Below are positions 1 through 64,000 of a DNA stretch of 64,000 bases, one piece after another. The stretch is taken from the NCBI GenBank assembly GCA_032718475.1, contig JAUCBJ010006659.1, positions 1 to 64,000 on the forward strand, given 5' to 3'. This DNA comes from Nemertoderma westbladi. Its lineage: Eukaryota > Animalia > Xenacoelomorpha. A program made the translations under genes and the position numbers. Each line of letters opens with the position of its first letter. Within the stretch, counting starts at the first letter, position 1. The notes under the pieces were generated by a model. The model had not been told where the DNA came from. It searched no databases and worked only from the letters and a program-made list of their open reading frames with translations.

Positions 1-61
1 ATTATACTGTTGTAGTTCACTGAATTATTATGCTTAATCAATAATAATGATATATTTGCAG

Positions 62-97
62 GCAGTAACGATGGTGAATGCATGTGTCCATGCGAAT
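62..97 (+). CDS. Host-gene micro-exon 1 (36 nt, phase 1-1; xSNDGECMCPCE)
   Basis: TTTGCAG acceptor at 55-61 and GTAAGT donor at 98; length is a multiple of 3; splices in frame to the exon at 2621. Confidence 0.6.
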
Positions 98-242
98 GTA
101 AGTATTCATGTTTTACCATTGTTACTTTTAAGTTGTAGTCCTGTAGAACAGGAGTAATGTTAACGGTAATGGGCCATTTGGGTGGGGATTATTATGAAAA
201 TAAGGGGAACAGGTAAAATCTTAAGCTAATTACTATAGCTAT

Positions 243-268
243 GGGGGGGGGGGGGGGGGGGGGGGGGG
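243..268. repeat. Poly-G tract
   Basis: About 26 consecutive G. Confidence 0.9.
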
Positions 269-364
269 TGTGGGTATGGACTGTACAGGTTTATATTATA
301 ATAATATGAGGTGGAGAAATATTAATGTGATCGTTACACACAATAGATAGTGGCAGACAGGATT

Positions 365-852
<488 letters not shown>

Positions 853-1189
853 GAGAGCTCAGAGTAGTGGTAACAGCTAGGCTAGGGCTATACTGTATAG
901 AGAGAGATAGAAGCAGTCATATAACTATGAAAGTAAAAGTATCATAAATAATTTCACGATAATTGCTTACACTGCGCCCGTACACCGTGTTGAGGGTATG
1001 AACTGTACAATAACACTACCATACTTACTAGATTTACTACTACAATTATTTCTAAAATTTACTAGATTTGGGCGAAACCTCAATCATCACACTTAAACAA
1101 ACCATTAAACCTATTGAATTCGAGAACCGATTGATAATAAATTTTGGAAGGTTTTATTTCAATATTAATTGATTAATAATTTAATATTT

Positions 1190-2582
1190 GTGAGGTTTGA
1201 TCAAGAAATCGACCTACCGTTGCAAAATATTATTTCACAGAATTAGAGGTTGAAGTCAAAATAGTTCATTTGGTTTTAAAATATCGCATTTTATTTTTTT
1301 ACTTTTTCTAGATCGAGAATTTTTTGCTAATTCTGAAACTGTAAACGAAATTTTCATATCTATTTTAGTTTTGGAGTTATTTGTTTTTTCTGTAGTCCTC
1401 ACTCATTTTGAAATTATTATAACTTTAAGTGACCAATTTTTTGTAAGATTCAGTAACAGTATTACTTTTTACAAAATACTGTAATTGTATTTGTCCTACA
1501 GGATAATTTTTGCTATGAGTTTTCCTGTTCAGTGATTTCATTTCAATTGTTACTTTCCACGGCTGACGGATTATAGACTGTCGATCAGTCTGTTTGTCTG
1601 TCTGTCTGTGTGTCGATTTGTCTGTCAGAAATTAGGGAATCATGATATCTAACAAAATGTTTTGCTTCGGGGGTTTTCTTGGAAGGCTAATTCCATTTCC
1701 AATGTCGATTTATGGGTTTGACGCGATCCTGACTGTCTGAATGTCGTGTTAGTCAGTCTGTCTGTCTGTCTGTGTGTCGGTCGGTTTGTCTGTCAAAAAT
1801 TAGGGAAACATGATATCTACAAAATGTTTTGCTTTTGGGTGAAATGAAATCACCGACCAAGGAAACCCCATAATTGTTTGTTAATTTGAGATATTTCTCA
1901 ATTTTGACAGACAAGCAGACAGACAGACCGACAGACAGACAGACGTACAAACATTAAATAATCAATCAAACGTAAAAATAGATATCGGAAATGAAATCAC
2001 CGACCAAGAAAACCCCATAAATAAATTTGTTTGTTAATTTGATTTAGTTCTCAATTTTGACAGACAAACAGACAGACATACAGACGGAACGTCTAGATTC
2101 CGTCAAGCTGGAAAAGTGGAATTTTAACTGTATTTACCACCCAGTGACATTTCAAATGTTATCACCACCCAGAAAAACCCTATAAGACAAATTTTGAGTA
2201 GTTTGTGCGCTTCTTAAATTTTAACAGACAGACAGACATACCAAAAACAGACAGACTGACTGACATGCAGACAGTCGTCTAGAATCCGTAAATAGTGAAA
2301 ACCGACATCGTATTTGAAATCATCGGCAAATAGAAACCCAATAGCAAAAAAATGTAGGTGGTGGTGCTTTATTTTTCTTTATTTTTGTCTTACTTTTCTC
2401 AAAACATTGTTAATATTTGGTCATAAGACTACTAATTTTCAAAACTCAATATCTCGACAACACTTTATCGGATTTTAAATCTGTTTTCAGTGTTCGATTC
2501 AGCATAAAAATGTATTTGAATCAATAAAAAAACACAAAATTATTTTTTGTAACCGTAGGTCGGTTTCTTGATCAAACCTCAC
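1190..2582. mobile_element. Non-autonomous TIR DNA transposon (Sola1-like MITE)
   Basis: ~38-bp imperfect TIRs GTGAGGTTTGATCAAGAAA(T/C)CGACCTAC... at 1190 and ending at 2582; 4-bp TSD ATTT (1186-1189, 2583-2586) fits the AWWT TSD of Sola1; internal inverted (GTCT)n/(AGAC)n blocks; no transposase. Confidence 0.75.
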
Positions 2583-2620
2583 ATTTTGATGATTTTGGCT
2601 GAATATTTTGTTACTTTTAG

Positions 2621-2671
2621 GTCCAACCACTACAACAACGATACCAGAACCCACAACCACCAAAGGTGAAT
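2621..2671 (+). CDS. Host-gene micro-exon 2 (51 nt, phase 1-1; CPTTTTTIPEPTTTKGE)
   Basis: TTACTTTTAG acceptor, GTAAGT donor at 2672, alternative in-frame GTGAAT donor at 2666; mucin-like Thr/Pro content. Confidence 0.65.
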
Positions 2672-2794
2672 GTAAGTTATTCTACCAATGTAACAAATCC
2701 ACTTTGATTTGTTGTGTACAAATTACCTAAGTAATTTGTAGCGTTCGTTCATTATGTAGCGTACGCAACAGTCCTTATTTGTACTGTAGGTAGG

Positions 2795-2904
2795 CCTACC
2801 AGTCTACCTACCAGTCTACCTACCAGTCTACCTACCAGTCTACCTACCAGTCTACCTACCAGTCTACCTACCAGTCTACATACCAGTCTACCTACCAGTC
2901 TACC
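2795..2904. repeat. 12-bp tandem repeat (CCTACCAGTCTA)n
   Basis: About 9 near-perfect copies. Confidence 0.95.
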
Positions 2905-3183
2905 TTCGATTAATACTGTATACTGCATGGCAGCCTTCCGATGTTGTGTTGTCTAATGTGTACGGCTGAAATGAAATGAGCATGAATTCTTGTCTTTGGT
3001 GGTGGGATAGTGTTCTGGTCCAAGTTTGAAAGTTTTGAGACATAAATTTTATTATATGTATTATATTTGTTAAAACTACACCCCGCTTGGGGGTGTAGTT
3101 TAAAAAAATATATATTTGTTAAAACATATATAATATGTTAGTAATTATTTTGTAAAGTAAATAAAGCGCCACGTCAAGAAACC

Positions 3184-6100
3184 AGCATGCCCATTGCTAC
3201 TCGTTTCTACTTGTAGGCCGGCCGGCATACCGACTCCACAATGTAGAACGTAACATGCCCAGCCCATTGCTACTCGCTTCTGCTTGTAGGCCGGCTGGCA
3301 TACCGACTCCACAATGTGGGACGTAGCATGCCCATTGCTATTCGTTTCTGCTTGTAGGCCGGCCGGCATACCGACTCCACAATATGGGACGTAGCATGCC
3401 CATTGCTACTCGCTTCTGCTTGTAGGCCGGCCGGCATACCGACTCCACAATGTAGAACGTAACATGCCCAGCCCATTGCTACTCGCTTCTGCTTGTAGGC
3501 CGGCTGGCATACCGACTCCACAATGTGGGACGTAGCATGCCCATTGCTATTCGTTTCTGCTTGTAGGCCGGCCTGCATACCGACTCCACAATGTAGAACG
3601 TAACATGCCCAGCCCATTGCTACTCGCTTCTGCTTGTAGGCCGGCCTGCATACAGACTCCACAATGTAGAACGTAACATGCCCAGCCCATTGCTACTCGC
3701 TTCTGCTTGTAGGCCGGCCTGCATACAGACTCCACAATGTGGAACGTAGCGTGCCCATTGCTATTCGTTTTTGCTTGTAGGCCGGCATACCGACTCCACA
3801 ATGTGGGACGTAGCATGCCCATTGCTACTCGTTTCTGCCTGTAGGCCGGCCGGCATACCGACTCCACAATGTGGAACATAACATGCCCATTGCTACTCGT
3901 TTCTGCTTGTAGGCCGGCCGGCATACCGACTCCACAATGTGGGACGTAACATGCCCATTGCTACTCGTTTCTGCCTGTAGGCCGGCCGGCATACCGACTC
4001 CACATTGTTGGACTTGCATGCCCATTGCTACTCATTTCTGCTTGTAGGCCGGCCGGCATACCGACTCCACAATGTGGGATGTAGCATGCCCATTGCTATT
4101 CGTTTCTGCTTGTAGGCCGGCCGGCATACCGACTCCACAATGTGGAACATAACATGCCCATTGCTACTCGTTTCTGCTTGTAGGCCGGCCGGCATACCGA
4201 CTCCACAATGTGGGACATAGCATGCCCATTGCTACTCGTTTCTGCCTGTAGGCCGGCCGGCATACCGACTCCACAATGCGGGACGTAGCGTGCCCATTGC
4301 TATTCGTTTTTGCTTGTAGGCCGGCATACCGACTCCACAATGTGGGACGTAGCATGCCCATTGCTACTCGTTTCTGCCTGTAGGCCGGCCGGCATACCGA
4401 CTCCACAATGTGGGACGTAGCGTGCCCATTGCTATTCGTTTTTGCTTGTAGGCCGGCATACCGACTCCACAATGTGGGACGTAGCATGCCCATTGCTACT
4501 CGTTTCTGCCTGTAGGCCGGCCGGCATACCGACTCCACAATGTGGGACGTAACATGCCCATTGCTACTCGTTTCTGCCTGTAGGCCGGCCGGCATACCGA
4601 CTCCACATTGTTGGACTTGCATGCCCATTGCTACTCATTTCTGCTTGTAGGCCGGCCGGCATACCGACTCCACAATGTGGGATGTAGCATGCCCATTGCT
4701 ACTCGTTTCTGCTTGTAGGCTGGCATACCGACTCCACAATGTGGGACGTAGCATGCCCATTGCTATTCGTTTCTGCTTGTAGGCTGGCATACCGACTCCA
4801 CAATGTGGGACGTAGCATGCCCATTGCTACTCGTTTCTGCTTGTAGGCTGGCATACCGACTCCACAATGTGGGACGTAGCATGCCCATTGCTATTCGTTT
4901 CTGCTTGTAGGCCGGCCTGCATACCGACTCCACAATGTGGGACATAGCATACCCATTGCTACTCGTTTCTGCTTGTAGGCTGGCATACCGACTCCACAAT
5001 GGGGACGTAACATGCCCATTGCTATTCGTTTCTGCTTGTAGGCCGGCCTGCATACCGACTCCACAATGTGGGACATAGCATGCCCATTGCTACTCGTTTC
5101 TGCTTGTAGGCCGGCCGGCATACCGACTCCACAACGTGGGACGTAGCATGCCCATTGCTACTCCTTTCTGCTTGTAGGCCTGCACACCGACTCCACAATG
5201 TGGGACATAGCATGCCCATTGCTACTCGTTTCTGCTTGTAGGCCGGCCTGCATACCGACTCAACAATGTGGGACGTAGCATGCCCATAGCTACTCGTTTC
5301 TGCTTGTAGGCCGTCCGGCATACTGACTCCACAATGTGGGACATAGCATGCCCATTGCTACTCGTTTCTGCTTGTAGGCCGGCCGGCATACCGACTCCAC
5401 AATGTGGGACGTAGCATGCCCATTGCTACTCGTTTCTGCTTGTAGGCCGGCATACCGACTCCACAATGTGGGACGTAGCATGCCCATTGCTACTCGCTTC
5501 TGCTTGTAGGCCGGCCGGCATACCGACTCCACAATGTAGAACGTAACATGCCCAGCCCATTGCTACTCGCTTCTGCTTGTAGGCCGGCTGGCATACCGAC
5601 TCCACAATGTGGGACGTAGCATGCCCATTGCTATTCGTTTCTGCTTGTAGGCCGGCCTGCATACCGACTCCACAATGTAGAACGTAACATGCCCAGCCCA
5701 TTGCTACTCGCTTCTGCTTGTAGGCCGGCCTGCATACAGACTCCACAATGTAGAACGTAACATGCCCAGCCCATTGCTACTCGCTTCTGCTTGTAGGCCG
5801 GCCTGCATACAGACTCCACAATGTGGAACGTAGCGTGCCCATTGCTATTCGTTTTTGCTTGTAGGCCGGCATACCGACTCCACAATGTGGGACGTAGCAT
5901 GCCCATTGCTACTCGTTTCTGCCTGTAGGCCGGCCGGCATACCGACTCCACAATGTGGAACATAACATGCCCATTGCTACTCGTTTCTGCTTGTAGGCCG
6001 GCCGGCATACCGACTCCACAATGTGGGACGTAACATGCCCATTGCTACTCGTTTCTGCCTGTAGGCCGGCCGGCATACCGACTCCACATTGTTGGACTTG

Positions 6101-8572
6101 CATGCCCATTGCTACTCATTTCTGCTTGTAGGCCGGCCGGCATACCGACTCCACAATGTGGGATGTAGCATGCCCATTGCTATTCGTTTCTGCTTGTAGG
6201 CCGGCCGGCATACCGACTCCACAATGTGGAACATAACATGCCCATTGCTACTCGTTTCTGCTTGTAGGCCGGCCGGCATACCGACTCCACAATGTGGGAC
6301 ATAGCATGCCCATTGCTACTCGTTTCTGCCTGTAGGCCGGCCGGCATACCGACTCCACAATGCGGGACGTAGCGTGCCCATTGCTATTCGTTTTTGCTTG
6401 TAGGCCGGCATACCGACTCCACAATGTGGGACGTAGCATGCCCATTGCTACTCGTTTCTGCCTGTAGGCCGGCCGGCATACCGACTCCACAATGTGGGAC
6501 GTAGCGTGCCCATTGCTATTCGTTTTTGCTTGTAGGCCGGCATACCGACTCCACAATGTGGGACGTAGCATGCCCATTGCTACTCGTTTCTGCCTGTAGG
6601 CCGGCCGGCATACCGACTCCACAATGTGGGACGTAACATGCCCATTGCTACTCGTTTCTGCCTGTAGGCCGGCCGGCATACCGACTCCACATTGTTGGAC
6701 TTGCATGCCCATTGCTACTCATTTCTGCTTGTAGGCCGGCCGGCATACCGACTCCACAATGTGGGATGTAGCATGCCCATTGCTACTCGTTTCTGCTTGT
6801 AGGCTGGCATACCGACTCCACAATGTGGGACGTAGCATGCCCATTGCTATTCGTTTCTGCTTGTAGGCTGGCATACCGACTCCACAATGTGGGACGTAGC
6901 ATGCCCATTGCTACTCGTTTCTGCTTGTAGGCTGGCATACCGACTCCACAATGTGGGACGTAGCATGCCCATTGCTATTCGTTTCTGCTTGTAGGCCGGC
7001 CTGCATACCGACTCCACAATGTGGGACATAGCATACCCATTGCTACTCGTTTCTGCTTGTAGGCTGGCATACCGACTCCACAATGGGGACGTAACATGCC
7101 CATTGCTATTCGTTTCTGCTTGTAGGCCGGCCTGCATACCGACTCCACAATGTGGGACATAGCATGCCCATTGCTACTCGTTTCTGCTTGTAGGCCGGCC
7201 GGCATACCGACTCCACAACGTGGGACGTAGCATGCCCATTGCTACTCCTTTCTGCTTGTAGGCCTGCATACCGACTCCACAATGTGGGACATAGCATGCC
7301 CATTGCTACTCGTTTCTGCTTGTAGGCCGGCCTGCATACCGACTCAACAATGTGGGACGTAGCATGCCCATAGCTACTCGTTTCTGCTTGTAGGCCGTCC
7401 GGCATACTGACTCCACAATGTGGGACATAGCATGCCCATTGCTACTCGTTTCTGCTTGTAGGCCGGCCTGCATACCGACTCAACAATGTGGGACGTAGCA
7501 TGCCCATAGCTACTCGTTTCTGCTTGTAGGCCGTCCGGCATACTGACTCCACAATGTGGGACGTAGCATGCCCATTGCTACTCGTTTCTGCTTGTAGGCC
7601 GGCCGGCATACCGACTCCACAATGTGGAACATAACATGCCCATTGCTACTCGTTTCTGCTTGTAGGCCGGCCTGCATACCGACTCAACAATGTGGGACGT
7701 AGCATGCCCATAGCTACTCGTTTCTGCTTGTAGGCCGTCCGGCATACTGACTCCACAAAGTGGGACATAGCATGCCCAGCCCATTGCTACTCGTTTCTGC
7801 TTGTAGGCCGGCATACCGACTCCACAATGTGGGACGTAGCATGCCCATTGCTACTCGTTTCTGCCTGTAGGCCGGCCGGCATACCGACTCCACAATGTGG
7901 AACATAACATGCCCATTGCTACTCGTTTCTGCCTGTAGGCCGGCCGGCATACCGACTCCACAATGTGGGACGTAGCATGCCCATTGCTATTCGTTTCTGC
8001 TTGTAGGCCGGCCGGCATACCGACTCCACAATGTGGGACGTAACATGCCCATTGCTACTAGTTTCTGCCTGTAGGCCGGCCGGCATACCGACTCCACATT
8101 GTTGGACTTGCATGCCCATTGCTACTCATTTCTGCTTGTAGGCCGGCCGGCATACCGACTCAACAATGTGGGACGTAGCATGCCCATAGCTACTCGTTTC
8201 TGCTTGTAGGCCGTCCGGCATACCGACTCCACAATGTGGGACGTAGCATGCCCATTGCTACTCGTTTCTGCTTGTAGGCCGGCCTGCATACCGACTCAAC
8301 AATGTGGGACGTAGCATGCCCATTGCTACTCGTTTCTGCTTGTAGGCCGGCATACCGACTCCACAATGTGGGACGTAGCATGCCCATTGCTTCTCGTTTC
8401 TGCTTGTAGGTCGGCCGTCATACCGACTCCATGATGTGGGATGTAGCATGCCCATAGCTACTCGTTTTTGCTTGTAGGCCGTCCGGCATACCGACTCCAC
8501 AATGTGGGACGTAGCATGCCCATTGCTACTCGTTTCTGCTTGTAGGGCGGCATACCGACTCCACAATGTGGG
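3184..8572. repeat. 68-bp (64-73 bp) satellite array, ~80 copies, with a 2084-bp higher-order duplication
   Basis: Monomer CCCATTGCTACTCGTTTCTGCTTGTAGGCCGGCCGGCATACCGACTCCACAATGTGGGACGTAGCATG; identical variant runs recur 2084 bp apart (e.g. ORFs 3547/5631, 4164/6248, 4763/6847). Confidence 0.97.
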
Positions 8573-8679
8573 CCGTGAGTAGTGACTAGAAGCAGAATAT
8601 GCCTCAACTTATTTAATACGTTTTATTGTTCCAAACATTTCTTCTCATGTTTTTTCTAGCCTTTTGGTTTATTTTGCAG

Positions 8680-8703
8680 GCGAAGACACGCCGACATCTA
8701 CCC
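8680..8703 (+). CDS. Host-gene micro-exon 3 (24 nt, phase 1-1; CEDTPTST)
   Basis: Long polypyrimidine tract plus TTTGCAG acceptor; GTAAGT donor at 8704; in frame with exon 2. Confidence 0.6.
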
Positions 8704-9018
8704 GTAAGTGTAAAACAAATTAGTTCTATATTATTAAATATCCCAAAATTACTGTTCACGTAAGGACTGTCATTCTTTTTATTTATTTGTATCGAATTAA
8801 TTTCGCACTGCCAAATCGTCATATTTTCCAACTTTACATCGCAGTGCGACATTATTTCTCAAATGTCCCTACGCCATAGAGTTTACTATGTATTTCTAGT
8901 ATATCCAGTATGTCACCGCGTCATTATTAGGTTGTTCTAGGAAATTTAAGTGCAATACTACTACACAAATAAATAAAATAAGTTTCGCCATTGTTCATAA
9001 TTAGCACATTACTTTTAC

Positions 9019-9700
9019 GGTAGCTAGTTTTTTTTTGGTAGCGAGTTTTTTTTTGTAGCTAGTGTTTTTTTGGTAGCTAGTGTTTTTTTGGTAGCTAGTG
9101 TTTTTTTGGTAGCTAGTGTTTTTTTGGTAGCTAGTGTTTTTTTGGTAGCTAGTGTTTTTTTGGTAGCTAGTGTTTTTTTGGTAGCTAGTGTTTTTTTGGT
9201 AGCTAGTGTTTTTTTGGTAGCTAGTTTTTTTGGTAGCTAGTGTTCCTTGGTAGCTAGTGTTTTTTTGGTAGCTAGTGTTTTTTTGGTAGCTAGTGTTTTT
9301 TTGGCAGCTAGTGTTTTTTGGCAGCTAGTGTTTTTTTGGTAGCTAGTGTTTTCTTGGTAGCTAGTATTTTTTTGGTAGCTAGTGTTTTTTTGGTAGCTAG
9401 TGTTTTTTTGGTAGCTAGTGTTTTCTTGGTAGCTAGTGTTTTTTTGGTAGCTAGTGTTTTTTTGGTAGCTTGTGTTTTTTTGGTAGCTTGTGTTTTTTTG
9501 GTAGCAGTGTTTTTTTGGTACATAGTGTGCTAGTGTTTCTTGGTAGCTAGTGTTTTTTTGGTAGCTAGTGTTTTTTTGGTAGCTAGTGTTTTTTTGGTAG
9601 CTAGTGTTTTTTTGGTAGCTAGTGTTTTTTTGGTAGCTAGTGTTTTTTTGGTAGCTAGTTTTTTATGGTAGCTAGTGTTTTTTTGGTTGCTAGTGTTTTT
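9019..9700. repeat. 18-bp minisatellite (GTAGCTAGTGTTTTTTTG)n
   Basis: About 38 copies; ends at the left LTR of element A. Confidence 0.95.
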
Positions 9701-10293
9701 TGTGACGGGATCAAGGGATCCCGACCGGTTGAATAGACTACGCGTCACCGTAATTGTGAAATAAAATAACAGTTTGTTGTTATCTCTCTGATACTTTGAG
9801 TGTTAATACTGAATATAGGTGAACTGAATAATAGCACAATGAAAGGTAGCGGATGTTATAGCTGTATAGGGTACCGGTATGTAGATATATTGGTCACGGT
9901 GAAGATTGTCACCGGTCTGCACTAAAAACCAATAACTGAATAACTGATTTACAGACCGGTAGCAGGATAATATATATATGTATAATTACTACACTGCTGT
10001 GGCCTCTTAACCTAGTGGATGCTTCCCTCGCCCCTATTGGCTGATAATCTACTTCACGCCTCTCCCCTCTCTGGGAGTGTTTCCCCCTGCTGTTGGCTTC
10101 TGCTGGTTGTTTCCCCTCCCGAGGTGATTTGACCTCTAACCTCCCTTTGTGTGGCTTTGGGGTTTGTATTGTCCCCGGTTATTGGTTGTGATACGAGATT
10201 GGTTATTACCAATCTCGTATCTCCAACATATTGCTGAAAAAGGTGCCACTTCCCATTTTATGAGGGTAATGAGCGGAATTGAATCCGCTCACA
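9701..10293 (-). repeat. Element A 3' LTR (593 bp)
   Basis: TGTGACGGGA...TCCGCTCACA imperfect terminal inverted repeat; matches 63761-64000; PPT adjacent. Confidence 0.88.
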
Positions 10294-10302
10294 CTCCCCC
10301 CC
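10294..10302 (-). other. Element A polypurine tract (GGGGGGGAG)
   Basis: Purine run on the minus strand immediately before the 3' LTR. Confidence 0.8.
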
Positions 10303-11804
10303 ATGCTATCTTCCCGGTGAGAAGATAGCATCACCTACGAGTGCGCTTCAATTCCGCTGGAACCCGATCTACTATCGGGTGTGGGGTGGAGTTCTTTTCT
10401 CGGAGTCGGCTTTCCAGGCTGCTCCCTCTGGGTATGATATTACTACCCCTTCTTGGTGCAACCGCAACCTATGTTGCACCAAGACATCTGACGTCTCTGT
10501 TTGAGACAATTGTGGACTCCTCACACAATTTTAAAAACTCCTCTCACTCTAAGTTCACTCTAACTCCACTTCAGCTCCACTCTAACTCCACTCCACTCTA
10601 CTCTATCTTACTCACTCCCCACACCCGAATCGCACTCCTCTCACTTTCCTTCATCCTGTCAAAAACCTCCTCTCCATTCTTCCCCCCGATTCCCATTCTC
10701 GCTTTCATCCCTTGCACACTTATTGGGCCCCACACATGTGCGCACATGTTAGTGGGAGCCGTCTAAGTCCCGTCCTGTCTCCCTAGTCAATTAATCCCCA
10801 GTATAATATATATACGGGTTGTATATAACAATTAATTATTATAATTATATATTATATATTATATTATATGCTCGTCTACATGACGCACCTTAACCCCCCC
10901 CCCCCCCCCCCCCCGCTCGGAGGTGATATGACTCGTCATTCCCGGTCTCGCCCGTTTCATTCTTTCTCCGCCTTTCTCGTTTGGCGACTTCTTCCAGTCG
11001 CTTCTCCTCAAGTCTATCTGCTTCCAACTTCTCCCACCTCTGATATGGTGTATCCACCTCCCTGTCTACTAGATGCCGGTTGTTGTAGTACACCGACTTG
11101 TCCTTCAGCCCCGGGTGGTCTACCAGACCTCCGAAGGCCACCTTGAAGGCTCTTCTGTAGTTCGGGGGTGGTCCTGATATTCTTAATTTTAATTTAGATT
11201 TTTTTTGTTTTATCTGCATTTGCCCCTATTCTGTGCTATAATTTTTGTACCTACCTCTCTACTTACTTCTTACTTACTACTTACCGCTATGGTGGGTTGT
11301 ACCCCTACTACCCTCGTGGTATGTCTCTATACCACACTCCCTATTCTGTAACTTCTAACTCTCACGGTACTATGCACCCTCTTACTCCCGTGGTATGTCT
11401 CTATACCACACTCCCTGATTTCTTACTTTCCTCTTACTCTTACTAACTTCTATTAACTTTCTAACTATTACTAACTTTCTAACTACAACTAACTTCTGCT
11501 AACTTTCTAACTACTACTAACTTTCTAACTACAACTAACTTCTGCTAACTTTCTATCTACTACTTAGTGCTACGTACTATCTACTACTATCACTTCCTGA
11601 CTTTCTTCTTTCTAACTTTTTTTCTATTATTTTATTTTATTTCATTATATTTTATTTTTATTATTTTGTGTGGGAAGGGCGTTTCGCCCTCAATCCCACC
11701 CCCCTCAGTCCAACTCTTGGATGACTAAACTCTATGGTGCCCCTTCTAGCAGGCAGCACTTTCCTACAGCCCTCCTGTCGGTCTTCCTATCCTTTGCTCC
11801 TATC

Positions 11805-14800
11805 TTACCACTTACGGACTTCCACAGATCGGACTCTTCCGTCCTCGTCGGTGTAAGTGTCTACTACTCTCGCTAACCTCCACTGATTGTTGATGATTGT
11901 GTCGTCGGTGACGATCACTAAATCACCTTTCTTTAACTCTCTAGTGGTATTTCTCCACTTGTTCCTCCTGTGTAATGTGGGTAGATATTCCTCGACCCAC
12001 CTCCTCCAGTATTCTGCGCTTATCGCCTTGGCGACTTTCCAACTCTGTCGGGAGGGTATGTCATCTGGGTCTACACCCCGCATGTCGATGGTCGCTGGCC
12101 TTTCCATAAGAAAGTGGCTCGGTGTTAGCATGTCTAGTGATTCCGGGTCGTTATTCTCTGGATATAGCGGTCTGCTATTGATGATTCCCTCGCACTTAGC
12201 TAACACCGTCCTCAGAATATCCTCTGTCACCATGTGGGTGTTCATCAACTTCGTCATCAGACCCTTGGAACTACCCACAAGCCTATCGACGCATCCTAAA
12301 GTATGTGGCGCATACGGCGTCCTCCTTTCCCACTTCACCTGTCATCTCCTCATGGCTGCCCTGACTTCTTCTCCTTCCAGGATGTCCAAGGCCTCCGCCA
12401 ACTCGTTCTCTGCCCCCACAAAGTTGGTTCCATTGTCGGAATAGATCACTGCGATCGTCCCACCTTTTCGGTCCCTGAATCTCTCTAAGGCATTGATGAA
12501 TGCCGATGCTGTGGCGTCCTGGGCGAGTTCTATCCCTACCGCCCTCGTGTTGTTACATACGAAGATGATGCCGTATCGTTTCTCCGTGTGTCGCATCACC
12601 TTGATCTTTATGGGCCCGAACATGTCTACACCGCAGTGCGTGAATGGCAGGTCGTGCTGTCTCACCCTACTGGCTGGTAATGGCGCCATCTCCTGTACGG
12701 CCCGCTCCTTTTTCGTCCGTCAGCAGGTCTGGCACTGCCCCACTACCGCCTTCACCTTCTTTCTTAGCTGTGCGATCCAGAAGGTCCTCCGTATCTCTGT
12801 GAGGGTCTGGTTGGTGCCTCCGTGCAATATCGTCTTGTGGGAGTCCAAATGATCTGGTGGACTATCGGCGATCTGTTGGGGATGATAATGGGTTTTGGTG
12901 GGACGATAAGGCTGTTGTTATTCAGCACTCTGGAATTCATCACCAGAATCCCGTCATCATTGAGTTGTGGTGACAGTGTGATGAGCTCGCTGTCCCGACG
13001 AAGGTGTTGTTGTTTGCGACCCAAATCACATCGTCGCCATAGTTCTTTCTCTGTTTGTACCGTATTACCATCGTAGCCGCTCCTTCCAGATCGATGTTTG
13101 GTTTCCTCTTGGCGTCCTTGCCAACTCCCTTCGGAAATTCCCGTAGGCCCTCCAGTACTCCACCAACTTCTTGGTCTTGTACCAACTGGAGCTGTAGCTA
13201 AGTAGCCTATCTGTCGGGTTGTCGCATGGCTCTTCTAATTTCGGTTGCACCTCCCTGACTTCCCTCACCATCTGACTATATATCTCTTCTCCCTCTGAGT
13301 CTTCTTCCTCTCCCCCTGGTGCTACTTCCTCTGAACCCGGGTCCACCTTCTTCATTGGTGGCCAGGCCGATCTATTGTTCAGGAAGTGTGGCCCGTGCTG
13401 CCACAACACTTCCTTCTTTAAGAAAGTGTGGCGTGCCACACCCCTCAATAACAAGTCTGCTGGGTTCTCGTCCGTTGGACAGTAGTGCCACCTTTCCAAG
13501 TCTGTTGTCGCCCTTATTTCGTCCACCCTATTTGCGACGAATATAGGGTATCTCGTCTTCTCATTGTGCAGCCATCCAAGCACTACCATGGAGTCCGTCC
13601 AGTAGTGTGTTTCCACTATGTTGGGAATAGTGTCCATCAAGTAGGCTGTGGCCCTTTCTCCTAATCTTGCAGCTGTCAACTCGAGTTTTGGGACCAATGC
13701 TGAATCTGGCGGCGTCGACTTTGCTTTGCTGAATGCAAGTCTGGGCTTATGAGCCCCCTTTCGTTGTACTAGGTAGAGTGCCGCTCCGTATGCTTCCAAT
13801 AATGCATCGGAGAACATGTGTAGGTCCAGATCCGTCATGTCCCAATCCGGGAAATACACGCGTGGCATGCTGTACGTCCCCATCTGTTCTAAACTCCCCG
13901 TCCACTTACTCCACTGCTTGCTGATTTCTTCCGGGACCTCTGTATCCCACTCGTCCTTTAACTTATATACTTTCTTAAGTATCTGTTTCCCCGTGACTAA
14001 CAGTGGGGATGCTAGGCCTAGGGGATCGTATATCCTTGCTATGTACGATACATAGCCCCTCTTTGTGTGGATGTCCGCGCCCTCCTGGCTCAGTTGGTAC
14101 TTGAACTCGTCTGTCTCCCGGTTCCACACAATCCCCAGTGCCTTCTGCTGAGACTCCACTCTCTTGCTCGCCATGTCCTGTCCCTTGGCTGTTGTGGGGT
14201 TATCCATGGTCGACTCTGGCCGTCTGTCCTCTATGGCTTTCATAAACTCCTCTGAGCTGGATTGGAACTTGGTCAGGTTAAACCCGGATCCCTTCAGGAT
14301 GTCGCGAACCTCGCGCCCTGTATCCAGTAATTCTTTAACCGTGTTTTCAGACTCCATTCCGTCGTCTACATAGAAGCCGCGTCGAATCATATCGACTGCT
14401 TTGGCGCTATACTTCCCTTTTTTTCCCCTCTACTGTATCTTTTACAGCCACAGTCGTCGTAAATGAGGACGACTTGGCCCCCATGTTCTGCACCACCATC
14501 TTGTACATCGGTATTATCGACGGTTCCTCATCACCGTTGTACCATAGGAAGCGCTGGCTGTCGCTATCCTCCTCCATCACACGGACTTGGTTGAACATGC
14601 CTTCAATGTCGCAGGTGAAGGCGTGTCTCCCATTTCTGAATCTCAGTAGGACCTCGATTCCTGAGTTATAGATATTGGGGCCCTCCAGCAGGTAGTTGTT
14701 TAGGCACTTGCCATTGGTTTTAGCCGATGCGTCAACTACCATCCGTAATTTACCTTTCTTTGGATCTAAAGCCATATGAAGTGGCAGGTAGTAGGTCCTG

Positions 14801-15794
14801 TCCGTGTTCGGCTCGTCGACCGGCAACTCCACGGCCCATCCTTTCTCGACATACTTCTTTATCGTCTTGTGGATGTACTCATCCTTCTCGGGGCTCCGTT
14901 TCAGCATTTGCTTCAGTTTACGAAGCCTCGTGAGTACCATTCCCTTGTTCTCCGGTAACGGTAATTTTGGTTGTTTCCGCACCATGCCTATGGTGTACCG
15001 CCCCTCGTCGCATCTCATCTACTCCTTCACACTTTGTATCGCTTGTTCATCCTCTACCGAGGTTCCGACCCCGGTCTCCTTTAGTCCCTCAAAGTCCTGT
15101 CTCAGCAGTCTCCTAAGCTGCTCCTCAGCTCCTCAGCTCCTTCATCCTCCATCTCCCTCATAGTTCCCGCGAACATGCACCCTGATGTCTCCAAAATCCT
15201 AAACGGAATCTTGGTTTTAATTGGGCCGCTTAGCGTCCACCCGAATGGTGTTAGAATTGCCATCGGGTCACGCTGTCTGTCTTCACCGAAGACCATTTGC
15301 ATTCTCTCGTGGGCCGTCGGGCAATCCATTCCCACTATGATGGATACCTTCCTGACGTCCACCTCTGGTATCGAGAAATCGATGTTGTCCAGGAATCTGT
15401 ATTGTTCGACCTCGATGTTGGTTGGTCGCCTGGCGTTGATGTTGATCGATTCTATTACCTGGATGGGGTCGATGGTCGCCCCATAATCGCATCCCGGTGC
15501 TATCGCTGCTATCTCGCACCGTCCCATCCTCATCTCCAGGACCTCATCTTTGCTGGAGATGGTTGTTACTGCCATCCTACTTGGCCTCGTCTTTAGTCCT
15601 ATCTCTTCGGCCACCCAATTCTCCACCAATGTGAAGGCTGCTCCACTGTCGACCAGCGTCAACGTGGTTACTGATCGACCGCCTTCCCCTATCACCCTCA
15701 CTGGTACTACCCCGAGTAGTACAGTTCCCCTTTTCTTCACCCCTATGGTGCTTGTCGCCATTGTTTGACCTTTGCCTTGACCGAATCTTACTGG
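11805..15794 (-). pseudogene. pol: Element A pol, fragmented: protease (LVDSGA; 15102-15761), RT/RNase H (YVDD; 13065-15018), integrase (11805-13024)
   Basis: Recognisable Pao pol motifs split by several stops and frameshifts across the ORF track. Confidence 0.93.
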
Positions 15795-17004
15795 TGTAAA
15801 AGCTTTTGTGGGATATAACTGGCCCTTTTGCTTCGCAATCCAGTTTCCCTCAATGCACTCAAATACTCTAAAGTAAATCTCCCTAACTCAAATGATGCAA
15901 GCTACCGGCTGATTGGCTGATTTGCTGTACGTATGGCCTCTTTGTTCTGTTCGATCAACCAACCAGAGCAAGGTCAACCAAGCAGAGTGATTCATCCTGT
16001 GTGTTGGCTAAGGGCTGCAAAAACCCGAATAGTTCGGCATTTAGACATTCGTGGAATCTGTGGAATATGGAGCTCTGCCAATGAGAGCTTTTCCTCTTTG
16101 TGTTGAAAGCTACCTGCAACAGCTCACAGGGTTCAGTGTGTTGGTTTTTCCAGAGCCTAGAACATCGGCTATGGAATTATTCTGAATTATTCCAACATTA
16201 GAACGACTTTAATTATAAGAACACATAACTGTTACTGGAACGGTACGGAACGGTACTGTACGGTACGGTACGGTACGGTACCTACTGCTGTATTGCACAT
16301 TATTTACTGCTATTTACTGTTTGTTGTTAATTGTATCAGTTGTTTACATATTGTTATTTGGAGAATAACGATAAACGATCAGAAACCCCGATCTTCTTGA
16401 TACACTAAGGTTAGAGAGACCGGTTACATATAGCAATTGCGACTTATATTATCATGGTTTGTAGTGAATTGAATGCTATTTTATAGGCCCTACAAATGTC
16501 GGTTGCTATTCTCTTTATATATGATTAAAATTCATTGACGGTCGGCAGATTAGTGTGCAGTATTGTGCGGTACCGGTAGTGTGCATGATTGTGGCTGATA
16601 ACTAAGCATTTCCTAAAGAATGCGCCTCATACGTGAATCATAAGCCTTACAGTCTTACAGTTGTGTTTAGTATAAGTCATATCTCTGTTTACCTAGATAG
16701 AGCGCCACGTCCTAAAGGAACTGTTAATATTTCCCGAAAGTGAATAATACTCGTCAGAAATTATTTATTAACGATCAATCGAATAATACAGTAAGCTTAC
16801 ACTGCAATAATAAAATCTAAGCCCCATCCGAATCCAGTCTCCCGGGTATATCCAGCGGGTGAATGGACGCGCACTAGGCTGGCTTCGGCTAATGTTGTGT
16901 TTATTGGTATTAAATACTTGTCATTTACTAAAGTCTATTTATAAACCAAAAGACATATAAATTTTGGCAGGTTAAACTGCTAAAGGTCTTCAAAAGCGCG
17001 TACA
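15795..17004 (+). repeat. B LTR1 (1210 bp), chimeric: B2-type left part, B1-type right part
   Basis: 15795-~16530 matches LTR3 (59192); ~16526-17004 matches LTR2 (30721). Confidence 0.9.
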
Positions 17005-17016
17005 ATAACAGTTATA
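17005..17016 (+). other. B1 non-tRNA primer-binding site ATAACAGTTATA
   Basis: Abuts the LTR-terminal CA; no TGG; exact complement TATAACTGTTAT in the cognate LTR2 at 31144-31155. Confidence 0.65.
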
Positions 17017-17065
17017 GTCTTTATTGCAGTAAGCAATAAAGTTGAAAGTACCGGTCGACCGGTAA

Positions 17066-17270
17066 ACCTGAACCGGTACTGCTGTAGGTCCATAGGCCCA
17101 ACTGCCAGAACCGGTACTACTGTAGGTCCGTAGGCCCAACTGCCAGAACCGGTACTGCTGTGGGTCCGTAGGCCTAACTGCCTGAACCGGTACTGCTGTA
17201 GGTCCATAGGCCTAACTGCCTGAACCGGTACCGCTGGAGGTCTGTAGGCCCAACTGTCCTAACCAGTACT
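17066..17270 (+). repeat. 36-bp tandem repeat in B1 5' leader
   Basis: GAACCGGTACTGCTGTAGGTCCATAGGCCCAACTGC, about 5-6 copies. Confidence 0.85.
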
Positions 17271-17442
17271 TCCAGTATAAGTACATTAGTATTATTCGAT
17301 TTTGATTATTGTATACTGGTAGGTCTTAGTATTTAATCAGGGACTGCAGCCCTGGTTTTTTATTGAGATTTTACTTATTTCTGTCGGTTTTATTTACATG
17401 TAAGTTAATATTGAGCTGAAGACGTGTAAGTCTGCTCAGATT

Positions 17443-18020
17443 GTTCAGATAATTGTAGGCTGGACTGTTGTCTGACTGTTGTTGGGTCTGGAGAGATTGC
17501 GGCGTGTGTAGAGTCTGTCCGATAAAGTGCCAGTTAGTAAGTTGGGGCATCTTGAGTTGTAAGGTCAATCCCCTCTTAAAGAATAAGTCGTACTACCATG
17601 TTAGAACGCATACTAACTAACCATTTTGGAATCTGCATATACTGTAGTTTATTTAGGCTTGATAGTAGTCTGCCAGCGTTTTAGCCTGTGTTTGTTTGTG
17701 TGGTCTGTTCAGGTACCGTAATAGTTATTACTCAGATATTTTGTAGGCTGGATTGTTGTCTAGCTATTATTAGGTCTGAAGAGATTGCTGCGTGTGTAGA
17801 GTTTGTCTGATAAAGTGCCAGTTAGTAAGTTGGGGCATCCAGAGCTGTAAGGTCAACCCCCTCCTAAAGAATAAGTCGTACTACCGTGTTAGAACGCATA
17901 CTAACTAACCATTTCGGAATCTGCACATACTGTAGTTTATTTAGGCTTGGTGGTAGTCTGCCAGCATTTGGTTTGTATTTTGTTTGAGTATTCTGTACGG
18001 GTAGCGTAATATTTATTATT
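17443..18020 (+). repeat. ~288-bp direct duplication in B1 5' leader
   Basis: Block TCAGATA..TTGTAGGCTGGA...GGTAGCGTAATA occurs at ~17445 and ~17732. Confidence 0.8.
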
Positions 18021-19314
18021 CAGAGTTTATGCGATTATTCGCAACATTCATGTCCTCAAGTTTATTCCAACAGTAATTGTGCTTGTTACACATACCGTTA
18101 TAGTTAAATTAACCCCAGTACTATACGGGCTGCTTGGCGTAGGTAAAGACTGGTGACTTTGTGCTCCGGTCACTCCAGCAGATGCCATGGTTCTTTTAAC
18201 TGTTCAAGTATATTTAACTGCTAGTTATCTGTTTTAATAAGTACTTGTACCTAATTTAGGGTTTAGTGTACAGTGCTTTCCGAAAGTAATTAGTGTGTAG
18301 GCAGTGTATTGTGTTGTAAAGTGGTTAATAGGCACGTTGGATCTGGTAGTCCACGGTAATTAACTTCCAGGTAGGAACACTCCGTGATACATAACGTAGT
18401 ACCTATAGCGATACGGCTATAGGTCGTCAGACGGTGGTATTTTTCCTATCTGGACAGCGCAACATATTTACTACTACTTATTATTTTAAAATACCGTAGT
18501 ACCCTGTCCGTTGTAATAACCAGAATTCTAACCCTTTGTTAGACTGGTTTGTAGTTTCCCTGTAAAATTACCCTAAAATTTCGTACGTAATATTTTGTTG
18601 TGTTTAGTTAGAGAATTAATCTCACCCGTATCGTACGTAATTTGTAGTATTAAGTAACTTAGGTAAATTAGAATTATTTGTTTTAGTGTCCAACAAGTAG
18701 CACTTCACTGAGAGCGCACAGCTTTGTGTAGTGACTCCCCCCAGAAATAAAAACATTTATTTCAAATATTGACAAAACCCATTTTAAAGGGTATATATAT
18801 ATTATAAATCAGCTCAAACGATTTATAAATAGTAGGCCTGCCATACAACAACTAGGTCTTAATATCAGTTGGGCTACTGCTTAAATAACGGTAATAAAGT
18901 AAGTTAAAGTAACCAAGTAACCCTAAAATTTCAGAAATTCAATTATTCTAAAATAATTGACATACCGGTATTTACCATAGGCTTATTATATTTATTTCTA
19001 TAAATTTGGGCTGAAATCATACCGGTATTCTGTAATTAATTCTAGTTCATAATTATACTTATATATACTATAAGTGTAAGCTGCATACCGGTATTCACGA
19101 TAGGCCTATTATATATTTATATATATTTGTGCTAAAATTATATACCGGTATTCTGCGACAAACCTAGTCTACAATACTTATATATACTATAAGTGTATAC
19201 CGGTATTCTAATATACTGTAATAAAATACTGGTACTAGGCCAACGGTCATACTGAATTACTAGACTTGCTTTAACTGTAACTATAGCAGTAAGCATTCAA
19301 CTGTATAGCTAAGC

Positions 19315-22300
19315 ATGTCTGACACTAAGCAAAACCTGTCAGACAGTCTAATCGATACAACCATCTGTGACACAGATAGGAGTGTGGAGCGATTAAGAAA
19401 AGGGTTCAGCTCACCTCCTACTGAAAGAAAGGTCATCCCTCCAGTAGTAGTATCAGACCCTAGGCTAATCCAACACCGTAGGTCTATCATCGGCACTCGG
19501 GCCCAGGTCAAACGGAACCAAGAAGCAGCTGTCCAACAGCAGCAACATCCTAGTCAAGAAACTCGTTCCCAGCGACCCGATAGCTCCAGTAGTTCGGATA
19601 CTGTAGAGCTAACCCCCGAACGCGGAGTGAAGATGGCGGCTACAGCCTATTCGGATCCCCTTCTCACCCTTCCTGCCGCAGTACTAACTACTATATTGAT
19701 TGCGGTGGAGGAACACCAAGTCGATTGGGCGAGAAGTAAGCGAGCGACCCAAGATAGTTATGCGGGATACGCCAGGGAAGAATTGATGTCTATTGTCGAG
19801 TCACAATGGAACTTTCCCGGACCCGGACTCCCGTTAGATTTGTCCGAAGCTACTTGGGAAGACATACACAGGATGGGAGTGACTAAAGATACGATGGATC
19901 CAGCTGTTTGGAAGAGGTCGGCAGCAGGATATGTGCAGGGATTCTTCAGCTCCTTAGAGCGATTAGAAGAACAACTGTTTCGACAACCCCAAGGACCTCA
20001 AGAGCAGGAAGAGCTGCTATATCAAGTACGCGAAAGAACCCTACGCATTAGACTAATCCTATCAGCCTTTGAGGAAACTTCCAAAAGAAGACAGGACACG
20101 TCGCTGCAAGTTGCTGTCAAGACTTGGTTCCAGCGGGTAGGTCTCAAAGTACAAGAAACGGCCCAGTGGAAATCCCAGCTGTCTGAGCGACCAACCTATG
20201 AAGAATCAACCGATGCCACCTTTTCTCAAGACCGCAGAGAGACCGCGAACGAGAGACGCCATAGACATCTATCTGTCAGACTATCAACGTTTCCTAGGTG
20301 ATGAAGAGTTGAGGAGACGACTGGCTGGACTTCGCCCCAATAGTGAAGGAGCCAAGCTTGTGTTGGACTCAATCGATGAGGAAATGTTAGCTGCAAACCA
20401 AGCTAAATTTGATGAAAAACTCCGCCTCGCTAGAGTCCAAGAAGAACAAGTAAAGAAAAAACGGATAGAGGACCGAAAGGCAGCAGCAGTAGCAGCGGCA
20501 ATGGCAGAAGCAGAAGTGGAAAGAAAGGCGGCAGCGGCAATGGCAGAAGCAGAAGCGGAAAGAAAGGCGGCAGCGGCAATGGCAGAAGCAGAAGCGGAAA
20601 GAAAGGCGGCAGCGGCAATGGCAGAAGCAGAAGCGGAAAGAAAGGCGGCAAAGGCAGTGGCAGAAGCAGAACGGAGAGCGTCTGAGGAGACTACCCAACT
20701 GGAGTTGGAAAATCTGCAAGAGACGCAAGACTGCATAAATAAACAGTTAACTGCTAGTCAAATGCAGATGATGAGTCGATCTACTCCCAAATGCCAAGGA
20801 TACACATCATCGGAGGAAGGCGAGACCACCGATCCTGAAGGCGGAGGAAATAGATCTCGTCTAAACAGGCGTAGAAAAACATCTCACCGTCACAAATTGC
20901 CTGATTTGCCCCCAGCGGTTAGAAGACAACTAGCTAGCACAGACTTAGGTAGTACAGAACCCACAGACCAAATTATTAAGGTCAAAAGACTCCCTACTAT
21001 AGTTGATGAGCCTGAAATAATTAGGCCTGTCGTTCCCAAAGCCACTCCTGTGCTAGAGACCCCTGTACTTCCAGAGCTTAACTCTAAATTCCCTCTACAC
21101 AGTACTACACTGCCTGTACCCGGTAGAACAGTCCATGCGAATATCCCTGTCCTGGACACTGAGAGAGAAATCAAAGATTTGTCTCCCGTCGTCCCGCGTC
21201 GGCCCGCTACAATGTTGGCAACTCCCGCTTCGGCGGTCGAGTGGGTAGAGGAGGGACGGCGGGGGATGAATCTCCTGCTCGGACAGATGCAGGAGACTGT
21301 CCACCAACTTAAGGGAACAGTAAGGGAAAGTAGGTTAGAATTGCAAGAAGTGCAGCAAAGTATCGCGCTGGAACGCGACAAATTAGTCAATATACAAAAG
21401 GGTATACCAATACCCCCTGTAACATTGTGTCAACCTGTTAGGTCTGAAGTATTACATGCGCAAGGTGTGGAGCCTACACGCATCTATACTGCTAGTGAAG
21501 TAGAAACTCCTATAGCAAACCCTATTAAGGGTGATTATAAACCTGTTATTAATGATATTCCCTATAGACTTGATAATAATCCGAGAAATTCATATACCGA
21601 TAATTCGATATTAAATAACACGATGGCCCAAGAAAGCTTTACGCGTCAGATGGCTAGAACAGAAGCCCGCCAAGCGGTCAAAGTGGGAGAGATCGTCAAA
21701 TTCAATGGAGATGAGATGAAATGGTTACCTTTCAATGAATATTACAAAGATAGCATACAGAACTCTGTACTATCTAACGGAGAGAAGCTTAGATTCCTCA
21801 TCAAGTGTTTGGAAGGACCTCCCAAGTTAATGGCGCTAAAGTTTATTGGACATCCAGATGGATTAAGACAAGTTTGGGATACATTAAACACCAGGTATGG
21901 TAACAAGGATAACATAGCTAAGTATTTGTATGCAAAATTAGTAGCCCCCCGAAACTTCCTTAGTAGCGGGATTATAGAGTTTTCCGATGAGATTCAGGAG
22001 ATCTGTAGACAATTGGACTGGTTAGGTAAGTCTCATGAATATCAGAGTTCCATGGTTATTGGAGCCGTAGTCTCTACTTTACCAAAGGGTGGAGTATGTA
22101 CACGCTGGGACAAGAAAGTGTTGTATATGAATGAGCAGCAATGACGAAGCCCTACCATGGCTGATCTCATGTCCTTCTTAGATGGTGAAGTAAAACTACA
22201 ACTCATCAAGCAGTCCAGAGAGAAAACATCGGAAAATAAGGTAAGTGAGAAACCCGTTTCTAGGAGAAGAGTAACACCAGTGTGTTACACTGACGACGGC

Positions 22301-22453
22301 TAAAGCCAAGCTTCTCAAGAAGAGGACAGCGGGAAAGACACTGACCGATTTTACTACGTTATCAAAACCTCAAAGGACGTAAGTAAATACAAGGCTCGAA
22401 CCAAAGATAGGAGAGAACAGGTTGCCAAAACTCCTCCTCAGTCTCCTAACAGA
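19315..22453 (+). pseudogene. gag: B1 gag N-terminal/central region, frameshifted near 20200, with stops at 22142 and 22301
   Basis: Coiled-coil Ala/Glu 39-bp repeat (20477-20670); Pao gag DUF1759-like motif KFNGDEMKWLPF...LSNGEKLRFL. Confidence 0.85.
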
Positions 22454-25400
22454 ATGCACGGAAGAAAGCCCGAAGAAAGAACGAGAGTGCATCACGTTAC
22501 CCAAGGTAAAGTGAGTAACATCAAACCAAACTGTGCGCTGTGCGACGGGCCCCACCGTTTGAGTGCGTGTGCTGAATTTCTAAAGAAATCCCTTGTAGAC
22601 AGACATGCATTCATGTGGGATAAGCGGTTATGCTATAATTGCCTCAGATCAGGACACCAACGGCGAACCTGTTACTCCGACGTAAAGTGTGCAAAGTGTG
22701 GCGCGAAACATCACATTTTGTTACACAGTGAGTTCGAACGAGACAACCCGAGTCAGGTAAGTGAGCCCGAACTACATGTCCAATTCAGTGATGTAAATGA
22801 CACTAATCAAGAGTCTGAGATGGAAGGATTCTATACTGACGAATTCTCCGACGCCAACGAATCCTGTTACCTAATAAATACCGCAGTATATCGAGCACTT
22901 ACTTACGAAAAGGACACCGACAATGAGTTCCCCCCAACTACCTTTGCCAGACAACCATCTTGGAAAGCTCCAACTTCCAACGTAGGAATCAGAGAATTTC
23001 CTGTAGTGCAGGTAAGAGTTCACGGTCCTAACAAAAGTTACATAGTGAACGCCCTCCTTGACTCCGGCAGCACAGGAACATTCATCGATCAAGAACTAGC
23101 CGAAGATATCTTTGCTGGACAACCCAAATTCCGGACTAAATTGAATATGTCAGGAATTATGCAGGTTTGGAAATCTACCATAACGGCAGATTACTATGTA
23201 GGTGCATTGTCCACCCCCCAGGATAAATTAGGAGCACAAAGTATAAGGTCAGTAAAAATGGTGGCTATAAAGAACTTCGCTACTACCCAAGTAGAACCTT
23301 ATAACTGGGACGAGGACGAGAGCATCCAACAGCTTAAGATACCTCGATTCCAGACAGATTATCCTGGAGTGCAAATACTCATCGGCCAAAACGCGCATGA
23401 GGCGCTCGAGACATTGGAGAAACGGCCTGCTCAACCGCAGCCACTACAAACCTATGCGGTAAGAACTAGAGTAGGTTGGTACTTTACTGGCCCTTCCCGC
23501 AGAACTCTCGAAGAGAGAATGCCACAAGAACGAATATACCAAGTAAACGATTGGGAAGTGGAGAACAGTGAGGTGGACGAACTAACTGAGGGAACACCAT
23601 ACTCCTCAGATAATGACGACATCTACCAACTCTTCGATGAAGAGAACACAATCGACCTACTTACAGAAAACAAAACTTGGAAAAACCAGGTGAACCTATG
23701 TCAACTGATTCGCCCATCGGGACCCATTGATTACAATGACGAACTAAATGATGAGATAGAGCGCTACAACGCTAGAACTCGGGACGAACTCGCCGTACGA
23801 TTCTTTACTCAAGAATTGGTAGAGCCCAATTCATACGACAAGGCCCTATCGATAGAAGAAGAAAGAGCCAAGCAAATCCAGGAAACAACTACACGTTTTT
23901 TAAAAGATCAAGGTAGATATGAAATCGGCCTACCATTTCGAAAACGAGAACCTAGATTTATAAATAACAGACCCTTGGCAGAGAAAAGAATCACTCAATT
24001 ACATCGACGCCTTACGGCTAATGCTTCAGCTAAAGAAATGTACCAAACTCAGTTGAAGAAATTTATTACAAAGGGATACGCGGAGCGAGTACCGGAAGGA
24101 ACACCAGTAACTGAGAGAACGTATTACTTAACACATCATTACGTTCCCAAACCCGGTAAACCCCATGAAGTACGAGTCGTATTCGATGGCTCCGCTCTAT
24201 ACATGGGCCAATCCCTCAATTCCGAGTTGTTACCAGGACCCAACTTACTCCAATCTTTGTTGGGAATACTTTTAAGATTAAGACAATATTCCATCGCGTT
24301 CGCCTCCGATATAGAAGGAATGTTCTTACAAGTCAAGGCGCTGGATAGAGATAGAGACAGCCTAAGATTTCTGTGGTGGCCTGAAGGAGATCGCAACCAG
24401 AAACCGGTAGAGTACTGGATGACCATCCAGGCTTTTGGGATCATATCAAGCCCTTCCAACGCCTGCTCCGTGGTGCGGACCACTGCGAATGACAACCGGG
24501 ACGCCTTCTCAAAAGAGGTGATAGACAACATCAAGCGTGATATATACATGGACGACAATTTAAAGTCCCTTCCATCAGTAGAAGAAGCCATTGATGTCGC
24601 GAAAGGAACGGTAGAGTGTTTGAAAAGAGGTGGATTTCGACTGAAGAAATTCAGCAGCAACGCCCGTGAGTTTCTGGAAGCGATACCGGTAGAAGACCGA
24701 GGAACGAAAGACCTAGACTTAATAAAGGACGATCTTCCAGAAACCAAGACGCTTGGCTTGAAGTGGGACACAGAAAGAGATATCCTGTTTTTTCAGCTAA
24801 AGCAGCGAGATAATCCAGTTCGGACCAAGCGGATTTGTTTAAGTATCCTGAGCACTTATTTCGACCCATTGGGATTTATTAGCCCAGTTATATTGATTGC
24901 TCGGAGTTTAGTACAACAAATGTGGCTTGAAAACCACTCATGGGACGATCCACTTAAGGGAGAACTGTTAAAGAAGTGGATGAAATGGGAAGATTCTCTA
25001 CCTGCCATCGAGAGCTTTGTAATTTCCCGTGCATATTTTGGTCATGTTCTTCCTACATATTCCTATCAACTCCATGTGTTTGGAGACGCCAGCGACATGG
25101 GAATAGGTATAGTAGCATATCTGCGAGTCGAAACTCCGGATGGAATCAAAGTCGCCTTGGTTACCTCTAAGGCATTGATTAACAACAAGTTAAAGGTTCC
25201 TCGAGCGGAGTTAAAGGCGGCTTTATACGCTACAGCCATCGGCCGGAACGTAACAGAACAAATCGACTATCCACTGGAGAAAACTGTTTATTGGACCGAC
25301 GCTTTACTCATGTTGGAGTATATAACCAATGAAGTCTGTCAGTTCAGCGTTTTTGTTACTAACAGGGTAGCTATTATTCTTAGTCGCACAAAGATAGATC

Positions 25401-27430
25401 AATGGAGACATTGCCCTGGTACGATTAATCCAGCCGATATCGCCTCCAGGGGAGCGACTCCACAGGAACTGATAGATACTCCAGACTGGTTGGGTGGACC
25501 CGACTTCCTGAGTAAGGAAGAAGATGAATGGCCTCCTCACCTTACTACGGCGGAGATTAGACAAGCCAAGGGAGCGGAGAAAGTCAAACCTAAAACCCGG
25601 GCGAGTAAATCGAAGTTATTTAAACCGACGATCGATCTATCTGTATTACATACTTCCGGAAACGATGCTTCGGATCCACAATCCCTCGCCACAAATAAGT
25701 CTGTTGTGGAAATTAGAGATAGAGATTGGAAATCTGGAACACCAGACGTCTCGCAAGGAATCTCACCCCTGCTGCAGAGAGCAATGCATCACTACAGTTC
25801 CTGGAATCGGCTCTGTAAAGCCGTCACATATTTAAGGCGATGTTTTCATCATCACTACTACAGGACAAAGACCATTAGTGATACCGCTCCATTGACATCT
25901 GCGCAAGTTCATGTTATTAAAAATTTACCCAAATATAAGACATCCGACCGGTTTCTAAAGGAAAAAATCAGTTACCAGGAGCATGAAGAAACCAATAAGC
26001 AGATACTGAGACTCCTGCAATGTTATGAGGATTCCGATGAGTATTTCCTGTTGTTGAGGAATCCGCAGATGCGCTTAAGGGATCGCTTCTCTAGCACAAT
26101 GATAGATGGGTTAATACGTGTTGGAGGAAGGCTCACCAATGCGCCATTATCCTTTGACACTAAATTCCCCATACTCATTAGAAATCTTGAAGTACAAATC
26201 AAGATGATTGTAGATGTTCACAGTAAACTTTATCATGCTGGTAGAGAACGAGTTCTTAGCGAAATTCGAACTCGCTATTATTTTGATAAACCCCGTAGAG
26301 CTCTGAACCAAGTTCTTAGGAACTGCATACCCTGTAGGAAAGCATTCAGTAGGCCTTTAACACAGCGAGAGGCAGAATTACCTAGGGAACGAGTAAGCTT
26401 CTATGAACCACCTTTTACTAATACTGGTGTAGATTTATTTGGCCCTATTGAAGTATATCGTGCTAGGACTATAGTCAAGAGATGGTGTGTCATCTTCGTA
26501 TGCATGACTTGTAGAGCCATCCATCTCGATATGGTGAACGATCTATCTACCAACAGCTTCGTATTAAGTTTACGCCGACAGATCGCTCGCTTCGGGACTA
26601 GTAATACCATGAGATCGGATAAGGGAACGAACTTCATTGGTGCCAACAACGAAATCCAGGCTTACATGAAGGACTGGAACCAAAGACAGGTGGACGATCA
26701 GCTAAGGATAACAGCGTCTAGCTGGACCTTCAACGCCGCCGACGCCCCTTGGTGGGGAGGAAGTTGGGAGAGATTAATTAGAAGTGTCAAGACCGCATTT
26801 CACTTTATAGTGCCATGCCGCGCGTATCTCACCGACGAACTTTTGCGGACGTTAATGGAGGAAATAGCTGCCTATCTCAACGAGAGACCGCTTATGCCAG
26901 TCTCATCGAGTCCCGATTCCCTGGAAGCGCTAACACCCGCGCACTTCCTACTGAAGAAACCTGTAGCCATGCTCCCACGATCGGAGATTACCGACGGAGA
27001 CGAATACTGCCGTCGAACTTGGCAACTTATGCAGTTGCTGTCCCGTCGTTTCGCTGACCATTTCGAGAAACATTATCTGCCCACGCTACAACTTCGAACT
27101 AAGTGGTTTGCGCAGCAAGAAAACGTCAGCGCCGGAGATATGGTGCTTATTGTAGATTCAGACCTTCCACGTAAACGGTGGCAGACAGGTCGTATCATCG
27201 AGACTCACATCTCGGATGATGGTTTAGTACGCTCGGTAGAACTCGTCGTCATGCGGCGTAACTTCAAGAAGCCAGGCATAATCTTTGAGACGCAACAACT
27301 CAACCGCCCAGTTGGTCGTTTATGTTTACTGGAAAGAGACAGAGAACTCTCCGGAAACTATGGAAGGCAAGACACTCTTCCCACGACCACCTCCCTAATT
27401 CCTCAAACATCTAGGGACTCCCCAACGTGA
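22454..27430 (+). CDS. pol: B1 Gag zinc knuckles + protease + RT + RNase H + integrase (1658 aa)
   Basis: CALCDGPHRLSAC / CYNCLRSGHQRRTC / CAKCGAKHHILLH; LLDSGS; YMDD; LHVFGDAS; HxxxxHxG...CIPC; GVDLFGP...RSDKGTNF...GGSWERL. Confidence 0.95.
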   Translation: MHGRKPEERTRVHHVTQGKVSNIKPNCALCDGPHRLSACAEFLKKSLVDRHAFMWDKRLCYNCLRSGHQRRTCYSDVKCAKCGAKHHILLHSEFERDNPSQVSEPELHVQFSDVNDTNQESEMEGFYTDEFSDANESCYLINTAVYRALTYEKDTDNEFPPTTFARQPSWKAPTSNVGIREFPVVQVRVHGPNKSYIVNALLDSGSTGTFIDQELAEDIFAGQPKFRTKLNMSGIMQVWKSTITADYYVGALSTPQDKLGAQSIRSVKMVAIKNFATTQVEPYNWDEDESIQQLKIPRFQTDYPGVQILIGQNAHEALETLEKRPAQPQPLQTYAVRTRVGWYFTGPSRRTLEERMPQERIYQVNDWEVENSEVDELTEGTPYSSDNDDIYQLFDEENTIDLLTENKTWKNQVNLCQLIRPSGPIDYNDELNDEIERYNARTRDELAVRFFTQELVEPNSYDKALSIEEERAKQIQETTTRFLKDQGRYEIGLPFRKREPRFINNRPLAEKRITQLHRRLTANASAKEMYQTQLKKFITKGYAERVPEGTPVTERTYYLTHHYVPKPGKPHEVRVVFDGSALYMGQSLNSELLPGPNLLQSLLGILLRLRQYSIAFASDIEGMFLQVKALDRDRDSLRFLWWPEGDRNQKPVEYWMTIQAFGIISSPSNACSVVRTTANDNRDAFSKEVIDNIKRDIYMDDNLKSLPSVEEAIDVAKGTVECLKRGGFRLKKFSSNAREFLEAIPVEDRGTKDLDLIKDDLPETKTLGLKWDTERDILFFQLKQRDNPVRTKRICLSILSTYFDPLGFISPVILIARSLVQQMWLENHSWDDPLKGELLKKWMKWEDSLPAIESFVISRAYFGHVLPTYSYQLHVFGDASDMGIGIVAYLRVETPDGIKVALVTSKALINNKLKVPRAELKAALYATAIGRNVTEQIDYPLEKTVYWTDALLMLEYITNEVCQFSVFVTNRVAIILSRTKIDQWRHCPGTINPADIASRGATPQELIDTPDWLGGPDFLSKEEDEWPPHLTTAEIRQAKGAEKVKPKTRASKSKLFKPTIDLSVLHTSGNDASDPQSLATNKSVVEIRDRDWKSGTPDVSQGISPLLQRAMHHYSSWNRLCKAVTYLRRCFHHHYYRTKTISDTAPLTSAQVHVIKNLPKYKTSDRFLKEKISYQEHEETNKQILRLLQCYEDSDEYFLLLRNPQMRLRDRFSSTMIDGLIRVGGRLTNAPLSFDTKFPILIRNLEVQIKMIVDVHSKLYHAGRERVLSEIRTRYYFDKPRRALNQVLRNCIPCRKAFSRPLTQREAELPRERVSFYEPPFTNTGVDLFGPIEVYRARTIVKRWCVIFVCMTCRAIHLDMVNDLSTNSFVLSLRRQIARFGTSNTMRSDKGTNFIGANNEIQAYMKDWNQRQVDDQLRITASSWTFNAADAPWWGGSWERLIRSVKTAFHFIVPCRAYLTDELLRTLMEEIAAYLNERPLMPVSSSPDSLEALTPAHFLLKKPVAMLPRSEITDGDEYCRRTWQLMQLLSRRFADHFEKHYLPTLQLRTKWFAQQENVSAGDMVLIVDSDLPRKRWQTGRIIETHISDDGLVRSVELVVMRRNFKKPGIIFETQQLNRPVGRLCLLERDRELSGNYGRQDTLPTTTSLIPQTSRDSPT

Positions 27431-29050
27431 TACGTCTGGAGTGGGTGCATGACTATATTATTCTATCTATTTTTATTATATTTTTATATGCGAATGTTAT
27501 TATGTACTTTATTATAATCGTTTTATTTAATTTTATTTAGTAGAATGTTATTTTAGATTATTTAGTAGGTTAGTGCAATATATTAGTGTTTATTACGTAA
27601 TTACACATAATATATATATTTAATATGATGGCGAGAAATAATTCTTTCTTTTCCTTACTGTCCGTATTATATTATAAATACGAGACTACATGTAAGATGA
27701 CATGTCAGTACTTATTAAAGTACAATAAAGCTCCTACTATATTTAAGTATTATTGGTAGGCAGAGTATTAGGAATGCAAAGTTCAGATCCTCGTGTCTCG
27801 GCTAAACCAAGCTCTGGGTAGACCTTGGAAACGACTTGCCTCTTCACACTGACATTGCTTCGTGCGATATTGCTCTTCTACTTTATATTAAATAATACAT
27901 ATAGTAGCGTGATGTCCCTATAACAGTAGCGTAAAACGCAAATAAATCTGTTAAACCTTTTGACCATCTGTAATTCTAGTCGATTAAGATATCGCGGCAC
28001 CCACCGATATACTTGAAAGACAAATTCTAGAATCAGTGGTTAACGTCCCCAGACAAGTTCTGGAATAAATCGGTGCCCATCTTAAATATTAATTTAATAT
28101 TTATTAAAATCTGTAAAATTCAGATCCTTTAAAATTTCTAGTCAATTAAGATATCGCAGCACTTACCGATACTCTTAAAAGACAATTTACAGAATTAAGG
28201 ATCCTAGGTCCCCAGACATGCTCTGGAATAAAATTGTGTCAATTTTACCATCAAATAATAAAATTCACGGGAATAAATTTAAATTCATATCTTAAATGAA
28301 TTTCATAAATTGTCATTTGTGCAATTTATAACATTCCCAAAATTCCATTAATTAATAGATCATGGGAGCGGAGATTCATCCTATTGAGTGTATTAGAGTG
28401 CGAGAATCTCCAACATATAGTCAATAGCCGATAAAATTAATAAAATCATACATAAGGAGGATATTGACAATTAAAGAATTACTATTAAATAGCATTCCAG
28501 ATCTGTATGCATGAGAATTACCCTAATTCTACCGCTAGCTTTCCATAATGTCACCATAGCAACACCCACGCTAGAATTAGAAGCAAGTTAAAAGAACAAT
28601 AGAAAGCTTGTCCCATTGCCTAGCATAGAGAATGCATAGCACACTGTTAGTATCCAAAGATACACAGTAATAACGTGACATTCTGGAAGGCACTGACTAA
28701 TGGACAAATGGCCTGTATGTGTACAATTGGTGACAGTTGTGTGGGAATTTGTGCGTTTATAGGTGAATGTTACTGCTAAAGTATGTTTACAGTAGCTAGT
28801 CGCAATTGTAAAAGTAGCCCAACTCTCCTATAGAAAGAACCTAAAGTGGATTCAAGCCTTTGGGACGGACAGTGGAGTGACTTGTGCCGGTTATCGTTGT
28901 CGTGCTGTTGCTACATGTTGGCGTAAACACAGCGACAACGGTACATCGGCGCTGAGAATCCCACTGTCCGGGGGCAAAGAAAGGTAGGCAGCGACGCCCG
29001 CTCGCCTAAACATAAACTCCTTATAATATTAATAAACCCAAATAGCAGAT

Positions 29051-30643
29051 ATGACGGAGTTGATAGAAGATGATCTTGGTATCAGGGAGCGATATACTCT
29101 ACCTTTACAAGCATTTGTGGATAGCTTGATACGCGGTGAAGCCGATCCAACCATTACGGAGGACGATGGTCGTTATATCGAACCGCCGATGTCCCAAGAG
29201 CAACTTACGCGTGAATTGGACTATCGAAAATTCACCGCTCGCTATACGCATCGTAATGGTACGTATATGGACTTCTTAACTACCGGCCATCCTATCGACT
29301 TGCATGATACGGACGATGTAGACACCGAAAGGGAAATGGTTCTATTTAAATATCATACCCAGCGGAGTCGTAACGATAAACCGAGAATAGAACACGAAAA
29401 TTCTATTCGTAACAGACTGGAAAGAGAAAACGTTGAAGAACCGGATAAACGCATCGACTTCAACGACTACCTGGAATTTTGGGAGAAACCTATCTCAACA
29501 TCGCCAGTCAGCAGAACCTCGAGACTCTATATCCTCAAGGTATACATCATGACCCCATGGTAGAACTCAAACGGCTCTATTTCACTATGATGTATCTTAC
29601 CGCCGATCGTCCACTACCTGTTATCCCGGATAGTTTTGAACAAATGGAAGAATATTGCAAAACTGGAGAACGATCACCCGCGTTTCCTCTACAGGACGTA
29701 CGTCTTTGGTGTTATTGTGACGAATGCCCTAGACCCAACCAACAAACTGAAGGACACAAACGTCCGCTGTTCCTATTTCCACGAACAACCGGCGATGGAA
29801 ATTTATTGCGCGTATTGCAGACTCAATAACTTGCACATTTTTGCGGTTTGCCCTCAATTTATGACTCAATGTCACCATTGTCAACTAAAGGGACACGCCA
29901 GTTTCGATTGCCCTTTTAATCACGATTTGGAAAGCGTAGATGAAATGATCACACTACGTTACATCAGAGCTTGGGAAGCGAACGCTGATTTACATTGTGA
30001 TTCGCGCCATCGCTATTATCCCGGACGCGCTTACGAAGGAGTTTATGCGTTCCATCCTTATCTATTCGCTTCTGTCGAACAGAAATCACGCATATTGAGT
30101 TACGAACTACTGAAGCGCGTCGGAGAATGTATTTCAACCAAGTTCGTACGCAAATTTCTCAGGAGTGTTAATCCTAGCGACCTTCATTCATATAACCTAA
30201 TCAATTTTATCCGTCAGGATCCGGACTATGGAGACTTATTTGTTAACTTACACCCCGAGTTACAGGAAGTATATCGACGGCCTTACGAATACCGAGCCCG
30301 CGAACGCGAGTTGGAAAGAACCATTAAACCCAGGAAGTTTCTGACTGCCTATGGTCCACCCACGGCTCTCGTTCAGACCACTCTTAAAGGACCCGTAAGA
30401 GCGGCCGTCCTAAAACGCGCTCTCAAGGCCGTTAGATCCCTCTCCCCCGACGTTGATGTCAATCAACCCGGCACTTCGACTGGCGGATACACCGACCATA
30501 ATCCTACACCCTCTGATGCAATCATATTGCACCCTTCACCCAGGAGTTATAGCCCTCCTTGTAAAGTGGCTCGCCCCAAAGAGAAAAAGACTCTGGTCAG
30601 CTTTAAAAAACTGCGTAAACGCCGTCCGCGCAGGAAAGACTAA
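29051..30643 (+). pseudogene. B1 ORF3 (env position): zinc-knuckle accessory protein with two frameshifts
   Basis: Three overlapping frames (29051, 29479, 29636); the B2 copy shows the ~29480 shift is a 1-nt loss; homologous to element C ORF3. Confidence 0.75.
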
Positions 30644-30712
30644 CTGTTTAGAGTATTTACGTATATTAGAAACTGTGATTTTGTATATTTATAGACTTGA
30701 ATCCCATTTTCT

Positions 30713-30720
30713 GGGAGCGG
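30713..30720 (+). other. B1 polypurine tract GGGAGCGG
   Basis: Immediately precedes LTR2; B2 has GGGAGTGG (59184-59191) and C has GGAGCGG. Confidence 0.75.
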
Positions 30721-31929
30721 TGTAAAAGCTTTTGTGGATATAATCAGTCCCCTTGCCCGCAAAGTACCGTTGTAGGTGTTTTAACGGACATAAAAGTCAT
30801 TCTTCTATATGTGTGCTTTGGCGGACATGGCAAGGCACAAAACCCGCAATGCTCAAATCCTCTAGCACAGTGTAGCCTTGATGATTCAGATTACGACATC
30901 TAACAGCTGGTTGCTGGCATGGAAACGGCCGTTGGACACATGGTTCTTTGTTTAGCTTAACAGCCAATCAGGGCGATTTTTACTGTCGATGTGGAGATAT
31001 TCTACAGATCGTGCTAGGAGTGTTCAGTCTTATAGTTTTCTGTGTTATAGTTTTGTTGTTCCTTCTAGGCCAAGAACACCGGCTCTGGAGTCAATTCGTT
31101 TCAGACTTTAGAAGAAACATTAGTAGGCTTAGATTATAGAACGTATAACTGTTATCAACCCAATCAGTCTTATCAGCGCAGTAGCGCAGCGGTACAATCT
31201 TATATTGTTATAATCTTAACCTACCGTCTTAATGCTTTTTACTGTTGTCATTATTTGTATCAGTTGGTTGAATATTATTATTTGGAGAACATCGATAAAT
31301 AACCCAAATTTCCCAATTTTCTTGATACACTACAGGTTAGAGAGACAGGTTACATATAGCGATTGCGACTTATATTATCGTGGTTTGTAGTGAATTTAAT
31401 GCTATTTGATAAGCACTACATGAGTCAATTGCTGTTCTCTTTATATATGATAAAATTCATTGACGGTCGGCAGATTAGTGTGCAGTATTGTGCGGTACCG
31501 GTAGTGTGCATGATTGTGGCTGATAACTAAGCATGTCCTAAAGAATGCGCCTCATACGTGAATCATAAGCCTTACAGTCTTACAGTTGTGTTTAGTATAA
31601 GTCATATCTCTGTTTACCTAGATAGAGCGCCACGTCCTAAAGGAACTGTTAATATTTCCCGAAAGTTAATAATACTCGTCAGAAATTATTTATTAACGAT
31701 CAATCGAATAATACAGTAAGCTTACACTGCAATAATAAAATCTAAGCCCCATCCGAATCCAGTCTCCCGGGTATATCCAGCGGGTGAATGGACGCGCACT
31801 AGGCTGGCTTCGGCTAATGTTGTGTTTATTGGTATTAAATACTTGTCATTTACTAAAGTCTATTTATAAACCAAAAGACATATAAATTTTGGCAGGTTAA
31901 ACTGCTAAAGGTCTTCAAAAGCGCGTACA
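30721..31929 (+). repeat. B1 3' LTR (LTR2, 1209 bp)
   Basis: TGTAAAAGC...GCGCGTACA; right ~480 bp near-identical to LTR1. Confidence 0.92.
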
Positions 31930-34900
31930 AACTCCTCCTACGTCTCCCAAGAGAATTCAGGTGAGAAAGCCCGAAGAAAGAACGAGTGTGCACAATGTTA
32001 TTCAAAATAAAGTAAGTAACATCAAACCGAAATGTGCGTTATGTGACGGGACCCACCGTTTGAATATGTGTGATGAATTCCTGAAGAAATCATTAACGGA
32101 GAGACGAGAAGTCATGTGGGATAAGCGGTTGTGTTATAATTGCCTCAGACAAGGACACCAACGGCGAACCTGTTACTCCGACACAAGGTGTGCAAAGTGC
32201 GGTGCGAAACATCATATCTTGTTGCACACTGAATTCGAACGAAACAGTCCGAGTCAGGTAAGTGATTCCGAACTACATGTCCAATTCAGTGATGTGAACG
32301 ACACTGACCAAAGTTCTGAGATGGAAGGATTCTATACGGATGAATTCTCTGACAAAGATAAATCCTGTTACATGATAAATACCGCAGTGTATCGAGCACT
32401 TACGTATGAAAAAGACACAGACAGCGACCTCACCCTAACTACTTCTGATCGACAACCATCTTGGAAAGCGCCACCTTCCAATGTAGGAATCCGAGAATTT
32501 CCTGTAGTACAGTGAAGGGTCCACGGACCTAAAAGGAGTTATGTAGTGAACGCCCTCCTTGACTCCGGTAGTACAGGAACATTCATCAACAAAGAACTAG
32601 CCGAAGACATCTTTGCTGGACAACCCAAGTTCAGAACTAAGCTAAACATGTCAGGAATTATGCAGGTTTGGAAATCTACAGTAATAGCGGATTATTATGT
32701 AGGTGAGTTGTCCACCCCCCAGGATGAACTAGGAGAACATAGTATAAGGTCAGTAAAAATGGTGGCGATAAAGAACTTCGCTACCACCCAAGTGGAACCT
32801 TATAACTGGGATGAGGACGATTTCACCCAGCAGCTGGAAGTACCTAGATTCAACACCGATTACCCTGGAGTGCAAATACTCATCGGTCAAAACGCGCATG
32901 AAGCGCTCGAGACATTGGAGAAACGGCCTGCTCAACCGTAACCACTACAAGCTTATGCGGGAAGAACTAGAGTGGGTTGGTACTTTAGAGAATGGGAAGT
33001 CGAGAGCAGTGAGTTAGACGATCCAACTGAGGGAACACCATACTCCTCAGATAATGACGATGTCCACCAACTTTTCGATGAGGAGAATACCATTGATCTC
33101 CTTAAGGAAAACGAGACTTGGCAAAACCAAGTGAACTTATGTCAGCTCCTTCTTCCATCAGAACGAGACGACTATAACGACGAACTTAATGACGTCATTG
33201 AACGTTATAATGCCAAAACTCGGGATGAACACGCCGTACGATTCTTTACTCAAGAGGCTGTAGAGCCCAATTCCTACGATAAGGCCCTATCGGTAGAGGA
33301 AGAAAGAGCCAAGCAGATCCAAGAGACAACTACACGTTTTCTTAAAGATCAAGGTAGATATGAGATCGGTCTACCTTTCCGAAAGCGAGAACCAAAGTTC
33401 GTAAACAACAGACCCTTGGCGGAGAAAAGAATTGCTCAACTACATCGACGCCTTACGGCAAATTCTTCAGCTAAAGAAATGTATCAAACGCAGTTGAAGA
33501 AATTTATTAGCAAGGGATATGCGGAGCTAGTACCGGAAGAAACACCTATAACTGAGAGAACTTATTATTTAACTCACCATTACGTTCCCAAACCCGGTAA
33601 ACCCCATGAGGTACGAGTGGTGTTTGACGGCTCCGCCCTCTATATGGGCCAATCCCTTAATTCCGAATTGTTACCCGGACCTAACTTACTCCAATCCTTG
33701 TTGGGAATACTCTTAAGATTAAGACAATATTCAATTGCTTTCGCCTCAGATATAGAAGGCATGTTCTTACAAGTCAAGGCGCTGGATAGGGATCGAGATA
33801 GCCTACGATTTCTGTGGTGGCCTGAAGGAGACCTCAACCAGAAACCGGTGGAGTACTGGATGACCATCCAGGCTTTTGGGATAATCTCAAGCCCTTCAAA
33901 CGCCTGTTCAGTGGTGCGCACCACTGCGGATGACAACCGAGAAGCCTTCTCTGAAGAGGTGATTGACAACATCAAGCGGGATATATACATGGACGATAAT
34001 CTAAAGTCCCTTCCATCAGTCGAAGAAGCCATTGACGTCGCTAAAGGAACGGTAGAGTGGTTAAAAAGAGGTGGATTTCGATTAACTAAATTCACCAGCA
34101 ACTCCCGTGAGTTTCTGGAGTCGATCCCGGTAGAAGATCGAGGAGCGAAAGACCTAGATCTAATAAAAGATGATCTCCCAGAAACTAAGACCCTTGGTTT
34201 GAAATGGGACACAGAAAGAGATATCCTGTTTTTCCAACTAAAACAGCGAGATAATCCAATTCGGACTAAACGGATTTGTTTAAGTATCCTGAGCACTTAT
34301 TTCGATCCATTGGGATTTATTAGCCCAGTTATATTGATTGCTCGGAGTTTAGTACAACAAATGTGGCTTGAAAACCACTCATGGGACGATCCACTTAAGG
34401 GAGAATTATTAAAGAAGTGGATGAAATGGGAAGATTCTCTACCAGCCATCGAGAACTTTATAATTTCCCGTTCATATTTTGGTCATGTTCTCCCTACGTA
34501 TTCCTATCAACTCCATGTGTTTGGAGACGCCAGCGATATGGGAATAGGTATAGTAGCCTACCTAAGGGTGGAAACTCCGGACGGAATCAAAGTCGCCTTG
34601 GTTACCTCTAAGGCATTGATAAACAACAAGTTGAAAGTTCCTCGAGCGGAGTTAAAAGCGGCTCTATACGCTACAGCCATCGGCCGGAATGTAACAGAAC
34701 AGATCGACTATCCACTGGAGAAAACTGTCTATTGGACCGACACTTTACTCGTGTTGGAGTATATAACCAATGAAGTCTGTCAGTTAAGCGTCTTCGTTAC
34801 CAATAGAGTAGCCATTATACTCAGTCGCACAACGATGGATCAATGGAGACATTGCCCCGGAACGATTAATCCAGCAGACATCGCCTCCAGGGGAGCAACT

Positions 34901-36871
34901 CCACAAGAACTGGTAGATACTCCAGACTGGTTAGGTGGACCCGACTTCCTCTACAAAGAAGAAGAAGAATGGCCTCCTCATCTTACTACAGCAGAGATTA
35001 GACAGGCCAAGGGAGCGGAGAAAGTCAAACCTAAAACTCGGGCGAGTAAATCGAAGTTATTTAAACCTATGGTAGATCTGTCTGTACTACATACTTCCGG
35101 AGACGACGCTTTGGATCAGAAACCCACAGCCACAAATAAGTCTGTAGTGGAAATCCGTGAGAAGGATTGGAAATCTGGAATACCAGACGTCTCGCAAGGA
35201 CTCTCACCTCTTCTGCAGAGAGCGATACATCACTACAGTTCCTGGAATCGGCTCTGTAAGGCCATTACATATTTAAAGAGATGTTTTCACCATCACTACT
35301 CCGGGATGAAGACCAAAAGTGATACCGCTCCAATAACATCGGTGAAGGTCCATGTTATTAAAGATCTTCCCAAATATAAGATATCCGACAGGTTTCTGAA
35401 GGAGAAGATCAGTTATCAGGAGCATGAAGAAACCAACAAGCAGATGCTGAGACTCCTGCAATGCTATGAGGATTCCGATAAGTATTTCCTGTTGTTGAGA
35501 AATCCGCAGATGCGCTTAAGGGATCGTTTCTCTAGCACAATGATAGATGGGTTGATACGTGTTGGAGGAAGATTAACGAATGCTCCATTATCCTTTGACA
35601 CTAAGTTTCCCATACTCATTAGAAATCTTGAGATACAAGTCAAGATGATTGTAGATGTTCACAGCAAACTTTATCATGCTGGTAGAGAACGAGTTCTTAG
35701 CGAAATTCGAACTCGCTATTATTTTTATAAACCCCATAGAGCTCTGAACCAAGTTCTTAGGAACTGCATACCCTGTAGGAAAGCATTCAGTAGGCCTTTA
35801 ACACAGCGAGAGGCAGAATTACCTAGGGAACGAGTAAGCTTCTATGAACCACCCTTTACTAATACCGGTGTAGATTTATTTGGCCCTATTGAAGTATATC
35901 GTGCTAGGACTATAGTCAAGAGATGGTGTGTCATCTTTGTTTGTATGACTTGTAGAGCTATCCATCTCGATATGGTGAACGATTTATCTACCAACAGCTT
36001 CCTATTAAGCTTACGACGACAGATCGCTCGCTTTGGAACTAGTAACACGATGAGATCTGATAAGGGAACAATCTTCATTGGTGCCAACAATGAAATCAAA
36101 GCTTATGTCAAAGATTGGAACCAAAGACAGGTGGACGATCAGCTACGAGTAACAGCGTCTAGCTGGACCTTCAACGCCGCCGACGCCCCTTGGTGGGGAG
36201 GAAGTTGGGAGAGATTAATAAGAAGTGTGAAGACCGCATTTCACTTTATAGTGCCATGCCGCGCGTATCTCACCGACGAACTTTTGCGGACGTTAATGGA
36301 GGAAATCGCCGCCTATCTCAACGAGAGACCGCTTATGCCAGTCTCATCGAGTCCCGATTCCCTGGAAGCGCTAACACCCGCGCATTTCCTACTGAAGAAG
36401 CCTGTAGCCATGCTCCCACAATCGGAAATCACAGACGGAGTCGAATACTGCCGGCAAACTTGGCAACTCATGCAGTTGTTATCCCGTCGTTTCGCTGACC
36501 ATTTCGAAAAACATTATCTGCCCACACTACAACTTCGAACTAAGTGGTTTGCGCAGCAAGAAAACGTCAGCGCTGGAGACATGGTTCTTATTGTGGATGT
36601 AGATCTTCCACGTAAGCGGTGGCAGACAGGTCGTATCATCGAGACTCACATCTCGGATGACGGTTTAGTGCAATCGGTAGAACTCGTCGTCATGCGACGT
36701 AACTTCAAGAAACCGGGAATTGTCTTCGAGACACAGCAGCTCAATCGCCCAGTTGGTCGTTTATGTTTACTGGAAAGGGACAGAGAACTCTCCGGAAACT
36801 ATGGAAGGCAAGATACTCTTCCCACGACCACCTCCCTAATCCAACAAACATCTAGGGACTCCCCAACGTAA
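31930..36871 (+). pseudogene. pol: B2 gag C-terminus + pol, resuming mid-gag; stops at ~32513 and ~32939; RT-RH-IN ORF 32972-36871
   Basis: High-identity paralog of B1 22430-27430; starts abruptly at the position homologous to ~22429. Confidence 0.93.
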
Positions 36872-38900
36872 CAACGTTTGGAGTGGGTGTGTGACCATAT
36901 TATTTTATATTCTTATTATTTTATATTTATGTATGTATTATTATGTAATTTTATTATAATCGTTTTCTTTAATTTTATTTAGTAGAATGTTATTTTAGCG
37001 ATTATTTAGTAGATTAGTGCAATATATATTCGCGTTTATTACTTAATTACTTATATATTATATATTTAGTGCGACGGCGAGAAATAATTCTTTTTCTCTT
37101 TCCTTACTGTCCGTATTACATTACAAATACGTAACTACAGTAAGATGAAATATCCGTACTTATTAAAGTACAATAAAGCTCCTACTATATTTAAGTATTA
37201 TTGGTAAGCAGAGTATTAGGAATGCAAAATTCAGATCCTCGTGTCTCGGCTAAACCAAGCTCTGGGTAGACCTTGGAGATGACTTGCCTCTTCTCACTGA
37301 CATTGCTTCGTGCGATATTGCTCTCATACCATATTTTAAATAATACATATAGTAGCGTGATGTCCCTTTAACAGTAGCGTATAACGCAAAATAAATCTGT
37401 TAAACCCTTTGACCATCTGCAATTCTAGTCGATTAAGATATCGCGGCACCCACCGATATACTTGAAAAACAAAATTCTAGAATCAGTGGTTAACGTCCCC
37501 AGACTTGTTCTGGAATAAACCGGTGCCCATCCTAAATATTAACTATTAATATTTATAAAATCTGTCAAATTTCAGATCCTTTAACATTCTAGTCGATTAA
37601 GATATCGTAGCACTTACCGATACTCTTAAAAAGACAAAATTCCTAGAATCAAGGATCCCAGTCCCCAGACTTGTTCTGGAATAAAATTGTGTCTATTTTA
37701 ATATTAAATAATAAAATTACGGGAATAAATTTAAATTCATCTTTTAATGAATTTGATAAATTGTTATTTTATACAATTTATAATATTTCCAAAATTCCAT
37801 TAATTAATAGATCATGGGAGCGGAGATTCACCTATTAAGTGTATTAGTGTGCGAGAATCTCCAATATAGAGTCAATAGCCGATAAAATTCATAAAATCAT
37901 ATATAAAGATGATATTGACCATTAAAGACTTACTATTAAATAGCATCCCAGATCTGTATGCATGGGAATTACCCTAATTCTACTGCTAGCTTTCCATAAT
38001 GTCACCATAGCAACAACCACGCTAGAATTAGAAGCGAGTTAACAGAACAATAAAAAGCTTGCTCATTGAATAGCATACGGAATAAATAGCACACCGCAAG
38101 TATCCAGGGATACATAATAACAACGTGACATTCTGGAAGGCACTTGACTAACGGACAAATGACCCGAATGTGTGATAGAATGTGTACCATTTGTGACAGT
38201 TACGTGGAATTTGTGCGTTTGTAGGTGAATGTTACTATTAAGGTGTGTTTACAGTAGCGAGTCGCAATTGTGAAAGTAGCCCTAACTCTCCAGTAAGAAC
38301 CTGAAGTATATCTAAGCCTTTGGGACGGACGGTGGAGTGACTCGTGCTGGTTGTTGTAGTCGTTGTGCAGCTACGACGTTGGCGATAGGCACATCGGCGA
38401 AAGTACACCAGCGCTGAGGATCTCGCACTGTCCGGGGGCAGAGAGGGGTAGGCAGCGACGCCCGCTCGCCTAAATATAAACTCATTATAATATGGATAAA
38501 CTTATATAGCAGATATGATTGAGTTGATAGAAGATGATCTTGGTATCAGGGAGCGATATACTCTACCTTTACAAGCGTTTGTTGATAGCTTGATACGCGG
38601 CGACGCTGGTCCAACTACTACGGAGGACGATGGTCGTTATATCTAACCGCCAATGTCCCGGGAGCAACTTGCGCGTGGGTTGGACTGTAGAAAATTCACC
38701 GCTCGCTATACGCATCGTAATGTTACGTATATGGACTTCTTAACTACTGGTCATCCTATCGACCTACACGATACGAACAATATAGACACCAAAAGGGAAA
38801 TGGTTTTATTTAAATATCATACCCAGCGGAAGCGGAACGATAAACTGAGACTCGAACACGAAAATTCTATTCGAAACCGACTCGAAAGTGCAGATGTTGA

Positions 38901-41260
38901 TGTAAGGGTCCAGTAGTATACCGCTTACCAGATCCTAGTAACGATGTATCTTACTATGAGACTCTAGTAATGTATACGGGCTTGTACAGTATCTGACAAC
39001 AAATCCCAGTCCAGGATATCTAAACAAACAGATACAATACACAAACGACTACTGGCGAGGAACAGAGCCTAGTATCTATTCTATGTACGTGAGCGGGTCT
39101 AATGCCTACGTACTAGACAAAAGGATACCTGTCCTCTAACCGGTGAGGCAGATGTACAGTTACAGTAACAGACCAAACTCACGGGAAAACAATCCCCGCG
39201 CAGCGAATCCTAACTATCACTGACAGTCCTAAATACAGTAACTTGCCGCGGTGTGATTTATATGGTTTATATACGAACTAGGTGGTTAACAGACCTAGTG
39301 TAACAATGCTGATTACCCCTGTCTAAATCAGCCTAAAGTCGTGCCTAAATGTAACGATAACTGATCCCCCTGTACGAAATCAGTCTAAAGGGTCAGGCCT
39401 AAATGTAACAATACTGCTGGACAGAAATCAACAGTTTAATAACGAAAGTGAAATACTCCTTATTGCCGCAACTAAATCAGATCCTAATTTTACAAATACA
39501 GATAATTTCTACCTAAAATAATGTATAGTGCGCTATAGCTAGTAGAACTTTAAGGGCAATATGTTTTAGGGCGTGTGTGTGTGGGTGTGTTACAAATAAA
39601 ACAATTTCGTGTAATTCCTTTACTAGGTTTTAGTGATTTTCTGACTAAATGATACCGTGCGCTAGCTACTAAAATAAACTAGTCGCGTTTTGTAGAACTT
39701 TATACTCACGAATGACGTCAAAGCTCTCTCCTTCCTATCCACAACCCAATGGGCAACCACAGTGTTAGTAACTACACCCGTGATCGGCACTAATACCAGA
39801 TTCTGGTTGTAAGATAAGAATAGGGGTTAATCGCTACCGTACGTTAGCTGATCTGGTATACTAATTTAATTCTAGAACTTTGTTGCTGCGGTAGTTAGCA
39901 GCAATACCTATCAGTACGTGGCAAGGCGCGGTAGGATATTAATAAACCTCCCTAGGCCAAGCAGTGTGCCGGTAGCAGAAATGCTCCTTGCCTGATCAAA
40001 TAGCTAACTCCAGACAGGGGGGGGGGGTACTAATGTACGTTCTACAAAGCGAACCGGTACCAAACAGTCAGTGCTACGAATCACTAAATTATGGAACATA
40101 TGCTGTCTGTACCTAATATGTACTCGCGTACTGACAAATGGCAATAGTTCGCACCTGTAGGAAGTACAGGTTAACCCAGGGGTTCGTAGGACTGACAAAA
40201 GGGGGGGGTGTTTCTGTCTGAATATAATTATTTGATCCTAAATTTGCGGCGTCCAGTACGGCGTCACGCTTACCCTGATCTATAGGTCTTACGGCGGGCA
40301 AGGGCGTCGAACAAAGTCTTACCTTCTCACAAAGCGGGCGCTGCATGGCAAGTTGAGTATTTCGAAGGGGGCAAAGGGGGTGCGCGGTCGATCCAATGTG
40401 GGCGCTAGCGTGTTGTGGACATCTCTTCCCTGCGTTGCTTACGGCCTAACGGTCTAGGCTGCCATCTCCCTGATGTTTGGCTGTCCCAAAGTTGGACCAA
40501 AAGAAAACATGTTCAGGAATTTGCAGTATATTTACAGTTTTACAAAGGATTTATCAAATAAAGTTTCAACAAGAAACCAAAATAAACTAATAACAATTTA
40601 GGAATTTACAAGAGTAAGGTGGTGTTATTAGGGAGTTATAAGGTAGTTATAAGGGAGTTATAAGGTAGTTATAAGGTAGTTATAAGGTAGTTATAAGGGA
40701 GTTATAAGGTAGTTATAAGGTAGTTATAAGGTGATAACCGAAGGCAAACCGGCCTTTTTATACTAAATATTGCACATGGAAACTAAACAGAATTTTCCAC
40801 AGCTTCACATTTGAGCAATAAAGTGCTTCGTGCCCTATGATTGGCCCAGCTCATCGTTCAACGCAGTCCGGCCCTTACACTAATCTGGGACATGGAATCC
40901 TAACAGAATTTTCCACTGCCTCACATTTGAGCAATAAGATAATTTATGCCCTATGATTGGCCTGGCTCATCATTCGCTACGTTGTACGCTTCTCATTGGC
41001 CTACCAATTAGCACCAAACGAAAATAAATGGCCCCAAAATACAAATTTCCCGACTGGGATTCGAACTCGTAACCTATGTAATATAACCAACGCCTTAACC
41101 ATCTGACCACTACGCCACGAGAGTACCTAAGGGTTTTATGTGTACAAATATGAATAGGCATATTACATTACTGTAACTAAATCAAAATACGTCGGATTTT
41201 CGAAAGTTTTTACGTTAAAGTTAAACTACAAATGCTATCTTATAGTGAAATAATTCATCA
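38901..41260 (-). repeat. Element C 3' LTR (2360 bp)
   Basis: TGTAAGGGTCC...TAATTCATCA; PPT GGAGCGG (minus) at 41261-41267; contains a (GTTATAAGGTA)n array at ~40625-40735 and a duplicated ~115-bp CCAAT-containing block at 40770-40975. Confidence 0.95.
41048..41116 (-). promoter_or_regulatory. tRNA-derived Pol III internal promoter in C LTR (second copy at 58521-58590)
   Basis: A box TGGTCAGATGG (41099-41109) and B box GAGTTCGAATCC (41057-41068) at tRNA-like spacing; T4 run just downstream; no intact acceptor stem. Confidence 0.65.
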
Positions 41261-41880
41261 CCGCTCCATGAAAACAGTAAGTAAGACTGTTTTCACCAAT
41301 CGAAACATAAAGTATTTACAAACTACTTCTAAATCTACTGGTAGGGCCTAAAATATAAAATATAATCACTATCTAATTATTGCATACTTAATATTGCAGA
41401 TACGGCGTAAATACAATCGATCGTACATACAAATACAAATTTACGAATTAACTTTAGTGCCTAAAATACAAAAAAGGCTTTCGGTTATCAAGGTAAGCAA
41501 ATTAAACAAATCAGAACAAATAAATCAAAACAAATCAAACAAATAAATCAAACTCTTTCGATAAATCTTTATATATTGTAAATATACATAATAAACCTTC
41601 ACCAAATTAAATCAGTCCAAATATAATATAAACATAATGCGCTAATAACTTTCAATAATGTCCTCCTGACGATCTAATAGTTCGTCCTGCTGGTCTGGAT
41701 ATCTTCTCCTGAGCACCAATTGCTAACGGTAGGCTCGCAAGCCTTCCTTTCCATATCTCGCTCCTCCAAACCCAACATTCAAACATAATCCAAATATAAT
41801 GTCCAAATAAAATATCCAAATATAATATCCAAATAAATATCCAAATCGGTAGGCTCGCAAGCCTTCCTTCCACTCGCTTC

Positions 41881-44800
41881 CTATTCCTTCACTGAGCGGG
41901 CTCGTCCACGTCCTCTAGTGCGATTGGGGGGTGGTCGAGGTCGAACTGGGCTCGGACTTCGGCGTCGAGTCGTCGGTGGTTCCAAAACGCTAGGAAAGGG
42001 GACGACGGGAGTTTCGCACATCCGTCGTGCGCTTAATCCTCTAAATCCTCGTCCGATTCCAACTGTCGGCTTAACATCGGACCGAGTTTCTACAACGCTA
42101 GGAGGAAGTCGAAAAGGTAGGACCGTTCCGTCCGTTGACACCTCGCTCTCTGACGTCGTTTGAATCCTAATGGGTTCAGTCAAAGCGTATCCTGTCCCTC
42201 CGCGTGGTTCTCTAGCAAGGGAAACCGTGCCCCGAGTCATCCGGATTTGCGACTTCGATGTCGTCCTCTTGGCGACATTTACTACCTTCTTAATCTCTTG
42301 TCCGGCCTTCTGGGCTTTGAGTATACGAAATTGCTGATCATCCTGTGGGTGACGCGTCTTCTCCGCTAACGGCGTGGCCTTGAAGCCAGTCTCACGCAAA
42401 ACGTCGGTCTCGTCCAGAATGCACGAGGTTACGCGTTTGTGATAAAATGCGCTCCGGTATGCCCAAGCTATCGAATGCCAGGCTCCTCGATTCCGCTGTT
42501 CAACTCGCAGTTTATCGAATTCTCCGGCGGTAATCTTGTTCACCACAGTTTGAAAGTTCCAAGTATTCTTGTTGTCGGGGTGCACTTGTAAGAAATAGTC
42601 CCGCACAACTTTGAATCCACTGTCCAACGGCAATATATCCAATACCTCCAACAATTCATCGTACTGAGGCATAGCCGATACATATCCTTCCTTTGACATT
42701 ATGAGAGGGTTTACGGCCCAAAATCCCAAATGTGCTCTCATAGGGAAGCGGCGTCGCTGCGTCGATACATGCTCGTCTGCTAGGTCCTCCCAATGGTCGA
42801 ATAATTGTCGAACGATTTTGACTGACATGTGCTCATAGGGGACGTCTCTAAGTTGACATTCGGATGCCCTATGGCCCTTAATATTACAATAAGTACACTG
42901 CGCCACGAAACGCCAGCAAGTGTAGAAAGTGTGCGAACGTTGATCCCCGCACCAGTTGCATACTAAATCCGGTAGAGATATGTGCTTCGCTTCGCACTTC
43001 TTTGCGTGATGGCCAGTTGCTCCACATCTGCCACAAATAGTGTTGGCAGGATACCAAACTCGCTCATAGATGAGATCTCCGATGGGGCGAGCGCTACCAT
43101 CCACGTGATAATTCTCATCATCCGGGTCAGTCGGTATGTTCGTCTCCGTAGGTTGTACACAAACCATGGCATCGCTTTTCTCTAACTCGCGTATCTCAGT
43201 TCGCGTCTTCCTCGGAAGGTTCTCCTCTATTTCTATGAGTTGCCGTAACGGTTCGTCTATTAGCGCCAACTCGGTCGGATCCACATCGTCATGATGGGCG
43301 GTAGGCTCACGAGCCTTCCAGGATCCTTCCGGGCGTTCGAATTCCGCGTGGCGTTCCCCGTCATAGGGTACTAACGTTAACATCGACGGTCTGTCGACTA
43401 GACTTCCCGCGTGAGTGAGATAGACGTCCCTGAAAACGCTAAGTCCCGCTCGCGTGAAAACTTCGCAGTGCGCATCGGTGTTATAAAAGGGTTGGAGAAA
43501 TCGTCGGAATACATCGGTATGCGTCCTTCCTCCATCGTAAAAGGTATGTCCTTCGCCAAGACATAACGGGTGTCGCTTTAAGGTTCTGGATACTACGTCC
43601 GCGATGAAACAAACGTTAACCGAAGATTCTATCGCTAAATAGTATTGTAAGATTATCCGCGGAGGAGAAGTAATCGCCCAATACACGCAACCTCGCCACT
43701 TCAACTGTGACTCGAACTCGTTTACGCCGGGGGTATCTCCCTCTCCGTATACGTCCGTGTATTTGTTCCTCTTACTCTCCTTGTAATCCCAACTGAACAT
43801 TAGATATGAGATATAACCCGTTCCAGTTTTTAGCGTGTTATACTCCCTAAAGTATCCTTGCTCAATAGCCCAAAGCAACAATGGTCTATTATCCACGTAT
43901 GGCGTAGGCAATCGGTCCTCTTCCGTGGGCATCCCTGCAAAGTCGCTAATGAGGTCATCCCGTACACCGGATCCGATCTTGACGATGCTCTTATCCAACA
44001 CAACGTCTCGCACGGCCTTTGGCAACATCCTAGCTTCTATGCTACAAGCCAGGTCCATGGATTTAACTATCCGTTTTATCATCGCGTGTCTTTGCGTCGT
44101 TCCTTCCGGCATAGGCATCTTCCTATCACTCCTCTGTCGGCTGAAGACATGTAACACGCCATCTGGTGCTCTAATCTGTATAGTCTTTGAAGTGAGGCTT
44201 TGCTGATGGCTTCCTCCCTCATTATCGTAAAACATATATCCATTCTCTTTCAGAGATCGGCTAGTCACGTCCCAATCGTCGAGTAAATCGTCGGTAGGTT
44301 TCCAAATTCTCCCGATCGACTTTTCGTCATCGAAACTAATAGGTTTACCGGTCCAATTGGTCGCGATATCGGTGTCGGTCTCAAACGTCCCAACTCCGAT
44401 CCATAATCGAATCGTTTTCGTCAGATATCCTCGCAAGATACAAGGTGCGATATCCGTCCCCGCGCGATCCACTTCCTTAAAGTCCGTGATATGTGGAGGC
44501 ACGTTGCGTACGATTTTTTGAACTATTACTTTACACAACTCGGTTGATTCTAACACATCACCGAAGGTAACCGATGGGAGGAAATCCAGGTTCGAGATGA
44601 TCTCCGGGTGTTCAACTATAGGGATCTCGTAAGTTGTCTCCTTCCGGGTCGGTATACTAATAGGAAAACTAGTTGGTCTCGCAACCGGTACTATCGCTCT
44701 AGTAGAATGGGGCTGAGGTTCTCGCGTCATCTCGACATGAGGTATCTGTAGTCTCTGCGACAAACGCTGAGCAAAGGTGATACTATCGAAGAGCTCGGGT

Positions 44801-45636
44801 GTCATCTCCTTGGGTTCGGTTTGATCGTGGGATATCCAATAGAATGGTAGGCTCGCGAGCCTTCCGCCGAACTCCTCGATCTCGCCTTTCTCATACGCCT
44901 TGTACGCCCTGTAGAAGCTCAAAGCTTCCCGTTTCTCTTGTGTCGACTTATTAGACTCGTCCACTACCATGCTGTAGACGTCTGGTTCGACTAATTTAGG
45001 TTCGTAAATAACGATCTCACCCGCGTTCGGTCCACTCATTTTAAATGAATGATACGGATTTGTCAAAGGGTATCCGCCTTCTTGGTAACGTAGACTTTGG
45101 TGGTGTGAATATCGCGCTAATATCGGCTCGGGGTTCTCCGAGTTCAACCGCATAGGAATCGCGTTGTCTTGCTCGCGCATACACGCTCCACATTTATAAA
45201 ACAGTTTGTATACGGAAAACGCGTCCTTGGTCTCTGGATCCGCTCCTCGAGCGCGTCTATAAAGATGCATTCCTTCAAATTCGTCTCTAGCTGCAGGTAA
45301 GGGTTCGTTTACCGTCAAATATTGCAGCGTATGATACAATCGGCGTATTTCGGTGTCTGGATCCTCGCAAATGTCGCTAGCGTCGCATAACGCATCGTAG
45401 GGATATAACGCATTGTATTCCGCGCGTAATTCCTCCGTTCTTTTGTTGTATGCGTCCAACCGCTGTCGCGTAACATTTGGGTCCGCCTTGGATTTAGCGA
45501 GCTTGGCCGTACTCCTAGCCATACTCTCCACTCCAAACACACTAAAGTTTTTAGCTCCATAACGATTGAATGGCGCCTGGTGCTCTTGTTCTTGCGTAAA
45601 CCCTTGACGTAACTCTTTATACATCTTCTCCGCCAT
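41881..45636 (-). CDS. Element C ORF3 (1251 aa): DEDDy/WRN-like 3'-5' exonuclease domain + three CCHC-type zinc knuckles + basic C-terminus
   Basis: ISFDDE (ExoI), TIQIR, LPKAVRDVVLDKSIVKIGSGVRDDL (ExoII), W...LQYYLAIE (ExoIII-like); CGRCGATGHHAKKC, CNWCGDQRSHTFYTC, CTYCNIKGHRASEC; uninterrupted ORF. Confidence 0.8.
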   Translation of the reverse strand: MAEKMYKELRQGFTQEQEHQAPFNRYGAKNFSVFGVESMARSTAKLAKSKADPNVTRQRLDAYNKRTEELRAEYNALYPYDALCDASDICEDPDTEIRRLYHTLQYLTVNEPLPAARDEFEGMHLYRRARGADPETKDAFSVYKLFYKCGACMREQDNAIPMRLNSENPEPILARYSHHQSLRYQEGGYPLTNPYHSFKMSGPNAGEIVIYEPKLVEPDVYSMVVDESNKSTQEKREALSFYRAYKAYEKGEIEEFGGRLASLPFYWISHDQTEPKEMTPELFDSITFAQRLSQRLQIPHVEMTREPQPHSTRAIVPVARPTSFPISIPTRKETTYEIPIVEHPEIISNLDFLPSVTFGDVLESTELCKVIVQKIVRNVPPHITDFKEVDRAGTDIAPCILRGYLTKTIRLWIGVGTFETDTDIATNWTGKPISFDDEKSIGRIWKPTDDLLDDWDVTSRSLKENGYMFYDNEGGSHQQSLTSKTIQIRAPDGVLHVFSRQRSDRKMPMPEGTTQRHAMIKRIVKSMDLACSIEARMLPKAVRDVVLDKSIVKIGSGVRDDLISDFAGMPTEEDRLPTPYVDNRPLLLWAIEQGYFREYNTLKTGTGYISYLMFSWDYKESKRNKYTDVYGEGDTPGVNEFESQLKWRGCVYWAITSPPRIILQYYLAIESSVNVCFIADVVSRTLKRHPLCLGEGHTFYDGGRTHTDVFRRFLQPFYNTDAHCEVFTRAGLSVFRDVYLTHAGSLVDRPSMLTLVPYDGERHAEFERPEGSWKAREPTAHHDDVDPTELALIDEPLRQLIEIEENLPRKTRTEIRELEKSDAMVCVQPTETNIPTDPDDENYHVDGSARPIGDLIYERVWYPANTICGRCGATGHHAKKCEAKHISLPDLVCNWCGDQRSHTFYTCWRFVAQCTYCNIKGHRASECQLRDVPYEHMSVKIVRQLFDHWEDLADEHVSTQRRRFPMRAHLGFWAVNPLIMSKEGYVSAMPQYDELLEVLDILPLDSGFKVVRDYFLQVHPDNKNTWNFQTVVNKITAGEFDKLRVEQRNRGAWHSIAWAYRSAFYHKRVTSCILDETDVLRETGFKATPLAEKTRHPQDDQQFRILKAQKAGQEIKKVVNVAKRTTSKSQIRMTRGTVSLAREPRGGTGYALTEPIRIQTTSESEVSTDGTVLPFRLPPSVVETRSDVKPTVGIGRGFRGLSARRMCETPVVPFPSVLEPPTTRRRSPSPVRPRPPPNRTRGRGRARSVKE

Positions 45637-46368
45637 CGTATACGAATATATGCGGTTACATATCGTTACGTTTCTACTAGATGAAGCACAAAATAGAGGT
45701 TAGATGTGAGGTGACTTAGAGTTTGTCGGCTTTTGGCTCAACTCTGCTCTAAACCCCAACCCATTTTGCCTAATGATTTCGGGTTCGCGTGATTTCGCAC
45801 TGGCTCCTAATCCAAAAATGTGCCGATAAAAAACGAATTCCGGGTAAACTAGCCGCGAGTCTAAAATACTCACCTTTTAATTTCCCAAACTACGTTTCCC
45901 AAGAAAAATAATGCAGTCGAGAATTAATTGGTCTAAATAATAGTAGACACGACTACGTAGAACAAGGCCGATTTTCTTTTTCCAAAAAAATTTATCGGTA
46001 GGCTCGCAAGCCTTCCATCCGCTCTTGTCCTCCCCAATTTTAATTTTTATCTAGCTGTATTCTAGAATTTGCTTTCACTGGAGAATCGTTTTTCTTAAAT
46101 TTAAATCCAAATAAATGGATTTGTCTAATAATTTTTGAAAAATGTCTCACTTGTGGGTTCCAAGTGGAATTCCATTCCTACTGTACACACAATCCCGCTC
46201 CTATGTGATACATAAGGGTACTACCCTCCATGTTCACGTATAAAGACAATGGAATTCCACCGCTGTCTCTATCTACAGTGAAGAGGATTACAAATGCACG
46301 TACAGTAATACAAATACAAATAACTAAAATACAGTAGGTCTATGTGGCGGCCGACAAAGGTCCCACAT

Positions 46369-49300
46369 CTATTTACTAATATTGGGTGGAGATTTGTAGT
46401 CTCCCGTCTCGTTTCTAGTCTCCTCAAGGAGTACGAGACGTTGTACAGGCCTATCTACGGTACGTCCGTCGATAGTCCGTACAGTAACTGTCCTCACTAC
46501 ACCAGATGTAGGGTGCGTGGTCAAAATGACTCCAGTCAGCCAAAACCGTCTTTTCAGATTGGCTTCAGCCAATAAAACATGGTCACCACGTCTTAAACTT
46601 CGGGTATTTAGATACCAAGAGGTTCTGGTCGAAATAGAGGGCAAATAATATTTCTGCCATATTTCCCAGAATTTATTTGCAAGCAATTGAGTGATTTTCC
46701 AAGCCTTGTTGCCGTATCCGTCACTATCAACGGGTACCGAAATGGGCAACAATGTCGTCGGCGCCTGCATAAGCAGGTGCGCTGGTGTCAAGGCAAACTG
46801 TACGTCGTTATTGTCTGGGATCAAAGCGATCGGTCTGGTATTTAAGATTGCTTCGATTTCTATTAGTAACGTCGTCAGTTGGTCGTCTGTCAAGATGTGT
46901 TGCGTCGGTACGACTTTAGCCATAGCTGTCTTTATTGAGCCAATCAGCCTTTCCCAAATGCCGCCTCTCCACGGACTGTCTGGAGTATTGAAAAACCAAA
47001 CAATACGGTGAGGACGTAGTTCCTCGGAATTCTGGTTTTGGTCCAATTTTCTCAAAGCTCTGGTTATCTCGTTCCGTGCACCCACAAAGTTTGTCCCTTG
47101 GTCGCAGTATATGGATTTGACCAATCCACGTCTAGCGATAAATCGCCGTAAGGCTAGGATAAAGGCATTGGTGGTCAAGTCTGTCACTCGCTCTATATGG
47201 ACAGCTCTGCTGGCCATGCAAGTGAAGATCAATCCCCAACTTTTTACCTGTACCCTTCCGCGTTTCGCGATTATGGGTCCAAAACAGTCTATCCCTGTCT
47301 CAGTGAAAGGGGGTCTAAACGCCTGTAATCTAGCTAATGGTAGTTCACTCATTTCTTGGTGTCCTATCCTCGCGTGCACCTTCTTACAAATAATACAGTT
47401 CCGTGTTACCGAACTCAGTGCCTTACTAGGTCTAATCAGTACAAACCTCGAACGTAAGTGTGATAGACAGTGGTGTCTACCTACGTGTTTGAGTTGTACG
47501 TGTGCGTCCAGTATCATAGCGCGCTGTAATTCATGGTGTTGCGGTATGATGATAGGATACCTAAAGTCAAGTGCAAAGTCGATGTTTTGGAGTCTGGACT
47601 TGTGACAAAGTAAGCCCCGGTAAATAATCGGACTCCAACTCAAAATCGGTGAAGACTTAATCTGTTTAACTTGTTTGATCGCTGTGAATTCGCGTGCGAA
47701 ATATCGCAATTGATAATGTCTAATGATATCAACTTCACAGTGGCCAATTTCCTTTAAGGTAAGTCTTCTAGGAAAGTCGCGTTTGCCTCTGGCATATTGT
47801 CTCAATCGTTTGAGCCATGCTAACTTGCGGCATGCGTCAGTCCATGATCTAGTTAGGTTCACTATCCTGTCAACGTAAGTGTTAGTGACGTCATCGGGTA
47901 AGGTGTAGTCGTAGTGTGGATACTTGTCTGGACTTGGTAGGCCCACGGGCCTTCCGGTAGGTTTGTCTGAGTCCCCAAGTACGTCAATCTCTATGGTCTT
48001 ACCTTTGCCGTCCGCACCTAATGTGTCGACTGGCAGTAATGGTTTCAACTCTACAGTGTCAGTGTGTTCCTGTGAGCCTGTAAGCTTCCTAACCTTAGTC
48101 ACACGTTTACCTGTAGGTAAGTCAAGTACCTTCTTCGAGCGGAGTGTAATCCCTGTGGCCACACCTCTGTCGTCCAAAGAAGTCAAATTCGGTAAATCTC
48201 TAAAAGTCCGCTCCAATGGGTCTTCTAATGGAGTGTCTAGTAGACAGTCTGGTGAAGCGTCTGGTGAACAGTCTGGTGAGACGTCTGGTGAGACATAGCG
48301 CGGAACATCCGGCGAAATGTCCTGTCGTCGGTCCCAAAGTCTGTCTAGCGTAACTTCTGTCAGAAAGTCTGGTTCAAAGTCTGGTCTAAAGTCTGGTGGA
48401 CAGTCTGTCGAGATGTCTGGTGGAAAGTCTGGTGAGACGTCCGGTAGACATTCTGTCGAGAGTTCCATCAAACAATCTGGCGAATAATCCGGAGAACAAT
48501 CTGGTGTCGCTTCTGGTGAATAGTCTGGCGAGTAATCTGGTGAACGATCCGGCGAAACGTCTGGTGAAATCTCCCACGGAACATCCGGCGAAGGATTCGT
48601 ACAAGCGTCTGGTCGAGTGTCTGGCGAGACGTCTGGCGTAATGTCAGGTCTGGCGTCCAGGTCATCAGATTTCGTCCGTCCTTTTTTCCTCTTGACCTTG
48701 GCGTTGGCTTTCGCTTTAGACTTGACAACCTTGTCGAGTTTTATCTCGGCACCCTCTGGTATGGTGTTGGTTGTCGCGTCGAATAACGGTGGCCATTCGT
48801 CTGATGGTCGCTGTAGGAAATCGGGTCCTCTAAACCAAAAGGATTTATTGTCCGGTTTACAAAAGTCAAGTGGTTGCATCCCCCGTGACGCGATGTCAGC
48901 TGGGTTCAGCTTCCCTGGACAGTGACGCCAATCTTGTTTGAGCGACCGGTCTAATATTTCAGCCCGTCTGTTGGCTACGAAAGTCTTGAACTCGAATGTT
49001 TCGTTGTTTATGTACCAAAGTACCAACGTCGCATCCGTCCAATATGTGACCTTCAAGTTAGCCTCCAGCTCGCGTTGAACTAGACTGACAATATCGGTGG
49101 ATATCGTGCCGGCTTGCAGCTCCCCACGAGGTACAGTCATATACTTCAATGGCATTGTTCTAGCCCTTGAAGTAACGAGAGATACATCGTAGCTGTCCGA
49201 TGTCACTTGTCGTCTAAGGTATAAAGTAACCCCCAATCCATCCTTGCTAGCGTCACTAAAGCTGTGAAGCTCTAAATCGGCAGGAAAGGTGGTTTGCAAA

Positions 49301-50637
49301 GGAAAGTATACCCTTGGTATGGTATAGTCTTGTAGGAACGTCAGTTGGGCTTCCCAGTCCCTCCATCGCTCAGCTAACTTTTCTGGGATGGGATTGTCCC
49401 ATTCCAGTCCGGCTTGCCAAATGCTGCGGAGTATGATCCTAGCATGTAGGATCACTGGACTAATGAAACACAATGGGTCATACAATCGACTCATGGTCGA
49501 TAAGCAAGTCCTCTTAGTGAGAGGTCTAGTCTGGTCGTTGGACCTTACACGTACCCTAAAATTGTCGGTGTTAGGGTCCCAACTAAGTCCTAATACTTTG
49601 GTCGTCGGCAGAGGTTCTAGGTCTAAGTCCAAGTCACCTCCACTGCGATCCATCGGGTCAAATGAGTTCACCAGTTCGGGTTCGTTGGAAGCGAACTTCG
49701 TCAGGTGAAATCCGCCCTCAGCGAGACAATCCTGGAGTTGGTGTGCTACGGTTGTAGCGCGCTCCAAGGTGTCACAACTCTTGAGGCCGTCATCCACGTA
49801 GAAGTCTCGTTCCACGGTCCGAACTACTTCAAGGTCAAATTGGTCTCGTCTGTCCAATGCTGTCTGCTTCAATGCGTACATGGTGCAGTTGGGGCTGTCC
49901 CTGGCTCCGAATACTCTTACCTGCATTTGGTAAGTTTCTGGCGGAAGTTGTAAGTTTCCGTCCGGATACCAAAGAAACCTTAAACTGTCCCTGTCCCGCT
50001 CCAAAGCCTTAACCTGGTGAAACATGGCCTCTACGTCACAGGTGAAAGCCACTTTGCGTTGTCTAAAACGCATTAGGACTCCCATGAGGTAATTATTCAT
50101 ATTCGGCCCGTCCATCAGTTCGCTGTTCATAGACATCCCTTGGTAAAGCGCAGCGCAGTCGTTGACTACACGCACCTTGCCAGGTTTGTCCGGGTGTCGA
50201 ACAAAATGATGTGGCAGGTAATATGTCTGGTCTATGGTTACCTCGGGATTTAACATCCTAATGGCGTATCCCTTTTGGAGATACGTCTGAAGTTGTGCAT
50301 TGTATTGCATATGGGCCATCTCGTCTCGCAACAATCGCTGCCTTATTGATTTGAGTCGCCTCAAAGCAAGCGGGTAATTGTTAACGAGTTTAGGTTGTCC
50401 ATTGCGCCACAACATACCAACCTCATAGTGGCCATTCGCGGTCTGGCGAATGGTATCTCTCATAATATTTAATGACCGTTTTTCCTGTTCTGACATAGCG
50501 GTCTCGTAACTACCGGGTTCTGCTGAGTCCTGTTCCAACCATTGTATGGTCCGTTCAGTCAGCAGTCGGTCAAGCGCTGCTTGCACTGCGCCATGGTCCT
50601 CGTCCACGTCTTCGTCCGCTGCGGTGGCTAGTGTCAA
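46369..50637 (-). CDS. pol: Element C RT-RNase H-integrase (1422 aa), with a PDxS repeat linker
   Basis: YYLPHH, CDVEAMFHQV, YVDD, LHSFSDAS, GIDCFGP, YCDQGTNF, GGIWERL. Confidence 0.95.
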   Translation of the reverse strand: MTLATAADEDVDEDHGAVQAALDRLLTERTIQWLEQDSAEPGSYETAMSEQEKRSLNIMRDTIRQTANGHYEVGMLWRNGQPKLVNNYPLALRRLKSIRQRLLRDEMAHMQYNAQLQTYLQKGYAIRMLNPEVTIDQTYYLPHHFVRHPDKPGKVRVVNDCAALYQGMSMNSELMDGPNMNNYLMGVLMRFRQRKVAFTCDVEAMFHQVKALERDRDSLRFLWYPDGNLQLPPETYQMQVRVFGARDSPNCTMYALKQTALDRRDQFDLEVVRTVERDFYVDDGLKSCDTLERATTVAHQLQDCLAEGGFHLTKFASNEPELVNSFDPMDRSGGDLDLDLEPLPTTKVLGLSWDPNTDNFRVRVRSNDQTRPLTKRTCLSTMSRLYDPLCFISPVILHARIILRSIWQAGLEWDNPIPEKLAERWRDWEAQLTFLQDYTIPRVYFPLQTTFPADLELHSFSDASKDGLGVTLYLRRQVTSDSYDVSLVTSRARTMPLKYMTVPRGELQAGTISTDIVSLVQRELEANLKVTYWTDATLVLWYINNETFEFKTFVANRRAEILDRSLKQDWRHCPGKLNPADIASRGMQPLDFCKPDNKSFWFRGPDFLQRPSDEWPPLFDATTNTIPEGAEIKLDKVVKSKAKANAKVKRKKGRTKSDDLDARPDITPDVSPDTRPDACTNPSPDVPWEISPDVSPDRSPDYSPDYSPEATPDCSPDYSPDCLMELSTECLPDVSPDFPPDISTDCPPDFRPDFEPDFLTEVTLDRLWDRRQDISPDVPRYVSPDVSPDCSPDASPDCLLDTPLEDPLERTFRDLPNLTSLDDRGVATGITLRSKKVLDLPTGKRVTKVRKLTGSQEHTDTVELKPLLPVDTLGADGKGKTIEIDVLGDSDKPTGRPVGLPSPDKYPHYDYTLPDDVTNTYVDRIVNLTRSWTDACRKLAWLKRLRQYARGKRDFPRRLTLKEIGHCEVDIIRHYQLRYFAREFTAIKQVKQIKSSPILSWSPIIYRGLLCHKSRLQNIDFALDFRYPIIIPQHHELQRAMILDAHVQLKHVGRHHCLSHLRSRFVLIRPSKALSSVTRNCIICKKVHARIGHQEMSELPLARLQAFRPPFTETGIDCFGPIIAKRGRVQVKSWGLIFTCMASRAVHIERVTDLTTNAFILALRRFIARRGLVKSIYCDQGTNFVGARNEITRALRKLDQNQNSEELRPHRIVWFFNTPDSPWRGGIWERLIGSIKTAMAKVVPTQHILTDDQLTTLLIEIEAILNTRPIALIPDNNDVQFALTPAHLLMQAPTTLLPISVPVDSDGYGNKAWKITQLLANKFWEIWQKYYLPSISTRTSWYLNTRSLRRGDHVLLAEANLKRRFWLTGVILTTHPTSGVVRTVTVRTIDGRTVDRPVQRLVLLEETRNETGDYKSPPNISK

Positions 50638-53600
50638 TGCGTCTGGTAGGCTCGCAAGCCTTCCGGTGTCACTAACGGCGTCGAATTGTCGTGCGGCGGT
50701 TTGACAACTTCTTGATCTATCGGTAGGCTCGCAAGCCTTCCAAGATCAACGACCGGTGTCGAAGCCTGGTGGGTGGGGTCAATGACCTTCGGATTTTTCG
50801 GTAGGCTCGCAAGCCTTCCAAAATCCTCGTTCATCGAGTCATCCACGGCAACAACCCTTTGGTCTTCAGTAGTCAATACAACCTGGTCTACTGCAAGTAG
50901 TTGTAAGTCAGAGGTCCGTATGGTCGTGTCCAGATCGGTTACGTCAGTATCGGTGGCGTCTGCGTTAGTGACGCAAGTCTGTCGTAGTGCCGTCCGTACA
51001 ATTGGACCACAGGAGTGTGAAGGAGAATTATCTATCGTGTTAGTCAATAAACTACACGTACTCAAAACGTCGTCCTCCTGGTCACTTACCTCTAGTGAAC
51101 GTATTGGTGCTCTAGTATACCAACCTATGGGAGTTCTACATGCGTAGGGGTTGCCGCTGTAATAACAGATGGGCGTGTCTCCCATACCTGATGTAAGTTA
51201 AACTGGTCTGTCCCAATTAACATCGCAATGGAACGATAATTAACAGGACATTCCGGTATTCCAAGGTGTCAGAAATACTTACGATCTTCCGGTGATTGCT
51301 CTGGCACAGGGCCAAGCAAGTTACTAAAGTCCTTCGTAGCTGCAAAGGTCAAATTTCTTACCGGAAGTAATGAGCGCTCCTCCTTGCTGTGTTCCGCTTT
51401 GGAAAGAAGAGTGTCTAAAGTTAGTTTTACTCTCGTCACAGGTATCGCTCTCTTACCATGCATGCTGCTTACAGTATACTGAGCAGTCTTACCTTGACTC
51501 ATGTCCGTAACTACGTCGGCTACTTGTTCGTCGACATAACTATGCGATGACGCAGAGTCTAGGATGGCGTATATACGCTTGCTCCCTCGGGTTCCGGTAA
51601 TCTTTATAGGAATCACGCTAAACCCTTTCAGTTGGTTCTGTGTGAGGAGCGTTATCGATGGCTGTTCCTCACCTGCATGCACGTAAAAGGTGTCGTCTTC
51701 CTCCTCGTCCTCGTCCGATGATCCTGACTGATCCATACAGTCGGTATAAAAGGTACGGATCTCGCGCGGCGCACGCTCCTTATAAAGCGCGTCGCATCTA
51801 GCCGCTTTATCTGGATGCTCTCGTCGAAAGCGTCTGGTCGGAGTATGACTGGTTGTGTGAAGCAACGTGTCATGGTTACGTCCACACAGAGAACATGTAT
51901 CATCGCTCGGGCAATCCTTCCGGACGTGTCCTGGCTTCATACATCTCCAACAGGAATCTAGAGATCGGATTTGGAGTCTCCTCTCCTCGATCCCTAACTC
52001 TTTAAAAGCGCGACATCCACGTAGTTTATGTCCGCCTTGGTTTCTGCCGTTCCGCTTGCAGTATGAGCATCCCACAAAGCCCGCCGGCAACTGTTGTCGT
52101 GGCTGCGTGGTGCCGATAGGCGTCAGAACTTTAGAAGTCTCAGTAGGTGTGGCGTAAGTAATGGCTTTCGCGTTCGTCGGAAATGGTTTAGTCCGATTCG
52201 GCGCAGAAACAGGTATCCCTTCCGCCGCGATATGGTGATCGGTATAGTTCGATCGAGTCTCGATCACGGCCTCCCGTGAAATCAGTTGATAGACATCGGT
52301 GAGTTTTAATAACCCTCCGGCCTCGTCGCGCTGGTACTCGATGCGTCGCCATTCTCTTCGTAGTCGATGGTGAAGTCGACCAATTATTCGAATGAGAACC
52401 ATCGGTGCGTTAGCGTACTCGAGTTGTCCAATGGACCGTAAAGTCCCTATAGCGTTCTTTATTTCGTCCGCGAGTCGTAAAAGGTCGATCGGTCTCGAAA
52501 TGTTGCCTCCTCTGCAGGGGTCTTCGATAATGGATTTAGCCATGGCGACATTACCGCCGTAAATTGAATACAAACGGTCGTATGCCAACTCAAAGGCATC
52601 GGGAACACCAATAAAGGTTTCCGCTAATCGTTTCAGCTCACCAGACAGGACTTGGAGCAAGTAATTAAACTTCTCCGTCGAGGTGAAAGCACACTTAGCG
52701 ATCTGGGACTCTACGTAGTCTACCAGTGTGCGCCAGTGTTTCGCGTTGCCAGAGAACTTCGGCGGTTGCTGTGCCGGTAATCCGTGTCTAGCCGCGAATT
52801 TCGCAATCTCGCTAACCAAATCCAACTGTCCGCATCCCTGTTCGGCGGCGTCGTCCAGTCGCTCCCTTCCGCGCGTTGTTCGTCGGTAGGAATTATTAAC
52901 GGGATCTTCTTCTCGATGTGTCGGAGTCCGTCTAGTCTCCTGTTCTCTCCTCGGTGGTCGATGTTGTCTAGGTTGTTCCAACTCCACGCTGGTTCGTGAT
53001 CGATCCGACGGTTGCGCTTCGAGTCGCTCTTCTATCTGAGCTAGTCGGTCCGCTACAGGTCGCATTATTTCGGCGAGTCTGTTGGTGCTGATCGCTTCCG
53101 CTGGTTGCAACATGGGTTTCTGTTGGGGTGTTTCTCGTGGAGGATTGTCGATATAGGGGTTCGTCGATCGTTCCTCTCGTTTATAATCTTCCGCCGCTCC
53201 AGTACGGAATATTTCCCGTTCCGTCGACTCCGAGTCACTAGATGAGTCGCTGTTGTCCGGATAAGGTGGCTGGCGGGTTCGTGTCCGGCGTATTATTCTT
53301 GGTCTCGTCCGTTGTGGTCCGGAATCTACGGCTCTCCGTTGTTCGGTAGGCTCGCAAGCCTTCCACGAAGTCGTAGGTCTCGCTATACGTTGTCCGATCC
53401 CGTGGGTACTATCCACATCCATCCTCCTCCGTAGTTCGGTAGGCTCGCAAGCCTTCCACGAAGTCGTAGGTTGCGTCGAACATTGTGTCAACGGTCGAGT
53501 GAAATAGTCGGGTTTCGTAGTCGGTCTGTAAATAACTGGATTTGCACAGCACGTCACAGGTTTAACTTGTAATGGTTTACTCACCTGTTTAATGGTCATA

Positions 53601-55258
53601 AATGCAGGTTCCTCTCTTCCTACAAGTAGACTACGACTTACTGTAGGTGGACTAGTTACGTTACCTGCTAAAATTGGCGATGAAGTCGCCCTAGGTTGCG
53701 GTATTTCTGTCACAACAAACCTGTTGCCTTGCGTCGAACGCACAGGCGTTATTTCCTTAGGTTTCGTAACGAAGACCGGTTTCATCGGAGTCGTGGGTTT
53801 GAGCATAGGAATAACTTGGGGAAAACGTTTACAGTAATCCTCGACGAACTCCTCTCCTCGATCTATCGCTCCCACACTTCCTTCCTCGATCCGCTTCTGT
53901 ATTCCGCGATATCGAGCTTCCATACGATCCAGGGCAGACAAGTCGTGTCCAGTTCGCGATCTTATAGATCTATCTCTCGCGTCGAGTTCGAGGTCCGCTT
54001 GCGCGTTCGCTGTCTCGCGCGATCTACGATTCAATTCGAACTGTAGTTGCATCTCCCTTTCACGTCGATCCGCTACTTGTTGTTGTGCCGCTAACTCCGC
54101 TTCCTGTATAGCTAAACGTGCGTTTATTTGTCGCGCCTCCAACTTAGCGCGAGCGTCGGATGCTGCTTTCTTCCGTGCTAATTCGTCGGCTGCCGTCTGT
54201 CGTGCTAACTCGTCCGCTGCTGCTGCCGCGGCCGCTTCTTGCGCTAAGTTTTCCTCTAGTCTGCGCATTTCCGAAGCTTCGAATTCGGCTTGCGCCTTGA
54301 GTTGCGCAATTCTTGCCTCGTCCTCTCTATGTTGTTTCTCTCCCTCGATGGCGATCTGTGCCATCTGGTGTTGCGCTTCTTCCTCGGCGACTTGTTGTCG
54401 GAGTGCAACCTCCTGTTGTTGTCGAGTAATTCCAGACGCTGTTCTACTAACGTCGCCAACGTCGCCAACGTCGCTCCGTATGCTAACGAACGATCTATCC
54501 AGTGGTGGATGTTGGTAGGCTCGCGAGCCTTCCGTAGTGAGACCTTCCGTCGTCCCTCGCGGTTCGACTTCCGGTTCGTCGATCGGTACGCCGCATCTAC
54601 GAAGAAAATTGGTCAGCGTTTCCAACCTTCCGTCCAGGCAGTAGAGTTCTTCTTCCTCTTCGGGTTGTAACAACGCGTCCGAAACTGACTCACCTAGCAG
54701 TTGGTCAAACTGCTCCTGTTGAGCCAATCTTATTACTGACTTAAACTGGATAATGCTTTCTCTCGCACTTACTAATTTATCTACTATCTTTACCTGAGTA
54801 AAGTTGTCGCCACGCAACTCTGCAAGTTCGTGCAAACCTTTAAGTTTATCTACGGAGGCATGTATCCTACTTTCTATTCTTACCTGTAAGGTGTAGAACT
54901 CGTATCTCGACATCGGGGCGGTTAACTCGCGTAAAACGCGAAAACCTTCTCCGAGGTTCCGAGTAATCTGGGCCATGTGTCCTCCTATACTTCTAATAAC
55001 GTTCTCCTGGCTTCCAGTCGAACTTACCATGTCCGGTTCCCGTGATCTAGTCTGCGGGACGGTAAGGAAATCTTCGATTCTGCCGTCGCCACGCGTTGCG
55101 GCTTCCGGTATTTCCGTTCGGGGTACCGGCGACGCAAGCGGTGTGACATCGGTGGAATCTCGGGTTCTCCTTCTTGGTTCGTCTATTGTCGATCTGTCCG
55201 GGTCGCACGAGTCATAGTCGGTAGGTGGGTATCTCGTCGAATGGGGTGTGTCACTCAT
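50634..55258 (-). pseudogene. gag: Element C gag + protease (1329-aa ORF 51269-55258, TGA at 51269, then frameshifts near 51180 and 50670)
   Basis: PKFSGNAKHW DUF1759-like region; knuckles CSYC..H..C, CWRCMKPGHVRKDC, CSLCGRNHDTLLH; ILDSAS; MLIGTD follows the stop in frame. Confidence 0.9.
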
Positions 55259-56210
55259 GTCTTATTATATACGTCAAGTACGGGTAATAAAATGTCAAAG
55301 TGTCTGAATGTTGAAGTGTCAAACTTACCTTGGTATATGTAGTACATATATACCCTAACCGGTACAAATAAATCAACAAGTCAGAATGTCGAAATGTCAA
55401 AATGTCGAAATGTACAAATGTCAAACTTACCTTGATATATATATATATCATATATATACCCTAACCGGTACAAATAAAACTAACAAGGTATATAATAAAA
55501 TAAGTAGTAATCTAGCCTACCGGCTAAATTTGTACGAATAAATGAGATAACGGTATACGTTAACAAAATATAGATCAACAAGTACAAACAATAGGCCAAA
55601 CAGCAACGTCTAACGGGAAAATAAGTACCAACAACACTACTAATAGACAGTGAAACCAACAAATTTTGAGTACTACTGTGCTTTCTTAAGTTTGAACGAC
55701 GCGAGTCGTAAAACTTATGTTCCTTTGATCTTCCAGTCGTACAAATTCCCAAATACAAACCGGACGTGGGTCTTTCCGTTTTTCGGCGGCGCGGACGATT
55801 TTATTGTCTCCCAAACTTTGCGAAAAGCGGTCTAATCCTCGAAGCGGTCCAGAAATGAGTCCTTGAGTCCTGAAAAGGTCGAAGGTGAGAGTTTTACTTC
55901 TACGCTTACGAAAATCTTCCTAGGTACCGATACAAATTGGTCTTTAAACCCTATGTACCTTTTCAAGTACCGAAAAGTAACACCGCACACACACGGCGTA
56001 AAACAAAGTGCTACAAACTAACTGTTAGCTAGTCAAATATTAAATACGAAAGTACTAGCTACCCTAAAAGCCTACTGAAGCAGGGGACGTTCTAAATTAC
56101 TAAAATTACTAACCTTAAATTTTAAATATCTCCTACTTTCAATAGCTAACAATATTTATCTATATCTCACTTTAAATGCGCACGCACTTTCAGTTAAGAT
56201 ATTTAATAAA

Positions 56211-56373
56211 TACTTCCTACTGTAAGGGTAGGAATATTTTACACTACGATAGAAGTACTATACACTAATTTCAGAATTTGTATAATATACTTCCTACTGT
56301 AAGGTAGGAATATTTTACACTACGATAGAAGTACTATACACTAATTTCAGAATTTGTATAATATACTTCCTAC
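56211..56373 (-). repeat. 76-77-bp tandem repeat reiterating the C LTR end + PBS; non-tRNA PBS GTAGGAAGTA at 56364-56373
   Basis: TACTTCCTAC-TGTAAGG occurs at 56211, 56288 and 56364. Confidence 0.85.
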
Positions 56374-58734
56374 TGTAAGGGTCCAGTAGTATACCGCTTA
56401 CCAGATCCTAGTAACGATGTATCTTACTATGAGACTCTAGTAATGTATACGGGCTTGTACAGTATCTGACAACAAATCCCAGTCCAGGATATCTAAACAA
56501 ACAGATACAATACACAAACGACTACTGGCGAGGAACAGAGCCTAGTATCTATTCTATGTACGTGAGCGGGTCTAATGCCTACGTACTAGACAAAAGGATA
56601 CCTGTCCTCTAACCGGTGAGGCAGATGTACAGTTACAGTAACAGACCAAACTCACGGGAAAACAATCCCCGCGCAGCGAATCCTAACTATCACTGACAGT
56701 CCTAAATACAGTAACTTGCCGCAGTGTGATTTATATGGTTTATATACGAACTAGGTGGTTAACAGACCTAGTGTAACAATGCTGATTACCCCTGTCTAAA
56801 TCAGCCTAAAGTCGTGCCTAAATGTAACGATAACTGATCCCCCTGTACGAAATCAGTCTAAAGGGTCAGGCCTAAATGTAACAATACTGCTGGACAGAAA
56901 TCAACAGTTTAATAACGAAAGTGAAATACTCCTTATTGCCGCAACTAAATCAGATCCTAATTTTACAAATACAGATAATTTCTACCTAAAATAATGTATA
57001 GTGCGCTATAGCTAGTAGAACTTTAAGGGCAATATGTTTTAGGGCGTGTGTGTGTGGGTGTGTTACAAATAAAACAATTTCGTGTAATTCCTTTACTAGG
57101 TTTTAGTGATTTTCTGACTAAATGATACCGTGCGCTAGCTACTAAAATAAACTAGTCGCGTTTTGTAGAACTTTATACTCACGAATGACGTCAAAGCTCT
57201 CTCCTTCCTATCCACAACCCAATGGGCAACCACAGTGTTAGTAACTACACCCGTGATCGGCACTAATACCAGATTCTGGTTGTAAGATAAGAATAGGGGT
57301 TAATCGCTACCGTACGTTAGCTGATCTGGTATACTAATTTAATTCTAGAACTTTGTTGCTGCGGTAGTTAGCAGCAATACCTATCAGTACGTGGCAAGGC
57401 GCGGTAGGATATTAATAAACCTCCCTAGGCCAAGCAGTGTGCCGGTAGCAGAAATGCTCCTTGCCTGATCAAATAGCTAACTCCAGACAGGGGGGGGGGG
57501 GTACTAATGTACGTTCTACAAAGCGAACCGGTACCAAACAGTCAGTGCTACGAATCACTAAATTATGGAACATATGCTGTCTGTACCTAATATGTACTCG
57601 CGTACTGACGAATGGCAATAGTTCGCACCTGTAGGAAGTACAGGTTAACCCAGGGGTTCGTAGGACTGACAAAAGGGGGCTGTGTTTCTGTCTGAATATA
57701 ATTATTTGATCCTAAATTTGCGGCGTCCAGTACGGCGTCACGCTTACCCTGATCTATAGGTCTTACGGCGGGCAAGGGCGTCGAACAAAGTCTTACCTTC
57801 TCACAAAGCGGGCGCTGCATGGCAAGTTGAGTATTTCGAAGGGGGCAAAGGGGGTGCGCGGTCGATCCAATGTGGGCGCTAGCGTGTTGTGGACATCTCT
57901 TCCCTGCGTTGCTTACGGCCTAACGGTCTAGGCTGCCATCTCCCTGATGTTTGGCTGTCCCAAAGTTGGACCAAAAGAAAACATGTTCAGGAATTTGCAG
58001 TATATTTACAGTTTTACAAAGGATTTATCAAATAAAGTTTCAACAAGAAACCAAAATAAACTAATAACAATTTAGGAATTTACAAGAGTAAGGTGGTGTT
58101 ATTAGGGAGTTATAAGGTAGTTATAAGGGAGTTATAAGGTAGTTATAAGGTAGTTATAAGGTAGTTATAAGGGAGTTATAAGGTAGTTATAAGGTAGTTA
58201 TAAGGTGATAACCGAAGGCAAACCGGCCTTTTTATACTAAATATTGCACATGGAAACTAAACAGAATTTTCCACAGCTTCACATTTGAGCAATAAAGTGC
58301 TTCGTGCCCTATGATTGGCCCAGCTCATCGTTCAACGCAGTCCGGCCCTTACACTAATCTGGGACATGGAATCCTAACAGAATTTTCCACTGCCTCACAT
58401 TTGAGCAATAAGATAATTTATGCCCTATGATTGGCCTGGCTCATCATTCGCTACGTTGTACGCTTCTCATTGGCCTACCAATTAGCACCAAACGAAAATA
58501 AATGGCCCCAAAATACAAATTTCCCGACTGGGATTCGAACTCGTAACCTATGTAATGTAACCAACGCCTTAACCATCTGACCACTACGCCACGAGAGTAC
58601 CTAAGGGTTTTATGTGTACAAATATGAATAGGCATATTACATTACTGTAACTCAATCAAAATACGTCGGATTTTCGAAAGTTTTTACGTTAAAGTTAAAC
58701 TACAAATGCTATCTTATAGTGAAATAATTCATCA
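56374..58734 (-). repeat. Element C 5' LTR (2361 bp)
   Basis: Only a handful of differences from 38901-41260 seen by eye. Confidence 0.95.
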
Positions 58735-59191
58735 GTTGAAGAGCCGGATAAATGCAGCGACTTCACCAAATACCTGGAATTCTTGAGAGAAACCTATCTC
58801 GATATTACCAGTCAACAGAATCTAGAAACTCGATATCCTCAAGGTATACATCATGACCGCATGGTAGAACTCAAACGGCTCTATTCCACTATGATGTATC
58901 TTACCGCCGATCGACCGCTACCTGTTGTACCGGATAGCTTCGAACAGATGGAGGAATATTGTAAGCTGTAAGCCTACACCTTCTGATGCAATCATATTGC
59001 ACCCTTCACCCAGGAGTTATAGCCCTCCTAGTAAAGTGGCTCCCCCCAAAGAGAAAGGGACTCTTGCTAGCTTTAAAAAACTGCGTAAACGCCGTCCACG
59101 CAAGACAGACTAACTGTTTAGAGTATTTTTATATTTTAGAAACTGTGATTTTTTATATTTTATAGAATTAAATCCCATTTTCTGGGAGTGG

Positions 59192-60371
59192 TGTAAAAGC
59201 TTTTGTGGGATATAACTGGCCCTTTTGCTTCGCAATCCAGTTTCCCTCAATGCGCTCAAATACTCTAAAGAAAATCTCCCTAACTCAAATGATGCAAGCT
59301 ACCGGCTGATTGGCTGATTTGCTGTACGTATGGCCTCTTTGTTCTGTTCGATCAACCAACCAGAGCAAGGTCAACCAAGCAGAGTGATTCATCCTGTGTG
59401 TTGGCTAAGGGCTGCAAAAACCCTAAAGGTTCGGCATTTAGACATTGGTGGAATCTGTGGAATATGGAGCTCTGCCAATGAGAGCTTTTCCTCTTTGTGT
59501 TGAAAGCTACCTGCAACAGCTCACAGGGTTCAGTGTGTTGGTTTTTCCAGAGCCTAGAACATCGGCTATGGAATTATTCTGAATTATTCCAACATTAGAA
59601 CGACTTTAATTATAAGAACACATAACTGTTACCGGAACGGTACGGAACGGTACGGTATGGTACGGTACGGTACCTACTGCTGTATTGCACATTATTTACT
59701 GCTATTTACTGTTTGTTGTTAATTGTATCAGTTGTTTACATATTGTTATTTGGAGAATAACGATAAACGATCAGAAACCCCGATCTTCTTGATACACTAA
59801 GGTTAGAGAGACCGGTTACATATAGCAATTGCGACTTATATTATCGTGGTTTGTAGTGAATTGAATGCTATTTTATAGGCCCTACAAATGTCGGTTGCTA
59901 TTCTCTTTATATATGATTAAAATCAGTGACTATCGGCAATTCAGTGTGCAGCGGTGTGCAATAGTCTGTATGTGCTTGTCCGCGTAACAAAGCATCTCCT
60001 AAAGAATGCGCCTTATGTGTAACTTATAATCCATTCCGTTGTGTTTAGTGTAAGCCATAGCTCTGTTTATATAGATAGAGCGCCACGTCCTAAAGGAACT
60101 GCTAATATTTCCCGAAAGTGAATGATATTTGTCAGGAATTATATTAACGATCAATCGAATAGTACGGTAGGCCTGCACCGCAATCAAATTAAAGCATCCG
60201 AATCCAGTCTCCCGGGTATATCCAGCGGGTGAATGGTCGCGCATAGACTGGCTTCGGCTAATGTTGGATTTATTTGTGTCAAATACTTGTCATAGGCTAA
60301 AGTCGATTTATAACCTAGAAGACATATAGAATTGGCGGGTTAAACTGCCAAAGGTCTTAAAAGCGCGAACA
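59192..60371 (+). repeat. B2 3' LTR (LTR3, 1180 bp)
   Basis: TGTAAAAGC...GCGCGAACA, followed by TSD ACTGG; preceded by the PPT. Confidence 0.93.
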
Positions 60372-63300
60372 ACTGGTGTCTCCTTACACTCTTCAACCTT
60401 GTGTCCTCCTATCACACATCGGTGACAAATTCCATTCTTATCCGCATAGGCTTTCCGTTCTTGTTCAGGTAACGCCTGCCAATGCTTACAGTCCATGGTC
60501 TTATGGGTTCTATCTTTATGTAATTGACATTTGTATTCTGGGTTGTAACATTCCCTATATAACCCTACACGTATTGCGCGTAGGTTTACGTCTACCGGTT
60601 TAGTGTTTTGGTTATTTGAGCTTGGCCTACTGGGTGTGTTGGGGTTATATTTGTTCGTGTTGTTATTTTGTCCCTGTTCGTGCCACAGTCTAGCCCCACT
60701 TCCAGCTATCTGTGGACTTGCAGTCCCCTGTGTCGCCGCGTATGGTAGGGATTGTCTTAATTTTGGCAATGCATTTGCCGCATTGTGCTCTGGTTTCGGC
60801 CTGTAGTATTCGGCCCTCGGCGCCTTCCCCAGACTATCCTCGCTGTAGACTGGGTCCGTGATTAACTCTGCTTCATAGTTGAGGAAGTTCCACATTTCCT
60901 CTAGGCTCGGTTCCGCACCTTTCTTCTCCCGGGGGGAGAAGGCAATCTTTCTCTATTTATTGCGCAGCCAGATTGGCAGTGCCTGCGCTATCGTGGTGAT
61001 ATTATTAGATGCGTTGAGTTCGTATGGTGCGTCTAGCATTTTCAGCACGATTAACGCCTTTTCGACCTTGGTCGCAAAGGTCTTTATGCTAACATGGTTA
61101 TCCTGTAGGCCACCTGATGTTATCCTCCTTAGGCTCTGCCGGATGATCTTGGCTGGGTGTCCGTATTCCCTGTCTAGGGCCCGCCATGCAGTCGTGAAAC
61201 CACCCTCGATGCCCTGATACTGCCTCACGATGTCATACGCTGGACCTCCTGTATATACCTGTAGATATTTTAGGCACTCCGCCTGAATCAGGCTCTTAGT
61301 TAATATCTCGTTGCTATACATGCGCCGAAATTGCAGGTATTCTTCCGGCCTACTTCCGTCGAATTTAAATGGCTCTACGGGTGGTAGCTCGATTCTGGTC
61401 TTGAGCGCATCGATTAGTGTAGCCATTCGCATCGCCTGTGCTTCCAATGGGTTCGAACGATGCTGTACAGATTCTCCCGTTGGGTGCGGCCCGCCCGTCT
61501 GGCCTGTTGTCTTCCGTTGCGTTGGATATACCATTGGATCATACCATCGTCGCTCGCCCGCTCTCGACACCAACCTCCCTCTCTCTAGCCGGTCGGACGC
61601 CGCTGGGGATATTCGTAATCCCCCCTACTATTCTCCGTCGCTGGGTGCTGCGGTTCACCTAACTCGCCCCGCGCATTGTCCGCCGACGCCTGTGGGACAC
61701 TCTCTGCCCCCCCCCCCCCCCCCTCTCGCCACTAATCTCTCGTCGTGGGGCGCCTGTAGCCCCCCCCCCCCCCCCACTCGCCACCTATTACTTCACTATC
61801 TCTCGCTTCGCTTCTACGCCCCTCTCTAGTTGACGCACTACCTCTACTGCGGCTGGGTCTATTCACCCCCGCCTCTCCCTCTACCACTGCGTGGCCTGGC
61901 AGGCTCCCGTCGGGTTTACTCACCCCCGCTGCTCCCTGCCTAACTACGTGGCCTTGCAGGCTCCCGTCGGGGTCTCTCACCCCCGCTACACCCTGCGTAC
62001 TAACTACATGGCCTTGCAGGCTCCCATCGGGGTCTCTCACCCCCGCTACTCCCTGCGTACTAACTACGTGGCCTTGCAGGCTCTCGCTGGCCGGACCACC
62101 CGTGTCCCCTACATTAGTATTAATAGCCCCGTTATCAATATTATTTTCTAAATTATTTAAATTATTTGAATTATGTTCTGAATTCGGATTGTTATTTAAA
62201 TTATTTTGTATATTTAGATTGGAATCAGGAATATTTTGCTCGTTTGAATTAAAATTATTATTTAGATTATTTTGCGCATTTAAATTTAAATTATTTGAAT
62301 TACTTTGTATATTCGAATCTAGATTATTATTTGAATTATTTTCTATATTTAAATTAGGATCGTTCGGATTTAAATTATTGTTACTGGGCAAAATATTATT
62401 TCCTGCAATGAAAGTTTGATTAGGGTTGTCTACTACGGTACTATTAATATTAACGCCTTCTAGCGTATTATTATTACCCCCCGCCCGTACGGTCACACCA
62501 GTCTTGGGTCTATCGTCCGGTCCCTGTAAGTGGGGTATTAACAAACGTTTCCATCTCTCCATCGTTTCCATCATGTTTCCGTTTCTCGCTCTCTACTCTC
62601 GCTTCTCGCTCTCTATGTTCGTTCATCTCTCTCGTCTCTCTCTCCTTACGCTCGTTCTCTACTCTCGACTCTCGCTCTTTACGCTCGTTCTCTACTCTCG
62701 TTTCTCGCTCCTTACATTCCTCCTCTACCCTCGTTTCTCGCTCCTTACGTTCCTCTGCCTCTCTCTCTTCTTGTTCTCTACAATTTCTCGCTACCCTCTC
62801 GACCCTCTCTCTACACTCCCTCACCAACTCCCTCTCTTTCTCTAACAGTGCAGTTCCCTCATCCAACTGCCTCTCTAATTCTTTTTGGTCTAGCGACACC
62901 ATGTCTAATTGACACGCCAGATCTATCTCTAACACCCTTCTTGCTTTCGCGGAGGATGTAGCGGAATTATCGGTCGCGACGGACTCCCGTCGCCTCTCTG
63001 TCCTACTAATTTTCCCCCGCTTTCTGGGGTTCTCGCTAACCGACGAGACCGAATCCTCAGGGTTAACTTCGGGTTCGCCCTCGTGCGGATCTGCCCAACC
63101 CACCAACTTAATTCCCCTAGCATCCACTAAATATGGCCCTACGTACACCACTCCAGGCTCCATAACCCCGGATCGCCACAGTTCGAATAGTTTGGTGGCG
63201 ACCCCCCTCGCTCTCTCACTCGCCAGTTCTCCCTGCCCGAAACGAACTAGGTACCGGAAGTGTTTATTCGACTCACCTAGTCGCTGGCTCAACTTCCCCT

Positions 63301-63715
63301 GGTTTACCTTCTCTCCCTCCATAGCCTCCCTCAACAGTTTCTTGGTGGCGTTGTAGGCCCGTCGAAGCCGATCGCTGGTCCCGACGTCCTCTTCGCCGAC
63401 ATCCCCTCCTCCTCTCCTGGTTCGGCGTCGTACCGGCGGCCCCACCATCGCCGTTCCGGTGGGCCGTCCGTCGCCCTCGGCCTGTGGCTGGCCGGCGACT
63501 TCGGTACTCCGACCGCCGTCGTGCGTCGACTCGTCCCTTCCTCGTGGTAGACGGCCGCCCTCCGCTTGGGGTGCCGGATCGTCCCTCGTCGGCGAATCCG
63601 GCGTCACAGGTCGGTACCGTCGCGTCGCGGCCTCGCGGATCGTTTGGTTGGTATCGTCCGGGGTCCGCGGCGGTGTCCTCTCTCCCTCTGATAGTTGGGG
63701 TCCTCCTGCGCTCAT
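60372..63715 (-). pseudogene. gag: Element A gag (frames 62510-63715, 61732-62574, 60953-61573, 60372-60895)
   Basis: E/R coiled coil, Asn-rich block, DUF1759-like FKFDGSRPEEY...LDREYG, knuckles CQLHKDRTHKTMDC and CHRCVIGGHKVEEC; continues at 15794. Confidence 0.85.
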
Positions 63716-63750
63716 CTTTTACTCTTGCAGTCACAGTTCGTAGTGTTGGG

Positions 63751-63760
63751 CAATCTTCAC
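63751..63760 (-). other. Element A non-tRNA primer-binding site GTGAAGATTG
   Basis: Abuts the 5' LTR end; exact complement within the LTR at 63947-63956 and 9899-9908. Confidence 0.65.
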
Positions 63761-64000
63761 TGTGACGGGATCAAGGGATCCCGACCGGTTGCATAGACTA
63801 CGCGTCACCGTAGCTATCAGTTTGTTGTTATCTCTCTGATACTTTGAGTGTTAATACTGAATACAGGTGAACTGAATAATAGCACAATGAAAGGTAGCGG
63901 ATGTTATAGCTGTATAGGGTACCGGTATGTAGATATATTGATGACGGTGAAGATTGTCACCGGTCTGCACTAAAAACCAATAACTGAATAACTGATTTAC
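63761..64000 (-). repeat. Element A 5' LTR (partial, truncated by window end)
   Basis: Matches 9701-9952 with several substitutions and an indel. Confidence 0.9.

Follow-up and report, generated by a model that had tools for sequence, protein, structure and literature searches.

Our analyses have identified, within an unusually long Bel/Pao LTR retrotransposon (element C), 12 co-oriented copies of a near-invariant short inverted repeat that is likely, according to structure prediction, to fold as a hairpin in the RNA of the element. We infer four things about these copies, viz. that they are under selection, that the sense RNA is the working strand, that a protein binds them, and which protein that is. 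The reading that they are selected RNA sites for a protein encoded by the element has, on the sequence features described below, a somewhat better than even chance of being correct. The positions of the copies and of other features of the element are summarized in Table 1.

Element C and its dispersed motif

Element C shares with the family Belpaoviridae its paired LTRs with a target duplication and, as identified by Pfam (PF03564, PF05380, PF17921, and PF18701), the order Gag then PR-RT-RH-IN with Bel/Pao-type sequence. A database comparison gave 1365 relatives at E<=1e-50 (7982 scored), the closest being Bel/Pao polyproteins that are 38-44% identical. The element differs from the ICTV profile of the family (genome 4.2-10 kb, LTR 0.2-1.2 kb; PMC8742986) in its size (19.8 kb, with LTRs of 2.36 kb), yet it remains under the maximum of 22.8 kb (median 7.4 kb) described for de novo Bel/Pao surveys (PMC3118150). 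It differs also in having an ORF3 that does not appear env-like and in apparently lacking a canonical tRNA primer site: by sequence inspection, no such 18-nt site was seen after the 5' LTR, where the sequence has no TGG start and consists of a 76-nt repeat. ARAGORN found no tRNA. The gag-pol of this copy is a broken frame. Local repeats are abundant in the element.

The first-pass annotation of the window (the whole 64-kb stretch of DNA that was analysed) had listed 12 motif copies, and approximate-match and descriptor scans of the window place all of them exactly where it had reported them, on one strand. Eleven of the 12 sites are recovered at up to 3 mismatches, where 100 dinucleotide shuffles gave 0 matches, and the twelfth (47936) is recovered at 4 mismatches. 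A descriptor in which the stem was left free (GG, A, any 5-bp stem, 4-nt loop, stem, A, CC) matches exactly these 12 copies in the 64 kb, 12 on the minus (sense) strand and 0 on the plus strand. The reported absence of the motif from the LTRs and from elements A and B is borne out by the same scan (0 matches there), and altogether the 49 kb of the window outside the internal region of C hold 0 copies on either strand. Because 41728/41848, 50645/50722/50800, and 53345/53438 form local clusters, to which 7 of the 12 copies belong, the copies represent 8 loci rather than 12. Copy number is also variable, since one contig is without one of the 3' UTR copies (25 letters on the short side).

Table 1. 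Coordinates, in the window, of element C, its open frames and the motif copies.
Feature	Position	Strand	Details
Element C	38901..58734	-	Bel/Pao LTR retrotransposon, 19,834 bp; sits within a B-family copy
5' LTR	56374..58734	-	2361 bp, TG...CA; without motif copy
3' LTR	38901..41260	-	99.7% identity with 5' LTR
Target-site duplication TCAAC (5 bp)	58735..58739	-	Other copy 38896-38900
gag + protease frame	51269..55261	-	DUF1759, CCHC; terminates at stop
Open frame, protease-RT linker	50634..51197	-	Flanked by two frame breaks
pol frame	46369..50745	-	RT, RNase H (PF05380), long repeat-rich linker, integrase (PF17921, PF18701)
ORF3	41881..45699	-	Unbroken frame of 1272 codons (stop to stop)
Possible DEDDy-type 3'-5' exonuclease-like domain	43555..44292	-	ORF3 aa 470-715; lead only
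Three CCHC-type zinc knuckles, ORF3	42856..43035	-	PF00098 E 1.7e-4 on excised part, and sequence
Hairpin copy (predicted fold)	54514..54533	-	N-terminal region of gag; loop CGCG; flank pair C-A
Hairpin copy (predicted fold)	53438..53457	-	gag; UGCG; U-G; clustered with 53345
Hairpin copy (predicted fold)	53345..53364	-	gag; UGCG; U-G; clustered with 53438
Hairpin copy (predicted fold)	50800..50819	-	Protease-RT linker; UGCG; U-G; predicted stem extension
Hairpin copy (predicted fold)	50722..50741	-	Protease-RT linker; UGCG; U-G; predicted stem extension
Hairpin copy (predicted fold)	50645..50664	-	Protease-RT linker; UGCG; C-A
Hairpin copy (predicted fold)	47936..47955	-	RNase H-integrase linker; closing pair C-G; CGUG; C-A
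Hairpin copy (predicted fold)	45997..46016	-	pol-ORF3 spacer; UGCG; U-G
Hairpin copy (predicted fold)	44846..44865	-	ORF3 aa 279, ahead of exonuclease-like part; CGCG; C-A
Hairpin copy (predicted fold)	43300..43319	-	ORF3 aa 794, past exonuclease-like part; CGUG; U-G
Hairpin copy (predicted fold)	41848..41867	-	3' UTR; UGCG; A-G
Hairpin copy (predicted fold)	41728..41747	-	3' UTR; UGCG; A-G

Nine of the 12 copies are coding and 3 are non-coding, and the coding copies are read in all three frames, as had been reported (phase 0 in five, phase 1 in three, and phase 2 in one). The frame independence drawn from the translations thus stands, while the peptide WKACEPT assigned to 50722 does not, as it belongs to a frame that overlaps; read in the open frame 50634-51197, 50722 gives GRLASLP, and so does 50800. 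Searches for the motif elsewhere were negative within their scope. An exact scan of viral contigs gave 0 matches, and the motif peptides were found 0 times in 120 Bel/Pao homologues of 38-44% identity (220,808 residues, one substitution allowed). Four single exact matches in metagenome contigs were taken as chance, since none of these contigs had a second copy or resembled, by tblastn, any of four proteins of the element. No precedent for such a motif array was found in the literature searched.

Conservation, placement and predicted fold

The motif is near-invariant at 16 of its 20 positions, and the packaging signals dispersed in viral genomes are usually less strictly invariant than this, a point that weighs against a packaging role. 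Its departures from the core among the 12 copies are all confined to the loop or preserve pairing; they are those that had been reported, viz. the loops UGCG (8 copies), CGCG (2) and CGUG (2), and a U-A to C-G change at 47936. The loop at 43300 is CGUG in this copy of the element and CGCG in nearly all other copies compared. Sense-strand mismatch counts in C run from 0 to 4 for the 12 sites, the next value being 7, and no decayed relics at 5-6 mismatches are present on that strand of the element. In all five cluster pairs the core is identical at 20 of 20 positions while the 28-nt flanks are 46-67% alike, against baselines of 43% for random pairs and 45% for between-locus pairs. The flanks of different loci are unrelated.

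The motif extends by one base on either side, a Y before and an R after (from 20 to 22 nt). Leaving aside the two 3' UTR copies, this flank pair is U-G in six of the other 10 and C-A in four, and never U-A or C-G, a post hoc observation for which the Fisher test gives P 0.005, or 0.029 when clusters are collapsed to give 8 units. CpG decay as the origin of this pattern was rejected, as C is not CpG-depleted (o/e 1.23). The loci lie in linkers, the gag-pol copies avoiding the blocks covered by the 120 homologues and by the pol of B (chance ~0.07). The gaps between loci are 0.5-2.8 kb, and in a post hoc comparison with 200,000 random placements the loci are more evenly spaced than random (P 0.006 for CV and 0.014 for the largest gap).

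The predicted fold consists of a Y.R pair, two G-C pairs, an A.A mismatch, a 5-bp stem and a YGYG tetraloop whose positions 2 and 4 are invariant among the 12 copies. The loop belongs to the Y-N-(A/C/U)-G (YNMG/YNUG) class in 12 of 12 copies on the sense strand as against 4 of 12 on the antisense strand; this class is described for domain d of the enterovirus oriL (PMC5633025). Folding energy gives a mixed picture of the strand. Isolated hairpins fold equally on both (-9.1 kcal/mol each at two sites), and with 30-nt flanks 10 of the 12 copies are predicted to fold on either strand. In a 320-nt context, folding with P>0.5 is predicted at the single-copy loci in 5 of 5 cases on the sense strand versus 2 of 5 on the antisense strand, and in the clusters the local sense hairpin is not predicted for 6 of the 7 copies. 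The flanks lengthen the stem little (mean z -0.64), with a clear predicted extension only at 50722 and 50800. Covariation amounts to a single double-sided change and is not above shuffles (342 of 500 as high). At 47949, one diverged contig carries a stem-base change whose result on the sense strand is G-U; on the antisense strand it is a mismatch. No Rfam family reaches its gathering threshold, and two chance-level matches (E 2.8 and 4.8) both lie off the motif. Readings as a bacterial REP/RAYT system (GTAG and a hairpin on the antisense strand) and as a histone stem-loop, hammerhead ribozyme or splice signal were dropped, their matching features being absent.

The earlier suggestion of multivalent protein-binding RNA sites is partly upheld: specificity for the element in the window, frame independence, retention of the core relative to its flanks, and the sense-favouring loop class all fit such sites, whereas covariation provides only the one change. 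The copies would fold into small hairpins in the RNA of C and be retained by selection, an element-encoded protein would bind them at 1-3 kb intervals, and the bound protein would mark, coat and package the ~17-kb genomic RNA.

ORF3 and the candidate binding partner

The contrast between C and B, a single pair of elements only ~42% identical in pol, had been taken as a possible link between the motif and a C-specific exonuclease-like domain. Both the motif and a middle insert of ~715 aa in ORF3 are indeed present in C and missing in B, with whose ORF3 the N-terminal and CCHC parts are common; it is the exonuclease label that gains no support, every alignment test of that identity having been negative. 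No match of the insert to PF01612 was found in Pfam, PDB, or searches of 5.8 billion and 1.84 billion sequences, and no relatives of it or of ORF3 were detected in the sequence databases searched. Against RNase D-type profiles (23 and 33 bacterial domains) it scored no better than shuffles, although only RNase D-type and polymerase domains of bacteria went into these profiles, which have little bearing on eukaryotic WRN/EXD-type domains. AlphaFold without an alignment gave pLDDT values of 33.2 and 31.6, too low for a usable fold. The exonuclease-like assignment is a lead only, drawn from a language-model match and from residue spacing judged by eye. In the ESM Atlas the insert reaches 0.91 to PF01612 clusters, with 24 of 30 matches in the PF01612 set; the match has 132-160 shared features (typically 170), and shuffles reach 0.9 in 4-10 of 100. 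By eye, DEDDy residues may be placed at D492-x-E494, D582, and Y687-x3-E691 (the final D replaced by E), while a block test did not select this triple, and 480 of 500 shuffles scored equally high.

ORF3, with its C-specific insert and CCHC knuckles, is a tentative candidate for the binding partner, and the Gag nucleocapsid is placed slightly below it as another doubtful one; ORF3 is put ahead because it is made apart from Gag-Pol and would need sites of this kind if it is to work in cis or get into the particle. A bolder and, in our judgement, unlikely extension is that C is an LTR element with its own RNA operator system, in which the gain of an exonuclease-like module by ORF3, and of a matching hairpin in almost every linker by the genome, would allow loading in cis along the whole RNA, the loaded protein either shielding it against small-RNA silencing or travelling in the particle and assisting there in the copying of an oversized genome. 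B1 has an internal region of 13.7 kb and no dispersed 10-mer, and therefore length alone does not demand such sites.

Alternative readings and known systems

The structural and strand evidence would be identical if a host protein were the reader and the hairpins served export, stability, protection from early termination, or germline transport of a long unspliced transcript. Egl-BicD, as described in PMC13186709, requires two stem-loops for efficient transport and binds a signal of the I-factor retrotransposon. However, in the Egl signals described there, a 3' bulge accompanies two helices, each 6 bp or longer, whereas the core of C has 5 bp and 2-3 bp around a symmetric A.A mismatch, so that the earlier suggestion of localisation elements finds no fit to the Egl type. 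The slight extension of the stem by its flanks, the lack of an Rfam family at gathering score, and the absence of the motif from B in the same host also count against a host reader, which we consider improbable. A role in reverse transcription, where the motif (in the RNA template or single-stranded cDNA) would recur as a site at which copying of a very long genome pauses or is re-primed, or at which the plus strand starts internally, would agree with the even spacing of the loci, the purine-rich 5' arm, the apparent lack of a canonical tRNA primer site in C, and the naming of RT processivity as a size limit for giant retrotransposons (PMC6431247). Such a role is highly improbable given that the motif is unlike C's own purine tract before the 3' LTR, that none of the 15 joints listed, out of 216, runs from locus to locus, and that B, which is likewise without a canonical primer site, has no motif.

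The motif might instead be a double-stranded DNA site of two near-identical half-sites, read by an element protein (VANC-like) or a host factor and keeping the element active. It is a near-palindrome of fixed sequence, and folding energy favours neither strand. CCHC knuckles typically bind single strands, and their presence in ORF3 argues against duplex DNA as the target, as do the invariant loop positions, the two-sided closing-pair change and the co-varying flank bases, all unneeded in a half-site spacer, and the lack of CpG depletion in C. The targets of VANC, too, share one orientation, are specific to a family and have multiplied by tandem duplication (PMC5735166), and co-orientation therefore does not exclude DNA; however, as described there, they are motifs of 8-9 bp in dense non-coding arrays, whereas here a 20-nt motif is found at 8 loci at kb spacing, 9 of the 12 copies lying in coding sequence and the LTRs having none. 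We regard a DNA site as quite improbable, and the same holds for a functionless motif, i.e. a structured sequence spread by template switching of reverse transcriptase and by local duplication, surviving where proteins tolerate it and amplified with the family. The clustering of 7 of the 12 copies, the location of every copy in tolerant linkers, the richness of C in local repeats, the unrelated flanks between loci (as short insertions would give), and the contig lacking a 3' UTR copy are what neutral spread would leave; the absence of decayed relics, the identity of the core though cluster flanks are near background, the restriction of core departures to the loop or to pairing-preserving changes, and the 0 inverted copies among 8 loci are not.

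How Bel/Pao elements replicate is poorly understood (PMC8742986), and what exonuclease-like ORF3s do in retroelements is described as an open question (PMC5408684). A near-invariant 22-nt RNA that is repeated in C and missing from a neighbouring element provides a ready probe for a binding partner. If an element protein binds it, a giant LTR element would have a defined cis signal, one that would bear on how such elements overcome the limits set by packaging, by the stability of the transcript and by RT processivity (named in PMC6431247). If nothing binds, it would still be an unusual micro-repeat spread through coding linkers.

Favouring selected RNA sites for an element-encoded protein, we may compare the array with several known systems. 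Domain d of the enterovirus oriL (PMC5633025) likewise carries a YNMG/YNUG tetraloop on a stem and is bound by a virus-encoded protein; it occurs only once, at the 5' end, in an RNA virus, and no sequence kinship is claimed. The Egl-BicD signals (TLS, ILS, and GLS) are also stem-loops read with the aid of an exonuclease-homology domain, two being required for efficient transport, but they differ in helix geometry, resemble one another little in sequence and have a host protein as their reader (PMC13186709). The bdelloid Juno/Vesta LTR elements and Terminons similarly have a non-env ORF3 with an RNase D-like (DEDDy) domain (PMC5408684), the main text of that account using neither the word "hairpin" nor "stem-loop"; these elements belong to other LTR lineages, and in C the candidate domain is joined to CCHC knuckles. 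With the VANC/VANDAL anti-silencing system of Arabidopsis the array shares element-specific, co-oriented copies spread by duplication and an accessory ORF that probably encodes the reader (PMC5735166). VANC, in contrast, reads 8-9 bp of duplex DNA in the non-coding tandem arrays of a DNA transposon, while the motif of C is a 20-22-nt inverted repeat, mostly in the coding linkers of a retrotransposon; were the operator reading true, an animal retroelement would have its own equivalent of VANC/VANDAL, acting at the level of RNA. The dispersed packaging signals of ssRNA viruses (MS2, HBV, and enteroviruses) bind coat protein with affinities that differ from signal to signal, whereas the copies in C are nearly invariant, confined to linkers and carried by an LTR element; what the two have in common is that many short stem-loops with a shared feature (in C, a predicted fold with a shared motif) are distributed across coding genomic RNA (PMC6281560).

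Element C and its neighborhood

The hairpin motif is carried by element C, a Bel/Pao LTR retrotransposon in which Pfam identifies the domain set of this group in the expected order and whose closest relatives, among 7982 candidates scored, are 38–44% identical. At 19.8 kb, C is about twice the ICTV size range for Bel/Pao (PMC8742986), and its length is close to the maximum of a de novo survey (PMC3118150). In the present copy gag-pol is broken into three open frames and ORF3, the third ORF, is intact. Immediately downstream of the C 5' LTR no TGG-type primer site was found, nor was a TGG after the LTR of the related family B; non-tRNA or self-priming is possible. The tRNA-like stretch in the C LTRs received no call by ARAGORN or Rfam.

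The stretch was found, whole or in part, in six public sequencing runs from four studies; one of these runs may be the source of the window itself. Matching contigs in two runs number 20,027 and 9,259 (2,191 and 1,744 at <90% identity), counts that we read as pointing to a multi-copy, diverged family. The contigs of run X5 that are close to C may represent a close relative, a mixed sample or transfer.

Features of the window and of element C
Feature	Position	Strand	Remarks
Satellite-like array, large	3150–8000		64–73-nt units; 2084-nt higher-order repeat
Further Bel/Pao remains	~11800–15900		
Nested Bel/Pao cluster	15792–60372		three LTR segments and two internal regions of family B, C within the second of these regions
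B-family ORF3	29036–30643; 58735–59100		CCHC knuckles; frame-broken; homologous to ends of C ORF3
Element C	38901–58734	minus	2361-bp LTRs, 99.7% identity; TCAAC duplication
gag-pol breaks in C	near 51270; ~51150–51200, 50640–50740		stop; frame breaks
76-nt unit, 2.3 copies	56206–56382		right after 5' LTR of C, including final LTR bases; predicted fold
tRNA-like or SINE-like stretch	58520–58600; 41050–41125	minus	both C LTRs; by eye
GGAGCGG, purine-rich	41261–41268 (C); 30712–30718 (B)		immediately upstream of 3' LTR, in both elements; replaces a long polypurine tract
Expansion of ~280 aa in C	48212–48592		between RNase H and integrase; in-frame 12-nt repeats coding SPD-x units
X5 contigs	41500–51400		~98–99% identical to C despite different organism label
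Contig divergence	47955–47962		several X1 and X3 contigs pass beside the 47936 hairpin into related but different sequence

Copies of the predicted hairpin motif

A pattern search for the 20-nt motif recovered 11 of 12 sites at ≤3 mismatches, with no matches in 100 shuffles; the twelfth, 47936 (copies are named by start coordinate), has 4. On the sense strand of C the mismatches number 0 (8 sites), 1 (2), 2 (1) and 4 (1), and the next site has 7. A descriptor with a free 5-bp stem returns exactly these 12 minus-strand sites from the whole 64 kb, which bears out the 12 co-oriented copies of the first-pass annotation; they represent 8 loci, since three groups of copies are local clusters. Its claim that all three frames are used likewise holds, as the nine coding copies split 5, 3 and 1 by phase (50722 and 50800 being read in the open frame 50634–51197) and three are non-coding. 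The motif is real, specific to its element within the window and probably functional.

The gag-pol copies sit where just 0–13 of 121 homologues align, copy 50800, within the protease-RT linker, falling in the gap that separates the two tested proteins; the chance of four loci all avoiding the core (49% of gag-pol) is ~0.07. Two copies in ORF3 lie one on each side of its exonuclease-like part. From LTR to LTR, the gaps around the loci are 1850, 1122, 2670, 2786, 1939, 1151, 1546, 1512 and 538 nt, a spacing evener than random (P 0.006 and 0.014; post hoc, and partly a consequence of linker positions).

Within-cluster pairs share 20/20 core bases in 5/5 cases, their flanks being 46–67% alike vs. 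43% in random pairs; either the core alone was kept in old duplicates or the core alone was copied. Sixteen of 20 motif columns are invariant. The one base preceding and the one following the motif change jointly (U-G in 6 copies, C-A in 4, A-G in both 3' UTR copies), with post hoc Fisher P of 0.005 for 10 copies and 0.029 for 8 collapsed units. U-G and C-A are isosteric wobbles, and because CpG depletion is absent in C, deamination is an unlikely source of this pattern. Speaking against constraint, standard covariation is limited to a single U-A to C-G change, no more than shuffles give. Among listed differences of ≥1% in runs X1, X3 and X5, which leave out contig ends, none falls in the 47936 motif; the sole X4 contig there, which differs at 9 places over 131 nt, carries one of these inside the motif, giving a sense G-U and an antisense mismatch. 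The loop CGUG at 43300 is private to the window copy, CGCG occupying nearly all depth of three runs, and one 3' UTR copy is absent from one X3 contig (short side 25 letters). The contig divergence beside 47936 suggests a subfamily with an indel adjoining that motif.

ORF3 and the contrast with family B

The pol of B is ~42% identical to that of C, and its broken ORF3 matches C ORF3 at aa 110–175 and 911–1048, the interval being 65 nt in B vs. ~735 codons in C. In B1, a B copy, no 10-mer was found at three or more distant places. Hence the motif and the ORF3 insert are both C-specific, as annotated earlier, but the contrast is a single one, and the B1 internal region measures 13.7 kb itself. 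The B-family ORF3, which had no Pfam match, represents a non-env ORF3 lineage in the host.

No relatives of the insert were found in any search, Pfam and PDB gave no match, profiles of 23 and 33 bacterial domains scored nothing above shuffles, and both predicted folds were unusable. In the ESM Atlas, ORF3 aa 470–715 lie near PF01612 clusters (0.91, 24/30 matches), a level that 4–10 of 100 shuffled proteins reach, and residues D492-x-E494, D582 and Y687-x3-E691 are, by eye, in the expected order. We consider an exonuclease fold of the insert somewhat more likely than not.

Possible readers of the array and known systems

We rate as likeliest, at little better than even odds, an array of small sense-strand RNA hairpins, which would be kept by selection and read by an element-encoded protein that would coat and package the ~17-kb RNA. 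ORF3 is slightly favored as this reader because its middle is C-specific, it has CCHC knuckles and it is separate from Gag-Pol, so that cis action would need an RNA handle; Gag nucleocapsid is a close second. Reading by a host RNA-binding protein appears unlikely, and the motif departs from the Egl signal geometry (PMC13186709).

It is improbable that the motif is a duplex-DNA site, although its co-orientation does not speak against this, since VANC targets are co-oriented as well (PMC5735166). Neutral spread of the motif would seem a poor prospect, and a role as reverse-transcription signal very improbable.

Folding energy does not distinguish the sense from the antisense hairpin, and with 30-nt flanks 10/12 copies are predicted to fold on either strand, with little stem extension by the flanks overall (mean z −0.64). 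Loop class leans to the sense strand, Y-N-(A/C/U)-G fitting 12/12 loops in sense and 4/12 in antisense. With 320 nt of context, folding is predicted for single-copy loci in 5/5 cases in sense and 2/5 in antisense; the local sense hairpin is lost in 6/7 clustered copies, which perhaps pair with each other.

The motif has no Rfam match, and searches of the open-access literature turned up no description of a near-invariant hairpin that recurs along the coding linkers of an LTR retrotransposon. The sense loops fit the YNMG/YNUG class, as does enterovirus oriL domain d (PMC5633025). Dispersed packaging signals (PMC6281560) and DEDDy ORF3s in LTR elements (PMC5408684; PMC6431247) are already known, as are element-specific motif arrays with an accessory protein as reader.

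Follow-up and report, generated by a model that had tools for sequence, protein, structure and literature searches.

A BEL/Pao retrotransposon with a non-env third open reading frame predicted to combine a DEDDy exonuclease-like domain with three zinc knuckles

Third open reading frames of the DEDDy type are known from the LTR retrotransposons Juno and Vesta of bdelloid rotifers and from Terminons (Rodriguez, Kenefick, Arkhipova 2017, PMC5408684). In these rotifer elements exchange among retroelements was judged likelier than host capture and ORF3 shows no clear tracking with copy number; as of 2017 no activity or substrate had been demonstrated for DEDDy third ORFs of retrotransposons (PMC5408684). 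A similar build is found in TbRND, a cellular mitochondrial RNase D of trypanosomes. In this enzyme a DEDD domain with the four canonical acids is joined by a 28-residue linker to four CCHC fingers at the C-terminus, which bind the RNA 5-9 bases away from its 3' end, an arrangement termed very unusual (PMC7797062). Finally, Egalitarian of Drosophila, a host adaptor for dynein that has no knuckles, binds stem-loops via its DEDDy domain. Its catalytic residues are dispensable and several RNA elements may be needed for full selectivity (10.1101/2025.08.03.668247).

We analyzed ORF3 of an LTR retrotransposon, element A, located in a window of 64 kb (the whole stretch of DNA under study). As in Juno and Vesta, this is a non-env third ORF that follows pol, lacks a transmembrane part and carries a predicted RNase D-like DEDDy domain with an apparently altered catalytic tetrad; any function is putative in both cases. 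Compared by description, the rotifer elements are of the Ty3/gypsy type and have the motif DEED, whereas element A belongs to BEL/Pao, its change apparently concerns the last acid, and its domain lies within a 1251-aa protein with three knuckles. An exonuclease ORF3 in a BEL/Pao element was not found in the literature searched, nor were dispersed hairpins (subscription journals, Repbase and supplements lay outside the search). This suggests that, while DEDDy third ORFs of LTR retrotransposons are already known, the BEL/Pao case is apparently new; it extends the predicted enzymatic, non-env ORF3s to this group and provides a mobile element with a predicted exonuclease-plus-knuckles build. The likeness to TbRND (PMC7797062; PDB 7C42/7C45) is one of architecture and not of orthology: the exonuclease domain is followed by tandem CCHC motifs, but the knuckles of ORF3 number three, lie ~180 residues downstream of the domain and are accompanied by large extra domains. 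In a fold search with the aligned model, TbRND is retrieved at Z 8.4 (rmsd 4.0, 157 aligned).

Element A is a young, many-copy BEL/Pao retrotransposon of 19.8 kb. All its features are on the reverse strand of the window. The 5' LTR (56374..58734, 2361 bp) has TG...CA ends and is 99.7% identical to the 3' LTR (38901..41260), with 7 differences between the copies; a 5-bp target-site duplication flanks the element (38896..38900 on the left, forward strand; 58735-58739 on the right). The gag frame with the start of the protease (51269..55261; DUF1759 and zinc knuckles) is terminated by a stop in this copy, and the protease end with the linker (50634..51197) is in a frame different from that of gag in this copy. 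They are followed by pol (46369..50745) with RT, RNase H (Peptidase_A17, E 1.3e-39) and integrase (DUF5641, E 2.1e-18). The presence of LTRs, gag, the order PR-RT-RH-IN and Pao-type Pfam domains is shared with the Belpaoviridae (PMC8742986), and it is by its predicted proteins that element A is assigned to BEL/Pao; its priming is atypical. The ICTV profile gives genomes of 4.2-10 kb and LTRs of 0.2-1.2 kb (PMC8742986), whereas element A is twice the usual size, has LTRs of 2.4 kb, carries a non-env third ORF and does not have a tRNA primer site. In organism A the family reaches a very high abundance (19,983 contig pieces matched, run X1). Rfam gave no match in 38800-58800 and ARAGORN no gene.

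ORF3 (41881..45636, 1251 aa) is intact and lies between pol and the 3' LTR, as the earlier note had described; the motifs quoted there were all recovered at their ORF3 positions. Its lack of a transmembrane segment is borne out by a highest 19-residue hydropathy window of only 1.48, which coincides with the putative ExoIII helix, and the N-terminus is hydrophilic when the sequence is read by eye. Together with the lack of a Pfam glycoprotein match, this maximum speaks against an env/glycoprotein identity, and that reading is rejected. Three CCHC-type zinc knuckles (42856..43035, residues 868-927) are likewise confirmed (zf-CCHC E 2.3e-4 for the excised piece), as is the Arg/Pro-rich C-terminal tail (41884..42066), with ~23% Arg across the last ~60 residues. 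The predicted DEDDy-type domain and the knuckles support a third ORF that handles nucleic acids. Two other parts are shared with elements B and C, which are located in the same window and have a short ORF3: residues 89-154 (45175..45372) are common to both (38% identity, E 4e-6), and a post-knuckle domain (42535..42855) is common to the ORF3 of element B (residues 890-1034, 26% identity, E 5e-14). Element B is without the exonuclease part and without any dispersed repeat.

For ORF3 residues ~428-690 (43567..44355) we consider a DEDDy fold of the WRN/EXD2/RNase D type very probable. The likeness claimed earlier exceeds chance in ordered-motif tests and in the ESM Atlas, but not in local HMM searches. 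The ordered-block score is 30.5 (shuffles: mean 1.1, maximum 25.5; none of 400 reaches ORF3), which ranks ORF3 first among the 10 ORFs of at least 300 aa in the window; PolA exonucleases, used as controls, score 35-39, and individually only the ExoII block is strong. Glocal alignment to two profiles yields z 3.1 and 5.0, with 0/300 shuffles each. One alignment (A3) has the DEDDy motifs in the correct order and places D471, E473, Q487, K553, D561, G607, K622 and W653 on invariant columns. In the ESM Atlas the best match is PF01612 (score 0.91, a range of >=0.9 also reached by 4-10% of shuffled proteins), the family accounts for 24/30 and 29/30 matches (one source), and the 159 features in common stay below the 170 typical within one family.

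Standard searches are negative: Pfam/HMMER gave no significant match for the domain (PF01612 below the curated cut-off, excised piece included), nor did a PDB sequence search with ORF3, and hhalign of the domain reached a non-significant probability of 0.3%. Local HMMs trained on 60 bacterial PF01612 domains (31 NrnC-like, 19 RNase D plus WRN-like, 10 PolA, and all 60) did not lift ORF3 above shuffles, which may be explained by insertions in the domain. A single-sequence AlphaFold model of the domain is unusable (pLDDT 33). With an alignment of RNase D and NrnC sequences as input, the model reaches pLDDT 58 and pTM 0.55; Foldseek then returns EXD2 first (E 1.5e-3) and VIA finds DEDDy proteins at Z 8-10, both partly circular since DEDDy sequences were in the input. 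WRN and EXD2 are the top Foldseek matches and also show the best local motif match (KIGSGVRDD of ORF3 to KxGVGIxxD), but identity is just 15-18%, two insertions (~35 and ~25 residues) are present and the last acid is altered.

Both an ExoI D-x-E and an ExoII Asp are present in ORF3. The latter is D561 in KIGSGVRDD (43954..43956), the strongest block with 26.6 bits. For ExoI the earlier choice of SFDDE (D436-x-E438, 44323-44331) is probably wrong: of the 96 MAFFT runs whose query contained both candidates, 66 align D471 of YDNE with the first catalytic Asp and 2 align D436 with it. A profile alignment with cheap insertions nonetheless picks SFDDE under both profiles. The first catalytic motif is thus, judged from the alignments, more likely D471-x-E473 (44218..44226) than SFDDE. 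The candidate ExoIII, Y666-x-x-x-E670 (43627..43641), has Glu in place of Asp, as proposed before; its spacing is plausible, but the alignments disagree on the register. In 120 MAFFT runs E670 is never placed on the last Asp, the adjoining S671 is in 16, and V651 or D634 is chosen by most of the remaining runs. The last acid would accordingly be Glu670 or missing, with three of the four acids present. On balance, and with moderate confidence, we favor D471, E473, D561 and E670 as the predicted metal site.

That ORF3 is kept by selection is supported by the differences between copies in 43270-44900: of the 40 listed, which were chosen from 353 as the best supported and so are no random sample, 29 are synonymous, where 22-32% would be expected (p <=1e-7). 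Inside the exonuclease-like domain this holds for 16 of the 23 listed. Differences in the E473 codon are synonymous only, and D471, D561, Y666 and E670 are not among the 40. Searches for relatives of ORF3 were negative apart from the knuckles. In a 5.8-billion set, restricted to lengths of 688-2190, 0/3,549 candidates matched residues 380-960, and with lengths of 175-559 0/714 matched the exonuclease-like domain, and 1.84 billion representatives gave one match, confined to the knuckles. None of 35 pattern matches in metagenome contigs is an ORF3 homologue, and phage sequences contain none. Capture of the domain from a host, as suggested in the earlier note, is not established: with ~8 changes per column (8.3 in a quick tree) its branch has no placement on the tree, so that no donor can be named.

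A 20-nt predicted hairpin is found 12 times in element A, always on the sense strand and in all three reading frames; a structure-only descriptor applied across the 64 kb yields exactly 12 sites, every one on this strand of element A. Three copies are in gag (54514..54533, residues 243-250; 53438..53457; 53345..53364), three in the protease-RT linker (50800..50819, 50722..50741, 50645..50664), one in the RNase H-integrase linker (47936..47955), one between pol and ORF3 (45997..46016), two in ORF3 (44846..44865, residues 258-264; 43300..43319, residues 773-779), one directly after the ORF3 stop (41848..41867) and one in the 3' untranslated region (41728..41747). The copy in the RNase H-integrase linker has one stem pair altered on both sides, a lone compensatory pair that is not significant (128/500 shuffles). 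In the copy at residues 258-264 of ORF3, a synonymous, stem-breaking change at 44860 is seen in roughly 1/4 to 1/2 of the depth. A tandem-repeat artefact is excluded, given that the flanks differ and three frames are used. A search of viral contigs for the pattern gave no match. Four single matches in metagenome contigs are taken as chance, as these loci have no gag or pol match and only one weak ORF3 match (E 0.002, four-locus search). A link between hairpins and ORF3 could exist, based on two families in one window; binding by Gag or a host protein is the alternative.

The primer site is unusual as well. The 260 nt following the 5' LTR do not contain TGG, and judged by this an 18-nt tRNA-complementary primer site is missing. 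Instead, the first 12 nt at the primer-binding-site position (56362..56373) pair with the element's own LTR (57631..57642; 10 Watson-Crick pairs, 12 with one G-U; 3'-LTR copy 40157-40168). The LTR end plus primer site is repeated three times, and an own-LTR complement was found for 25 of 15,102 internal 10-mers, 3 of which are the primer-site repeats. Pairing of the primer site with an own LTR segment, up to the LTR boundary, is known from Tf1/Tj1 (PMC4600332). Those elements, however, are Ty3/gypsy and use the RNA 5' end as primer (PMC4600332), whereas the complement in element A is at LTR base 1093-1104.

Our leading, though tentative, reading by analogy is that ORF3 is an intact non-env accessory protein that grips RNA and trims 3' ends of the element's own RNA. 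If it works like the trypanosome RNase D, its knuckles and basic tail would serve to retain the RNA while the exonuclease pocket would strip unpaired 3' bases until a duplex is met. The 12 hairpins would flag element A RNA as target, and the 3' end of a self-made primer is a possible product. Against this, a self-complementary primer site is present in family B and the exonuclease absent, so priming there is independent of the exonuclease. Among the functions proposed earlier, a role on the element's own RNA is circumstantially backed by the hairpins and by the primer site, which is not of the tRNA type. Element A itself supplies candidate substrates for ORF3 (the 20-nt hairpin and the primer duplex), which makes the reading directly testable in vitro. 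Should ORF3 turn out to read the hairpins or to make the primer, this would be a new step in the replication of LTR elements.

The most serious competitor, although unlikely, is a clamp that does not cut: ORF3 would bind the 12 hairpins and route (by germ-line transport, export or packaging) or protect the element RNA, and catalysis would be irrelevant. RNA targets of Egalitarian include mobile-element RNAs, and its DEDDy fold binds stem-loops, the role that this reading gives to ORF3. The precedent of dispensable catalytic residues (10.1101/2025.08.03.668247), the altered or missing last acid and the occurrence of 12 hairpins on one strand argue for such a clamp. On the other hand, only one of the four acids is in question and E473 is preserved through synonymous change, Egalitarian ranks just 24th in the fold search with the aligned model (Z 7.9), and its stems are far longer than the 7-bp hairpin of element A.

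Next comes, also as an unlikely reading, a role against silencing, with ORF3 trimming or sequestering host piRNAs directed against the element. Nibbler/Mut-7 and EXD1, host members of the fold, act on piRNAs; both are in the fold-search list, and the high abundance of the family points in the same direction. However, the hairpins are left unexplained and the rotifer DEDDy ORF3s have no clear copy-number relation (PMC5408684). More doubtful is a closed system of self-RNA-processing in which ORF3 would read the 12 hairpin tags and the exonuclease would cut LTR-derived RNA back to the primer-site duplex, yielding a tRNA-free primer. Improbable, too, is a role on DNA, in which the exonuclease would proofread the cDNA of this unusually long element or trim the cDNA ends: its length (twice the usual BEL/Pao size, PMC8742986) and the WRN, EXD2 and polymerase exonuclease domains among the nearest folds would fit, but the CCHC knuckles and Arg-rich tail probably suit RNA better and a separate ORF would require a route into the particle. 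Least probable of all is that the DEDDy likeness is due to chance and hides another fold and job: every standard profile search is blank and ExoII is the single strong block, yet two independent approaches, the tests of ordered motifs and the search by language model, converge on one family and one position, with the motifs correctly ordered.

Expression of ORF3 from a spliced message is predicted from a splice-acceptor-like site (45677..45711; branch motif, 11/14 pyrimidines, AG) located 41 nt upstream of the ORF3 start codon. Splice predictions are weak here because similar sites are frequent: element A has 9 donor-like AG|GTAAG sites, and 22 of 101 YAG in the LTR are acceptor-like. Run X5 (organism B, presumably RNA) has no read cover over 43257-45252, which speaks neither for nor against expression. 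The LTR segment complementary to the primer site is followed by AG and resembles the 3' end of an intron; under the doubtful closed-system reading, an intron that is cut out and shortened by two bases could therefore serve as primer.

Element A (58734 to 38901, minus strand; 19.8 kb) is one of several BEL/Pao retrotransposons nested in one another in the window, and ORF3 (41881-45636, minus strand) lies between its pol and 3' LTR. Reading of this interval bears out the intact 1251-residue frame claimed in the earlier note, some of whose further remarks on the protein also hold: it has no membrane-spanning stretch, and it carries three CCHC-type knuckles (residues 868-927) and an Arg-rich tail. 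A branch-point, pyrimidine and AG site is predicted 41 nt upstream of the ATG, and the sequence suggests that the message may be spliced. The synonymous excess among copy differences shows that the protein is maintained by selection: in 43270-44900, 29 of the 40 best-supported differences (out of 353) are synonymous against 22-32% expected, as are 16 of the 23 best-supported differences in residues 430-690. In a wider read of the copies, 12 of the 15 ORF3 differences among those listed fall at third codon positions. At residue 583 (43888-43890), adjoining the YVD motif, the window copy differs non-synonymously from nearly all other copies compared.

The DEDDy-type exonuclease fold proposed earlier is very probably present, even though the searches were divided. 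ORF3 gave no significant match in Pfam, no match among PDB sequences, no informative match in three large protein or contig collections and no support for DEDDy likeness with local HMMs or hhalign. On the other hand, PF01612 clusters came top in the ESM Atlas (score 0.91; 0.9 is of suggestive grade and also reached by 4-10% of shuffled proteins). Against a block profile of 60 WRN/EXD2-like domains, with blocks cut blind to the query, ORF3 scored 30.5 (mostly from the ExoII block), close to true PolA exonuclease controls (35-39), whereas shuffles reached at most 25.5 (0/400 as high). Glocal profile alignment gave z of 3.1 and 5.0 (shuffles as high: 0/300 each). A model of the domain aligned to those of RNase D and NrnC had a pLDDT of 58, and its fold search returned EXD2 first and DEDDy proteins throughout, which is partly circular as DEDDy sequences were in the input; single-sequence modelling failed to give a fold.

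For the candidate active site, D561 stands as ExoII. The proposed ExoI, SFDDE, is chosen by the glocal alignment against the preference of MAFFT, which takes YDNE (D471-x-E473) in 66/96 runs and SFDDE in 2/96. D471, the likelier of the two, lies 16 residues from the TIQIR strand (the usual spacing) and D436 51; with D471 as ExoI, NWTGKPISF would match the W-x-G-P strand that in WRN-like proteins comes just before the domain. The most plausible ExoIII is a putative Y666-x-x-x-E670, with E670 placed exactly on the last Asp in 0/120 alignment runs.

Third ORFs with a DEDDy domain have already been described from bdelloid rotifers, in the Juno and Vesta elements and in Terminons; their tetrad is altered to DEED and their activity untested (PMC5408684; the occurrence is repeated in PMC5718144). 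The partly available literature searched yielded no BEL/Pao case of such an ORF3, and the word 'exonuclease' is absent from the accessible portion of the BEL/Pao survey PMC3118150.

Element B (about 15790-31930, plus strand) and A share ~40% identity in pol. The ORF3 of B (29036-30643) is short and frameshifted, with N-terminal motif, knuckles and basic tail. It shares the N-terminal motif and knuckle region with A but has none of the ~700 residues that separate them there, and no exonuclease; the exonuclease would therefore be a module that either A acquired or B lost. In runs X3 and X4, contigs that skip 42011-45074 reveal a deletion form of the A family, which lacks both exonuclease and knuckles. 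The B LTRs (15792-16300 and 30717-31228) match over the last ~700 bp only, and the first part of the 5' LTR has its counterpart in the LTR at 59189, which suggests a recombinant or nested origin.

Element A contains 12 copies of a 20-nt sequence that is absent from the rest of the window (11 sites at no more than 3 mismatches against 0.01 expected; the twelfth has 4), and a pairing-only descriptor (2 bp, A-A mismatch, 5 bp, 4-nt loop) finds exactly these sites. Folding predicts the same hairpin in 12/12 copies, at modest stability (z -0.85 to -3.5). The sites vary in the loop and in one pair changed on both sides, nowhere else; taken alone, this pair change is not significant (128/500 shuffles). 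Copy 9, within ORF3 (44846-44865), has a synonymous stem-breaking variant common among element copies. No dispersed repeat of this kind is present in elements B to E. Given that all sites are on the sense strand, and that the nine in coding sequence use three frames and avoid recognised domains, the hairpins fit a predicted RNA tag read by some protein.

The build of ORF3 (predicted DEDD domain plus CCHC fingers) matches that of trypanosome RNase D, where the fingers hold RNA and the DEDD pocket trims its 3' end (PMC7797062). By this analogy we tentatively favour an ORF3 that grips and trims the RNA of its own element: the knuckles would hold it, the pocket would trim its 3' end, and the hairpins would mark it as target. 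Together with the primer site, the hairpins make this ORF3 unusually testable. Egalitarian has a role in transposon RNA transport, and a similar non-cutting clamp is somewhat unlikely. Nibbler/Mut-7 act in piRNA trimming; that ORF3 is an anti-piRNA effector is unlikely. An exonuclease acting on cDNA is improbable, and a chance DEDDy likeness very improbable.

No TGG occurs within 260 nt after the 5' LTR of A. Instead, the first 10 bases past the LTR are perfectly complementary to LTR bases 1095-1104 (12 bases if one G-U is allowed). A complement of this kind exists for only 25/15,102 internal 10-mers of A and in 3/1,000 shuffled LTRs; the arrangement resembles Tf1/Tj1 self-priming (PMC4600332). 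At 56194-56380, LTR end and primer-site sequence recur three times at ~76-nt spacing, with each full unit able to fold so as to cover the primer site. Family B also gave no tRNA primer site; its nearly palindromic site (17005-17016) has complements in its own LTRs (e.g. 16225, 31144), of 12 bases in one and 10 in the other two. Both differ from the ICTV description of Belpaoviridae, which lists tRNA priming (PMC8742986). Since B shows the complement yet lacks the exonuclease, such priming would not in general need ORF3. AG follows the complementary LTR segment of A, an intron-end-like arrangement that leaves room for a trimmed intron as primer. These bases, however, also take part in closing a small hairpin nearby, and the LTR has many acceptor-like sites.

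The insertion of A, within ORF3 of a second family-B copy (38500-38900; 58735-58961), is young, given its TG...CA LTRs (~2,361 bp) with only 7 differences and the 5-bp target duplication on both sides. Gag and pol hold Pao-type domains (DUF1759, Peptidase_A17, DUF5641), with gag-pol broken in the window copy (stop near 51270; frame changes near 51150 and 50675). Organism A has the family in abundance: two DNA runs gave 19,983 and 9,246 contig pieces on the internal region, and runs X1, X3 and X4 cover 30/30 internal bins, including those of ORF3. A 12-bp tandem repeat in pol (48212-48592) encodes a Pro/Asp/Ser-rich linker from RNase H to integrase. Near the start of both LTRs lies a stretch that resembles a tRNA and contains motifs like the A-box and B-box (58520-58600 and 41045-41125, minus strand); ARAGORN and Rfam did not call it, and it may be what remains of a SINE or tRNA, or else a Pol III promoter. 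Satellite arrays with units of ~68 nt and 18 nt occupy 3150-7900 and 8920-9740, the former with a ~2.08-kb higher-order repeat.

Follow-up and report, generated by a model that had tools for sequence, protein, structure and literature searches.

Candidate self-primed BEL/Pao retrotransposons in Nemertoderma westbladi, with a primer predicted to be spliced in most of their relatives

How minus-strand synthesis is primed in BEL/Pao retrotransposons whose primer-binding site (PBS) does not look like the complement of a tRNA is the question raised by a stretch of 64,000 nucleotides of Nemertoderma westbladi DNA (contig JAUCBJ010006659.1, positions 1 to 64,000; hereafter the window). A prediction made from the sequence alone had described in it three BEL/Pao families with unrelated LTRs, each with a PBS complementary to its own LTR, and had proposed that the 5' end of the transcript folds back to serve as primer. 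The present analysis examined the elements themselves, their promoters and folding, and their relatives in metagenomes and genome contigs.

Nested BEL/Pao elements in the window

Four LTR elements (A, B2, B1 and C) are nested within the window, and by their proteins all four are BEL/Pao (Table 1). The predicted assignment of A, B1 and C was borne out by Pfam domains, with Peptidase_A17 found in A, B1, B2 and C, DUF1759 in A, B1 and C, and both DUF5641 and Integrase_H2C2 in B1, B2 and C; the RT motif reads YVDD or YMDD. The PR-RT-RH-IN domain order expected of Belpaoviridae is present, as are TG...CA LTRs, a target duplication and a polypurine tract, the 5' end of A lying beyond the window. An 18-nt PBS matching a host tRNA 3' end was not found in the window elements, which were filed as BEL/Pao because of their proteins, despite the non-tRNA PBS. 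No chromodomain, by which Ty3/gypsy chromoviruses are recognised, was matched in them by Pfam. Best protein matches were 40-47% identical, the named ones coming from corals, echinoderms, molluscs and fish among others.

Table 1. Positions of the elements in the window and of the parts discussed in the text
Feature	Position	Strand	Remarks
Element A	3' LTR ends 9701	-	5' LTR cut by window end; interrupted by B2
A 5' LTR	63761..64000	-	cut by window end; predicted start 63993; anti-PBS 63947-63956
A non-tRNA PBS	63751..63760	-	
A 3' LTR	9701..10880	-	start approximate; complement copy 9899-9908
A 3' LTR promoter motifs	+1 at 9945		TATA-Inr-DPE match
A pol	11817..15794	-	several broken frames
Element B2	15795..60371	+	target duplication ACTGG; inserted in A; own PBS region absent
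Chimeric 5' LTR	15795..17004	+	B2-like up to 16530, B1-like from 16535
B2-type motif in chimeric 5' LTR	16225-16235		
B2 3' LTR	59192..60371	+	motif at 59622-59632
B1 internal part	17005-30720	+	held inside B2
B1 non-tRNA PBS	17005..17016	+	
B1 gag, pol, ORF3 pieces	19309..30643	+	pol 22304-27430; ORF3 pieces 29036-30643
B1 3' LTR	30721..31929	+	anti-PBS 31144-31155
Element C	38901..58734	-	BEL/Pao, 19.8 kb; 5-bp target duplication GTTGA; inserted in B2
C 5' LTR	56374..58734	-	2361 bp; 99.7% identical to C 3' LTR
C 3' LTR	38901..41260	-	complement copy 40157-40166
C non-tRNA PBS	56364..56373	-	directly adjoins LTR
C anti-PBS	57631..57640	-	10 nt, 12 with one G-U pair; within local hairpin
C predicted core promoter	57662..57705	-	Inr A at 57667, weak TATA
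C 76-bp tandem	56206..56382	-	LTR end and PBS three times; self-folding
C gag and pol	46369..55261	-	gag 51269-55261, pol 46369-50745, short frame 50634-51197 between
C ORF3	41881..45699	-	1272 aa; no Pfam family; CCHC-like motifs

The LTR ahead of the B1 PBS is a B2/B1 chimera, the switch falling between 16530 and 16535, which makes it most likely that recombination between LTRs removed the PBS that B2 once had. In C, the gag and pol frames carry DUF1759, Peptidase_A17, Integrase_H2C2 and DUF5641, and the 76-bp tandem, whose units contain PBS-complementary pieces and form hairpins, possibly arose from repeated strand-transfer slips. Between RNase H and integrase, the pol of C contains about 300 residues (47815-48708, minus strand) and includes 12-bp repeats (48242-48461), whereas that of B1 contains about 100. 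Both C and B carry an extra ORF after pol (41881-45699 on the minus strand and 29036-30643 on the plus strand) with a shared CCHC-like domain at 25% identity; for this ORF3 neither a Pfam family nor true relatives were found, with one weak match among 1.84 billion representatives and a sole Atlas lead at 0.81. Elsewhere, the window holds a 68-bp satellite of about 80 copies (3184-8572), an 18-bp tandem array of 38 copies (9019-9701) that abuts the end of the A 3' LTR, and a degenerate, MITE-like inverted repeat (1597-2088), whose weak match to MIR2646 in Rfam falls far below the family threshold.

PBS, LTR complement and predicted transcript start

In A, B1 and C alike, the first bases after the 5' LTR find a complement in the element's own LTR that begins exactly at the junction base and extends over 10 nt in C, 10 nt in A and 12 nt in B1. 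Complement length peaked at this offset, as predicted; over the other offsets from -30 to +29, the longest match was 9 nt for C and 8 nt for A, while B1 had one unrelated 10-nt match at +16. The ten motifs listed in the original prediction were all located where it had placed them, the letters given for A and C being those of the minus strand, which is their sense strand. Mature tRNA 3' ends would all require a PBS beginning with TGG, and no TGG was found 0-5 nt from the LTR end in A, B1 or C, again in line with the prediction. When LTRs were resampled from a Markov model, a match at offset 0 recurred in 11/3000 cases for C, 0/3000 for A and 3/3000 for B1, and one of at least 10 nt at any offset from 0 to 5 in 25/1000, 3/1000 and 13/1000, respectively. 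The 12-nt match of B1 is with the B1 3' LTR; in the chimeric 5' LTR, the B2-type motif pairs from offset 1 over 10 nt. Because the B motif is a near-palindrome, it is also a direct repeat with one mismatch. All three elements show the complementarity of at least 10 bp to the region 0-5 bp after the 5' LTR that is used for predicted self-primers in the accessible text of PMC6317226.

No BLASTN similarity was shared among the A, B and C LTRs, confirming that they are unrelated. The trait has nevertheless probably been inherited rather than invented three times, because the RT-RNase H regions of A, B and C are 31-43% identical and because B and C have ORF3 and the polypurine tract in common.

A tRNA gene search of the window at default settings found none, and an Rfam search of the window gave no relevant family. 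Near the start of the C LTR lies a tRNA-like stretch with A- and B-box-like motifs (58520-58597, minus strand; copy at 41046-41123). Some Cer elements of C. elegans have reportedly been proposed to encode their own tRNA-like primer; as a primer of this kind the C stretch was rejected, as it showed no pairing with any PBS and emerged only when the ARAGORN threshold was lowered, as one of 47 calls that were mostly noise.

The position of the transcript start was examined with animal core-promoter consensus motifs. The Inr and TATA motifs predicted for A and C were present. In A, the best site is 63993/9945, where Inr, DPE and a TATA box with one mismatch are in register; it places the primer end at +47, and a leader from this predicted start pairs with the PBS with a probability of 0.93 in the folding model. 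The best site in C, at 57667, places the primer end at +37 and is tied with another candidate; this spot could equally be read as a splice acceptor, the next 6 nt of which pair with the PBS. The best core-promoter match of B1 (31166) lies 10 nt downstream of the complement and a TATA-only candidate of B2 (59642) lies 9 nt downstream, so that the complement would fall in U3 if these matches are real; a block conserved between B1 and B2, which runs from 35-38 nt upstream of the primer end as far as that end, allows the opposite reading. The proposal of a self-derived primer of about 40 nt is therefore plausible for A, where three motifs agree, and weaker for C; the matches in B, if real, would be a case that the prediction itself had named as refuting.

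Folding of C yielded the long-range duplex (0.58-0.62) only for an RNA that begins with the complement and is truncated behind the first PBS; if the whole PBS array is present, the value is 0.001 or less. The equilibrium model thus gives no long-range duplex, since the complement lies in a hairpin and the three PBS copies fold with neighbouring sequence. That hairpins around the complement are special was not supported (z from +0.05 to -2.75, one of six below -2).

It had also been predicted that intact B2-type elements would carry a matching PBS, which calls for a G in place of A at 17005. This variant was not listed at a 4% threshold in four sequencing runs over 16960-17060; a minority form could hide there because depth is diluted by contigs ending with the LTR (in run X1, about 385,000 at 17005 against about 60,000 inside the PBS). 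A T>C change at 17013 made up 32% of depth in run X1 and was also seen in X6, a run tentatively taken as RNA; it would break one pair unless those copies co-vary. Loose ends in these runs showed other B-family PBS versions. Over 55900-64000, tens of thousands of short contigs from runs X1-X3 align with many variants, and the BEL/Pao families there appear abundant and diverse in the runs' source organism.

Split complements and co-variation in relatives

An alignment of C, B1, B2 and 28 homologues, used as query, retrieved 79 metagenome loci and 12 genome-contig loci, 91 in all; viral contigs were also searched and gave no relatives. The 12 genome-contig loci (L080-L091) are animal-type BEL/Pao elements within contigs labelled as bacterial genomes, presumably host DNA contaminating prokaryote bins. 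For 19 loci, the LTR end was set independently of any match, 16 by two-LTR divergence, L023 by the contig end and L020 by likeness to L023, the end of L071 being uncertain. Unsplit complements in the relatives were mostly short, yet they began just 3' of pyrimidine-rich AG motifs. When any GT and any AG were allowed, a perfect complement of 10-15 nt appeared across the join in 16 of the 19, and with the donor chosen by pairing alone, GTAAG was the single best in 13 of these 16 and GTGAGT or GTACGT tied for best in the other three. Under strict splice sites, among which GTACG was admitted as a donor once L060 was known, 15 of the 19 (9/13 families) had a complement of at least 10 nt solely across a GT-AG join inside the LTR, compared with 1 of 326 swapped LTR-PBS pairs; controls shifted by 15-30 nt gave at most 6 nt. 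As for the four misses, L007 failed the pyrimidine filter alone, L046 and L071 had unsplit complements and L080 had no match. The original prediction was open to refutation by a lack of complementarity across relatives; the same signature was found, and its form across a predicted splice junction in most of them is something that the prediction had missed.

These comparisons bear on whether the matches arose by chance or are palindromic binding sites acting at the DNA level, an explanation that the swap control largely refutes and that is very improbable. The near-palindromic B motif and the long C LTR, with its 2.5% chance of 10 nt at any offset from 0 to 5, are what speaks for it, set against three matches at offset 0, the excess of true over swapped pairs, and relatives' complements that exist only across GT-AG joins. 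Within the window, a spliced primer tried for C gave a 9-nt join, which was reached by 31/1500 shuffles and by 1/34 other PBS sequences; for A and B a spliced primer was rejected, strict sites giving 4 nt.

A blind scan of the 91 loci allowed 45 to be assigned (38 split, 6 unsplit and 1 with no complement) and left 46 not assignable; the 26 of the 45 that were added owing to their match serve as description and not as a test, because they were chosen by it. No TGG was found 0-5 nt from the LTR end of any assigned relative. The 33 family representatives had 24 different PBS cores, at offsets of 0-5 nt. In 29 of the 33, AC is the predicted 3' end of the primer, as in A and C, the B1 primer ending in AT. 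Sister elements differed on both sides of the pairing: between L086 and L087 the LTR changes from CAC to TAA and the PBS from GTG to TTA, and two-sided changes affect one pair in L046/L071, three in L049/L066 and five in L041/L053.

The pairing could instead be a real RNA structure that serves packaging, dimerisation or translation control, with a host RNA (a tRNA fragment or another) priming elsewhere. The case for priming in the window comes from sequence, several of the relatives' sites share with the B site the palindromic form typical of dimer signals, and in fungal GalEa elements a hairpin of unknown role replaces the PBS according to the accessible text of PMC5445492, the C PBS likewise forming a hairpin. 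This explanation is nonetheless quite unlikely, as all assigned cases have the pairing begin 0-5 nt from the LTR end, the very place at which minus-strand synthesis has to begin; the 24 cores cannot be one tRNA, none starting with TGG; and the tRNA-like stretch of the C LTR, aligned to the start of the PBS, pairs over no more than 3 nt.

Beyond the point where the primer is predicted to end, 27 of 30 relatives have a poly(A) signal, against one such signal in 5690 nt of predicted introns, as would be expected of a location in R. The joined form was found in none of 18 LTR copies (9 pairs), and both splice sites were exactly kept in both copies in 7 of the 9 pairs. A second helix upstream beat 90% of shuffles in 10 of 33 relatives (binomial p ~0.001); in the window it was not seen in A or B1 and was not significant in C. 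The primer might also be the element's own RNA but not its 5' end in cis, coming from the 3' LTR copy, a dimer partner or a short (spliced) LTR transcript. The latter, if it ended at the poly(A) signal, would contain the junction, and an origin other than the 5' end in cis would also suit the B promoter matches downstream of the complement and the C duplex, which spans 1.26 kb in cis and loses to local folds. A, however, folds well in cis from its predicted start, and cutting the 3' copy would presumably remove the R required for strand transfer, so that a primer of such origin is considered unlikely.

Split and unsplit forms were placed on a quick IQ-TREE phylogeny (41 rows, SH-aLRT only, midpoint root), from which 54 near-copies or unassigned loci were left out. 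The distribution needs three changes; the six unsplit relatives are nested among split ones, two unsplit groups falling within a starred set of which split elements are also part. B and C join each other (92) apart from the relatives, and A forms a very long branch of unsure placement. Loss of the intron via a spliced 3' copy would be a simpler mechanism than gain, the midpoint-rooted tree itself giving no direction.

A model of self-priming and its place among known systems

The BEL/Pao elements of the window probably prime minus-strand DNA with their own RNA in the manner of Tf1. The comparison supports the proposed self-priming well, through non-TGG sites, matched LTR complements and two-sided changes in diverged relatives, and priming itself is what we infer from these. 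The transcript would begin inside the LTR, upstream of the complement, with some 47 nt in A and 37 nt in C from the start to the 3' end of the complement, and the leader of this transcript would pair with the PBS. A nuclease, probably the element's RNase H as in Tf1, would cut the RNA where the duplex ends on its 3' side, in most cases behind AC, leaving an end for RT to extend. During plus-strand synthesis the primer sequence would then be returned to the PBS, and the two sides would stay complementary while families diverge. For most relatives, there would be no primer until an LTR intron had been spliced out of the 5' copy, the unspliced 3' copy passing the intron to progeny, and the unsplit form of the window would be the intron-less state of the same system. 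The wider reading is that a broad BEL/Pao branch abandoned tRNA priming, that the host spliceosome removes an intron from the 5' R region to create a PBS complement of 10-15 nt while the 3' copy keeps it, and that splicing of the 3' copy repeatedly yielded unsplit forms such as A, B and C; the balance tips slightly in its favour.

In the ICTV account of Belpaoviridae (PMC8742986), genomes measure 4.2-10 kb and LTRs 0.2-1.2 kb, and the 18-nt PBS serves tRNA-Arg or tRNA-Gly; a tRNA-Tyr site is given for Achilles, also BEL/Pao, in the accessible text of PMC4580426. The window elements resemble the family in the Gag-PR-RT-RH-IN order, DUF1759, Peptidase_A17, DUF5641, TG...CA LTRs and 5-bp target duplications, but are without a tRNA site, and C has 2.36-kb LTRs, a length of 19.8 kb and an orphan ORF3. 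In Tf1, as described in the accessible text of PMC7175516 and bioRxiv 2022.12.06.519325, the first 11 nt of the RNA are the primer, released by an RNase H cut from a three-duplex structure. Like Tf1/Tf2 and the Tf1/sushi group of Ty3/gypsy chromoviruses in those sources, the window elements lack a tRNA site and have by the LTR a PBS complementary to about 11 nt of their own LTR transcript. Unlike Tf1 as presented there, they belong to another superfamily, with Peptidase_A17, and the primer in A is predicted at +38 to +47 and not in the first 11 nt; the central duplex alone is consistent in the window, the flanking helices of the pretzel being weak or absent, and a predicted intron interrupts the complement of most relatives. 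By inference, then, they would work like Tf1 without being members of Tf1/sushi.

Self-priming has also been predicted from sequence for the Tcn1 (Ty3/gypsy) and TAR/Houba/Osr-1 (Ty1/copia) lineages of plants by the same rule of at least 10 bp that A, B1 and C follow; those are plant gypsy and copia elements, and the accessible text of PMC6317226 mentions no BEL/Pao case or spliced primer. The Conserved Hairpin Site of fungal GalEa Copia elements similarly puts a non-tRNA, partly palindromic sequence in place of the PBS, but its authors found no LTR complement, judging by the accessible text of PMC5445492, whereas the window elements and their relatives have a co-varying one. No paper on self-priming or a spliced primer in BEL/Pao was found in the openly accessible literature searched. 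The accessible text of PMC3118150, PMC8220671, PMC554778, PMC4580426, PMC3286476, PMC3601003, PMC13524379, PMC5443660 and PMC5445492 held nothing on BEL/Pao self-priming, and the word 'tRNA' was absent from the accessible main text of PMC3118150 and PMC554778.

The spliced primer in the relatives would be the part most surprising to a specialist, and the model gives short, exact predictions of primer length, cut site and splice junction. If it is true, tRNA-based PBS filters in LTR annotation miss such elements, and silencing by tRNA fragments at the PBS could presumably not reach them. Through the split form, reverse transcription would depend on host splicing for its start, and it would become clear how an intron inside an LTR can survive retrotransposition. 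Self-priming would gain a third superfamily of LTR retrotransposons, and the standing description of Belpaoviridae as tRNA-primed would be corrected.
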